Shown: positions 1-64,000 of the stretch, piece after piece
Layout of the letters: each line of letters begins with the position of its first letter
Numbering within the stretch: the first letter of the stretch is position 1
DNA from: Gordius albopunctatus
Taxonomy: Eukaryota
Assembly: GCA_964276515.1 (NCBI GenBank)
Contig: OZ193910.1
Location: 7,006,001 to 7,070,000 of the forward strand
Length of the DNA stretch: 64,000 bases
Reading direction: 5' to 3'
Made by a program: the position numbers and the translations under genes
The notes under the pieces: generated by a model
Databases searched by the model: none
Told to the model about the DNA's origin: nothing
The model's input: the letters and a program-made list of their open reading frames with translations, nothing else

Positions 1-3000
1 GATGTTTTAGATTGAGAGAAATTAAAATTTAGGTGTTGCGTTTATATTGTTTCAATATCTCTTTATAAGCGTGTCTCTAGTTTTAGTGAAACAAGCTCTA
101 TGCGATCGTGATTTAGAGTTAATAATTTTTGATGACTGATCAAAAAAATGTTTTTCAAGGAATTCATCTCTTATACGGAAAACTTTCATGAGAACTATAT
201 GGTTGAACAAAAAAAATTAAAACAATTTCGAGGTCGAAAAAAATATTATTTTTCATATTCTTTCGAAAGGGAGATGAAAAAATCTTTAAAAGTTAGTAAA
301 TATTCTTAGAATTTTGTCCTTGTTAGAATCTTGATAGGAATTTTTGCGTTGGCGATGTTTGAGATTGAGAGAAATTAAAATTTTCGTGTGGCGTTTAGAT
401 TGATTCAATATCGCTTTATAAGCGTGTCTCTAGTTTTAGTGAAACAAGCTCTATGCGATCGTGATTTAGAGTTAATAATTTTTGATGACTGATCAAAAAA
501 ATGTTTTTCAAGGAATTCATCTCTTATACGGAAAACTTTAATGATAGCTATATGGTTGAACAAAAAAATTGAAAAAATTTTGAGGTCGAAAAAAATATTA
601 TTTTTCATATTTTTTCGAAAGGGAGATGAAAAAATCTTTAAAAGTTAGTAAATATTCTTAGCATTTTGTCCTTGTTAGAATATTGATAGAAATTTATGCG
701 TGGGGGGATGTTTTAGATTGAGAGAAATTAAAATTTAGGTGTTGCGTTTATATTGTTTCAATATCGCTTTATAAGCGTGTCTCTAGTTTTAGTGTAACAA
801 GCTCTATGCGATCGTGATTTAGAGTTAATAATTTTTGATGACTGATCAAAAAAATGTTTTTAAGCAAGTCACCTCTTATACCGAAAACTTTCATGAGAGC
901 TATATGGTTGAACAAAAAAATTGAAACAATTTTGAGGTCGAAACAAATATTATTTTTCATATTCTTTCGAAAGGGAGATGAAAAAATCTTTAAAAGTTAG
1001 TAAATATTCTTAGCATTTTGTCCTTGTTAGAATCTTGATAGGAATTTATGCGTGTGGGGATGTTTTAGATTGAGAGAAATTAAAATTTTCGTGTTGCGTT
1101 TAGATTGATTCAATATCGCTTTATAAGCGTGTCTCTAGTTTTAGTGAAACAAGCTCTATGCGATCGTGATTTAGAGTTAATAATTTTTGATGACTGATCA
1201 AAAAAATGTTTTTCAAGGAATTCACCTCTTATACCGAAAACTTTCATGAGAGCTATATGGTTGAACAAAAAAAATTAAAACAATTTCGAGGTCGAAAAAA
1301 TATTATTTTTCATATTCTTTCGAAAGGGAGATGAAAAAATCTTTAAAAGTTAGTAAATATTCTTAGAATTTTGTCCTTGTTAGAATCTTGATAGGAATTT
1401 TTGCGTTGGCGATGTTTGAGATTGAGAGAAATTAAAATTTTCGTGTGGCGTTTAGATTGATTCAATATCGCTTTATAAGCGTGTCTCTAGTTTTAGTGAA
1501 ACAAGCTCTATGCGATCGTGATTTAGAGTTAATAATTTTTGATGACTGATCAAAAAAATGTTTTTCAAGGAATTCACCTTTTATACCGAAAACTTTCATG
1601 AGAACTATATGGTTGAACAAAAAAATTAAAACAATTTTGAGGTCGAAAAAAATATTATTTTTCATATTCTTTCGAAAGGGAGATGAAAAAATCTTTAAAA
1701 GTTAGTAAATATTCTTAGCATTTTGTCCTTTCTTGATAGGAATTTTTGCGTGGGGGATGTTTGAGATTGAAAGAAATTAAAATTTTCGTGTTGCGTTTAT
1801 ATTGTTTCAATATCGTTTTATAAGCGTGTCTCTAGTTTTAGTGAAACAAGCTCTATGCGATCGTGATTTACAGTTAATAATTTTTGATGACTGATCAAAA
1901 AAATGTTTTTCAAGGAATTCACCTCTTATACCGAAAACTTTCATGAGAGCTATATGGTTGAACAAAAAAATTGAAAAAATTTTGAGGTCGAAAAAAATAT
2001 TATTTTTCAAATTCTTTCGAAAGGGAGATGAAAAAATCTTTAAAAGTTAGTAAATATTCTTAGAATTTTGTCCTTGTTAGAATCTTGATAGGAATTTTTG
2101 CGTTGGCGATGTTTGAGATTGAGAGAAATTAAAATTTTCGTGTGGCGTTTAGATTGATTCAATATCGCTTTATAAGCGTGTCTCTAGTTTTAGTGAAACA
2201 AGCTCTATGCGATCGTGATTTAGAGTTAATAATTTTTGATGACTGATCAAAAAAATGTTTTTCAAGGAATTCATCTCTTATACGGAAAACTTTAATGAGA
2301 GCTATATGGTTGAACAAAAAAATTGAAAAAATTTTGAGGTCGAAAAAAATATTTTTTTTCATATTCTTTCGTAAGGGAGATGAAAAAATCTTTAAAAGTT
2401 ATTAAATATTCTTAGCATTTTGTCCTTGTTAGAATCTTGATAGGAATTTTTGCGTGGGGGGATGTTTTAGATTGAGAGAAATTAAAATTTAGGTGTTGCG
2501 TTTATATTGTTTCAATATCTCTTTATAAGCGTGTCTCTAGTTTTAGTGAAACAAGCTCTATGCGATCGTGATTTAGAGTTAATAATTTTTGATGACTGAT
2601 CAAAAAAATGTTTTTCAAGGAATTCATCTCTTATACGGAAAACTTTCATGAGAACTATATGGTTGAACAAAAAAAATTAAAACAATTTCGAGGTCGAAAA
2701 AAATATTATTTTTCATATTCTTTCGAAAGGGAGATGAAAAAATCTTTAAAAGTTAGTAAATATTCTTAGAATTTTGTCCTTGTTAGAATCTTGATAGGAA
2801 TTTTTGCGTTGGCGATGTTTGAGATTGAGAGAAATTAAAATTTTCGTGTGGCGTTTAGATTGATTCAATATCGCTTTATAAGCGTGTCTCTAGTTTTAGT
2901 GAAACAAGCTCTATGCGATCGTGATTTAGAGTTAATAATTTTTGATGACTGATCAAAAAAATGTTTTTCAAGGAATTCATCTCTTATACGGAAAACTTTA

Positions 3001-6000
3001 ATGATAGCTATATGGTTGAACAAAAAAATTGAAAAAATTTTGAGGTCGAAAAAAATATTTTTTTTCATATTCTTTCGTAAGGGAGATGAAAAAATCTTTA
3101 AAAGTTATTAAATATTCTTAGCATTTTGTCCTTGTTAGAATCTTGATAGGAATTTTTGCGTGGGGGGATGTTTTAGATTGAGAGAAATTAAAATTTAGGT
3201 GTTGCGTTTATATTGTTTCAATATCTCTTTATAAGCGTGTCTCTAGTTTTAGTGAAACAAGCTCTATGCGATCGTGATTTAGAGTTAATAATTTTTGATG
3301 ACTGATCAAAAAAATGTTTTTCAAGGAATTCATCTCTTATACGGAAAACTTTAATGAGAGCTATATGGTTGAACAAAAAAATTGAAAAAATTTTGAGGTC
3401 GAAAAAAATATTTTTTTTCATATTCTTTCGAAAGGGAGATGAAAAAATCTTTAAAAGTTATTAAATATTCTTAGCATTTTGTCCTTGTTAGAATCTTGAT
3501 AGGAATCTTTGCGTGGGGGGATGTTTTAGATTGAGAGAAATTAAAATTTAGGTGTTGCGTTTATATTGTTTCAATATCGCTTTATAAGCGTGTCTCTAGT
3601 TTTAGTGAAACAAGCTCTATGCGATCGTGATTTAGAGTTAATAATTTTTGATGACTGATCAAAAAAATGTTTTTCAAGGAATTCATCTCTTATACGGAAA
3701 ACTTTAATGAGAGCTATATGGTTGAACAAAAAAAATTAAAACAATTTCGAGGTCGAAAAAAATATTATTTTTCATATTCTTTCGAAAGGGAGATGAAAAA
3801 ATGTTTAAAAGTTAGTAAATATTCTTAGAATTTTGTCCTTGTTAGAATCTTGATAGGAATTTTTGCGTTGGCGATGTTTGAGATTGAGAGAAATTAAAAT
3901 TTTCGTGTGGCGTTTAGATTGATTCAATATCGCTTTATAAGCGTGTCTCTAGTTTTAGTGAAACAAGCTCTATGCGATCGTGATTTAGAGTTAATAATTT
4001 TTGATGACTGATCAAAAAAATGTTTTTCAAGGAATTCATCTCTTATACCGAAAACTTTCATGAGAGCTATATGGTTGAACAAAAAAAATTAAAACAATTT
4101 TGAGGTCGAAAAAAATATTATTTTTCATATTCTTTCGAAAAGGAGATGAAAAAAGAATTTTTGCGTGGGGGATGTTTTAGATTGAGAGAAATTAAAATTT
4201 CGGTGTTGAGTTTATATTGTTTCAATATCGCTTTATAAGCGTGTCTCTAGTTTTAGTGAAACAAGCTCTATGCGATCGTGATTTAGAGTTAATAATTTTT
4301 GATGACTGATCAAAAAAATGTTTTTCAAGGAATTCACCTCTTATACCAAAAACTTTCATGAGAACTATATGGTTGAACAAAAAAATTGAAAAAATTTTGA
4401 GGTCGAAAAAAATATTATTTTTCATATTTTTTCGAAAGGGAGATGAAAAAATCTTTAAAAGTTAGTAAATATTCTTAGCATTTTGTCCTTGTTAGAATAT
4501 TGATAGAAATTTATGCGTGGGGGGATGTTTTAGATTGAGAGAAATTAAAATTTAGGTGTTGCGTTTATATTGTTTCAATATCGCTTTATAAGCGTGTCTC
4601 TAGTTTTAGTGTAACAAGCTCTATGCGATCGTGATTTAGAGTTAATAATTTTTGATGACTGATCAAAAAAATGTTTTTCAAGCAATTCACCTCTTATACC
4701 GAAAACTTTCATGAGAGCTATATGGTTGAACAAAAAAATTGAAAAAATTTTGAGGTCGAAAAAAATATTATTTTTCAAATTCTTTCGAAAGGGAGATGAA
4801 AAAATCTTTAAAAGTTAGTAAATATTCTTAGAATTTTGTCCTTGTTAGAATATTGATAGAAATTTATGCGTGTGGGGATGTTTTAGATTGAGAGAAATTA
4901 AAATTTAGGTGTTGCGTTTATATTGTTTCAATATCGCTTTATAAGCGTGTCTCTAGTTTTAGTGAAACAAGCTCTATGCGATCGTGATTTAGAGTTAATA
5001 ATTTTTGATGACTGATCAAAAAAATGTTTTTCAAGGAATTCACCTCTTATACCGAAAACTTTCATGAGAACTATATGGTTGAACAAAAAAATTAAAACAA
5101 TTTTGAGGTCGAAAAAAATATTATTTTTCAAATTCTTTCGAAAGGGAGATGAAAAAATGTTTAAAAGTTAGTAAATATTCTTAGAATTTTGTCCTTGTTA
5201 GAATCTTGATAGGAATTTTTGCGTTGGCGATGTTTGAGATTGAGAGAAATTAAAATTTTCGTGTGGCGTTTAGATTGATTCAATATCGCTTTATAAGCGT
5301 GTCTCTAGTTTTAGTGAAACAAGCTCTATGCGATCGTGATTTAGAGTTAATAATTTTTGATGACTGATCAAAAAAATGTTTTTCAAGGAATTCATCTCTT
5401 ATACCGAAAACTTTCATGAGAGCTATATGGTTGAACAAAAAAAATTAAAACAATTTTGAGGTCGAAAAAAATATTATTTTTCATATTCTTTCGAAAAGGA
5501 GATGAAAAAAGAATTTTTGCGTGGGGGATGTTTTAGATTGAGAGAAATTAAAATTTAGGTGTTGAGTTTATATTGTTTCAATATCGCTTTATAAGCGTGT
5601 CTCTAGTTTTAGTGAAACAAGCTCTATGCGATCGTGATTTAGAGTTAATAATTTTTGATGACTGATCAAAAAAATGTTTTTCAAGGAATTCACCTCTTAT
5701 ACCAAAAACTTTCATGAGAACTATATGGTTGAACAAAAAAATTGAAAAAATTTTGAGGTCGAAAAAAATATTATTTTTCATATTTTTTCGAAAGGGAGAT
5801 GAAAAAATCTTTAAAAGTTAGTAAATATTCTTAGCATTTTGTCCTTGTTAGAATATTGATAGAAATTTATGCGTGGGGGGATGTTTTAGATTGAGAGAAA
5901 TTAAAATTTAGGTGTTGCGTTTATATTGTTTCAATATCGCTTTATAAGCGTGTCTCTAGTTTTAGTGTAACAAGCTCTATGCGATCGTGATTTAGAGTTA

Positions 6001-9000
6001 ATAATTTTTGATGACTGATCAAAAAAATGTTTTTCAAGCAATTCACCTCTTATACCGAAAACTTTCATGAGAGCTATATGGTTGAAAAAAAAAATTAAAA
6101 AATTTTCAGGTCGAAAAAAATATTATTTTTCAAATTCTTTCGAAAGGGAGATGAAAAAATCTTTAAAAGTTAGTAAATATTCTTAGCATTTTGTCCTTGT
6201 TAGAATCTTGATAGGAATTTATGCGTGGGGGGATGTTTTAGATTGAGAGAAATTAAAATTTTCGTGTTGCGTTTAGATTGATTCAATATCGCTTTATAAG
6301 CGTGTCTCTAGTTTTAGTGAAACAAGCTCTATGCGATCGTGATTCAGAGTTAATAATTTTTGATGACTGATCAAAAAAATGTTTTTCAAGGAATTCATCT
6401 CTTATACGGAAAACTTTCATGAGAGCTATATGGTTGAACAAAAAAAATTAAAACAATTTCGAGGTCGAAAAAAATATTATTTTTCATATTCTTTCGAAAG
6501 GGAGATGAAAAAATCTTTAAAAGTTAGTAAATATTCTTAGAATTTTGTCCTTGTTAGAATCTTGATAGGAATTTTTGCGTTGGCGATGTTTGAGATTGAG
6601 AGAAATTAAAATTTTCGTGTGGCGTTTAGATTGATTCAATATCGCTTTATAAGCGTGTCTCTAGTTTTAGTGAAACAAGCTCTATGCGATCGTGATTTAG
6701 AGTTAATAATTTTTGATGACTGATCAAAAAAATGTTTTTCAAGGAATTCACCTTTTATAACGAAAACTTTCATGAGAACTATATGGTTGAACAAAAAAAT
6801 TAAAACAATTTTGAGGTCGAAAAAAATATTATTTTTCATATTCTTTCGAAAGGGAGATGAAAAAATCTTTAAAAGTTAGTAAATATTCTTAGCATTTTGT
6901 CCTTTCTTGATAGGAATTTTTGCGTGGGGGATGTTTGAGATTGAAAGAAATTAAAATTTTCGTGTTGCGTTTATATTGTTTCAATATCCCTTTATAAGCG
7001 TGTCTCTAGTTTTAGTGAAACAAGCTCTATGCGATCGTGATTTACAGTTAATAATTTTTGATGACTGATCAAAAAAATGTTTTTCAAGGAATTCACCTCT
7101 TATACCGAAAACTTTCATGAGAGCTATATGGTTGAACAAAAAAATTGAAAAAATTTTGAGGTCGAAAAAAATATTATTTTTCAAATTCTTTCGAAAGGGA
7201 GATGAAAAAATCTTTAAAAGTTAGTAAATATTCTTAGAATTTTGTCCTTGTTAGAATCTTGATAGGAATTTTTGCGTTGGCGATGTTTGAGATTGAGAGA
7301 AATTAAAATTTTCGTGTGGCGTTTAGATTGATTCAATATCGCTTTATAAGCGTGTCTCTAGTTTTAGTGAAACAAGCTCTATGCGATCGTGATTTAGAGT
7401 TAATAATTTTTGATGACTGATCAAAAAAATGTTTTTCAAGGAATTCATCTCTTATACGGAAAACTTTAATGAGAGCTATATGGTTGAACAAAAAAATTGA
7501 AAAAATTTTGAGGTCGAAAAAAATATTTTTTTTCATATTCTTTCGTAAGGGAGATGAAAAAATCTTTAAAAGTTATTAAATATTCTTAGCATTTTGTCCT
7601 TGTTAGAATCTTGATAGGAATTTTTGCGTGGGGGGATGTTTTAGATTGAGAGAAATTAAAATTTAGGTGTTGCGTTTATATTGTTTCAATATCTCTTTAT
7701 AAGCGTGTCTCTAGTTTTAGTGAAACAAGCTCTATGCGATCGTGATTTAGAGTTAATAATTTTTGATGACTGATCAAAAAAATGTTTTTCAAGGAATTCA
7801 TCTCTTATACGGAAAACTTTCATGAGAGCTATATGGTTGAACAAAAAAAATTAAAACAATTTCGAGGTCGAAAAAAATATTATTTTTCATATTCTTTCGA
7901 AAGGGAGATGAAAAAATCTTTAAAAGTTAGTAAATATTCTTAGAATTTTGTCCTTGTTAGAATCTTGATAGGAATTTTTGCGTTGGCGATGTTTGAGATT
8001 GAGAGAAATTAAAATTTTGGTGTGGCGTTTAGATTGATTCAATATCGCTTTATAAGCGTGTCTCTAGTTTTAGTGAAACAAGCTCTATGCGATCGTGATT
8101 TAGAGTTAATAATTTTTGATGACTGATCAAAAAAATGTTTTTCAAGGAATTCATCTCTTATACGGAAAACTTTAATGATAGCTATATGGTTGAACAAAAA
8201 AATTGAAAAAATTTTGAGGTCGAAAAAAATATTTTTTTTCATATTCTTTCGTAAGGGAGATGAAAAAATCTTTAAAAGTTATTAAATATTCTTAGCATTT
8301 TGTCCTTGTTAGAATCTTGATAGGAATTTTTGCGTGGGGGGATGTTTTAGATTGAGAGAAATTAAAATTTAGGTGTTGCGTTTATATTGTTTCAATATCT
8401 CTTTATAAGCGTGTCTCTAGTTTTAGTGAAACAAGCTCTATGCGATCGTGATTTAGAGTTAATAATTTTTGATGACTGATCAAAAAAATGTTTTTCAAGG
8501 AATTCATCTCTTATACGGAAAACTTTAATGAGAGCTATATGGTTGAACAAAAAAATTGAAAAAATTTTGAGGTCGAAAAAAATATTTTTTTTCATATTCT
8601 TTCGAAAGGGAGATGAAAAAATCTTTAAAAGTTATTAAATATTCTTAGCATTTTGTCCTTGTTAGAATCTTGATAGGAATCTTTGCGTGGGGGGATGTTT
8701 TAGATTGAGAGAAATTAAAATTTAGGTGTTGCGTTTATATTGTTTCAATATCGCTTTATAAGCGTGTCTCTAGTTTTAGTGAAACAAGCTCTATGCGATC
8801 GTGATTTAGAGTTAATAATTTTTGATGACTGATCAAAAAAATGTTTTTCAAGGAATTCATCTCTTATACGGAAAACTTTAATGAGAGCTATATGGTTGAA
8901 CAAAAAAAATTAAAACAATTTCGAGGTCGAAAAAAATATTATTTTTCATATTCTTTCGAAAGGGAGATGAAAAAATCTTTAAAAGTTAGTAAATATTCTT

Positions 9001-12000
9001 AGAATTTTGTCCTTGTTTGAATCTTGATAGGAATTTTTGCGTTGGCGATGTTTGAGATTGAGAGAAATTAAAATTTTCGTGTGGCGTTTAGATTGATTCA
9101 ATATCGCTTTATAAGCGTGTCTCTAGTTTTAGTGAAATAAGCTCTATGCGATCGTGATTTAGAGTTAATAATTTTTGATGACTGATCAAAAAAATGTTTT
9201 TCAAGGAATTCATCTCTTATACGGAAAACTTTAATGATAGCTATATGGTTGAACAAAAAAATTGAAAAAATTTTGAGGTCGAAAAAAATATTTTTTTTCA
9301 TATTCTTTCGTAAGGGAGATGAAAAAATCTTTAAAAGTTATTAAATATTCTTAGCATTTTGTCCTTGTTAGAATCTTGATAGGAATTTTTGCGTGGGGGG
9401 ATGTTTTAGATTGAGAGAAATTAAAATTTAGGTGTTGCGTTTATATTGTTTCAATATCTCTTTATAAGCGTGTCTCTAGTTTTAGTGAAACAAGCTCTAT
9501 GCGATCGTGATTTAGAGTTAATAATTTTTGATGACTGATCAAAAAAATGTTTTTCAAGGAATTCATCTCTTATACGGAAAACTTTCATGAGAGCTATATG
9601 GTTGAACAAAAAAAATTAAAACAATTTCGAGGTCGAAAAAAATATTATTTTTCATATTCTTTCGAAAGGGAGATGAAAAAATCTTTAAAAGTTAGTAAAT
9701 ATTCTTAGAATTTTGTCCTTGTTAGAATCTTGATAGGAATTTTTGCGTTGGCGATGTTTGAGATTGAGAGAAATTAAAATTTTGGTGTGGCGTTTAGATT
9801 GATTCAATATCGCTTTATAAGCGTGTCTCTAGTTTTAGTGAAACAAGCTCTATGCGATCGTGATTTAGAGTTAATAATTTTTGATGACTGATCAAAAAAA
9901 TGTTTTTCAAGGAATTCATCTCTTATACGGAAAACTTTAATGATAGCTATATGGTTGAACAAAAAAATTGAAAAAATTTTGAGGTCGAAAAAAATATTTT
10001 TTTTCATATTCTTTCGTAAGGGAGATGAAAAAATCTTTAAAAGTTATTAAATATTCTTAGCATTTTGTCCTTGTTAGAATCTTGATAGGAATTTTTGCGT
10101 GGGGGGATGTTTTAGATTGAGAGAAATTAAAATTTAGGTGTTGCGTTTATATTGTTTCAATATCTCTTTATAAGCGTGTCTCTAGTTTTAGTGAAACAAG
10201 CTCTATGCGATCGTGATTTAGAGTTAATAATTTTTGATGACTGATCAAAAAAATGTTTTTCAAGGAATTCATCTCTTATACGGAAAACTTTAATGAGAGC
10301 TATATGGTTGAACAAAAAAATTGAAAAAATTTTGAGGTCGAAAAAAATATTTTTTTTCATATTCTTTCGAAAGGGAGATGAAAAAATCTTTAAAAGTTAT
10401 TAAATATTCTTAGCATTTTGTCCTTGTTAGAATCTTGATAGGAATCTTTGCGTGGGGGGATGTTTTAGATTGAGAGAAATTAAAATTTAGGTGTTGCGTT
10501 TATATTGTTTCAATATCGCTTTATAAGCGTGTCTCTAGTTTTAGTGAAACAAGCTCTATGCGATCGTGATTTAGAGTTAATAATTTTTGATGACTGATCA
10601 AAAAAATGTTTTTCAAGGAATTCATCTCTTATACGGAAAACTTTAATGAGAGCTATATGGTTGAACAAAAAAAATTAAAACAATTTCGAGGTCGAAAAAA
10701 ATATTATTTTTCATATTCTTTCGAAAGGGAGATGAAAAAATCTTTAAAAGTTAGTAAATATTCTTAGAATTTTGTCCTTGTTAGAATCTTGATAGGAATT
10801 TTTGCGTTGGCGATGTTTGAGATTGAGAGAAATTAAAATTTTCGTGTGGCGTTTAGATTGATTCAATATCGCTTTATAAGCGTGTCTCTAGTTTTAGTGA
10901 AATAAGCTCTATGCGATCGTGATTTAGAGTTAATAATTTTTGATGACTGATCAAAAAAATGTTTTTCAAGGAATTCATCTCTTATACGGAAAACTTTAAT
11001 GATAGCTATATGGTTGAACAAAAAAATTGAAAAAATTTTGAGGTCGAAAAAAATATTTTTTTTCATATTCTTTCGTAAGGGAGATGAAAAAATCTTTAAA
11101 AGTTATTAAATATTCTTAGCATTTTGTCCTTGTTAGAATCTTGATAGGAATTTTTGCGTGGGGGGATGTTTTAGATTGAGAGAAATTAAAATTTAGGTGT
11201 TGCGTTTATATTGTTTCAATATCTCTTTATAAGCGTGTCTCTAGTTTTAGTGAAACAACCTCTATGCGATCGTGATTTAGAGTTAATAATTTTTGATGAC
11301 TGATCAAAAAAATGTTTTTCAAGGAATTCATCTCTTATACGGAAAACTTTAATGAGAGCTATATGGTTGAACAAAAAAATTGAAAAAATTTTGAGGTCGA
11401 AAAAAATATTTTTTTTCATATTCTTTCGAAAGGGAGATGAAAAAATCTTTAAAAGTTATTAAATATTCTTAGCATTTTGTCCTTGTTAGAATCTTGATAG
11501 GAATCTTTGCGTGGGGGGATGTTTTAGATTGAGAGAAATTAAAATTTAGGTGTTGCGTTTATATTGTTTCAATATCGCTTTATAAGCGTGTCTCTAGTTT
11601 TAGTGAAACAAGCTCTATGCGATCGTGATTTAGAGTTAATAATTTTTGATGACTGATCAAAAAAATGTTTTTCAAGGAATTCATCTCTTATACGGAAAAC
11701 TTTAATGATAGCTATATGGTTGAACAAAAAAATTGAAAAAATTTTGAGGTCGAAAAAAATATTATTTTTCAAATTCTTTCGAAAGGGAGATGAAAAAATG
11801 TTTAAAAGTTAGTAAATATTCTTAGAATTTTGTCCTTGTTAGAATCTTGATAGGAATTTTTGCGTTGGCGATGTTTGAGATTGAGAGAAATTAAAATTTT
11901 CGTGTGGCGTTTAGATTGATTCAATATCGCTTTATAAGCGTGTCTCTAGTTTTAGTGAAACAAGCTCTATGCGATCGTGATTTAGAGTTAATAATTTTTG

Positions 12001-14746
12001 ATGACTGATCAAAAAAATGTCTTTCAAGGAATTCATCTCTTATACCGAAAACTTTCATGAGAGCTATATGGTTGAACAAAAAAAATTAAAACAATTTTGA
12101 GGTCGAAAAAAATATTATTTTTCATATTCTTTCGAAAAGGAGATGAAAAAAGAATTTTTGCGTGGGGGATGTTTTAGATTGAGAGAAATTAAAATTTAGG
12201 TGTTGAGTTTATATTGTTTCAATATCGCTTTATAAGCGTGTCTCTAGTTTTAGTGAAACAAGCTCTATGCGATCGTGATTTAGAGTTAATAATTTTTGAT
12301 GACTGATCAAAAAAATGTTTTTCAAGGAATTCACCTCTTATACCAAAAACTTTCATGAGAACTATATGGTTGAACAAAAAAATTGAAAAAATTTTGAGGT
12401 CGAAAAAAATATTATTTTTCATATTCTTTCGAAAGGGAGATGAAAAAATCTTTAAAAGTTAGTAAATATTCTTAGAATTTTGTCCTTGTTAGAATCTTGA
12501 TAGGAATTTTTGCGTTGGCGATGTTTGAGATTGAGAGAAATTAAAATTTTCGTGTGGCGTTTAGATTGATTCAATATCGCTTTATAAGCGTGTCTCTAGT
12601 TTTAGTGAAACAAGCTCTATGCGATCGTGATTTAGAGTTAATAATTTTTGATGACTGATCAAAAAAATGTTTTTCAAGGAATTCATCTCTTATACGGAAA
12701 ACTTTAATGATAGCTATATGGTTGAACAAAAAAATTGAAAAAATTTTGAGGTCGAAAAAAATATTTTTTTTCATATTCTTTCGTAAGGGAGATGAAAAAA
12801 TCTTTAAAAGTTATTAAATATTCTTAGCATTTTGTCCTTGTTAGAATCTTGATAGGAATTTTTGCGTTGGCGATGTTTGAGATTGAGAGAAATTAAAATT
12901 TTCGTGTGGCGTTTAGATTGATTCAATATCGCTTTATAAGCGTGTCTCTAGTTTTAGTGAAACAAGCTCTATGCGATCGTGATTTAGAGTTAATAATTTT
13001 TGATGACTGATCAAAAAAATGTTTTTCAAGGAATTCATCTCTTATACGGAAAACTTTAATGATAGCTATATGGTTGAACAAAAAAATTGAAAAAATTTTG
13101 AGGTCGAAAAAAATATTTTTTTTCATATTCTTTCGTAAGGGAGATGAAAAAATCTTTAAAAGTTATTAAATATTCTTAGCATTTTGTCCTTGTTAGAATC
13201 TTGATAGGAATTTTTGCGTGGGGGGATGTTTTAGATTGAGAGAAATTAAAATTTAGGTGTTGCGTTTATATTGTTTCAATATCTCTTTATAAGCGTGTCT
13301 CTAGTTTTAGTGAAACAACCTCTATGCGATCGTGATTTAGAGTTAATAATTTTTGATGACTGATCAAAAAAATGTTTTTCAAGGAATTCACCTCTTATAC
13401 CAAAAACTTTCATGAGAACTATATGGTTGAACAAAAAAATTGAAAAAATTTTGAGGTCGAAAAAAATATTATTTTTCATATTTTTTCGAAAGGGAGATGA
13501 AAAAATCTTTAAAAGTTAGTAAATATTCTTAGCATTTTGTCCTTGTTAGAATATTGATAGAAATTTATGCGTGGGGGGATGTTTTAGATTGAGAGAAATT
13601 AAAATTTTCGTGTGGCGTTTAGATTGATTCAATATCGCTTTATAAGCGTGTCTCTAGTTTTAGTGTAACAAGCTCTATGCGATCGTGATTTAGAGTTAAT
13701 AATTTTTGATGACTGATCAAAAAAATGTTTTTCAAGCAATTCACCTCTTATACCGAAAACTTTCATGAGAGCTATATGGTTGAACAAAAAAATTGAAAAA
13801 ATTTTGAGGTCGAAAAAAATATTATTTTTCAAATTCTTTCGAAAGGGAGATGAAAAAATCTTTAAAAGTTAGTAAATATTCTTAGAATTTTGTCCTTGTT
13901 AGAATATTGATAGAAATTTATGCGTGTGGGGATGTTTTAGATTGAGAGAAATTAAAATTTAGGTGTTGCGTTTATATTGTTTCAATATCGCTTTATAAGC
14001 GTGTCTCTAGTTTTAGTGAAACAAGCTCTATGCGATCGTGATTTAGAGTTAATAATTTTTGATGACTGATCAAAAAAATGTTTTTCAAGGAATTCACCTC
14101 TTATACCGAAAACTTTCATGAGAACTATATGGTTGAACAAAAAAATTAAAACAATTTTGAGGTCGAAACAAATATTATTTTTCATATTCTTTCGAAAGGG
14201 AGATGAAAAAATCTTTAAAAGTTAGTAAATATTCTTAGCATTTTGTCCTTTCTTGATAGGAATTTTTGCGTGGAGGATGTTTGAGATTGAGAGAAATTAA
14301 AATTTTCGTGTTGCGTTTAGATTGATTCAATATCGCTTTATAAGCGTGTCTCTAGTTTTAGTGAAACAAGCTCTATGCGATCGTGATTTACAGTTAATAA
14401 TTTTTGATGACTGATCAAAAAAATGTTTTTCAAGGAATTCACCTCTTATACCGAAAACTTTCATGAGAGCTATATGGTTGAACAAAAAAAATTAAAACAA
14501 TTTTGAGGTCGAAAAAAATATTATTTTTCATATTCTTTCGAAAGGGAGATGAAAAAAGAATTTTTGCGTGGGGGATGTTTGAGATTGAGAGAAATTAAAA
14601 TTTTCGTGTGGCGTTTAGATTGATTAAAAATCGCTTTATAAGCGTGTCTCTAGTTTTAGTGAAACAAGCTCTATGTGATCGTGATTTAGAGTTAATAATT
14701 TTTGATGACTGATCAAAAAAATGTTTTTCAAGGAATTCATCTCTTA
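1..14746 (+). repeat. SatA tandem satellite array, ~352-353-bp monomer (~42 copies), forward orientation
   Basis: Motifs such as GCTCTATGCGATCGTGATTTAGAG recur every 352-353 bp (ORF-track starts 2865/3218, 4222/4575/4928). Shorter monomers carry ~8-bp or ~56-bp deletions. Confidence 0.99.
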
Positions 14747-14768
14747 GGGCCCGTCTTAATATACGCTT
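14747..14768 (+). repeat. Left terminal inverted repeat
   Basis: GGGCCCGTCTTAATATACGCTT matches the reverse complement of 16750-16771 at 17/22 positions by eye. Confidence 0.88.
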
Positions 14769-14796
14769 CAACTTCAAGCGCGCCATAATTTTTTGT

Positions 14797-14817
14797 GTCT
14801 AAATATGCGATTCAACT
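14797..14817 (+). repeat. Left subterminal copy of the TIR motif
   Basis: GTCTAAATATGCGATTCAACT versus GTCTTAATATACGCTTCAACT (14753-14773), 18/21. Confidence 0.8.
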
Positions 14818-14819
14818 AA

Positions 14820-16046
14820 ATGGATGCAATATCAATATTAATTCTTTTACTAATTGAGTATGCATCAAAAAAATCTACTAGAAGAAAAAAAATATATTAT
14901 ATAAACAAAGACATGTTTTTGGGGAGTTTTCTAATATGATTAAAAATATTTTAAAGGATGATGAGTTATTTTATGATTATAAAAGGATGCAACAAAGCAC
15001 ATTTTACTATATCTTGTCTCATATTGAAGAAGATATAAATCCTTCTAATGATAAAGTTGAATGGATAAGTCCAGCTGAAAGGTTGATGGTTACTTTAAGG
15101 TATATTATAAGAATAGATTATATTTAATTTTCAATTTGGATATTTAATATTGGGGGACTGTTTCAGGCAATTAGCCTTTTCTTTTAGGATAAGTAGAAGT
15201 GCAATAGCCTATATAGTGGATGAAGTTACTGAAGCTATTGTAAAAAACTTGATGAAGATTCACATACCATACCCAATCATGAAAATTGGAAAAAAGTAGG
15301 CATTATTTATTATAAAATAAATTATTCTTTAGATAGCAAAAGATTATGAGGAGATATGGAACTTTACAAATTGTTTGGGAGCAGTTGATGGAAGGCATAT
15401 AAGGATTATCAAACCCGCAAAAGCAGGAAGCCGTTTCTATAACTACAAAGGATATCATTCCATTGTATTGATGGCTGTCTCAGATGCCAAATATAAATTT
15501 ACTTATATTGATGTAGGAGCCCTAGGGTGTCAAAGTGACGGAGGGGTTTGGAAACACTGTTCCCTGTATAAAAAGATAGAGGAAAATAGAAATTTTTTAC
15601 CACCTGATACCTATTTAACTAATACTCCTGTAAAAGTCCCATATGTATTCATAGCTGATGAAGCTTTTCAGCTATCAGAGTTTCTTATGAAACCATATCC
15701 AAGCTCTTCATTAAATGATGACAAAGTTATGTACAACAAAAGATTGGCAAGAGCCAGGAATTCTGTAGAATGTTCATTTGGAATATTGGCTAAAAAATTT
15801 GGGATTCTTGAGACCCCAATAAAAACCAAGCCTAAAAAGGCTGAAAAAATAATTCAAACAATTTGTATTTTTTATAATATTTTATTAGATAAGGAATTGC
15901 CTTCTTATGCTTATAATTTACACAATGCCCAAATTGAAAATACCCAACAGTTATTGCCTGAGAACAACCCATCTTCTCACCGTGCTCAGAATATTAGAGA
16001 ATTATTTAGTCAATATTTTAAATGTCATTCTTTACCTTGGCATTAA
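14820..16046 (+). pseudogene. Harbinger/PIF (HARBI1-like, DDE_Tnp_4 type) transposase; 3 exons (~14820-15099, 15140-15295, 15333-16046), disrupted
   Basis: Reconstructed motifs: GEF..DDELFYDYKRM, ISPAERLMVTLR|YLILGDCFRQLAFSFRISRSAI, WKK|IAKDYEEIWNFTNCLGAVDGRHI, FYNYKGYHSIVLMAVSDAKYKF, ADEAF..LMKPY, YNKRLARARNSVECSFGIL (D, D, E triad present). Introns 15100-15139 (GT..GG) and 15296-15332 (GT..AG). The reading needs +1 base near the A-run 14885-14892 and near 15272-15275. Confidence 0.9.
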
Positions 16047-16085
16047 AACCATTATAATTTTTTTAATTGTTTAATGAGTGCTCTT

Positions 16086-16157
16086 AATAAATTGTTATTC
16101 CTTTTAAGGGATGTCAAGTTTAGCTTAGAGTTGTAATAATACACATAAACTTTTATT
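16086..16157. terminator. Candidate polyadenylation signals of the two convergent genes
   Basis: AATAAA at 16086-16091 (+), downstream of the transposase stop. TTTATT at 16152-16157 (AATAAA on -), downstream of the ORF2 stop. AT-rich context makes chance plausible. Confidence 0.4.
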
Positions 16158-16203
16158 CATCATATAAAATGTATCATCAACTAATATATAAAAAATGCAA
16201 TAA

Positions 16204-16639
16204 TCAATTCTGTTTTAAATTTTCTAACAGTTGCAATATATTTAATTTGAAAAGTAACATATTGTTATCATTCAGAGATTTGAAGTCTGCTAATAGTGAA
16301 TCCAGAAAGATCTTTTCTGGATAACTAGAAATTTTGAGCTTTTCTTCTATATTTATTAACCTAACCCATCTCTTAAGATTTTCCACTTGGTTTTGCATTG
16401 TTCCACTATTAAAATTATAACATTTATTATAAAATATAACCTGGCAAGTTGCAATCATTGGCTACCAGTTGCCATGATTTGGCAACCTCTAGTTTATTAC
16501 TGTGAAGTTCATTTTCATCATCCCAAATAATGATTTGAGATTCCACACTTCTAATGAGTGTTTTTGTTTGTTCTTGCCTAATTTAAGCATTTATTATGCA
16601 TTTAATAATTATTTTATTAGCTTACTCTATATTTTGCAT
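16204..16639 (-). pseudogene. Harbinger ORF2: MADF (Myb/SANT-like) DNA-binding protein with C-terminal BESS-like motif, disrupted
   Basis: Splicing 16639-16626, 16577-16441 and 16405 onward (GT-AG introns of 48 and 35 bp) gives MQNIEQEQTKTLIRSVESQIIIWDDENELHSNKLEVAKSWQLVANDCNLPVEQCKTKWKILRDGLG* with the three MADF tryptophans and a WKxLRD motif; stop at 16358-16356. In another frame, IFLDSLLADFKSLNDNNMLLFKLNILQLL (ending at 16204) resembles a BESS motif. Confidence 0.82.
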
Positions 16640-16686
16640 CCTGCAAATCGCGAATGAAATGAAGTAACAAAGAAGCAAAAATGAAG

Positions 16687-16705
16687 TGAAGCGTATATTA
16701 AGACG
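16687..16705 (-). repeat. Right subterminal copy of the TIR motif
   Basis: TGAAGCGTATATTAAGACG is the exact reverse complement of 14752-14770 (CGTCTTAATATACGCTTCA), 19/19. Confidence 0.9.
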
Positions 16706-16749
16706 CGGCTATGTTTTAACATGTGTTCGCTTTTTTTGCTGCGAGTCAA

Positions 16750-16771
16750 AATCTTATTTTAAGACGCACCC
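16750..16771 (-). repeat. Right terminal inverted repeat
   Basis: AATCTTATTTTAAGACGCACCC; its reverse complement begins GGG..CGTCTTAA like the left end. Confidence 0.88.
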
Positions 16772-19222
16772 TAAGAGATGAATTCCTTGAAAAACATTTT
16801 TTTGATCAGTCATCAAAAATTATTAACTCTAAATCACGATCGCATAGAGCTTGTTTCACTAAAACTAGAGACACGCTTATAAAGCGATATTGAATCAATC
16901 TAAACGCCACACGAAAATTTTAATTTCTCCCAATCTCAAACATCGCCAACGCAAAAATTCCTATCAAGATTCTAACAAGGACAAAATTCTAAGAATATTT
17001 ACTAACTTTTAAAGATTTTTTCATCTCCCTTTCGAAAGAATTTGAAAAATAATATTTTTTTCGACCTCAAAATTTTTTCAATTTTTTTGTTCAACCATAT
17101 AGCTCTCATGAAAGTTTTCGGTATAAGAGGTGAATTCCTTGAAAAACATTTTTTTGATCAGTCATCAAAAATTATTAACTGTAAATCACGATCGCATAGA
17201 GCTTGTTTCACTAAAACTAGAGACACGCTTATAAAGCGATATTGAAACAATATAAACGCAACACGAAAATTTTAATTTCTCTCAATCTCAAACATCCCCC
17301 ACGCAAAAATTCCTATCAAGAAAGGACAAAATGCTAAGAATATTTACTAACTTTTAAAGATTTTTTCATCTCCCTTTCGAAAGAATATGAAAAATAATAT
17401 TTTTTTCGACCTCAAAATTGTTTTAATTTTTTTGTTCAACCATATAGTTCTCATGAAAGTTTTCGGTATAAAAGGTGAATTCCTTGAAAAACATTTTTTT
17501 GATCAGTCATCAAAAATTATTAACTCTAAATCACGATCGCATAGAGCTTGTTTCACTAAAACTAGAGACACGCTTATAAAGCGATATTGAATCAATCTAA
17601 ACGCCACACGAAAATTTTAATTTCTCTCAATCTCAAACATCGCCAACGCAAAAATTCCTATCAAGATTCTAACAAGGACAAAATTCTAAGAATATTTACT
17701 AACTTTTAAAGATTTTTTCATCTCCCTTTCGAAAGAATATGAAAAATAATATTTTTTTCGACATCGAAATTGTTTTAATTTTTTTTGTTCAACCATATAG
17801 CTCTCATGAAAGTTTTCCGTATAAGAGATGAATTCCTTGAAAAACATTTTTTTGATCAGTCATCAAAAATTATTAACTCTGAATCACGATCGCATAGAGC
17901 TTGTTTCACTAAAACTAGAGACACGCTTATAAAGCGATATTGAATCAATCTAAACGCCACACGAAAATTTTAATTTCTCTCAATCTCAAACATCGCCAAC
18001 GCAAAAATTCCTATCAAGATTCTAACAAGGACAAAATTCTAAGAATATTTACTAACTTTTAAAGATTTTTTCATCTCCCTTTCGAAAGAATATAAAAAAT
18101 AATAATTTTTTCGACCTCAAAATTTTTTCAATTTTTTTGTTCAACCATATAGCTCTCATGAAAGTTTTCGGTATAAGAGGTGAATTCCTTGAAAAACATT
18201 TTTTTGATCAGTCATCAAAAATTATTAACTCTAAATCACGATCGCATAGAGCTTGTTTCACTAAAACTAGAGACACGCTTATAAAGCGATATTGAATCAA
18301 TCAAACGCCACACGAAAATTTTAATTTCTCTCAATCTCAAACATCGCCAACGCAAAAATTCCTATCAAGATTCTAACAAGGACAAAATTCTAAGAATATT
18401 TACTAACTTTTAAAGATTTTTTCATCTCCCTTTCGAAAGAATATGAAAAATAATATTTTTTTCGACCTCGAAATTGTTTTAATTTTTTTTGTTCAACCAT
18501 ATAGTTCTCATGAAAGTTTTCGGTATAAAAGGTGAATTCCTTGAAAAACATTTTTTTGATCAGTCATCAAAAATTATTAACTCTAAATCACGATCGCATA
18601 GAGCTTGTTTCACTAAAACTAGAGACACGCTTATAAAGCGATATTGAATCAATCAAACGCCACACGAAAATTTTAATTTCTCTCAATCTCAAACATCGCC
18701 AACGCAAAAATTCCTATCAAGATTCTAACAAGGACAAAATTCTAAGAATATTTACTAACTTTTAAAGATTTTTTCATCTCCCTTTCGAAAGAATATGAAA
18801 AATAATATTTTTTTCGACCTCGAAATTGTTTTAATTTTTTTTGTTCAACCATATAGCTCTCATGAAAGTTTTCCGTATAAGAGATGAATTCCTTGAAAAA
18901 CATTTTTTTGATCAGTCATCAAAAATTATTAACTCTAAATCACGATCGCATAGAGCTTGTTTCACTAAAACTAGAGACACGCTTATAAAGAGATATTGAA
19001 ACAATATAAACGCAACACCTAAATTTTAATTTCTCTCAATCTAAAACATCCCCCCACGCAAAAATTCCTATCAAGATTCTAACAAGGACAAAATGCTAAG
19101 AATATTTAATAACTTTTAAAGATTTTTTCATCTCCCTTACGAAAGAATATGAAAAAAAATATTTTTTTCGACCTCAAAATTTTTTCAATTTTTTTGTTCA
19201 ACCATATAGCTCTCATTAAAGT
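16772..19222 (-). repeat. SatA inverted block (~7 monomers, 2451 bp)
   Basis: Sequence is the reverse complement of SatA (TAAGAGATGAATTCCTTG...). The repeat ORFs switch to the + strand here (17042, 17387). Confidence 0.98.
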
Positions 19223-22200
19223 GCTATATGGTTGAACAAAAAAAATTAAAACAATTTCGAGGTCGAAAAAAATATTATTTTTCATATTCTTTCGAAAGGG
19301 AGATGAAAAAATCTTTAAAAGTTAGTAAATATTCTTAGAATTTTGTCCTTGTTAGAATCTTGATAGGAATTTTTGCGTTGGCGATGTTTGAGATTGAGAG
19401 AAATTAAAATTTTCGTGTGGCGTTTAGATTGATTCAATATCGCTTTATAAGCGTGTCTCTAGTTTTAGTGAAACAAGCTCTATGCGATCGTGATTTAGAG
19501 TTAATAATTTTTGATGACTGATCAAAAAAATGTTTTTCAAGGAATTCACCTCTTATACCGAAAACTTTCATGAGAGCTATATGGTTGAACAAAAAAATTG
19601 AAAAAATTTTGAGGTCGAAAAAAATATTATTTTTCAAATTCTTTCGAAAGGGAGATGAAAAAATCTTTAAAAGTTAGTAAATATTCTTAGAATTTTGTCC
19701 TTGTTAGAATCTTGATAGGAATTTTTGCGTTGGCGATGTTTGAGATTGAGAGAAATTAAAATTTTCGTGTGGCGTTTAGATTGATTCAATATCGCTTTAT
19801 AAGCGTGTCTCTAGTTTTAGTGAAACAAGCTCTATGCGATCGTGATTTAGAGTTAATAATTTTTGATGACTGATCAAAAAAATGTTTTTCAAGGAATTCA
19901 TCTCTTATACGGAAAACTTTCATGAGAGCTATATGGTTGAACAAAAAAAATTAAAACAATTTCGAAATCGAAAAAAATATTATTTTTCATATTCTTTTGA
20001 AAGGGAGATGAAAAAATCTTTAAAAGATTTTAAATATTCTTAGCATTTTGTCCTTGTTAGAATCTTGATAGGAACTTTTGCGTGGGGGGATGTTTGAGAT
20101 TGAGAGAAATTAGAATTTTCGTGTTGCGTTTAGATTGTTTCAATATCGCTTTATAAGCGTGTCTCTAGTTTTAGTGAAACAAGCTCCATGCGATCGTGAT
20201 TTAGAGTTAATAATTTTTGATGACTGATCAAAAAAAATGTTTTTCAAGGAATTAACATTTTTTACCGAAAACTTTCATGAGAGCTATATGGTTGAAGAAA
20301 AAATTGAAAAAATTTAGAGGTCGAAAAAAATATTATTTTTCGTATTCTTTCGAAAGGGAGATGAAAAAATCTTTAAAAGATTTTAAATATTCTTAGCATT
20401 TTGTCCTTGTTAGAATCTTGATAGGAACTTTTGCGTGGGGGGATGTTTTAGATTGAGAGAAATTAGAATTTTCGTGTTGCGTTTAGATTGTTTCAATATC
20501 GCTTTATAAGCGTGTTTCTAGTTTTAGTGAAACAGGCTCCATGCGATCGTGATTTAGAGTTAATAATTTTTGATGACTGATCAAAAAAAATGTTTTTCAA
20601 GGAATTAACATTTTTTACCGAAAACTTTCATGAGAGCTATATGGTTGAAGAAAAAATTGAAAAAATTTAGAGGTCGAAAAAAATATTATTTTTCGTATTC
20701 TTTCGAAAGGGAGATGAAAAAATCTTTAAAAGATTTTAAATATTCTTAGCATTTTGTCCTTGTTAGAATCTTGATAGGAACTTTTGCGTGGGGGGATGTT
20801 TTAGATTGAGAGAAATTAGAATTTTCGTGTTGCGTTTAGATTGTTTCAATATCGCTTTATAAGCGTGTTTCTAGTTTTAGTGAAACAGGCTCTATGCGAT
20901 CGTGATTTAGAGTTAATAATTTTTGATGACTGATCAAAAAAATATTTTTCAAGGAATTCACCTCTTATACCGAAAACTTTCATGAGAGCTATATGGTTGA
21001 ACAAAAAAATTGAAAAAATTTTGAGGTCGAAAAAAATATTATTTTTCATATTCTTTAGAAAGGGAGATGAAAAAATCATTAAAAGATTTTAAATATTCTT
21101 AGCATTTTGTTCTTGTTAGAATCTTGATAGGAACTTTTGCGTGGGGGGATGTTTTAGATTGAGAGAAATTAGAATTTTCGTGTTGCGTTTAGATTGTTTC
21201 AATATCGCTTTATAAGCGTGTCTCTAGTTTTAGTGAAACAGGCTCTATGCGATCGTGATTCAGAGTTAATAATTTTTGATGACTGATCAAAAAAATGTTT
21301 TTAAAGGAATTCACCTCTTATACCGAAAACTTTCATGAGAGCTATATGGTTGAACAAAAAAATTGAAAAAATTTTGAGGTCGAAAAAAATATTATTTTTC
21401 ATATTCTTTCGAAAGGGATGATGAAAAAACCTTTAAAAGATAGTAAATACTCATAGAATTTTGTCCTTGTTAGAATCTTGATAGGAACTTTTGCGTGGGG
21501 TGATGTTTTAGATTGAGAGAAATTAAAATTTTCGTTTTGCGTTTAGATTGTTTCAATATCGCTTTAAAAGCGTGTCTCTAGTTTTAGTGAAACAAGCTCT
21601 ATGCGATCGTGATTTAGAGTTAATAATTTTTGATGACTGATCAAAAAAAATGTTTTTCAAGGAATTAACATTTTTTACCGAAAACTTTCATGAGAGCTAT
21701 ATGGTTGAACAAAAAAATTGAAAAAATTTCGAGGTCGAAAAAAATATTATTTTTCATATTCTTTTGAAAGGGAGATGAAAAAATCTTTAAAAGATTTTAA
21801 ATATTCTTAGCATTTTGTCCTTGTTAGAATCTTGATAGGAACTTTTGCGTGGGGAGATGTTTTAGATTGAGAGAAATTAGAATTTTCGTGTTGCGTTTAG
21901 ATTGTTTCAATATCGCTTTATAAGCGTGTCTCTAGCTTTAGTTAAACAAGCTCCATGCGATCGTGATTTAGAGTTAATAATTTTTGATGACTGATCAAAA
22001 AAAATGTTTTTCAAGGAATTAACATTTTTTACCGAAAACTTTCATGAGAGCTATATGGTTGAAGAAAAAATTGAAAAAATTTAGAGGTCGAAAAAAATAT
22101 TATTTTTCATATTCTTTCGAAAGGGAGATGAAAAAATCTTTAAAAGTTAGTAAATATTCATAGCATTTTGTCCTTGTTAGAATCTTGATAGGAACTTTTG

Positions 22201-25200
22201 CGTGGGAGGATGTTTTAGATTGAGAGAAATTAGAATTTTCGTATTGCATTTAGATTGTTTCAATATCGCTTTATAAGCGTGTTTCTAGTTTTAGTGAAAC
22301 AAGCTCTATGCGATCGTGATTCAGAGTTAATAATTTTTGATGACTGATCAAAAAAATGTTTTTAAAGGAATTCACCTCTTATACCGAAAACTTTCATGAG
22401 AGCTATATGGTTGAAGAAAAAATTGAAAAAATTTAGAGGTCGAAAAAAATATTATTTTTCGTATTCTTTCGAAAGGGAGATGAAAAAATCTTTAAAAGAT
22501 TTTAAATATTCTTAGCATTTTGTCCTTGTTAGAATCTTGATAGGAACTTTTGCGTGGGGGGATGTTTTAGATTGAGAGAAATTAGAATTTTCGTGTTGCG
22601 TTTAGATTGTTTCAATATCGCTTTATAAGCGTGTCTCTAGTTTTAGTGAAACAAGCTCCATGCGATCGTGATTTAGAGTTAATAATTTTTGATGACTGAT
22701 CAAAAAAAATGTTTTTAAAGGAATTAACATTTTTTACCGAAAACTTTCATGAGAGCTATATGGTTGAAGAAAAAATTGAAAAAATTATGAGGTCGAAAAA
22801 AATATTATTTTTCATATTCTTTTGAAAGGGAGATGAAAAAATCTTTAAAAGATTTTAAATATTCTTAGCATTTTGTCCTTGTTAGAATCTTGATAGGAAC
22901 TTTTGCGTGGGGGGATGTTTTAGATTGAGAGAAATTAGAATTTTCGTGTTGCGTTTAGATTGTTTCAATATCGCTTTATAAGCGTGTCTCTAGTTTTAGT
23001 GAAACAAGCTCCATGCGATCGTGATTTAGAGTTAATAATTTTTGATGACTGATCAAAAAAATGTTTTTAAAGGAATTCACCTCTTATACCCAAAACTTTC
23101 ATGAGAGCTATATGGTTGAACAAAAAAATTGAAAAAATTTTGAGGTCGAAAAAAATATTATTTTTCATATTCTTTCGAAAGGGATGATGAAAAAATCTTT
23201 AAAAGTTAGTAAATATTCTTAGCATTTTATCCTTGTTAGAATCTTGATAGGAATTTTTGCGTGGGGGGATGTTTAGATTGAGAGAAATTAAAATTTTCGT
23301 GTTGCGTTTAGATTGTTTCAATATCGCTTTATAAGCGTGTTTCTAGTTTTAGTGAAACAGGCTCTATGCGATCGTGATTCAGAGTTAATAATTTTTGATG
23401 ACTGATCAAAAAAATGTTTTTAAAGGAATTCACCTCTTATACCGAAAACTTTCATGAGAGCTATATGGTTGAACAAAAAAATTGAAAAAATTTTGAGGTC
23501 GAAAAAAATATTATTTTTCATATTCTTTCGAAAGGGATGATGAAAAAACCTTTAAAAGATAGTAAATACTCATAGAATTTTGTCCTTGTTAGAATCTTGA
23601 TAGGAACTTTTGCGTGGGGTGATGTTTTAGATTGAGAGAAATTAGAATTTTCGTGTTGCGTTTAGATTGTTTCAATATCGCTTTATAAGCGTGTCTCTAG
23701 TTTTAGTGAAACAAGCTCCATGCGATCGTGATTTAGAGTTAATAATTTTTGATGACTGATCAAAAAAAATGTTTTTCAAGGAATTAACATTTTTTACCGA
23801 AAACTTTCATGAGAGCTATATGGTTGAAGAAAAAATTGAAAAAATTTAGAGGTCGAAAAAAATATTATTTTTCGTATTCTTTCGAAAGGGAGATGAAAAA
23901 ATCTTTAAAAGATTTTAAATATTCTTAGCATTTTGTCCTTGTTAGAATCTTGACAGGAACTTTTGCGTGGGGGGATGTTTTAGATTGAGAGAAATTAGAA
24001 TTTTCGTGTTGCGTTTAGATTGTTTCAATATCGCTTTATAAGCGTGTCTCTAGTTTTAGTGAAACAAGCTCCATGCGATCGTGATTTAGAGTTAATAATT
24101 TTTGATGACTGATCAAAAAAAATGTTTTTCAAGGAATTAACATTTTTTACCGAAAACTTTCATGAGAGCTATATGGTTGAAGAAAAAATTGAAAAAATTA
24201 TGAGGTCGAAAAAAATATTATTTTTCATATTATTTCGAAAGGGAGATGAAAAAATCTTTAAAGGTTAGTAAATACTCTTAGAATTTTGTCCTTGTTTGAA
24301 TCTTGATAGGAACTTTTGCGTGGGGTGATGTTTTAGATTGAGAGAAATTAAAATTTTCGTGCTGCGTTTAGATTGTTTCAATATCGCTTTATAAGTGTGT
24401 CTCTAGTTTTAGTGAAACAAGCTCCATGCGATCGTGATTTAGAGTTAATAATTTTTGATGACTGATCAAAAAAAATGTTTTTAAAGGAATTAACATTTTT
24501 TACCGAAGAATTTCTTAGAGCTATATGGTTGAACAAAAAAATTGATAAAATTTTGAGGTCGAAAAAATATTATTTTTCATATTCTTTCGAAAGGGATATG
24601 AAAAAATCTTTAAAAGTTAGTAAATATTCTTAGCATTTTATCCTTGTTAGAATCTTGATAGGAATTTTTGCGTGGGGGGATGTTTTAGATTGAGAGAAAT
24701 TAAAATTTAGGTGTTGCGTTTATATTGTTTCAATATCGCTTTATAAGCGTGTCTCTAGTTTTAGTGAAACAAGCTCTATGCGATCGTGATTTAGAGTTAA
24801 TAATTTTTGATGACTGATCAAAAAAAATGTTTTTCAAGGAATTAACATTTTTTACCGAAAACTTTCATGAGAGCTATATGGTTGAAGAAAAAATTGAAAA
24901 AATTTAGAGGTCGAAAAAAATATTATTTTTCGTATTCTTTCGAAAGGGAGATGAAAAAATCTTTAAAAGATTTTAAATATTCTTAGCATTTTGTCCTTGT
25001 TAGAATCTTGACAGGAACTTTTGCGTGGGGGGATGTTTTAGATTGAGAGAAATTAGAATTTTCGTGTTGCGTTTAGATTGTTTCAATATCGCTTTATAAG
25101 CGTGTCTCTAGTTTTAGTGAAACAAGCTCCATGCGATCGTGATTTAGAGTTAATAATTTTTGATGACTGATCAAAAAAAATGTTTTTCAAGGAATTAACA

Positions 25201-27141
25201 TTTTTTACCGAAAACTTTCATGAGAGCTATATGGTTGAAGAAAAAATTGAAAAAATTATGAGGTCGAAAAAAATATTATTTTTCATATTATTTCGAAAGG
25301 GAGATGAAAAAATCTTTAAAGGTTAGTAAATACTCTTAGAATTTTGTCCTTGTTTGAATCTTGATAGGAACTTTTGCGTGGGGTGATGTTTTAGATTGAG
25401 AGAAATTAAAATTTTCGTGCTGCGTTTAGATTGTTTCAATATCGCTTTATAAGTGTGTCTCTAGTTTTAGTGAAACAAGCTCCATGCGATCGTGATTTAG
25501 AGTTAATAATTTTTGATGACTGATCAAAAAAAATGTTTTTAAAGGAATTAACATTTTTTACCGAAGAATTTCTTAGAGCTATATGGTTGAACAAAAAAAT
25601 TGATAAAATTTTGAGGTCGAAAAAATATTATTTTTCATATTCTTTCGAAAGGGATATGAAAAAATCTTTAAAAGTTAGTAAATATTCTTAGCATTTTATC
25701 CTTGTTAGAATCTTGATAGGAATTTTTGCGTGGGGGGATGTTTTAGATTGAGAGAAATTAAAATTTAGGTGTTGCGTTTATATTGTTTCAATATCGCTTT
25801 ATAAGCGTGTCTCTAGTTTTAGTGAAACAAGCTCTATGCGATCGTGATTTAGAGTTAATAATTTTTGATGACTGATCAAAAAAATGTTTTTAAAGGAATT
25901 CACCTCTTATACCGAAAACTTTCATGAGAGCTATATGGTTGAACAAAAAAAATTAAAACAATTTTGAGGTCGAAAAAAATATTATTTTTCATATTCTTTC
26001 GAAAGGGAGATGAAAAAAGAATTTTTGCGTGGGGGATGTTTGAGATTGAGAGAAATTAAAATTTTCGTGTTGCGTTTAGATTGTTTCAATATCGCTTTAT
26101 AAGCGTGTTTCTAGTTTTAGTGAAACAGGCTCTATGCGATCGTGATTTAGAGTTAATAATTTTTGATGACTGATCAAAAAAAATGTTTTTCAAGGAATTA
26201 ACATTTTTTACCGAAGAATTTCTTAGAGCTATATGGTTGAACAAAAAAATTGATAAAATTTTGAGGTCGAAAAAATATTGATTTTCATATTCTTTCGAAA
26301 GGGAGATGAAAAAATCTTTAAAAGTTAGTAAATATTCTTAGAATTTTGTCCTTGTTTGAATCTTGATAGGAACTTTTGCGTGGGGTGATGTTTTAGATTG
26401 AGAGAAATTAAAATTTTCGTGCTGCGTTTAGATTGTTTCAATATCGCTTTATAAGTGTGTCTCTAGTTTTAGTGAAACAAGATCCATGCGATCGTGATTT
26501 AGAGTTAATAATTTTTGATGACTGATCAAAAAAAATGTTTTTAAAGGAATTAACATTTTTTACCGAAGAATTTCTTAGAGCTATATGGTTGAACAAAAAA
26601 ATTGATAAAATTTTGAGGTCGAAAAAATATTGATTTTCATATTCTTTCGAAAGGGAGATGAAAAAATCTTTAAAAGTTAGTAAATATTCTTAGCATTTTG
26701 TCCTTGTTAGAATCTTGATAGGAATTTATGCGTGGGAGGATGTTTTAGATTGAGAGAAATTAAAATTTAGGTGTTGCGTTTATATTGTTTCAATATCGCT
26801 TTATAAGCGTGTCTCTAGTTTTTGTGAAACAAGCTCTATGCGATCGTGATTTAGAGTTAATAATTTTTGATGACTGATCAAAAAAATGTTTTTAAAGGAA
26901 TTCACCTCTTATACCGAAAACTTTCATGAGAGCTATATGGTTGAACAAAAAAATTGAAAAAATTTTGAGGTCGAAAAAAATATTATTTTTCATATTCTTT
27001 CGAAAGGGATGATGAAAAAACCTTTAAAAGATAGTAAATACTCATAGAATTTTGTCCTTGTTAGAATCTTGATAGGAACTTTTGCGTGGGGTGATGTTTT
27101 AGATTGAGAGAAATTAAAATTTTCGTGTTGCGTTTAGATTG
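19223..27141 (+). repeat. SatA forward array (~22 monomers), mostly a distinct variant subfamily after ~19960
   Basis: Orientation reverts at GCTATATGGTTGAAC (19223). Diagnostic variants GGAACTTTTG, AATTAGAATT, AAAGATTTTAAA and GGAATTAACATTTTTTACCG appear. Confidence 0.98.
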
Positions 27142-27341
27142 NNNNNNNNNNNNNNNNNNNNNNNNNNNNNNNNNNNNNNNNNNNNNNNNNNNNNNNNNNN
27201 NNNNNNNNNNNNNNNNNNNNNNNNNNNNNNNNNNNNNNNNNNNNNNNNNNNNNNNNNNNNNNNNNNNNNNNNNNNNNNNNNNNNNNNNNNNNNNNNNNNN
27301 NNNNNNNNNNNNNNNNNNNNNNNNNNNNNNNNNNNNNNNNN
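27142..27341. other. Assembly gap (200 N)
   Basis: Run of exactly 200 N, probably a fixed-size scaffold spacer. Confidence 0.99.
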
Positions 27342-30300
27342 TATTATTCTCAAATGAGCTTACTTTTAAATATTTTTTCAAGCTCTTTTATATAAAATAA
27401 CAAAAATTATATTTTTTTAGCTCCGAATAATTTACAATATTTTCCTTTCAACCATATTCAACCGATGAAAGTTTTTATTTTCAGACGTGATTTCCATGAT
27501 AAAAAGTTAAAATTTATCAGAATTAGAGAACTATTACTTTGAAATCATCCTCGCATAGAGCATGTTTCAAAAATTAAGCACTCACGTTGCGATACAACAA
27601 ACTAATCGCAACAATATAACGTTGTCTTTTCTCAAAATGATTGTTCTCTCAGCTTGAAACTTCTTATATGAAGTCGATCGAGAAAAATAGGATTCTCAAA
27701 TGAGCTTACTTTTTTATATTTTTTCAAGCTCTTTTACATAAAATAACAAAAAATATGATTTTTCAGGTTAAAATAATTCACAATTTTTTCCTTTCATTCA
27801 TATTCAACCGATGAAAGTTTTTATTTTCAGACGTGATTTCCATGATAAAAAGTTAAAATTTATCAGAATTAGAGAACTATTATTTGAAATCATCATCGCA
27901 TAGAGCATGTTTCAAAAATTAAGCACTCACTTTGCGATACAACAAACTAATCGCCACAATATAACGTTGTCTTTTCTCAAAATGATTGTTCTCGCAGCTT
28001 AAAAATTCTTATAAGGAGTCGATCGAGAATAATAGGATTCTCAAATGAGCTTACTTTTATATATTTTATCAAGCTCTTTTATATAAAATAATAAAAAATA
28101 TATTATTTAGCTCCGAATAACTCACAATTTTTTCCATTGAACCATATTCATCCAATGAAAGTTTTATTTTCCGACCTGATTTCCATGATAAAAAGTTAAA
28201 ATTTATCAGAATTAGAGAACTATTATTTGAAATCATCATCGCATAGAGCATGTTTCAAAAATTAAGCACTCACTTTGCGATACAACAAACTAATCGCAAC
28301 AATATAACGTTGTCTTTTTTCAAAATGATAGTTCTCTCAGCTTGAAACTTCTTATATGGAGTCGATCGAGAAAAATAGGATTCTCAAATGAGCTTACTTT
28401 TTTATATTTTTTCAAGCTCTTTTACATAAAATAACAAAAAATATGATTTTTCAGGTTAAAATAATTCACAATTTTTTCCTTTCATTCATATTCAACCGAT
28501 GAAAGTTTTTATTTTCAGACGTGATTTCCACGATAAAAAGTTAAAATTTATCAGAATTAGAGAACTATTATTTGAAATCATCATCGCATAGAGCATGTTT
28601 CAAAAATTAAGCACTCACGTTGCGATACAACAAACTAATCGCAACAATATAACGTTGACTTTTCTCAAAATGATTGTTCTCGCAACTTTAAACTTCTTAT
28701 AAGGATTCGATCGAGAATAATAGGATTCTTAAATGAGCTTACTTTTAAATATTTTTTCAAGCTCTTTTATATAAAATAACAAAAATTATATTTTTTTAGC
28801 TCCGAATAATTCACAATATTTTCCTTTCAACCATATTCAACCGATGAAAGTTTTTATTTTCAGACGTGATTTCCATGATAAAAAGTTAAAATTTATCAGA
28901 ATTAGAGAACTATTATTTGAAATCATCATCGCATAGAGCATGTTTCAAAAATTAAGCAGTCACTTTGCGATACAACAAACTAATCGCAACAATATAACGT
29001 TGTCTTTTCTCAAAATGATTGTTCTCGCAGCTTAAAAATTAAGGAGTCGATCGAGAATAATAGGTTTCTCAAATGAGCTTACCTTTATATATTTTTTCAA
29101 GCTCTTTTACATAGAATAACAAAAAAAATATTTTTTCAGGTTAAAATAATTCACAATTTTTTCCTTTCAACCATATTCAACCGATGAAAGTTTTATTTTC
29201 CGACCTGATTTCCATGATAAAAAGTTATAATTTATCAGAATTAGAGAACTATTATTTGAAATCATCATCGCATAGAGCATGTTTCAAAAATTAAGCACTC
29301 ACTTTGCGATACAAGAAACTAATCGCAACAATATAACGTTGACTTTTCTCAAAATGATTGTTCTCGCAACTTTAAACTTTTTATAAGGATTCGATCGAGA
29401 ATAATAGGATTCTTAAATGAGCTTACTTTTAAATATTTTTTCAAGCTCTTTTATATAAAATAACAAAAATTATATTTTTTTAGCTCCGAATAATTCACAA
29501 TATTTTCCTTTCAACCATATTCAACCGATGAAAGTTTTTATTTTCAGACGTGATTTCCATGATAAAAAGTTAAAATTTATCAGAATTAGAGAACTATTAC
29601 TTTGAAATCATCCTCGCATAGAGCATGTTTCAAAAATTAAGCACTCACGTTGCGATACAACAAAGTAATCGCAACAATATAACGTTGTCTTTTCTCAAAA
29701 TGATAGTTCTCGCAGCTTGAAACTTCTTATATGGAGTCGATCGAGAATAATATTATTCTCAAATGAGCTTACTTTTAAATATTTTTTCAAGCTCTTTTAT
29801 ATAAAATAACAAAAATTATATTTTTTTAGCTCCGAATAATTCACAATATTTTCCTTTCAACCATATTCAACCGATGAAAGTTTTTATTTTCAGACGTGAT
29901 TTCCATGATAAAAAGTTATAATTTATCAGAATTAGAGAACTATTATTTGAAATCATCATCGCATAGAGCATGTTTCAAAAATTAAGCACTCACTTTGCGA
30001 TACAAGAAACTAATCGCAACAATATAACGTTGACTTTTCTCAAAATGATTGTTCTCGCAACTTTAAACTTTTTATAAGGATTCGATCGAGAATAATAGGA
30101 TTCTTAAATGAGCTTACTTTTAAATATTTTTTCAAGCTCTTTTATATAAAATAACAAAAATTATATTTTTTTAGCTCCGAATAATTCACAATATTTTCCT
30201 TTCAACCATATTCAACCGATGAAAGTTTTTATTTTCAGACGTGATTTCCATGATAAAAAGTTAAAATTTATCAGAATTAGAGAACTATTACTTTGAAATC

Positions 30301-33300
30301 ATCCTCGCATAGAGCATGTTTCAAAAATTAAGCACTCACGTTGCGATACAACAAAGTAATCGCAACAATATAACGTTGTCTTTTCTCAAAATGATAGTTC
30401 TCGCAGCTTGAAACTTCTTATATGGAGTCGATCGAGAATAATATTATTCTCAAATGAGCTTACTTTTAAATATTTTTTCAAGCTCTTTTATATAAAATAA
30501 CAAAAATTATATTTTTTTAGCTCCGAATAATTCACAATATTTTCCTTTCAACCATATTCAACCGATGAAAGTTTTTATTTTCAGACGTGATTTCCATGAT
30601 AAAAAGTTAAAATTTATCAGAATTAGAGAACTATTTTTTTGAAATCATCATCGCATAGAGCATGTTTCAAAAATTAAGCACTCACTTTGCGATACAAGAA
30701 ACTAATCGCAACAATATAACGTTGACTTTTCTCAAAATGATTGTTCTCGCAACTTTAAACTTTTTATAAGGATTCGATCGAGAAAAATAGGATTCTCAAA
30801 TGAGCTTACTTTTTTATATTTTTTCAAGCTCTTTTACATAAAATAACAAAAAAAATATTTTTTCAGGTTAAAATAATTCACAATTTTTTCCTTTCAACCA
30901 TATTCAACCGATGAAAGTTTTATTTTCCGACCTGATTTCCATGATAAAAAGTTATAATTTATCAGAATTAGAGAACTATTATTTGAAATCATCATCGCAT
31001 AGAGCATGTTTCAAAAATTAAGCACTCACTTTGCGATACAAGAAACTAATCGCAACAATATAACGTTGACTTTTCTCAAAATGATTGTTCTCGCAACTTT
31101 AAACTTTTTATAAGGATTCGATCGAGAATAATAGGATTCTTAAATGAGCTTACTTTTAAATATTTTTTCAAGCTCTTTTATATAAAATAACAAAAATTAT
31201 ATTTTTTTAGCTCCGAATAATTCACAATATTTTCCTTTCAACCATATTCAACCGATGAAAGTTTTTATTTTCAGACGTGATTTCCATGATAAAAAGTTAA
31301 AATTTATCAGAATTAGAGAACTATTATTTGAAATCATCATCGCATAGAGCATGTTTCAAAAATTAAGCAGTCACTTTGCGATACAACAAACTAATCGCAA
31401 CAATATAACGTTGTCTTTTCTCAAAATGATTGTTCTCGCAGCTTAAAAATTAAGGAGTCGATCGAGAATAATAGGTTTCTCAAATGAGCTTACCTTTATA
31501 TATTTTTTCAAGCTCTTTTACATAGAATAACAAAAAAAATATTTTTTCAGGTTAAAATAATTCACAATTTTTTCCTTTCAACCATATTCAACCGATGAAA
31601 GTTTTATTTTCCGACCTGATTTCCATGATAAAAAGTTATAATTTATCAGAATTAGAGAACTATTATTTGAAATCATCATCGCATAGAGCATGTTTCAAAA
31701 ATTAAGCACTCACTTTGCGATACAAGAAACTAATCGCAACAATATAACGTTGTCTTTTCTCAAAATGATTGTTCTCGCAGATTAAAAATTGTTATAAGGA
31801 GTATATCGAGAATAATAGGATTCTCAAATGAGCTTACTTTTATATATTTTTTCAAGCTCTTTTACATAAAATAACAAAAAATATATTTTTTCAGGTTAAA
31901 ATAATTCACAATTTTTTCCTTTCAAACATATTCATCCGATAAAAGTTGTTATTTTCAGACGTGATTTCCATGATAAAAAGTTAAAATTTATCAGAATTAG
32001 AGAACTATTACTTTGAAATCATCCTCGCATAGAGCATGTTTCAAAAATTAAGCACTCACGTTGCGATACAACAAACTAATCGCAACAATATAACGTTGTC
32101 TTTTCTCAAAATGATAGTTCTCGCAGCTTGAAACTTCTTATATGGAGTCGATCGAGAATAATATTATTCTCAAATGAGCTTACTTTTAAATATTTTTTCA
32201 AGCTCTTTTATATAAAATAACAAAAATTATATTTTTTTAGCTCCGAATAATTCACAATATTTTCCTTTCAACCATATTCATCCAATGAAAGTTTTATTTT
32301 CCGACCTGATTTCCATGATAAAAAGTTGAAATTTATCCGAATTAGAGAACTATTACTTTGAAATCATCATCGCATAGAGAATGTTTAAAATTAAGCACTC
32401 ACGTTGCGATACAACAAACTAATCGCAACAATATAACGTTGTCTTTTCTCAAAATGATAGTTATCTCAGTTTGAAACTTCTTATATGGAGTCGATCGAGA
32501 AAAATAGGATTCTCAAATGAGCTTACTTTTTTATATTTTTTCAAGCTCTTTTACATAAAATAACAAAAAATATGATTTTTCAGGTTAAAATAATTCACAA
32601 TTTTTTCCTTTCATTCATATTCAACCGATGAAAGTTTTTATTTTCAGACGTGATTTCCATGATTTAAAGTTAAAATTTATCAGAATTAGAGAACTATTAC
32701 TTTGAAATCATCCTTGCATAGAGCATGTTTCAAAAATTAAGCACTCACGTTGCGATACAACAAACTAATCGCAACAATATAACGTTGTCTTTTCTCAAAA
32801 TGATTGTTCTCTCAGCTTGAAACTTCTTATATGGAGTCGATCGAGAAAAATAGGATTCTCAAATGAGCTTACTTTTTTATATTTTTTCAAGCTCTTTTAC
32901 ATAAAATAACAAAAAATATGATTTTTCAGGTTAAAATAATTCACAATTTTTTCCTTTCATTCATATTCAACCGATGAAAGTTTTTATTTTGAGACGTGAT
33001 TTCCACGATAAAAAGTTAAAATTTATCAGAATTAGAGAACTATTATTTGAAATCATCATCGCATAGAGAATGTTTCAAAAATTAAGCACTCACGTTGCGA
33101 TACAACAAACTAATCGCAACAATATAACGTTGACTTTTCTCAAAATGATTGTTCTCGCAACTTTAAACTTCTTATAAGGATTCGATCGAGAATAATAGGA
33201 TTCTTAAATGAGCTTACTTTTAAATATTTTTTCAAGCTCTTTTATATAAAATAACAAAAATTATATTTTTTTAGCTCCGAATAATTCACAATATTTTCCT

Positions 33301-36300
33301 TTCAACCATATTCAACCGATGAAAGTTTTTATTTTCAGACGTGATTTCCATGATAAAAAGTTAAAATTTATCAGAATTAGAGAACTATTATTTGAAATCA
33401 TCATCGCATAGAGCATGTTTCAAAAATTAAGCAGTCACTTTGCGATACAACAAACTAATCGCAACAATATAACGTTGTCTTTTCTCAAAATGATTGTTCT
33501 CGCAGCTTAAAAATTAAGGAGTCGATCGAGAATAATAGGTTTCTCAAATGAGCTTACCTTTATATATTTTTTCAAGCTCTTTTACATAGAATAACAAAAA
33601 AAATATTTTTTCAGGTTAAAATAATTCACAATTTTTTCCTTTCAACCATATTCAACCGATGAAAGTTTTATTTTCCGACCTGATTTCCATGATAAAAAGT
33701 TATAATTTATCAGAATTAGAGAACTATTATTTGAAATCATCATCGCATAGAGCATGTTTCAAAAATTAAGCACTCACTTTGCGATACAAGAAACTAATCG
33801 CAACAATATAACGTTGTCTTTTCTCAAAATGATTTTTCTCGCAGATTAAAAATTGTTATAAGGAGTATATCGAGAATAATAGGATTCTCAAATGAGCTTA
33901 CTTTTATATATTTTTTCAAGCTCTTTTACATAAAATAACAAAAAATATATTTTTTCAGGTTAAAATAATTCACAATTTTTTCCTTTCAAACATATTCATC
34001 CGATAAAAGTTGTTATTTTCAGACGTGATTTCCATGATAAAAAGTTAAAATTTATCAGAATTAGAGAACTATTACTTTGAAATCATCCTCGCATAGAGCA
34101 TGTTTCAAAAATTAAGCACTCACGTTGCGATACAACAAACTAATCGCAACAATATAACGTTGTCTTTTCTCAAAATGATAGTTCTCGCAGCTTGAAACTT
34201 CTTATATGGAGTCGATCGAGAATAATATTATTCTCAAATGAGCTTACTTTTAAATATTTTTTCAAGCTCTTTTATATAAAATAACAAAAATTATATTTTT
34301 TTAGCTCCGAATAATTCACAATATTTTCCTTTCAACCATATTCATCCAATGAAAGTTTTATTTTCCGACCTGATTTCCATGATAAAAAGTTGAAATTTAT
34401 CCGAATTAGAGAACTATTACTTTGAAATCATCATCGCATAGAGAATGTTTAAAATTAAGCACTCACGTTGCGATACAACAAACTAATCGCAACAATATAA
34501 CGTTGTCTTTTCTCAAAATGATAGTTATCTCAGTTTGAAACTTCTTATATGGAGTCGATCGAGAAAAATAGGATTCTCAAATGAGCTTACTTTTTTATAT
34601 TTTTTCAAGCTCTTTTACATAAAATAACAAAAAATATGATTTTTCAGGTTAAAATAATTCACAATTTTTTCCTTTCATTCATATTCAACCGATGAAAGTT
34701 TTTATTTTCAGACGTGATTTCCATGATTTAAAGTTAAAATTTATCAGAATTAGAGAACTATTACTTTGAAATCATCCTTGCATAGAGCATGTTTCAAAAA
34801 TTAAGCACTCACGTTGCGATACAACAAACTAATCGCAACAATATAACGTTGTCTTTTCTCAAAATGATTGTTCTCTCAGCTTGAAACTTCTTATATGGAG
34901 TCGATCGAGAAAAATAGGATTCTCAAATGAGCTTACTTTTTTATATTTTTTCAAGCTCTTTTACATAAAATAACAAAAAATATGATTTTTCAGGTTAAAA
35001 TAATTCACAATTTTTTCCTTTCATTCATATTCAACCGATGAAAGTTTTTATTTTGAGACGTGATTTCCACGATAAAAAGTTAAAATTTATCAGAATTAGA
35101 GAACTATTATTTGAAATCATCATCGCATAGAGAATGTTTCAAAAATTAAGCACTCACGTTGCGATACAACAAACTAATCGCAACAATATAACGTTGACTT
35201 TTCTCAAAATGATTGTTCTCGCAACTTTAAACTTCTTATAAGGATTCGATCGAGAATAATAGGATTCTTAAATGAGCTTACTTTTAAATATTTTTTCAAG
35301 CTCTTTTATATAAAATAACAAAAATTATATTTTTTTAGCTCCGAATAATTCACAATATTTTCCTTTCAACCATATTCAACCGATGAAAGTTTTTATTTTC
35401 AGACGTGATTTCCATGATAAAAAGTTAAAATTTATAAAATTAGAGAACTATTACTTTGAAATCATCCTCGCATAGAGCATGTTTCAAAAATTAAGCACTC
35501 ACGTTGCGATACAACAAACTAATCGCAACAATATAACGTTGTCTTTTCTCAAAATCATAGTTCTCGCAGCGTAAAAATTCTTATAAGGAGTCGATCGAGA
35601 ATAATACGATTCTCAAATTAGCTTATTTTTATATATTTTATCAAGCTCTTTTATATAAAATAATAAAAAATATATTATTTAGCTCCAAATAACTCACAAT
35701 TTTTTCCATTCAACCATATTCAACCGATGAAAGTTTTTATTTTCAGACGTGATTTCCATGATAAAAAGTTAAAATTTATTAGAATTAGAGAACTATTATT
35801 TGAAATCATCATCGCATACAGCATGTTTCAAAAATTAAGCACTCACGTTGCGATACAACAAACTAATCGCAACAATATAACGTTGTCTTTTCTCAAAATG
35901 ATAGTTCTCGCAGCTTAAAAATTAAGGAGTCGATCGAGAATAATAGGTTTCTCAAATTAGCTTATTTTTATATATTTTATCAAGCTCTTTTATATAAAAT
36001 AATAAAAAATATATTATTTAGCTCCAAATAACTCACAATTTTTTCCATTCAACCATATTCATCCAATGAAAGTTTTATTTTCCGACCTGATTTCCATGAT
36101 AAAAAGTTAAAATTTATCAGAATTAGAGAACTATTATTTGAAATCATCATCGCATAGAGCATGTTTCAAAAATTAAGCACTCACTTTGCGATACCACAAA
36201 CTAATCGCAACAATATAACGTTGTTTTTTCTCAAAATGATTTTTCTCGCAGATTAAAAATTCTTATAAGGAGTCGATCGAGAATAATACGATTCTCAAAT

Positions 36301-39300
36301 TAGCTTATTTTTATATATTTTATCAAGCTCTTTTATATAAAATAATAAAAAATATATTATTTAGCTCCGAATAACTCACAATTTTTTCCATTCAACCATA
36401 TTCATCCAATGAAAGTTTTATTTTCCGACCTGATTTCCATGATAAAAAGTTAAAATTTATCAGAATTAGAGAACTATTATTTGAAATCATCATCGCATAG
36501 AGCATGTTTCAAAAATTAAGCACTCACTTTGCGATACAACAAACTAATCGCAACAATATAACGTTGTTTTTTCTCAAAATGATTGTTCTCGCAGATTAAA
36601 AATTCTTATAAGGAGTCGATCGAGAATAATAGGATTCTCAAATGAGCTTACTTTTATATATTTTTTCAAGCTCTTTTAGATAAAATAACAAAAAATATAT
36701 TTTTTCAGGTTAAAATACTTCACAATTTTTTCCTTTCAACAATATTCAACCGATGAAAGTTTTTATTTTCAGACGTGATTTCCATGATAAAAAGTCAAAA
36801 TTTATCAGAATTAGAAAACTATTACTTTTAAATCATCATCGCATAGAGCATGTTTCAAAGATTAAGCACTCACGTTGCGATACAACAAACTAATCGCAAC
36901 AATATAACGTTGTCTTTTCTCAAAATGATAGTTCTCGCAGCTTGAAACTTCTTATATGGAGTCGATCGAGAAAAATAGGATTCTCAAATGAGCTTACTTT
37001 TTTATATTTTTTCAAGCTCTTTTAGATAAAATAACAAAAAATATATTTTTTCAGGTTAAAATACTTCACAATTTTTTCCTTTCAACAATATTCAACCGAT
37101 AAAAGTTTTTATTTTCAGACGTGATTTCCATGATAAAAAGTCAAAATTTATCAGAATTAGAAAACTATTACTTTTAAATCATCATCGCATAGAGCATGTT
37201 TCAAAGATTAAGCACTCACGTTGCGATACAACAAACTAATCGCAACAATATAGCGTTGTCTTTTCTCAAAATGATAGTTCTCGCAGCTTGAAACTTCTTA
37301 TATGGAGTCGATCGAGAAAAATAGGATTCTCAAATGAGCTTACTTTTTATATTTTTTCAAGCTCTTTTACATAAAATAACAAAAAATATATTTTTTCAGG
37401 TTAAAATAATTCACAATTTTTTCCTTTCAACCATATTCAACCGATGAAAGTTTTTATTTTCAGACGTGATTTCCATGATAAAAAGTCAAAATTTATCAGA
37501 ATTAGAGAACTATTACTTTTAAATCATCATCGCATAGAGCATTTTTCAAAGATTAAGCACTCACGTTGCGATACAACAAACTAATCGCAACAATATAACG
37601 TTGTCTTTTCTCAAAATGATAGTTCTCGCAGCTTGAAACTTCTTATATGGAGTCGATCGAGAAAAATAGGATTCTCAAATGAGCTTACTTTTTTATATTT
37701 TTTCAAGCTCTTTTACATAAAATAACAAAAATTATATTTTTCAGGTTAAAATAATTCACAATTTTTTCCTTTCAACCATATTAACCGATGAAAGTTTTTA
37801 TTTTCAGACGTGATTTCCATGATAAAAAGTCAAAATTTATCAGAATTAGAAAACTATTACTTTTAAATCATCATCGCATAGAGCATTTTTCAAAAATTAG
37901 GCACTCACGTTGCGATACAACAAACTAATCGCAACAATATAACGTTGTTTTTTCTCAAAATGATTTTTCTCGCAGATTAAAAATTCTTATAAGGAGTCGA
38001 TCGAGAATAATACGATTCTCAAATTAGCTTATTTTTATATATTTTATCAAGCTCTTTTATATAAAATAATAAAAAATATATTATTTAGCTCCGAATAACT
38101 CACAATTTTTTCCATTCAACCATATTCATCCAATGAAAGTTTTATTTTCCGACCTGATTTCCATGATAAAAAGTTAAAATTTATCAGAATTAGAGAACTA
38201 TTATTTGAAATCATCATCGCATAGAGCATGTTTCAAAAATTAAGCACTCACTTTGCGATACAACAAACTAATCGCAACAATATAACGTTGTTTTTTCTCA
38301 AAATGATTGTTCTCGCAGATTAAAAATTCTTATAAGGAGTCGATCGAGAATAATAGGATTCTCAAATAAGCTTACTTTTATATATTTTTTCAAGCTCTTT
38401 TAGATAAAATAACAAAAAATATATTTTTTCAGGTTAAAATACTTCACAATTTTTTCCTTTCAACAATATTCAACCGATGAAAGTTTTTATTTTCAGACGT
38501 GATTTCCATGATAAAAAGTCAAAATTTATCAGAATTAGAAAACTATTACTTTTAAATCATCATCGCATAGAGCATGTTTCAAAGATTAAGCACTCACGTT
38601 GCGATACAACAAACTAATCGCAACAATATAACGTTGTCTTTTCTCAAAATGATAGTTCTCGCAGCTTGAAACTTCTTATATGGAGTCGATCGAGAAAAAT
38701 AGGATTCTCAAATGAGCTTACTTTTTATATTTTTTCAAGCTCTTTTACATAAAATAACAAAAAATATATTTTTTCAGGTTAAAATAATTCACAATTTTTT
38801 CCTTTCAACCATATTCAACCGATGAAAGTTTTTATTTTCAGACGTGATTTCCATGATAAAAAGTCAAAATTTATCAGAATTAGAGAACTATTACTTTTAA
38901 ATCATCATCGAATAGAGCATTTTTCAAAGATTAAGCACTCACGTTGCGATACAACAAACTAATCGCAACAATATAACGTTGTCTTTTCTCAAAATGATAG
39001 TTCTCGCAGCTTGAAACTTCTTATAAGGAGTCGATCGAGAATAATAGGATTCTCAAATAAGCTTACTTTTATATATTTTTTCAAGCTCTTTTAGATAAAA
39101 TAACAAAAAATATATTTTTTCAGGTTAAAATACTTCACAATTTTTTCCTTTCAACCATATTCAACCGATGAAATTTTTTATTTTCAGACGTGATTTCCAT
39201 GATAAAAAGTCAAAATTTATCAGAATTAGAAAACTATTACTTTTAAATCATCATCGCATAGAGCATGTTTCAAAAATTAAGCACTCACGTTGCGATACAA

Positions 39301-42300
39301 CAAACTAATCGCAACAATATAAAGTTGACTTTTCTCAAAATGATTGTTCTCGCAACTTTAAACTTCTTATAAGGAGTCGATCGAGAATAATAGGATTCTC
39401 AAATGAGCTTACTTTTTTATATTTTTTCAAGCTCTTTTACATAAAATAACAAAAAATATATTTTTCAGGTTAAAATAATTCACAATTTTTTCCTTTCAAC
39501 CATATTCAACCGATGAAAGTTTTTATTTTCAGACGTGATTTCCATGATAAAAAGTCAAAATTTATCAGAATTAGAAAACTATTACTTTTAAATCATCATC
39601 GCATAGAGCATGTTTCAAAGATTAAGCACTCACGTTGCGATACAACAAACTAATCGCAACAATATAACGTTGTCTTTTCTCAAAATGATAGTTCTCGCAG
39701 CTTGAAACTTCTTATATGGAGTCGATCGAGAAAAATAGGATTCTCAAATGAGCTTAATTTTTTATATTTTTTCAAGCTCTTTTACATAAAATAACAAAAA
39801 ATATGATTTTTCAGGTTAAAATAATTCAAAATTTTTTCCTTTCATTCATATTCAACCGATGAAAGTTTTTATTTTCAGACGTGATTTCCATGATAAAAAG
39901 TTAAAATTTATTAGAATTAGAGAACTATTATTTGAAATCATCATCGCATACAGCATGTTTCAAAAATTAAGCACTCACGTTGCGATACAACAAACTAATC
40001 GCAACAATATAACGTTGTCTTTTCTCAAAATGATAGTTCTCGCAGCTTGAAACTTCTTATATGGAGTCGATCGAGAAAAATAGGATTCTCAAATGAGCTT
40101 ACTTTTTATATTTTTTCAAGCTCTTTTACATAAAATAACAAAAAATATATTTTTTCAGGTTAAAATAATTCACAATTTTTTCCTTTCAACCATATTCAAC
40201 CGATGAAAGTTTTTATTTTCAGACGTGATTTCCATGAAAAAAAGTCAAAATTTATCAGAATTAGAGAACTATTACTTTTAAATCATCATCGCATAGAGCA
40301 TTTTTCAAAGATTAAGCACTCACGTTGCGATACAACAAACTAATCGCAACAATATAGCGTTGTCTTTTCTCAAAATGATAGTTCTCGCAGCTTGAAACTT
40401 CTTATATGGAGTCGATCGAGAAAAATAGGATTCTCAAATGAGCTTACTTTTTTATATTTTTTCAAGCTCTTTTAGATAAAATAACAAAAAATATATTTTT
40501 TCAGGTTAAAATACTTCACAATTTTTTCCTTTCAACAATATTCAACCGATGAAAGTTTTTATTTTCAGACGTGATTTCCATGATAAAAAGTCAAAATTTA
40601 TCAGAATTAGAAAACTATTACTTTTAAATCATCATCGCATAGAGCATGTTTCAAAGATTAAGCACTCACGTTGCGATACAACAAACTAATCGCAACAATA
40701 TAGCGTTGTCTTTTCTCAAAATGATAGTTCTCGCAGCTTGAAACTTCTTATATGGAGTCGATCGAGAAAAATAGGATTCTCAAATGAGCTTACTTTTTAT
40801 ATTTTTTCAAGCTCTTTTACATAAAATAACAAAAAATATATTTTTTCAGGTTAAAATAATTCACAATTTTTTCCTTTCAACCATATTCAACCGATGAAAG
40901 TTTTTATTTTCAGACGTGATTTCCATGATAAAAAGTCAAAATTTATCAGAATTAGAGAACTATTACTTTTAAATCATCATCGCATAGAGCATTTTTCAAA
41001 GATTAAGCACTCACGTTGCGATACAACAAACTAATCGCAACAATATAACGTTGTCTTTTCTCAAAATGATAGTTCTCGCAGCTTGAAACTTCTTATATGG
41101 AGTCGATCGAGAAAAATAGGATTCTCAAATGAGCTTACTTTTTTATATTTTTTCAAGCTCTTTTACATAAAATAACAAAAATTATATTTTTCAGGTTAAA
41201 ATAATTCACAATTTTTTCCTTTCAACCATATTAACCGATGAAAGTTTTTATTTTCAGACGTGATTTCCATGATAAAAAGTCAAAATTTATCAGAATTAGA
41301 AAACTATTACTTTTAAATCATCATCGCATAGAGCATTTTTCAAAAATTAGGCACTCACGTTGCGATACAACAAACTAATCGCAACAATATAACGTTGTTT
41401 TTTCTCAAAATGATTTTTCTCGCAGATTAAAAATTCTTATAAGGAGTCGATCGAGAATAATACGATTCTCAAATTAGCTTATTTTTATATATTTTATCAA
41501 GCTCTTTTATATAAAATAATAAAAAATATATTATTTAGCTCCGAATAACTCACAATTTTTTCCATTCAACCATATTCATCCAATGAAAGTTTTATTTTCC
41601 GACCTGATTTCCATGATAAAAAGTTAAAATTTATCAGAATTAGAGAACTATTATTTGAAATCATCATCGCATAGAGCATGTTTCAAAAATTAAGCACTCA
41701 CTTTGCGATACAACAAACTAATCGCAACAATATAACGTTGTTTTTTCTCAAAATGATTGTTCTCGCAGATTAAAAATTCTTATAAGGAGTCGATCGAGAA
41801 TAATAGGATTCTCAAATAAGCTTACTTTTATATATTTTTTCAAGCTCTTTTAGATAAAATAACAAAAAATATATTTTTTCAGGTTAAAATACTTCACAAT
41901 TTTTTCCTTTCAACAATATTCAACCGATGAAAGTTTTTATTTTCAGACGTGATTTCCATGATAAAAAGTCAAAATTTATCAGAATTAGAAAACTATTACT
42001 TTTAAATCATCATCGCATAGAGCATGTTTCAAAGATTAAGCACTCACGTTGCGATACAACAAACTAATCGCAACAATATAACGTTGTCTTTTCTCAAAAT
42101 GATAGTTCTCGCAGCTTGAAACTTCTTATATGGAGTCGATCGAGAAAAATAGGATTCTCAAATGAGCTTACTTTTTATATTTTTTCAAGCTCTTTTACAT
42201 AAAATAACAAAAAATATATTTTTTCAGGTTAAAATAATTCACAATTTTTTCCTTTCAACCATATTCAACCGATGAAAGTTTTTATTTTCAGACGTGATTT

Positions 42301-45300
42301 CCATGATAAAAAGTCAAAATTTATCAGAATTAGAGAACTATTACTTTTAAATCATCATCGAATAGAGCATTTTTCAAAGATTAAGCACTCACGTTGCGAT
42401 ACAACAAACTAATCGCAACAATATAACGTTGTCTTTTCTCAAAATGATAGTTCTCGCAGCTTGAAACTTCTTATAAGGAGTCGATCGAGAATAATAGGAT
42501 TCTCAAATAAGCTTACTTTTATATATTTTTTCAAGCTCTTTTAGATAAAATAACAAAAAATATATTTTTTCAGGTTAAAATACTTCACAATTTTTTCCTT
42601 TCAACCATATTCAACCGATGAAATTTTTTATTTTCAGACGTGATTTCCATGATAAAAAGTCAAAATTTATCAGAATTAGAAAACTATTACTTTTAAATCA
42701 TCATCGCATAGAGCATGTTTCAAAAATTAAGCACTCACGTTGCGATACAACAAACTAATCGCAACAATATAAAGTTGACTTTTCTCAAAATGATTGTTCT
42801 CGCAACTTTAAACTTCTTATAAGGAGTCGATCGAGAATAATAGGATTCTCAAATGAGCTTACTTTTTTATATTTTTTCAAGCTCTTTTACATAAAATAAC
42901 AAAAAATATATTTTTCAGGTTAAAATAATTCACAATTTTTTCCTTTCAACCATATTCAACCGATGAAAGTTTTTATTTTCAGACGTGATTTCCATGATAA
43001 AAAGTCAAAATTTATCAGAATTAGAAAACTATTACTTTTAAATCATCATCGCATAGAGCATGTTTCAAAGATTAAGCACTCACGTTGCGATACAACAAAC
43101 TAATCGCAACAATATAACGTTGTCTTTTCTCAAAATGATAGTTCTCGCAGCTTGAAACTTCTTATATGGAGTCGATCGAGAAAAATAGGATTCTCAAATG
43201 AGCTTAATTTTTTATATTTTTTCAAGCTCTTTTACATAAAATAACAAAAAATATGATTTTTCAGGTTAAAATAATTCAAAATTTTTTCCTTTCATTCATA
43301 TTCAACCGATGAAAGTTTTTATTTTCAGACGTGATTTCCATGATAAAAAGTTAAAATTTATTAGAATTAGAGAACTATTATTTGAAATCATCATCGCATA
43401 CAGCATGTTTCAAAAATTAAGCACTCACGTTGCGATACAACAAACTAATCGCAACAATATAACGTTGTCTTTTCTCAAAATGATAGTTCTCGCAGCTTGA
43501 AACTTCTTATATGGAGTCGATCGAGAAAAATAGGATTCTCAAATGAGCTTACTTTTTATATTTTTTCAAGCTCTTTTACATAAAATAACAAAAAATATAT
43601 TTTTTCAGGTTAAAATAATTCACAATTTTTTCCTTTCAACCATATTCAACCGATGAAAGTTTTTATTTTCAGACGTGATTTCCATGAAAAAAAGTCAAAA
43701 TTTATCAGAATTAGAGAACTATTACTTTTAAATCATCATCGCATAGAGCATTTTTCAAAGATTAAGCACTCACGTTGCGATACAACAAACTAATCGCAAC
43801 AATATAACGTTGTCTTTTCTCAAAATGATAGTTCTCGCAGCTTGAAACTTCTTATATGGAGTCGATCGAGAAAAATAGGATTCTCAAATGAGCTTACTTT
43901 TTTATATTTTTTCAAGCTCTTTTACATTAAATAACAAAAAATATATTTTTCAGGTTAAAATAATTCACAATTTTTTCCTTTCAACCATATTCAACCGATG
44001 AAAGTTTTTATTTTCAGACGTGATTTCCATGATAAAAAGTCAAAATTTATCAGAATTAGAAAACTATTACTTTTAAATCATCATCGCATAGAGCATTTTT
44101 CAAAAATTAGGCACTCACGTTGCGATACAACAAACTAATCGCAACAATATAACGTTCTCCTTTTCTCAAAATGATTGTTCTCGCAGATTAAAAATTGTTA
44201 TAAGGAGTATATCGAGAATAATAGGATTCTCAAATGAGCTTACTTTTATATATTTTTTCAAGCTCTTTTACATAAAATAACAAAAAATATATTTTTTCAG
44301 GTTAAAATAATTCACAATTTTTTCCTTTCAAACATATTCAACCGATGAAAGTTTTTATTTTCAGACGTGATTTCCATGATAAAAAGTTAAAATTTATCAG
44401 AATTAGAGAACTATTATTTGAAATCATCATCGCATAGAGCATGTTTCAAAAATTAAGCAGTCACTTTGCGATACAACAAACTAATCGCAACAATATAACG
44501 TTGTCTTTTCTCAAAATGATTGTTCTCGCAGCTTAAAAATTAAGGAGTCGATCGAGAATAATAGGTTTCTCAAATGAGCTTACCTTTATATATTTTTTCA
44601 AGCTCTTTTAGATAAAATAACAAAAAATATATTTTTTTAGCTCCGAATAATTCACAATATTTTCCTTTCAACCATATTCATCCAATGAAAGTTTTATTTT
44701 CCGACCTGATTTCCATGATAAAAAGTTGAAATTTATCCGAATTAGAGAACTATTACTTTGAAATCATCATCGCATAGAGAATGTTTAAAATTAAGCACTC
44801 ACGTTGCGATACAACAAACTAATCGCAACAATATAACGTTGTCTTTTCTCAAAATCATAGTTCTCGCAGCGTAAAAATTCTTATAAGGAGTCGATCGAGA
44901 ATAATACGATTCTCAAATTAGCTTATTTTTATATATTTTATCAAGCTCTTTTATATAAAATAATAAAAAATATATTATTTAGCTCCGAATAACTCACAAT
45001 TTTTTCCATTCAACCATATTCATCCAATGAAAGTTTTATTTTCCGACCTGATTTCCATGATAAAAAGTTAAAATTTATCAGAATTAGAGAACTATTATTT
45101 GAAATCATCATCGCATAGAGCATGTTTCAAAAATTAAGCACTCACTTTGCGATACAACAAACTAATCGCAACAATATAACGTTGTTTTTTCTCAAAATGA
45201 TTGTTCTCGCAGATTAAAAATTCTTATAAGGAGTCGATCGAGAATAATAGGATTCTCAAATGAGCTTACTTTTATATATTTTTTCAAGCTCTTTTAGATA

Positions 45301-48300
45301 AAATAACAAAAAATATATTTTTTCAGGTTAAAATACTTCACAATTTTTTCCTTTCAACAATATTCAACCGATGAAAGTTTTTATTTTCAGACGTGATTTC
45401 CATGATAAAAAGTCAAAATTTATCAGAATTAGAAAACTATTACTTTTAAATCATCATCGCATAGAGCATGTTTCAAAGATTAAGCACTCACGTTGCGATA
45501 CAACAAACTAATCGCAACAATATAACGTTGTCTTTTCTCAAAATGATAGTTCTCGCAGCTTGAAACTTCTTATATGGAGTCGATCGAGAAAAATAGGATT
45601 CTCAAATGAGCTTACTTTTTTATATTTTTTCAAGCTCTTTTAGATAAAATAACAAAAAATATATTTTTTCAGGTTAAAATACTTCACAATTTTTTCCTTT
45701 CAACAATATTCAACCGATGAAAGTTTTTATTTTCAGACGTGATTTCCATGATAAAAAGTCAAAATTTATCAGAATTAGAAAACTATTACTTTTAAATCAT
45801 CATCGCATAGAGCATGTTTCAAAGATTAAGCACTCACGTTGCGATACAACAAACTAATCGCAACAATATAGCGTTGTCTTTTCTCAAAATGATAGTTCTC
45901 GCAGCTTGAAACTTCTTATATGGAGTCGATCGAGAAAAATAGGATTCTCAAATGAGCTTACTTTTTATATTTTTTCAAGCTCTTTTACATAAAATAACAA
46001 AAAATATATTTTTTCAGGTTAAAATAATTCACAATTTTTTCCTTTCAACCATATTCAACCGATGAAAGTTTTTATTTTCAGACGTGATTTCCATGATAAA
46101 AAGTCAAAATTTATCAGAATTAGAGAACTATTACTTTTAAATCATCATCGCATAGAGCATTTTTCAAAGATTAAGCACTCACGTTGCGATACAACAAACT
46201 AATCGCAACAATATAACGTTGTCTTTTCTCAAAATGATAGTTCTCGCAGCTTGAAACTTCTTATATGGAGTCGATCGAGAAAAATAGGATTCTCAAATGA
46301 GCTTACTTTTTTATATTTTTTCAAGCTCTTTTACATAAAATAACAAAAATTATATTTTTCAGGTTAAAATAATTCACAATTTTTTCCTTTCAACCATATT
46401 AACCGATGAAAGTTTTTATTTTCAGACGTGATTTCCATGATAAAAAGTCAAAATTTATCAGAATTAGAAAACTATTACTTTTAAATCATCATCGCATAGA
46501 GCATTTTTCAAAAATTAGGCACTCACGTTGCGATACAACAAACTAATCGCAACAATATAACGTTGTTTTTTCTCAAAATGATTTTTCTCGCAGATTAAAA
46601 ATTCTTATAAGGAGTCGATCGAGAATAATACGATTCTCAAATTAGCTTATTTTTATATATTTTATCAAGCTCTTTTATATAAAATAATAAAAAATATATT
46701 ATTTAGCTCCGAATAACTCACAATTTTTTCCATTCAACCATATTCATCCAATGAAAGTTTTATTTTCCGACCTGATTTCCATGATAAAAAGTTAAAATTT
46801 ATCAGAATTAGAGAACTATTATTTGAAATCATCATCGCATAGAGCATGTTTCAAAAATTAAGCACTCACTTTGCGATACAACAAACTAATCGCAACAATA
46901 TAACGTTGTTTTTTCTCAAAATGATTGTTCTCGCAGATTAAAAATTCTTATAAGGAGTCGATCGAGAATAATAGGATTCTCAAATAAGCTTACTTTTATA
47001 TATTTTTTCAAGCTCTTTTAGATAAAATAACAAAAAATATATTTTTTCAGGTTAAAATACTTCACAATTTTTTCCTTTCAACAATATTCAACCGATGAAA
47101 GTTTTTATTTTCAGACGTGATTTCCATGATAAAAAGTCAAAATTTATCAGAATTAGAAAACTATTACTTTTAAATCATCATCGCATAGAGCATGTTTCAA
47201 AGATTAAGCACTCACGTTGCGATACAACAAACTAATCGCAACAATATAACGTTGTCTTTTCTCAAAATGATAGTTCTCGCAGCTTGAAACTTCTTATATG
47301 GAGTCGATCGAGAAAAATAGGATTCTCAAATGAGCTTACTTTTTATATTTTTTCAAGCTCTTTTACATAAAATAACAAAAAATATATTTTTTCAGGTTAA
47401 AATAATTCACAATTTTTTCCTTTCAACCATATTCAACCGATGAAAGTTTTTATTTTCAGACGTGATTTCCATGATAAAAAGTCAAAATTTATCAGAATTA
47501 GAGAACTATTACTTTTAAATCATCATCGAATAGAGCATTTTTCAAAGATTAAGCACTCACGTTGCGATACAACAAACTAATCGCAACAATATAACGTTGT
47601 CTTTTCTCAAAATGATAGTTCTCGCAGCTTGAAACTTCTTATAAGGAGTCGATCGAGAATAATAGGATTCTCAAATAAGCTTACTTTTATATATTTTTTC
47701 AAGCTCTTTTAGATAAAATAACAAAAAATATATTTTTTCAGGTTAAAATACTTCACAATTTTTTCCTTTCAACCATATTCAACCGATGAAATTTTTTATT
47801 TTCAGACGTGATTTCCATGATAAAAAGTCAAAATTTATCAGAATTAGAAAACTATTACTTTTAAATCATCATCGCATAGAGCATGTTTCAAAAATTAAGC
47901 ACTCACGTTGCGATACAACAAACTAATCGCAACAATATAAAGTTGACTTTTCTCAAAATGATTGTTCTCGCAACTTTAAACTTCTTATAAGGAGTCGATC
48001 GAGAATAATAGGATTCTCAAATGAGCTTACTTTTTTATATTTTTTCAAGCTCTTTTACATAAAATAACAAAAAATATATTTTTCAGGTTAAAATAATTCA
48101 CAATTTTTTCCTTTCAACCATATTCAACCGATGAAAGTTTTTATTTTCAGACGTGATTTCCATGATAAAAAGTCAAAATTTATCAGAATTAGAAAACTAT
48201 TACTTTTAAATCATCATCGCATAGAGCATGTTTCAAAGATTAAGCACTCACGTTGCGATACAACAAACTAATCGCAACAATATAACGTTGTCTTTTCTCA

Positions 48301-51300
48301 AAATGATAGTTCTCGCAGCTTGAAACTTCTTATATGGAGTCGATCGAGAAAAATAGGATTCTCAAATGAGCTTAATTTTTTATATTTTTTCAAGCTCTTT
48401 TACATAAAATAACAAAAAATATGATTTTTCAGGTTAAAATAATTCAAAATTTTTTCCTTTCATTCATATTCAACCGATGAAAGTTTTTATTTTCAGACGT
48501 GATTTCCATGATAAAAAGTTAAAATTTATTAGAATTAGAGAACTATTATTTGAAATCATCATCGCATACAGCATGTTTCAAAAATTAAGCACTCACGTTG
48601 CGATACAACAAACTAATCGCAACAATATAACGTTGTCTTTTCTCAAAATGATAGTTCTCGCAGCTTGAAACTTCTTATATGGAGTCGATCGAGAAAAATA
48701 GGATTCTCAAATGAGCTTACTTTTTATATTTTTTCAAGCTCTTTTACATAAAATAACAAAAAATATATTTTTTCAGGTTAAAATAATTCACAATTTTTTC
48801 CTTTCAACCATATTCAACCGATGAAAGTTTTTATTTTCAGACGTGATTTCCATGATAAAAAGTCAAAATTTATCAGAATTAGAGAACTATTACTTTTAAA
48901 TCATCATCGAATAGAGCATTTTTCAAAGATTAAGCACTCACGTTGCGATACAACAAACTAATCGCAACAATATAACGTTGTCTTTTCTCAAAATGATAGT
49001 TCTCGCAGCTTGAAACTTCTTATAAGGAGTCGATCGAGAATAATAGGATTCTCAAATAAGCTTACTTTTATATATTTTTTCAAGCTCTTTTAGATAAAAT
49101 AACAAAAAATATATTTTTTCAGGTTAAAATACTTCACAATTTTTTCCTTTCAACCATATTCAACCGATGAAATTTTTTATTTTCAGACGTGATTTCCATG
49201 ATAAAAAGTCAAAATTTATCAGAATTAGAAAACTATTACTTTTAAATCATCATCGCATAGAGCATGTTTCAAAAATTAAGCACTCACGTTGCGATACAAC
49301 AAACTAATCGCAACAATATAACGTTGTCTTTTCTCAAAATGATAGTTCTCGCAGCTTGAAACTTCTTATAAGGAGTCGATCGAGAATAATAGGATTCTCA
49401 AATAAGCTTACTTTTATATATTTTTTCAAGCTCTTTTAGATAAAATAACAAAAAATATATTTTTTCAGGTTAAAATACTTCACAATTTTTTCCTTTCAAC
49501 CATATTCAACCGATGAAATTTTTTATTTTCAGACGTGATTTCCATGATAAAAAGTCAAAATTTATCAGAATTAGAAAACTATTACTTTTAAATCATCATC
49601 GAATAGAGCATTTTTCAAAGATTAAGCACTCACGTTGCGATACAACAAACTAATCGCAACAATATAACGTTGTCTTTTCTCAAAATGATAGTTCTCGCAG
49701 CTTGAAACTTCTTATAAGGAGTCGATCGAGAATAATAGGATTCTCAAATAAGCTTACTTTTATATATTTTTTCAAGCTCTTTTAGATAAAATAACAAAAA
49801 ATATATTTTTTCAGGTTAAAATACTTCACAATTTTTTCCTTTCAACCATATTCAACCGATGAAATTTTTTATTTTCAGACGTGATTTCCATGATAAAAAG
49901 TCAAAATTTATCAGAATTAGAAAACTATTACTTTTAAATCATCATCGCATAGAGCATGTTTCAAAAATTAAGCACTCACGTTGCGATACAACAAATTAAT
50001 CGCAACAATATAAAGTTGACTTTTCTCAAAATGATTGTTCTCGCAACTTTAAACTTCTTATAAGGAGTCGATCGAGAATAATAGGATTCTCAAATGAGCT
50101 TACTTTTTATATTTTTTCAAGCTCTTTTACATAAAATAACAAAAAATATATTTTTTCAGGTTAAAATAATTCACAATTTTTTCCTTTCAACCATATTCAA
50201 CCGATGAAAGTTTTTATTTTCAGACGTGATTTCCATGAAAAAAAGTCAAAATTTATCAGAATTAGAGAACTATTACTTTTAAATCATCATCGCATAGAGC
50301 ATTTTTCAAAGATTAAGCACTCACGTTGCGATACAACAAACTAATCGCAACAATATAACGTTGTCTTTTCTCAAAATGATAGTTCTCGCAGCTTGAAACT
50401 TCTTATATGGAGTCGATCGAGAAAAATAGGATTCTCAAATGAGCTTACTTTTTTATATTTTTTCAAGCTCTTTTACATTAAATAACAAAAAATATATTTT
50501 TCAGGTTAAAATAATTCACAATTTTTTCCTTTCAACCATATTCAACCGATGAAAGTTTTTATTTTCAGACGTGATTTCCATGATAAAAAGTCAAAATTTA
50601 TCAGAATTAGAAAACTATTACTTTTAAATCATCATCGCATAGAGCATTTTTCAAAAATTAGGCACTCACGTTGCGATACAACAAACTAATCGCAACAATA
50701 TAACGTTCTCCTTTTCTCAAAATGATTGTTCTCGCAGATTAAAAATTGTTATAAGGAGTATATCGAGAATAATAGGATTCTCAAATGAGCTTACTTTTAT
50801 ATATTTTTTCAAGCTCTTTTACATAAAATAACAAAAAATATATTTTTTCAGGTTAAAATAATTCACAATTTTTTCCTTTCAAACATATTCAACCGATGAA
50901 AGTTTTTATTTTCAGACGTGATTTCCATGATAAAAAGTTAAAATTTATCAGAATTAGAGAACTATTATTTGAAATCATCATCGCATAGAGCATGTTTCAA
51001 AAATTAAGCAGTCACTTTGCGATACAACAAACTAATCGCAACAATATAACGTTGTCTTTTCTCAAAATGATTGTTCTCGCAGCTTAAAAATTAAGGAGTC
51101 GATCGAGAATAATAGGTTTCTCAAATGAGCTTACCTTTATATATTTTTTCAAGCTCTTTTAGATAAAATAACAAAAAATATATTTTTTTAGCTCCGAATA
51201 ATTCACAATATTTTCCTTTCAACCATATTCATCCAATGAAAGTTTTATTTTCCGACCTGATTTCCATGATAAAAAGTTGAAATTTATCCGAATTAGAGAA

Positions 51301-54300
51301 CTATTACTTTGAAATCATCATCGCATAGAGAATGTTTAAAATTAAGCACTCACGTTGCGATACAACAAACTAATCGCAACAATATAACGTTGTCTTTTCT
51401 CAAAATCATAGTTCTCGCAGCGTAAAAATTCTTATAAGGAGTCGATCGAGAATAATACGATTCTCAAATTAGCTTATTTTTATATATTTTATCAAGCTCT
51501 TTTATATAAAATAATAAAAAATATATTATTTAGCTCCAAATAACTCACAATTTTTTCCATTCAACCATATTCAACCGATGAAAGTTTTTATTTTCAGACG
51601 TGATTTCCATGATAAAAAGTTAAAATTTATCCGAATTAGAGAACTATTACTTTGAAATCATCATCGCATAGAGAATGTTTAAAATTAAGCACTCACGTTG
51701 CGATACAACAAACTAATCGCAACAATATAACGTTGTCTTTTCTCAAAATGATAGTTATCTCAGTTTGAAACTTCTTATATGGAGTCGATCGAGAAAAATA
51801 GGATTCTCAAATGAGCTTACTTTTTTATATTTTTTCAAGCTCTTTTACATAAAATAACAAAAAATATGATTTTTCAGGTTAAAATAATTCACAATTTTTT
51901 CCTTTCATTCATATTCAACCGATGAAAGTTTTTATTTTCAGACGTGATTTCCATGATTTAAAGTTAAAATTTATCAGAATTAGAGAACTATTACTTTGAA
52001 ATCATCCTTGCATAGAGCATGTTTCAAAAATTAAGCACTCACGTTGCGATACAACAAACTAATCGCAACAATATAACGTTGTCTTTTCTCAAAATGATTG
52101 TTCTCTCAGCTTGAAACTTCTTATATGGAGTCGATCGAGAAAAATAGGATTCTCAAATGAGCTTACTTTTTTATATTTTTTCAAGCTCTTTTACATAAAA
52201 TAACAAAAAATATGATTTTTCAGGTTAAAATAATTCACAATTTTTTCCTTTCAACCATATTCAACCGATGAAAGTTGTTATTTTCAGACGTGATTTCCAT
52301 GATAAAAAGTTAAAATTTATCAGAATGAGAGAACCATTACTTTTAAATCATCATCGCATAGAGCATGTTTCAAAAATTAAGCACTCACGTTGCGATACAA
52401 CAAACTAATCGCAACAATATAACGTTGACTTTTCTCAAAATGATTGTTCTCGCAACTTTAAACTTCTTATAAGGATTCGATCGAGAATAATAGGATTCTT
52501 AAATGAGCTTACTTTTAAATATTTTTTCAAGCTCTTTTATATAAAATAACAAAAATTATATTTTTTTAGCTCCGAATAATTCACAATATTTTCCTTTCAA
52601 CCATATTCAACCGATGAAAGTTTTTATTTTCAGACGTGATTTCCATGATAAAAAGTTAAAATTTATAAAATTAGAGAACTATTACTTTGAAATCATCCTC
52701 GCATAGAGCATGTTTCAAAAATTAAGCACTCACGTTGCGATACAACAAACTAATCGCAACAATATAACGTTGTCTTTTCTCAAAATCATAGTTCTCGCAG
52801 CGTAAAAATTCTTATAAGGAGTCGATCGAGAATAATACGATTCTCAAATTAGCTTATTTTTATATATTTTATCAAGCTCTTTTATATAAAATAATAAAAA
52901 ATATATTATTTAGCTCCAAATAACTCACAATTTTTTCCATTCAACCATATTCATCCAATGAAAGTTTTATTTTCCGACCTGATTTCCATGATAAAAAGTT
53001 AAAATTTATCAGAATTAGAGAACTATTATTTGAAATCATCATCGCATAGAGCATGTTTCAAAAATTAAGCACTCACTTTGCGATACCACAAACTAATCGC
53101 AACAATATAACGTTGTTTTTTCTCAAAATGATTTTTCTCGCAGATTAAAAATTCTTATAAGGAGTCGATCGAGAATAATACGATTCTCAAATTAGCTTAT
53201 TTTTATATATTTTATCAAGCTCTTTTATATAAAATAATAAAAAATATATTATTTAGCTCCGAATAACTCACAATTTTTTCCATTCAACCATATTCATCCA
53301 ATGAAAGTTTTATTTTCCGACCTGATTTCCATGATAAAAAGTTAAAATTTATCAGAATTAGAGAACTATTATTTGAAATCATCATCGCATAGAGCATGTT
53401 TCAAAAATTAAGCACTCACTTTGCGATACAACAAACTAATCGCAACAATATAACGTTGTTTTTTCTCAAAATGATTGTTCTCGCAGATTAAAAATTCTTA
53501 TAAGGAGTCGATCGAGAATAATAGGATTCTCAAATGAGCTTACTTTTATATATTTTTTCAAGCTATTTTAGATAAAATAACAAAAAATATATTTTTTCAG
53601 GTTAAAATACTTCACAATTTTTTCCTTTCAACAATATTCAACCGATGAAAGTTTTTATTTTCAGACGTGATTTCCATGATAAAAAGTCAAAATTTATCAG
53701 AATTAGAAAACTATTACTTTTAAATCATCATCGCATAGAGCATGTTTCAAAGATTAAGCACTCACGTTGCGATACAACAAACTAATCGCAACAATATAAC
53801 GTTGTCTTTTCTCAAAATGATAGTTCTCGCAGCTTGAAACTTCTTATATGGAGTCGATCGAGAAAAATAGGATTCTCAAATGAGCTTACTTTTTATATTT
53901 TTTCAAGCTCTTTTACATAAAATAACAAAAAATATATTTTTTCAGGTTAAAATAATTCACAATTTTTTCCTTTCAACCATATTCAACCGATGAAAGTTTT
54001 TATTTTCAGACGTGATTTCCATGATAAAAAGTCAAAATTTATCAGAATTAGAGAACTATTACTTTTAAATCATCATCGCATAGAGCATTTTTCAAAGATT
54101 AAGCACTCACGTTGCGATAGAACAAACTAATCGCAACAATATAACGTTGTCTTTTCTCAAAATGATAGTTCTCGCAGCTTGAAACTTCTTATATGGAGTC
54201 GATCGAGAAAAATAGGATTCTCAAATGAGCTTACTTTTTTATATTTTTTCAAGCTCTTTTACATAAAATAACAAAAAATATATTTTTCAGGTTAAAATAA

Positions 54301-57300
54301 TTCACAATTTTTTCCTTTCAACCATATTCAACCGATGAAAGTTTTTATTTTCAGACGTGATTTCCATGATAAAAAGTCAAAATTTATCAGAATTAGAAAA
54401 CTATTACTTTTAAATCATCATCGCATAGAGCATTTTTCAAAAATTAGGCACTCACGTTGCGATACAACAAACTAATCGCAACAATATAACGTTGTTTTTT
54501 CTCAAAATGATTTTTCTCGCAGATTAAAAATTCTTATAAGGAGTCGATCGAGAATAATACGATTCTCAAATTAGCTTATTTTTATATATTTTATCAAGCT
54601 CTTTTATATAAAATAATAAAAAATATATTATTTAGCTCCGAATAACTCACAATTTTGTCCATTCAACCATATTCATCCAATGAAAGTTTTATTTTCCGAC
54701 CTGATTTCCATGATAAAAAGTTAAAATTTATCAGAATTAGAGAAATATTATTTGAAATCATCATCGCATAGAGCATGTTTCAAAAATTAAGCACTCACTT
54801 TGCGATACAACAAACTAATCGCAACAATATAACGTTGTTTTTTCTCAAAATGATTGTTCTCGCAGATTAAAAATTCTTATAAGGAGTCGATCGAGAATAA
54901 TAGGATTCTCAAATGAGCTTACTTTTATATATTTTTTCAAGCTCTTTTAGATAAAATAACAAAAAATATATTTTTTCAGGTTAAAATACTTCACAATTTT
55001 TTCCTTTCAACAATATTCAACCGATGAAAGTTTTTATTTTCAGACGTGATTTCCATGATAAAAAGTCAAAATTTATCAGAATTAGAAAACTATTACTTTT
55101 AAATCATCATCGCATAGAGCATGTTTCAAAGATTAAGCACTCACGTTGCGATACAACAAACTAATCGCAACAATATAACGTTGTCTTTTCTCAAAATGAT
55201 AGTTCTCGCAGCTTGAAACTTCTTATATGGAGTCGATCGAGAAAAATAGGATTCTCAAATGAGCTTACTTTTTATATTTTTTCAAGCTCTTTTACATAAA
55301 ATAACAAAAAATATATTTTTTCAGGTTAAAATAATTCACAATTTTTTCCTTTCAACCATATTCAACCGATGAAAGTTTTTATTTTCAGACGTGATTTCCA
55401 TGATAAAAAGTCAAAATTTATCAGAATTAGAGAACTATTACTTTTAAATCATCATCGCATAGAGCATTTTTCAAAGATTAAGCACTCACGTTGCGATACA
55501 ACAAACTAATCGCAACAATATAACGTTGTCTTTTCTCAAAATGATAGTTCTCCCAGCTTGAAACTTCTTATATGGAGTCGATCGAGAAAAATAGGATTCT
55601 CAAATGAGCTTACTTTTTTATATTTTTTCAAGCTCTTTTACATAAAATAACAAAAAATATATTTTTCAGGTTAAAATAATTCACAATTTTTTCCTTTCAA
55701 CCATATTCAACCGATGAAAGTTTTTATTTTCAGACGTGATTTCCATGATAAAAAGTCAAAATTTATCAGAATTAGAAAACTATTACTTTTAAATCATCAT
55801 CGCATAGAGCATTTTTCAAAAATTAGGCACTCACGTTGCGATACAAAAAACTAATCGCAACAATATAACGTTCTCCTTTTCTCAAAATGATTGTTCTCGC
55901 AGCTTAAAAATTCTTATAAGGAGTCGATCGAGAATAATAGGATTCTCAAATGAGCTTACTTTTATATATTTTTTCAAGCTCTTTTAGATAAAATAACAAA
56001 AAATATATTTTTTCAGGTTAAAATACTTCACAATTTTTTCCTTTCAACCATATTCAACCGATGAAATTTTTTATTTTCAGACGTGATTTCCATGATAAAA
56101 AGTCAAAATTTATCAGAATTAGAAAACTATTACTTTTAAATCATCATCGCATAGAGCATGTTTCAAAAATTAAGCACTCACGTTGCGATACAACAAACTA
56201 ATCGCAACAATATAAAGTTGACTTTTCTCAAAATGATTGTTCTCGCAACTTTAAACTTCTTATAAGGAGTCGATCGAGAATAATAGGATTCTCAAATGAG
56301 CTTACTTTTATATATTTTTTCAAGCTCTTTTAGATAAAATAACAAAAAATATATTTTTTCAGGTTAAAATACTTCACAATTTTTTCCTTTCAACAATATT
56401 CAACCGATGAAAGTTTTTATTTTCAGACGTGATTTCCATGATAAAAAGTCAAAATTTATCAGAATTAGAAAACTATTACTTTTAAATCATCATCGCATAG
56501 AGCATGTTTCAAAGATTAAGCACTCACGTTGCGATACAACAAACTAATCGCAACAATATAACGTTGTCTTTTCTCAAAATGATAGTTCTCGCAGCTTGAA
56601 ACTTCTTATATGGAGTCGATCGAGAAAAATAGGATTCTCAAATGAGCTTAATTTTTTATATTTTTTCAAGCTCTTTTACATAAAATAACAAAAAATATGA
56701 TTTTTCAGGTTAAAATAATTCACAATTTTTTCCTTTCATTCATATTCAACCGATGAAAGTTTTTATTTTCAGACGTGATTTCCATGATAAAAAGTTAAAA
56801 TTTATTAGAATTAGAGAACTATTATTTGAAATCATCATCGCATACAGCATGTTTCAAAAATTAAGCACTCACGTTGCGATACAACAAACTAATCGCAACA
56901 ATATAACGTTGTCTTTTCTCAAAATGATAGTTCTCGCAGCTTGACACTTCTTATATGGAGTCGATCGAGAAAAATAGGATTCTCAAATGAGCTTACTTTT
57001 TATATTTTTTCAAGCTCTTTTACATAAAATAACAAAAAATATATTTTTTCAGGTTAAAATAATTCACAATTTTTTCCTTTCAACCATATTCAACCGATGA
57101 AAGTTTTTATTTTCAGACGTGATTTCCATGATAAAAAGTCAAAATTTATCAGAATTAGAGAACTATTACTTTTAAATCATCATCGCATAGAGCATTTTTC
57201 AAAGATTAAGCACTCACGTTGCGATACAACAAACTAATCGCAACAATATAACGTTGTCTTTTCTCAAAATGATAGTTCTCGCAGCTTGAAACTTCTTATA

Positions 57301-60300
57301 TGGAGTCGATCGAGAAAAATAGGATTCTCAAATGAGCTTACTTTTTTATATTTTTTCAAGCTCTTTTACATAAAATAACAAAAAATATATTTTTCAGGTT
57401 AAAATAATTCACAATTTTTTCCTTTCAACCATATTCAACCGATGAAAGTTTTTATTTTCAGACGTGATTTCCATGATAAAAAGTCAAAATTTATCAGAAT
57501 TAGAAAACTATTACTTTTAAATCATCATCGCATAGAGCATTTTTCAAAAATTAGGCACTCACGTTGCGATACAACAAACTAATCGCAACAATATAACGTT
57601 CTCCTTTTCTCAAAATGATTGTTCTCGCAGCTTAAAAATTCTTATAAGGAGTCGATCGAGAATAATAGGATTCTCAAATGAGCTTACTTTTATATATTTT
57701 TTCAAGCTCTTTTAGATAAAATAACAAAAAATATATTTTTTCAGGTTAAAATACTTCACAATTTTTTCCTTTCAACAATATTCAACCGATGAAAGTTTTT
57801 ATTTTCAGACGTGATTTCCATGATAAAAAGTCAAAATTTATCAGAATTAGAAAACTATTACTTTTAAATCATCATCGCATAGAGCATGTTTCAAAGATTA
57901 AGCACTCACGTTGCGATACAACAAACTAATCGCAACAATATAACGTTGTCTTTTCTCAAAATGATAGTTCTCGCAGCTTGAAACTTCTTATATGGAGTCG
58001 ATCGAGAAAAATAGGATTCTCAAATGAGCTTACTTTTTATATTTTTTCAAGCTCTTTTACATAAAATAACAAAAAATATATTTTTTCAGGTTAAAATAAT
58101 TCACAATTTTTTCCTTTCAACCATATTCAACCGATGAAAGTTTTTATTTTCAGACGTGATTTCCATGATAAAAAGTCAAAATTTATCAGAATTAGAGAAC
58201 TATTACTTTTAAATCATCATCGCATAGAGCATTTTTCAAAGATTAAGCACTCACGTTGCGATACAACAAACTAATCGCAACAATATAACGTTGTCTTTTC
58301 TCAAAATGATAGTTCTCCCAGCTTGAAACTTCTTATATGGAGTCGATCGAGAAAAATAGGATTCTCAAATGAGCTTACTTTTTTATATTTTTTCAAGCTC
58401 TTTTACATAAAATAACAAAAAATATATTTTTCAGGTTAAAATAATTCACAATTTTTTCCTTTCAACCATATTCAACCGATGAAAGTTTTTATTTTCAGAC
58501 GTGATTTCCATGATAAAAAGTCAAAATTTATCAGAATTAGAAAACTATTACTTTTAAATCATCATCGCATAGAGCATTTTTCAAAAATTAGGCACTCACG
58601 TTGCGATACAAAAAACTAATCGCAACAATATAACGTTCTCCTTTTCTCAAAATGATTGTTCTCGCAGCTTAAAAATTCTTATAAGGAGTCGATCGAGAAT
58701 AATAGGATTCTCAAATGAGCTTACTTTTATATATTTTTTCAAGCTCTTTTAGATAAAATAACAAAAAATATATTTTTTCAGGTTAAAATACTTCACAATT
58801 TTTTCCTTTCAACCATATTCAACCGATGAAATTTTTTATTTTCAGACGTGATTTCCATGATAAAAAGTCAAAATTTATCAGAATTAGAAAACTATTACTT
58901 TTAAATCATCATCGCATAGAGCATGTTTCAAAAATTAAGCACTCACGTTGCGATACAACAAACTAATCGCAACAATATAAAGTTGACTTTTCTCAAAATG
59001 ATTGTTCTCGCAACTTTAAACTTCTTATAAGGAGTCGATCGAGAATAATAGGATTCTCAAATGAGCTTACTTTTATATATTTTTTCAAGCTCTTTTAGAT
59101 AAAATAACAAAAAATATATTTTTTCAGGTTAAAATACTTCACAATTTTTTCCTTTCAACAATATTCAACCGATGAAAGTTTTTATTTTCAGACGTGATTT
59201 CCATGATAAAAAGTCAAAATTTATCAGAATTAGAAAACTATTACTTTTAAATCATCATCGCATAGAGCATGTTTCAAAGATTAAGCACTCACGTTGCGAT
59301 ACAACAAACTAATCGCAACAATATAACGTTGTCTTTTCTCAAAATGATAGTTCTCGCAGCTTGAAACTTCTTATATGGAGTCGATCGAGAAAAATAGGAT
59401 TCTCAAATGAGCTTAATTTTTTATATTTTTTCAAGCTCTTTTACATAAAATAACAAAAAATATGATTTTTCAGGTTAAAATAATTCACAATTTTTTCCTT
59501 TCATTCATATTCAACCGATTAAAGTTTTTATTTTCAGACGTGATTTCCATGATAAAAAGTTAAAATTTATTAGAATTAGAGAACTATTATTTGAAATCAT
59601 CATCGCATACAGCATGTTTCAAAAATTAAGCACTCACGTTGCGATACAACAAACTAATCGCAACAATATAACGTTGTCTTTTCTCAAAATGATAGTTCTC
59701 GCAGCTTGACACTTCTTATATGGAGTCGATCGAGAAAAATAGGATTCTCAAATGAGCTTACTTTTTATATTTTTTCAAGCTCTTTTACATAAAATAACAA
59801 AAAATATATTTTTTCAGGTTAAAATAATTCACAATTTTTTCCTTTCAACCATATTCAACCGATGAAAGTTTTTATTTTCAGACGTGATTTCCATGATAAA
59901 AAGTCAAAATTTATCAGAATTAGAGAACTATTACTTTTAAATCATCATCGCATAGAGCATTTTTCAAAGATTAAGCACTCACGTTGCGATACAACAAACT
60001 AATCGCAACAATATAACGTTGTCTTTTCTCAAAATGATAGTTCTCGCAGCTTGAAACTTCTTATATGGAGTCGATCGAGAAAAATAGGATTCTCAAATGA
60101 GCTTACTTTTTTATATTTTTTCAAGCTCTTTTACATAAAATAACAAAAAATATATTTTTCAGGTTAAAATAATTCACAATTTTTTCCTTTCAACCATATT
60201 CAACCGATGAAAGTTTTTATTTTCAGACGTGATTTCCATGATAAAAAGTCAAAATTTATCAGAATTAGAAAACTATTACTTTTAAATCATCATCGCATAG

Positions 60301-63300
60301 AGCATTTTTCAAAAATTAGGCACTCACGTTGCGATACAACAAACTAATCGCAACAATATAACGTTCTCCTTTTCTCAAAATGATTGTTCTCGCAGCTTAA
60401 AAATTCTTATAAGGAGTCGATCGAGAATAATAGGATTCTCAAATGAGCTTACTTTTATATATTTTTTCAAGCTCTTTTAGATAAAATAACAAAAAATATA
60501 TTTTTTCAGGTTAAAATACTTCACAATTTTTTCCTTTCAACAATATTCAACCGATGAAAGTTTTTATTTTCAGACGTGATTTCCATGATAAAAAGTCAAA
60601 ATTTATCAGAATTAGAAAACTATTACTTTTAAATCATCATCGCATAGAGCATGTTTCAAAGATTAAGCACTCACGTTGCGATACAACAAACTAATCGCAA
60701 CAATATAACGTTGTCTTTTCTCAAAATGATAGTTCTCGCAGCTTGAAACTTCTTATATGGAGTCGATCGAGAAAAATAGGATTCTCAAATGAGCTTAATT
60801 TTTTATATTTTTTCAAGCTCTTTTACATAAAATAACAAAAAATATGATTTTTCAGGTTAAAATAATTCACAATTTTTTCCTTTCATTCATATTCAACCGA
60901 TGAAAGTTTTTATTTTCAGACGTGAATTCCATGATAAAAAGTTAAAATTTATTAGAATTAGAGAACTATTATTTGAAATCATCATCGCATAGAGCATGTT
61001 TCAAAAATTAAGCACTCACGTTGCGATACAACAAACTAATCGCAACAATATAACGTTGACTTTTCTCAAAATGATTGTTCTCGCAACTTTAAACTTCTTA
61101 TAAGGATTCGATCGATAATAATAGGATTCTTAAATGAGCTTACTTTTAAATATTTTTTCAAGCTCTTTTATATAAAATAACAAAAAATATATTTTTTCAG
61201 GTTAAAATAATTCACAATTTTTTCCTTTCAACAATATTCAACCGATGAAAGTTTTTATTTTCAGACGTGATTTCCATGATAAAAAGTTAAAATTTATTAG
61301 AATTAGAGAACTATTATTTGAAATCATCATCGCATAGAGCATGTTTCAAAAATTAAGCACTCACGTTGCGATACAACAAACTAATCGCAACAATATAACG
61401 TTGACTTTTCTCAAAATGATTGTTCTCGCAACTTTAAACTTCTTATAAGGATTCGATCGAGAATAATAGGATTCTTAAATGAGCTTACTTTTAAATATTT
61501 TTTCAAGCTCTTTTATATAAAATAACAAAAAATATATTTTTTCAGGTTAAAATAATTCACAATTTTTTCCTTTCAACCATATTCAACCGATGAAAGTTTT
61601 TATTTTCAGACGTGATTTCCATGATAAAAAGTCAAAATTTATCAGAATTAGAAAACTATTACTTTTAAATCATCATCGCATAGAGCATTTTTCAAAAATT
61701 AGGCACTCACGTTGCGATACAACAAACTAATCGCAACAATATAACGTTCTCCTTTTCTCAAAATGATTGTTCTCGCAGCTTAAAAATTCTTATAAGGAGT
61801 CGATCGAGAATAATAGGATTCTCAAATGAGCTTACTTTTATATATTTTTTCAAGCTCTTTTAGATAAAATAACAAAAAATATATTTTTTCAGGTTAAAAT
61901 ACTTCACAATTTTTTCCTTTCAACCATATTCAACCGATGAAATTTTTTTTTTTCAGACGTGATTTCCATGATAAAAAGTCAAAATTTATCAGAATTAGAA
62001 AACTATTACTTTTAAATCATCATCGCATAGAGCATGTTTCAAAAATTAAGCACTCACGTTGCGATACAACAAACTAATCGCAACAATATAAAGTTGACTT
62101 TTCTCAAAATGATTGTTCTCGCAACTTTAAACTTCTTATAAGGAGTCGATCGAGAATAATAGGATTCTCAAATGAGCTTACTTTTATATATTTTTTCAAG
62201 CTCTTTTAGATAAAATAACAAAAAATATATTTTTTCAGGTTAAAATACTTCACAATTTTTTCCTTTCAACAATATTCAACCGATGAAAGTTTTTATTTTC
62301 AGACGTGATTTCCATGATAAAAAGTCAAAATTTATCAGAATTAGAAAACTATTACTTTTAAATCATCATCGCATAGAGCATGTTTCAAAGATTAAGCACT
62401 CACGTTGCGATACAACAAACTAATCGCAACAATATAACGTTGTCTTTTCTCAAAATGATAGTTCTCGCAGCTTGAAACTTCTTATATGGAGTCGATCGAG
62501 AAAAATAGGATTCTCAAATTAGCTTACTTTTATATATTTTTTCAAGCTCTTTTAGATAAAATAACAAAAAATCTATTTTTTCAGGTTAAAATACTTCACA
62601 ATTTTTTGCTCTTAACCATATTCAACCGATGAAATTTTTTATTTTCAGACGTGATTTCCATGATAAAAAGTCAAAATTTATCAGAATTAGAAAACTATTA
62701 CTTTTAAATCATCATCGCATAGAGCATGTTTCAAAGATTAAGCACTCACGTTGCGATACAACAAACTAATCGCAACAATATAACGTTGTCTTTTCTCAAA
62801 ATGATAGTTCTCGCAGCTTGAAACTTCTTATATGGAGTCGATCGAGAATAATAGGATTCTCAAATTAGCTTATTTTTATATATTTTATCAAGCTCTTTTA
62901 TATAAAATAATAAAAAATATATTATTTAGCTCCGTATAACTCACAATTTTTTCCATTCAACCATATTCATCCAATGAAAGTTTTATTTTCAGACGTGATT
63001 TCCATGATAAAAAGTTAAAATTTATCAGAATTAGAGAACTATTACTTTGAAATCATCCTCGCATAGAGCATGTTTCAAAAATTAAGCACTCACGTTGCGA
63101 TACAACAAACTAATCGCAACAATATAACGTTGACTTTTCTCAAAATGATTGTTCTCGCAACTTTAAACTTCTTATAAGGAGTCGATCGAGAATAATAGGA
63201 TTCTCAAATGAGCTTATTTTTATATATTTTATCAAGCTCTTTTATATAAAATAATAAAAAATATATTATTTAGCTCCGTATAACTCACAATTTTTTCCAT

Positions 63301-64000
63301 TCAACCATATTCATCCAATGAAAGTTTTATTTTCAGACGTGATTTCCATGATAAAAAGTTAAAATTTATCAGAATTAGAGAACTATTACTTTGAAATCAT
63401 CCTCGCATAGAGCATGTTTCAAAAATTAAGCACTCACGTTGCGATACAACAAACTAATCGCAACAATATAACGTTGACTTTTCTCAAAATGATTGTTCTC
63501 GCAACTTTAAACTTCTTATAAGGAGTCGATCGAGAATAATAGGATTCTCAAATTAGCTTATTTTTATATATTTTATCAAGCTCTTTTATATAAAATAACA
63601 CAAATTATATTTATTTAGCTCCGAATAACTCACAATTTTTTCCATTCAACCATATTCATCCAATGAAAGTTTTATTTTCCGACCTGATTTCCTTGATAAA
63701 AAGTTAAAATTTATCAGAATTAGAGAACTATTATTTGAAATCATCATCGCATTGAGCATGTTTCAAAAATTAAGCACTCACTTTGCGATACAACAAACTA
63801 ATCGCAACAATATAACGTTGTTTTTTCTCAAAATGATTGTTCTCGCAGATTAAAAATTCTTATAAGAAGTCGATCGAGAATAATAGGATTCTCAAATGAG
63901 CTTACTTTTATATATTTTTTCAAGCTCTTTTAGATAAAATAACAAAAAATATATTTTTTCAGGTTAAAATACTTCACAATTTTTTCCTTTCAACCATATT
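27342..64000 (+). repeat. SatB tandem satellite array, ~345-bp monomer (~106 copies) with higher-order repeats
   Basis: Motifs such as CACGTTGCGATACAACAAACTAATCGCAAC and GGAGTCGATCGAG recur every ~345 bp; no unique insertion was seen. Confidence 0.99.

Follow-up and report, generated by a model that had tools for sequence, protein, structure and literature searches.

A PIF/Harbinger element with exchanged target triplets at one end of a likely satellite inversion in Gordius albopunctatus

Background

Orientation switches within satellite arrays are common in long-read assemblies, and their cause is seldom readable at the base level. The Galileo elements are among the described systems closest to the locus presented here. 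They display exchanged target site duplications (TSDs) and give rise to inversions via ectopic recombination or hybrid element insertion (PMC2775673). In Ac/Ds alternative transposition and P-element hybrid insertion, as summarized in the same source, transposon ends likewise pair in a non-standard way when they attack a target close by, so that the intervening DNA is inverted (PMC2775673); these elements, for which exchanged TSDs are also known, belong to the hAT and P superfamilies, unlike the PIF/Harbinger element of this locus. Transposon-made inversions by PIF/Harbinger elements were not found in the open-access literature. The well-described members of the latter superfamily, mPing/Ping/Pong and Harbinger3_DR, have two genes (a DDE transposase and a Myb/MADF protein), short terminal inverted repeats (TIRs), a TWA target triplet and an extended target preference (PMC2836001, PMC4561436, PMC9710019), and the element considered here shares the genes, the TIRs and the TWA triplet and probably the preference as well.

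The element and its target triplets

The window, i.e. the whole stretch of 64,000 nucleotides that was analysed, carries one decayed PIF/Harbinger copy of 2,025 bp on the forward strand (14747–16771), delimited by its ends, its domains, contigs of public sequencing runs and homologues. Both ends begin with GGG. The left TIR (14747–14768, forward strand) and the right TIR (16750–16771, reverse strand) match at 17/22 nt when counted from both ends, and inverted-repeat comparison reveals a sub-terminal, exact inverted copy of 14752–14770, 19 nt long, at 16687–16705 on the reverse strand.

A TTA triplet precedes the left end (14744–14746, forward strand), and the right end is followed by TAA (16772–16774), which is the target TTA of satellite monomer f on the opposite strand. 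A TWA triplet thus adjoins each end, but the two read TTA and TAA and do not form a direct repeat. The satellite flank GGAATTCATCTCTTA is common to both ends when read towards the element. A first-pass annotation had placed both ends at the same satellite position in opposite orientations and noted that a normal direct TSD is missing; both statements hold, the arrangement being TTA[element]TAA. Its description of the right flank as the reverse complement of the left stands as regards the position and the sequence at the junction; the flank is not a copy, however, as the first difference appears 71 nt out. The TTA/TAA pair can be explained by an inversion that exchanged the TSDs.

Public contigs from four sequencing runs, including X8, X1 and X4, were compared with the element (32 of 2,577 pieces and 24 of 282 loose ends were listed). 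None of the 32 listed pieces bridges a junction of the window copy. A 2-bp TA duplication is rejected on the evidence of the X8 contigs: to judge from contig branching, TAA lies ahead of the left end, and at the right end the contigs stop behind the first T.

The transposase gene (14897–16046, forward strand; start not fixed) matches PF13359 with E = 7e-31 and has homologues detected by tblastn. Its exons probably lie at ~14897–15099, 15140–15295 and 15333–16046. The D, D and E motifs are present in the alignment, and an HTH_Tnp_4 match falls below the cut-off. Homologues were retained from 84 of 196 candidates; the best have ~50% identity and some are named HARBI1/ALP1-like. The second gene is antisense. 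It contains the N-terminal half of a MADF (Myb/SANT-like) domain at 16448–16558 on the reverse strand (PF10545, E = 5e-4, 20.8 bits, just under the cut-off of 22) and a BESS motif at 16222–16308, also on the reverse strand (PF02944, E = 2.4e-5, 24.5 bits against a cut-off of 21). Judged by its sequence, the element is assigned to PIF/Harbinger on the DDE_Tnp_4/HARBI1-type transposase, the Myb/SANT/MADF second gene and the short TIRs. The Harbinger identity proposed earlier is therefore upheld by the PF13359 match, the homologues, the MADF/BESS gene and the TIRs that start with GGG.

Both genes are broken. The intron-1 acceptor of the transposase gene is GG at 15138–15139 and a 1-nt frameshift lies near 15268, while the reading frames show the MADF-BESS gene to be interrupted; the window copy, as read from its frames, lacks the intact genes of an autonomous active Harbinger. 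Neither transposase lesion is present in the run majorities: position 15138 is A in X8, X1 and X4, and an extra A stands behind 15268 in all four runs. Differences between this single surviving copy and the X8 majority are scattered along the element, although the last 175 nt contain none. As several copies of the family exist and the run majorities are free of the two transposase lesions, the enzyme could have come in trans.

Distant relatives mostly start with GGG as well. Five distinct relatives have both ends found; two show exact direct TWA TSDs, two are one base off and one has TTA/TAA with unrelated flanks. Metagenome loci were kept in 80 of 95 cases, all distant (26–53% amino acid identity); MADF-like matches occur in four of these 80 and BESS matches in none. 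Satellite matches are also absent from the 80 loci, which, being distant relatives, have no bearing on targeting by the family seen here. The exact 19-nt right-end pattern has 0 matches in metagenome contigs, and 149 pattern matches in viral contigs include 0 relatives. A PDB sequence search gave no significant match, and Rfam gave 0 matches in 13700–29000.

The inverted satellite block

Monomer comparison divides the surrounding DNA into three parts. The SatA array, with a 353-bp monomer, runs forward from 1 to 14746, and its last monomer, c, ends at the target TTA; monomer c measures 298 bp owing to an internal deletion. Beyond the element, SatA is on the reverse strand at 16772–19222, a block of 2,451 bp with six whole monomers and monomer d minus its first 8 nt. 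The reversed satellite is finite: it comprises seven monomers only, ~2.45 kb, and stops at 19222. The array is forward again at 19223–27141, where it opens with monomer g minus its first 20 nt, and it is followed by a 200-N gap at 27142–27341.

The distal breakpoint at 19222/19223 is a head-to-head join (19200–19233, by monomer and inverted-repeat comparison). It is blunt, with no microhomology and no insert, and a 12-nt spacer separates the arms. Its two sides begin 8 and 20 nt downstream of the target TTA; the chance that both fall within 23 nt of TTA is ~0.004, for a range chosen post hoc. A 12-nt quasi-palindrome centred ~15 nt after the TTA overlaps the junction, and could by itself attract the distal break; there are many similar ones per monomer. 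The TIR core 8-mer was found only inside the element, and no element sequence is present at 19222/19223.

The block is not a mirror or fold-back copy of either flank. Aligned with the left flank over 2,457 columns, it shows 93 mismatches and 65 gap columns; alignment with the right flank gives 24 mismatches across 690 columns. Directly beside the two element junctions, 70 nt are identical. The block carries four private substitutions in its seven monomers. For the monomers at the breakpoints, the private substitutions number three in c, one in f and none in d. When the block is flipped back, the successions c to d and f to g are obtained. Sixteen monomers have a c/f-like 3′ end. In the left array their successor is d-type in 9/14 (four other, one g-type), and in the block and right array it is g-type in 2/2; f-like monomers are followed by d-type in 3/6 whole-monomer neighbours. 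It should be pointed out that these counts are not independent, as the monomers are related by duplication. The lack of a mirror copy, together with a flip-back that yields successions found nearby, indicates that the block was likely inverted where it stands, its two breakpoints lying at or beside the target TTA and the TSDs being exchanged.

Proposed origin of the inversion

That the inversion was made by a transposon, by whatever route, is considered probable. For one route in particular, in which the block was flipped via a state with two inverted copies and the distal copy then excised, we would put the chances as about even. A first, ordinary insertion would have placed one copy at a TTA within the array, and a second attack would have followed at the same preferred TTA, seven monomers off and in the opposite orientation. 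This attack may have been a hybrid-element insertion, with ends taken from two sister chromatids, or the element may have inserted a second time, with the inverted copies then recombining. Each of these courses would flip the block and swap the TSDs to give TTA[element]TAA, the product visible in the sequence. The distal copy, lying between non-matching TAA and TTA, would then have been excised, and end-joining may have cost both triplets together with 8 and 20 nt, which would account for the blunt head-to-head join that is seen. Reuse of the site would follow from an ordinary extended target preference, the same site being on offer every 353 bp. The earlier proposal of two end-joining events at one monomer position, taken as two transposase attacks, is the best reading, and the distal breakpoint beside the same TTA adds evidence for it.

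Excision of mPing proceeds by staggered cleavage of the TSD, and non-matching TSDs lead to less repair and more footprints (PMC4561436). In yeast, TAA/TTA pairing is repaired fairly precisely (PMC4561436); the lost copy would have had this pairing, which counts against the two-copy route, given the loss of 8 and 20 nt here. The route also needs three events, and the distal junction is without trace of a second copy. Long palindromes are unstable, and a precise distal join would have formed one; this may be why 8 and 20 nt were lost. A literature search for papers on central deletions of palindromes found none.

A simpler course is possible, if rather unlikely: by a split-target (non-concerted) or one-ended re-insertion, the element's two ends attach at an identical strand position in separate monomers 2.45 kb from each other; the freed ends are then trimmed and joined, so that the inversion is made in one step. 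One event would replace three, and no remnant of a second copy is present. The element is joined precisely at either end, whereas trimming affected both sides of the partner junction, and the tandem array offers the same half-site many times. Half-site insertions are known from integrase work, but no report for PIF/Harbinger was found in the literature, and nothing selects this reading, as the two-copy route would end in exactly the same product. With the same reserve one may suggest that a Harbinger transpososome splits its target in a tandem array, each end joining the same half-site in a different monomer, whereby one insertion flips the monomers between and seeds an orientation switch. If true, DNA transposons would be a direct and site-predictable cause of satellite strand switches, and the surviving copy the spacer of a long inverted repeat.

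A second transposase attack would be dispensable if, after a single insertion, a broken right end had paired with the left TIR in a fold-back, used the left flank as template, moved on to another monomer and returned to the array at the quasi-palindrome. The identical 70 nt beside the two junctions and the quasi-palindrome at the distal junction fit such a repair event. However, the TIRs are not homogenized (5/22 nt differ), the join is blunt without microhomology, and an inverted duplication would be expected, yet the array after the junction opens with a g-type monomer and not d; we regard this explanation as improbable. More doubtful still is an assembly artefact, in which a mis-joined or fold-back read made the reversed block. 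The region consists of satellite repeats and includes a 200-N gap, and the structure is as read in the assembly. Fold-back reads yield exact mirrors, however, which the block is not; its four private substitutions speak against an artefact as well, and an assembler would not create a trimmed blunt join beside a target site at the far end.

The proposal of satellite targeting

The first-pass annotation went further and took the family to target this SatA position as a heterochromatin- or centromere-homing transposon. Such targeting is compatible with the inversion, and the two presumed attacks fell on one of 18 triplets and both in the CATCTC monomer variant. We nevertheless hold it to be improbable. 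TTA/TAA triplets number 16–23 in five monomers counted (18 in the right-flank monomer), and under uniform TWA use the same triplet would be struck again with p ~1/18 (~0.06), for n = 2 events. A 9–15-bp target preference is known for the Harbinger superfamily (PMC2836001). The 27 kb of SatA contain only one copy and the 36.6 kb of SatB none, and among distant relatives the flanks listed mostly show no relationship with each other. Copies at random sites had been named as a finding that would tell against targeting, and some apparently do lie outside the satellite: among the matches listed, eight X8 contigs run past the left end into long stretches that are not satellite and do not resemble one another (agreement 0.5), although they may stem from shorter relatives with the same left end. 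The claim of site-specific or centromere targeting is not sustained by these data. Tethering through TIR–satellite similarity is not supported, as the similarity score between element ends and satellite was reached by 186/300 and 120/300 shuffles.

Significance and comparison with known systems

The rearrangement belongs to a known class and is read here at nucleotide resolution; a description of it for a Harbinger in a satellite array was not found in the open-access literature. Both breakpoints of one orientation switch map to a transposon target site, which provides a signature for genome-wide use: element ends with mirrored flanks, and a trimmed head-to-head join a whole number of monomers away. 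Transposon-made inversions would thereby extend to PIF/Harbinger elements. Being one event, seen in one assembly, it changes no field and gives no proof of a centromere-targeting transposon.

Double insertion at preferred sites, with R1-type specificity, shares with this locus the repeated use of one target through insertion preference (PMC5932611). There the outcome is tandem TE dimers at one site, whereas here two hits in different monomers would have led to an inversion, and strict site specificity lacks support. The window element departs from mPing/Ping/Pong and Harbinger3_DR in its non-matching TSDs (TTA/TAA), its two broken genes and the BESS motif of its second gene; BESS has 0 occurrences in PMC9710019, and in PMC11893794 it appears in the reference list only.

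Inversion 2z3 of Drosophila buzzatii, generated by Galileo, likewise has a DNA transposon at the breakpoint and exchanged, reverse-complement TSDs; it is large, lies in unique DNA and has kept one copy at either breakpoint (PMC2775673). Of the marks by which TE-mediated inversions are recognized, reverse-complement TSDs at a breakpoint are present in the window, and an opposite-orientation copy at each breakpoint is absent, presumably lost by excision. Chimeric copies would speak for recombination and identical ones for hybrid insertion; the one copy left differs from the X8 majority at scattered positions. A non-inverted ancestral allele is suggested by the monomer successions. Compared with 2z3, the locus described here has one copy left, spans 2.45 kb, has both breaks at one satellite position and involves a PIF/Harbinger element.

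Junctions and the inverted block

A decayed PIF/Harbinger transposon lies at 14747–16771 in an array of SatA, a satellite of 353-bp monomers (1–27141). The element is preceded by TTA (14744–14746) and followed by TAA, and both flanks, read towards it, are GGAATTCATCTCTTA, exactly as the first-pass annotation had described them under the name of an 'inverted TSD'. The reversed satellite is a finite block of seven monomers (16772–19222, 2,451 bp), and the array regains forward orientation at 19222/19223. This distal junction is blunt, with neither insert nor microhomology. Its two sides start, in monomer coordinates, at +9 and +21 after the target TTA; by chance, both would lie this close to the triplet (within 23 nt) with a probability of about 0.004, for a window chosen post hoc.

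Compared as a mirror copy with the left flank, the block first differs at 71 nt, and the 2,457 aligned columns hold 93 mismatches and 65 gaps; compared with the right flank, it has 24 mismatches in 690. Both mirror readings were rejected. The block monomers match types found 8–17 kb leftward and directly rightward, and carry four private substitutions. When the block is flipped back, monomer c (left of the element) joins d (distal end of the block), and f (right of the element) joins g, the first monomer after the distal breakpoint. In the left array, c/f-like 3′ ends are followed by d-type monomers in 9 of 14 cases, by g-type in one and by others in four; in the block and right array, g-type follows in both cases. 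Since these counts are not independent of one another, and whole f-like monomers precede d-type in three of six cases, the succession is support rather than proof. Most simply, the block would have been inverted in place, each break falling at the target site; on that reading, the 'inverted TSD' is what such a breakpoint should show, an exchanged TSD.

The Harbinger element

The first-pass assignment to Harbinger stood: by transposase, second gene and TIRs, this is a two-gene PIF/Harbinger element, the architecture also described in PMC9710019. On the plus strand is the gene for a DDE_Tnp_4 transposase (E=7e-31); alignment with homologues reveals its D, D and E motifs and implies two short putative introns. 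Homologues number 84 among 196 candidates, with a top identity of about 50%, and nearly all the named ones are arthropod; judged by these homologues, the host would probably be an arthropod. The second gene (16222–16558, minus strand) has a MADF half-domain slightly below the cut-off (E=5e-4) and a BESS motif (E=2.4e-5). The TIRs are identical at 17 of 22 nt, and a sub-terminal inverted copy of 19 nt is exact.

Insect transcription factors of the MADF-BESS family likewise combine MADF with BESS. PMC9710019 makes no mention of BESS, so the second gene could be a hint that this family is linked to a transposon.

Two lesions mark this copy as decayed: GG at the intron-1 acceptor and a frameshift near 15268. 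In public sequencing runs, A is found at 15138 in three of four (X7 lists no depth there), and the extra base at 15268 in all four. Compared over 1,902 nt with six pieces of run X8, the window copy carries 27 substitutions and 6 gaps; the other two of the eight listed pieces, one diverged and of low depth and one a half-depth variant, were excluded.

Origin of the inversion

Junction anatomy, block size, non-mirror status and the identity and decay of the element are directly seen; every historical step is inferred. A transposon probably caused the inversion by some route; that repair alone did so is improbable, and that the assembly created it more improbable still. A route through two element copies has about an even chance. 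Inversions arise by recombination between inverted copies or by hybrid element insertion, with a copy at each end and exchanged TSDs (PMC2775673, accessible part). [quoted passage not shown] On the two-copy route, a distal copy with TAA/TTA flanks would have to have been excised, leaving a trimmed blunt join. Long palindromes are unstable, and the one that a precise join would form may have cost the distal junction extra nucleotides, although a search of open-access literature on this point found no paper. Excision of mPing involves staggered cuts within the TSDs, and repair is impaired when these are non-matching, so excision of a distal copy could yield a trimmed join; in the same study (PMC4561436), the TAA/TTA pairing was repaired fairly precisely in yeast, and this counts against the excision step. 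One-step insertion into a split target in the tandem array is rather unlikely, at about half the weight of the two-copy route, and its product would be identical.

Targeting and the satellite landscape

The proposal of a satellite-homing transposon was not borne out in view of the odds of chance reuse, the X8 flanks and the element ends; on the flanks available, homing is improbable. SatA monomers contain 16–23 TWA triplets (five counted; 18 in f), and a second hit on the same triplet has p about 0.06 assuming uniform use. PIF/Harbinger target preferences range from 9 bp in plants to 15 bp in vertebrates (PMC2836001), so reuse of the best site within a repeat is unsurprising; repeated use of preferred sites is documented in other TEs too (PMC5932611). 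Beyond the element's left end, eight X8 contigs continue into long flanks that are not satellite (median 255 nt, agreement 0.5). At the right end, the high-depth contig breaks off after a single base of the TSD, which we read as reflecting several flanks. Because end depth exceeds interior depth, some of the flank contigs could come from shorter relatives. Similarity of the element ends to the satellite is no greater than that of shuffled sequences.

The 2,025-bp element is the sole non-satellite insert found in the window. SatA is followed, past a 200-N gap, by the homologous SatB (27346–64000, 345-bp monomers; 63% over 571 nt, E=2e-44), which runs in the opposite orientation. Judged by eye, SatB has no TWA where the target site would align. 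A distinct SatA subfamily (19908–27141) starts two monomers past the distal breakpoint, and 13 of its monomers have TTT in place of the target TTA. Higher-order repeats (4046–14746, 25910–26208) are marked by a recurrent 298-bp monomer (55-nt deletion) and 345-bp monomers (7-nt deletion); the monomer adjoining the element's left end is of the 298-bp type, with three private substitutions.

Related elements

Element and SatA are both present in X7 and X8; the variant contigs that cover the element point to multiple copies. In X1 and X4, runs from a second organism, a related element covers 28 of 30 bins of 14712–16806 (16182–16321 uncovered); this organism therefore has a close family, for which shared ancestry or horizontal transfer are candidate origins. 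Almost no contigs there cross into the satellite ends (3 and 2, respectively). At 14712–14851 and 16672–16741, contigs are far deeper than over the interior. Relatives with differing right ends show up as loose ends at 16676, 16696 and 16736, among those listed; abundant Tourist-like MITEs that share the sub-terminal motif would fit this pattern.

Distant metagenome relatives mostly end in GGG, with TWA-like triplets and mostly unrelated flanks; the five distinct ones with both ends include two with exact direct TSDs and none with mirrored flanks. In a distant Harbinger family (L030-like, L004–L061), C follows the right triplet in 8 of 10 listed rows, two row pairs being likely duplicates, and the base preceding the left triplet is variable; an asymmetric target preference is possible.

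Comparison with known systems

The inversion works like those made by Galileo-, P- and Ac-type transposons, but these have a copy at each breakpoint, and the distal one is missing in this array. Among the open-access papers listed in the literature searches, none showed a Harbinger-made inversion within a satellite array.

What the first reader, a model, noticed from the sequence alone, without database searches (positions are those of the whole stretch)
16772..19235. Transposon-bounded 7-monomer satellite inversion whose far breakpoint maps to the same target site
Seen: the inversion ends at ...CTCTCATTAAAGT|GCTATATGG. Relative to the target TTA, the inverted arm lacks only the next 8 nt (TACGGAAA) and the forward arm lacks the next ~20 nt. 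Both breakpoints therefore lie within ~25 bp of one monomer site. Inference, model A: one-ended transposition, in which the right end re-inserted at the equivalent TTA seven monomers away and the freed flanks were rejoined with small deletions. Model B: recombination between two oppositely oriented copies, followed by excision of the second. Either gives a mechanism for strand switches in satellite arrays.
Basis: partly seen in the sequence, partly recalled or inferred. Interest (0 to 1): 0.85.

Follow-up and report, generated by a model that had tools for sequence, protein, structure and literature searches.

The report
Harbinger transposon flips seven satellite repeats
In this assembly a block of seven 353-base satellite repeats runs backwards next to a decayed Harbinger DNA transposon, and both ends of the block map to the transposon's insertion site in the repeat, so the transposon likely caused the flip by a known type of rearrangement, which would explain how some satellite arrays switch strand without leaving a transposon at the switch.

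Summary
A 2,025-bp PIF/Harbinger element (14747-16771) sits in a 353-bp satellite. Both of its ends abut the same half of one target site (CATCTC-TTA | element | TAA-GAGATG). Seven reversed monomers follow (16772-19222). The far junction joins the two other halves, lacking 8 and 20 nt after the triplet, with no microhomology and no element remnant. The block mirrors neither flank, so it is not a fold-back. The matching far breakpoint shows that the two junctions are reciprocal, but does not pick a mechanism. The re-inversion test did not favour the restored order: the block's own two ends rebuild a native junction best (at least 676 nt each way, against 172 and 164). An inverted insertion of an element-plus-seven-monomer unit is therefore a real rival. 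Best guess (0.38): local inversion through a two-copy intermediate, then imprecise loss of the second copy. Inverted insertion 0.22; one-ended transfer 0.22. No genome or raw reads were available, so the junctions are unconfirmed and recurrence untested. Transposon-made inversions, including by this superfamily, are known; the satellite setting is the new part.

The parts
1..14746 (+). 353-bp satellite (SatA), left array; ends at the target triplet TTA (14744-14746). Last monomer (14449-14746) is a 298-bp mosaic with 3 private substitutions at 14626, 14629, 14676
14747..16771 (+). PIF/Harbinger DNA transposon, 2,025 bp, decayed copy; only copy in the window
14747..14759 (+). left terminal inverted repeat GGGCCCGTCTTAA
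   Evidence: family left end confirmed by loose ends
16759..16771 (-). right terminal inverted repeat GGGTGCGTCTTAA (11 of 13 match to left)
   Evidence: X8 contig 16598-16772 has 0 differences and ends one base past it
16682..16705 (-). subterminal inverted copy of 14752-14776 (96% over 25 columns)
15117..15299 (+). transposase piece with HTH_Tnp_4 match (E 4.6e-4, below curated cut-off); frameshifted near 15268 relative to family contigs
15333..16046 (+). transposase catalytic reading frame, DDE_Tnp_4 (PF13359) E 7.1e-31, profile 1-158 of 158
16204..16461 (-). second gene, BESS motif (PF02944) E 2.3e-5
16427..16582 (-). second gene, MADF match (PF10545) E 4.8e-4, 20.9 bits against a cut-off of 22
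16772..19222 (-). seven reversed SatA monomers (I7 next to the element, starting with TAA; I1 at the far end, lacking its first 8 nt)
19211..19222 (.). 12-nt asymmetric spacer at the far fold-back-like junction (19222|19223); no element sequence, no microhomology
19223..27141 (+). SatA right array, first monomer lacking 20 nt; first ~2 monomers are of the left/block variant family, the rest of another family; ends at a 200-N gap

Best explanation
The seven reversed monomers lie between a Harbinger element and an element-free junction that both map to one TTA site of the monomer, and they are likely a local inversion that passed through a state with an element copy at each end, the second copy having likely been cut out afterwards with imprecise repair. 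Shown: the four ends, the element's identity, its true termini and the small deletions. Inferred: (1) an element sat at the TTA in one monomer; (2) a second, oppositely oriented copy came to lie at the same TTA seven monomers away with the segment between them flipped, either by recombination between two opposite copies or in one hybrid-element insertion; (3) this left one copy between two left halves (TTA...TAA, the survivor) and one between two right halves (TAA...TTA); (4) family transposase acting in trans excised the second, and end joining of mismatched, mutually inverted ends removed both triplets plus 8 and 20 nt.
For: Both element ends are family termini on TWA: in run X8, 16 listed contigs continue into unrelated flanks at the left end, 9 sharing TTA and 7 with a consensus giving TAA. 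The survivor's TTA/TAA pair is the exchanged-duplication pattern expected of such inversions (PMC2775673). The far junction holds exactly the two complementary halves (chance 0.0035). The block is not a mirror of either flank. All 7 block monomers are within 0-3 differences of a left-array monomer; the first two right-flank monomers are 1 difference from block monomers, against 10-24 for the other 20, so the block is local in kind. The order 'D-type then B-type start' needed at the restored right junction also occurs at I4-I5 and 19556-19908. Each step has precedent: recombination between inverted Ds copies followed by excision of one (line D5, PMC3239180); a 120-kb inversion flanked by mPing (PMC5724284); frequent excision of closely linked mPings, 7 of 12 high-excision loci (10.1101/2020.08.24.265538).
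Against: No trace of a second copy: TIR-like motifs occur only at 14747 and 16771. The restored junctions fit native order worse than the swapped pairing, by 10 differences over two monomers each side; true native pairs did that badly in 9 of 741 cases, and 0 of 160 when 5-9 monomers apart (pairs are not independent, and the mosaic left flank biases the test). In yeast, mPing with TAA/TTA ends was repaired fairly precisely (PMC4561436), unlike the 11- and 23-nt losses here. The model needs a second hit at the same one of 19 TWA sites per monomer, and a better C-TWA-G site exists at monomer position 132. The chimera signal expected from recombination is weak (no family difference in the last 260 bp; likelihood ratio about 2). 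No read support.
Confidence: 0.38

Rival explanations
1. Inverted insertion, not inversion: the element first sat in reverse orientation between I7-type and I1-type monomers; that element-plus-7-monomer unit was tandemly duplicated or circularised by array recombination, moved as an element-block-element composite (or recombined into another copy), and the second copy was then excised.
For: The block's own ends rebuild a native junction: allowing 3 differences, the match runs 983 and 692 nt upstream and 676 nt downstream at 1929|2281 and 7103|7455, against 172 and 164 nt for the re-inversion junctions. A fit that good occurs for 16 of 41, 15 of 39 and 12 of 38 true junctions but only 2 of 34, 3 of 32 and 3 of 31 end pairs taken 7 monomers apart, about 3-7 to 1. 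Tandem copying of elements inside satellite arrays is documented (10.64898/2026.09.17.752431 section 9), as are macro- or megatransposons (PMC9910405; mPing with 8.1 kb).
Against: Needs more steps and still needs the same-site hit. The left flank also has a 345-bp type monomer at position -2 (4 differences from I6), so both left halves may simply share repeat phase. The remaining junction (left flank to 19223) fits native order no better (152 nt). Block and right flank share local monomer orders.
Confidence: 0.22
2. One-ended or unconcerted strand transfer: one element end was cut and joined to the same strand at the equivalent TTA seven monomers away (or the unit came from a circle), and host end joining sealed the two freed right halves. 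No second copy ever existed.
For: Fewest steps; explains the absence of any second copy. Only 2 of 19 TWA sites have C at -1, and 5 of 9 listed TTA-type family flanks have that C (p 0.006, on pre-selected rows), so a half-site preference would make the same-site hit likelier. The left flank carries 3 private changes within 121 nt of the element and the right one none there, as if the left junction were older. mPing rearrangements with only one terminus involved are reported.
Against: DDE transposases normally act on paired ends (established knowledge, recalled). The one-terminus mPing cases seen were deletions, not inversions. Neither right half shows private changes, so the age argument is weak.
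Confidence: 0.22
3. Assembly artefact: reads from two loci joined through the element, or a chimeric read.
For: No read support could be obtained. False inversions in satellite assemblies are documented (PMC5411766). The contig ends 7.9 kb to the right.
Against: Fold-back chimeras give mirror copies; here mirror partners differ by 4-20 events per monomer at the element and 8-27 at the far junction, and the arms are identical for only 70 and 22 nt. A mis-join through the element would leave the far junction's position as a 0.35-2% coincidence. The structure spans 4.5 kb.
Confidence: 0.08
4. Transposase-independent rearrangement: replication template switching or double breaks at the element's ends or in the satellite, repaired in inverted orientation, including an inverted duplication whose flanks were later reshuffled.
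For: Template switching was the authors' model for the mPing-flanked inversion. The far junction folds as a strong hairpin (-30.6 kcal/mol, z -11.8), and closely spaced inverted repeats are unstable (PMC7999016).
Against: The right junction is base-exact at the TIR with an intact TAA. No microhomology at the far junction. The best match for the block as 7 consecutive monomers elsewhere in the window has 65 differences, so it is not a copy of a flank.
Confidence: 0.1

Closest known systems
Inversion by recombination between inverted Ds copies with later excision of one (rice OsRLG5 line D5; PMC3239180, passages read)
   Same: kb-scale segment flipped, one element left at one junction and an excision scar at the other
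   Different: hAT element in a transgenic gene context; both starting copies were known; no satellite and no shared target position
Galileo-generated inversions in Drosophila buzzatii (PMC2775673, passages read)
   Same: exchanged target duplications; recombination and hybrid-element insertion give nearly the same product
   Different: both copies persist and are shown to be chimeric; here one copy, a 3-bp target with little information and a weak chimera signal
mPing (PIF/Harbinger superfamily) rearrangements (PMC5724284; 10.1101/2020.08.24.265538; passages read)
   Same: same superfamily; inversion with elements at breakpoints, megatransposon, one-terminus events
   Different: rice MITE outside satellite arrays; elements at both inversion ends
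Element-free strand switches in Tribolium satellites (10.1101/2024.12.02.626372; PMC13081366; passages read)
   Same: truncated monomer joined to a reversed truncated monomer, no foreign sequence, 9-27-nt loop in T. freemani (12 nt here)
   Different: those junction types are amplified across chromosomes; the passages read tie none of them to a transposon; here one event with a transposon partner
Cichlid centromere centroids (PMC13652916, passages read)
   Same: satellite blocks in alternating orientation around sequences resembling DNA transposons
   Different: about 15-kb paired elements about 200 kb apart, conserved and proposed functional; here 2 kb, single, no evidence of function

Membership tests
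PIF/Harbinger DNA transposon | DDE_Tnp_4 transposase | tested here: met
   PF13359 E 7.1e-31, full profile
PIF/Harbinger DNA transposon | second gene with Myb/SANT-like (MADF) domain | tested here: met
   MADF E 4.8e-4 (20.9 bits, just under cut-off 22) plus BESS E 2.3e-5 on the minus strand; feature as stated in PMC13668399
PIF/Harbinger DNA transposon | terminal inverted repeats | tested here: met
   13 bp, 11 of 13 matching; ends shared with family contigs
PIF/Harbinger DNA transposon | 3-bp TWA target | tested here: met
   family flanks end TTA or TAA; this copy has the non-matching pair TTA/TAA
autonomous Harbinger copy | intact transposase | tested here: not met
   frameshift near 15268 against family contigs; 13 of 15 codon differences examined change the residue
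transposon-mediated inversion by ectopic recombination | two copies in opposite orientation, one at each breakpoint | tested here: not met
   one copy only; no TIR remnant at 19222|19223. A lost second copy is inferred
transposon-mediated inversion by ectopic recombination | exchanged target duplications | tested here: inconclusive
   TTA/TAA with two left halves fits, but both triplets are gone at the far junction and rivals predict the same
transposon-mediated inversion by ectopic recombination | chimeric element copy | tested here: inconclusive
   0 of 30 copy-specific differences in the last 260 bp (p 0.016), but a 293-bp gap also lies inside; likelihood ratio about 2
balanced inversion | re-inversion restores native monomer order | tested here: inconclusive
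   alleles compatible at both restored junctions, but the swapped pairing fits better
balanced inversion | uninverted ancestral allele exists | not testable with these tools
   no genome or second haplotype held
fold-back inverted duplication | arms are mirror copies | tested here: not met
   arms identical for 70 and 22 nt only
macrotransposon insertion | element copies at both ends of the moved block | tested here: not met
   one copy; loss of the second is inferred
macrotransposon insertion | block ends derive from one donor junction | tested here: inconclusive
   favoured about 3-7 to 1, with the biases noted

The most novel reading that the evidence does not exclude
This Harbinger family repeatedly generates strand switches in the satellite at one monomer position, moving or flipping whole blocks of monomers, and element-free fold-back junctions with short loops, of the kind seen in beetle centromeric satellites, are its excision scars.
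Probability: 0.2. Interest if true: 0.75.

Novelty: new variant of a known kind. Interest (0 to 1): 0.5.

Why it matters
Strand switches are common in some satellite arrays (over 200 breakpoints in certain human arrays; most T. freemani major-satellite arrays have reversed subarrays), and the junctions often carry no foreign sequence, so their origin is hard to read. Here an element-free junction has a reciprocal partner that still holds the transposon. If the pattern recurs, it gives a direct test: element-free switches should cluster just downstream of the element's target site in the monomer. As one locus in an assembly without read support it is a clear example of a known class of rearrangement, not yet a general mechanism.

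Tried and rejected
Whole-genome mapping of switches: no genome is held. Public runs: 8 listed, all as contigs, best share of words 0.54; 4 of 8 were laid on 14300-19700 and 2 of 8 on 14727-16791. No shown joint or piece bridged a junction, but the lists were cut (354 joints and 145,411 pieces not shown), 0 of 449 and 0 of 132 contigs ran over the ends, and contigs show presence only; the runs may be of other individuals or species. Exact search for the element's left end in metagenome contigs: 0 matches. Earlier findings of this scan: nothing in 3 look-ups. Fold-back duplication: rejected. In-place flip between two tandem-duplicated direct copies: rejected unless flanks were replaced later, because neither flank pair is a long copy. 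Dating by the element's 1.5% decay: not usable, since the reference contigs may be of another species. The idea that the 8/20-nt losses arose later by trimming of a perfect palindrome is recalled; the passages read in PMC7999016 support only general instability. No protein homologue, structure or RNA-family search was run; they do not bear on the question.
Full report
Layout. The window holds a 353-bp satellite (SatA) on the plus strand from 1 to 14746, a unique 2,025-bp segment, seven SatA monomers on the minus strand (16772-19222), SatA on the plus strand to 27141, a 200-N gap (27142-27341) and a second, 345-bp satellite to the end. No whole genome is held. The organism is not known; an AT-rich animal genome is my inference from the satellite and the MADF-BESS gene.

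The element. Of 17 listed frames, 5 were scanned against Pfam and 4 matched: DDE_Tnp_4 (E 7.1e-31), HTH_Tnp_4, and on the other strand MADF and BESS. The ends are 13-bp inverted repeats with 2 mismatches. These are the features given for PIF/Harbinger in PMC13668399. Contigs of two public runs show that the ends are real family ends. In run X8 the listed loose ends at the left terminus come from 5 contigs sharing CTTA, 4 sharing TTA and 7 whose consensus gives TAA; one contig matches 16598-16772 with no difference and stops there (55 further rows not shown). The window copy differs from the majority letters at 26 substitutions and 4 indels by my count, leaving out 7 positions that split between two family variants (1.5%). 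One indel shifts the transposase frame near 15268, and 13 of 15 codon differences examined change the residue. It is a decayed copy and would need transposase in trans.

The junctions. Call the sequence up to and including the TTA the left half and the sequence after it the right half. The element has a left half on both sides: CATCTC-TTA before it and TAA-GAGATG after it. The far junction has two right halves, one starting at monomer position 9 and one at 21, with no shared bases and no element remnant. It folds as a hairpin around a 12-nt spacer, which follows trivially from the inverted arms. Independent placement of both ends within 20 nt has probability 0.0035, so the two junctions belong to one reciprocal event. 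This does not choose among mechanisms.

Not a fold-back. Mirror partners differ by 4-20 events per monomer about the element and 8-27 about the far junction; arms are identical for only 70 and 22 nt; the best 7-monomer match elsewhere in the window has 65 differences. The block is nevertheless local in kind: each monomer is within 0-3 differences of a left-array monomer, and the first two right-flank monomers are 1 difference from block monomers while the other 20 are 10-24 away.

The re-inversion test. All four ends are allele-compatible. Scored against native junctions, the best fit is between the block's own two ends: 1 difference over one monomer each side and 6 over two, against 7 and 19 (left flank to I1) and 7 and 27 (I7 to right flank). 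The swapped pairing beats the re-inversion pairing by 2, 10 and 17 differences at one, two and three monomers each side. For true native pairs in the left array this happened in 39 of 820, 9 of 741 and 8 of 666 cases. A fit as good as I7|I1 occurs in 16 of 41, 15 of 39 and 12 of 38 true junctions but 2 of 34, 3 of 32 and 3 of 31 end pairs 7 apart. This counts against a simple inversion. Three things weaken it. The pairs are not independent. The left flank is a mosaic (a 345-bp type, then a 298-bp monomer whose right part matches I7, with 3 private changes) that may descend from the same repeat phase as I6-I7. And the order needed at the restored right junction occurs twice nearby. I put balanced inversion at roughly 55-60% and inverted insertion at about 30%; these are judgements, not computed values.

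Mechanism. A concerted two-ended transposition puts an element end at both new junctions (established for Ac/Ds and P; outline in PMC2775673). Only one junction has an element, so either a second copy was lost or only one end moved. Two-copy routes use documented steps: recombination between inverted Ds copies with later excision of one, hybrid-element insertion, ready excision of linked mPings. The lost copy would have had TAA and TTA flanks. In yeast, non-matching ends reduced mPing repair, but this particular pair was repaired fairly precisely, which fits poorly; that assay scores in-frame revertants and would miss many deletions. One-ended transfer is shorter and fits a half-site preference for C-TWA (2 of 19 sites; 5 of 9 listed flanks), but unpaired-end transfer is the less usual reaction (recalled). 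Every live model needs a second hit at the same monomer position, and this is unexplained: the site matches C-TWA-G on one side only, while position 132 matches on both.

Independent support. None. Public runs are contigs only and no shown record bridged a junction. I put artefact at 8% because the anatomy is not what chimeric reads or a mis-join would give.

Literature. Nine searches returned, judged by listings and the passages read, no report of a Harbinger at a satellite strand switch with a reciprocal element-free junction; the library lacks most subscription papers. Seen: PMC4561436, parts 1-3 of 5 of the text; 10.64898/2026.09.17.752431, passages and section 9; passages only of 10.1101/2024.12.02.626372 (19), PMC3239180, PMC9910405, 10.1101/2021.07.12.452052 (37), PMC5411766, PMC13668399, 10.1101/2020.08.24.265538 (46), PMC5724284, PMC2775673, PMC7999016, PMC13652916, PMC13081366. 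No supplements were read; the junction sequences of line D5 and the Tribolium inversion alignments are in supplements and could bear on the comparison.

Verdict. The feature is real in the assembly and very likely transposon-made. It is a new variant of a known kind of rearrangement. The path is unresolved, and generality is untested. Interest 0.5.

Noticed in passing
window 27346-64000: Second satellite, 345 bp, 106 copies, no strand switch (0 of 107 hits on the minus strand); about 69% identical over 201 columns to the reverse complement of SatA, so the two are related and face opposite ways across the 200-N gap, whose orientation is unverified.
   Followed up: partly
window 19908-20262: Boundary inside one monomer between two SatA variant families; the right family often has AACATTTTT in place of the CACCTCTTA target site.
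   Followed up: partly
window 4046, 5402, 12043, 14449, 25910 and 1584, 6758, 14104, 17124-17468: Recurrent monomers with a shared 55-bp deletion (298-299 bp) or 7-bp deletion (345 bp) mark an irregular higher-order repeat with many mosaic monomers.
   Followed up: partly
window 14626, 14629, 14676: Three private substitutions within 121 nt of the element's left end, against 7 in the other 41 left-array monomers (p 0.0007); cause unknown.
   Followed up: partly
window 16696-16736: Contigs of runs X1, X7 and X8 match only this subterminal stretch and continue into other sequence on both sides, suggesting a related element family sharing a subterminal motif; higher depth at both element ends and a joint skipping 1,790 bp suggest internally deleted derivatives.
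   Followed up: no
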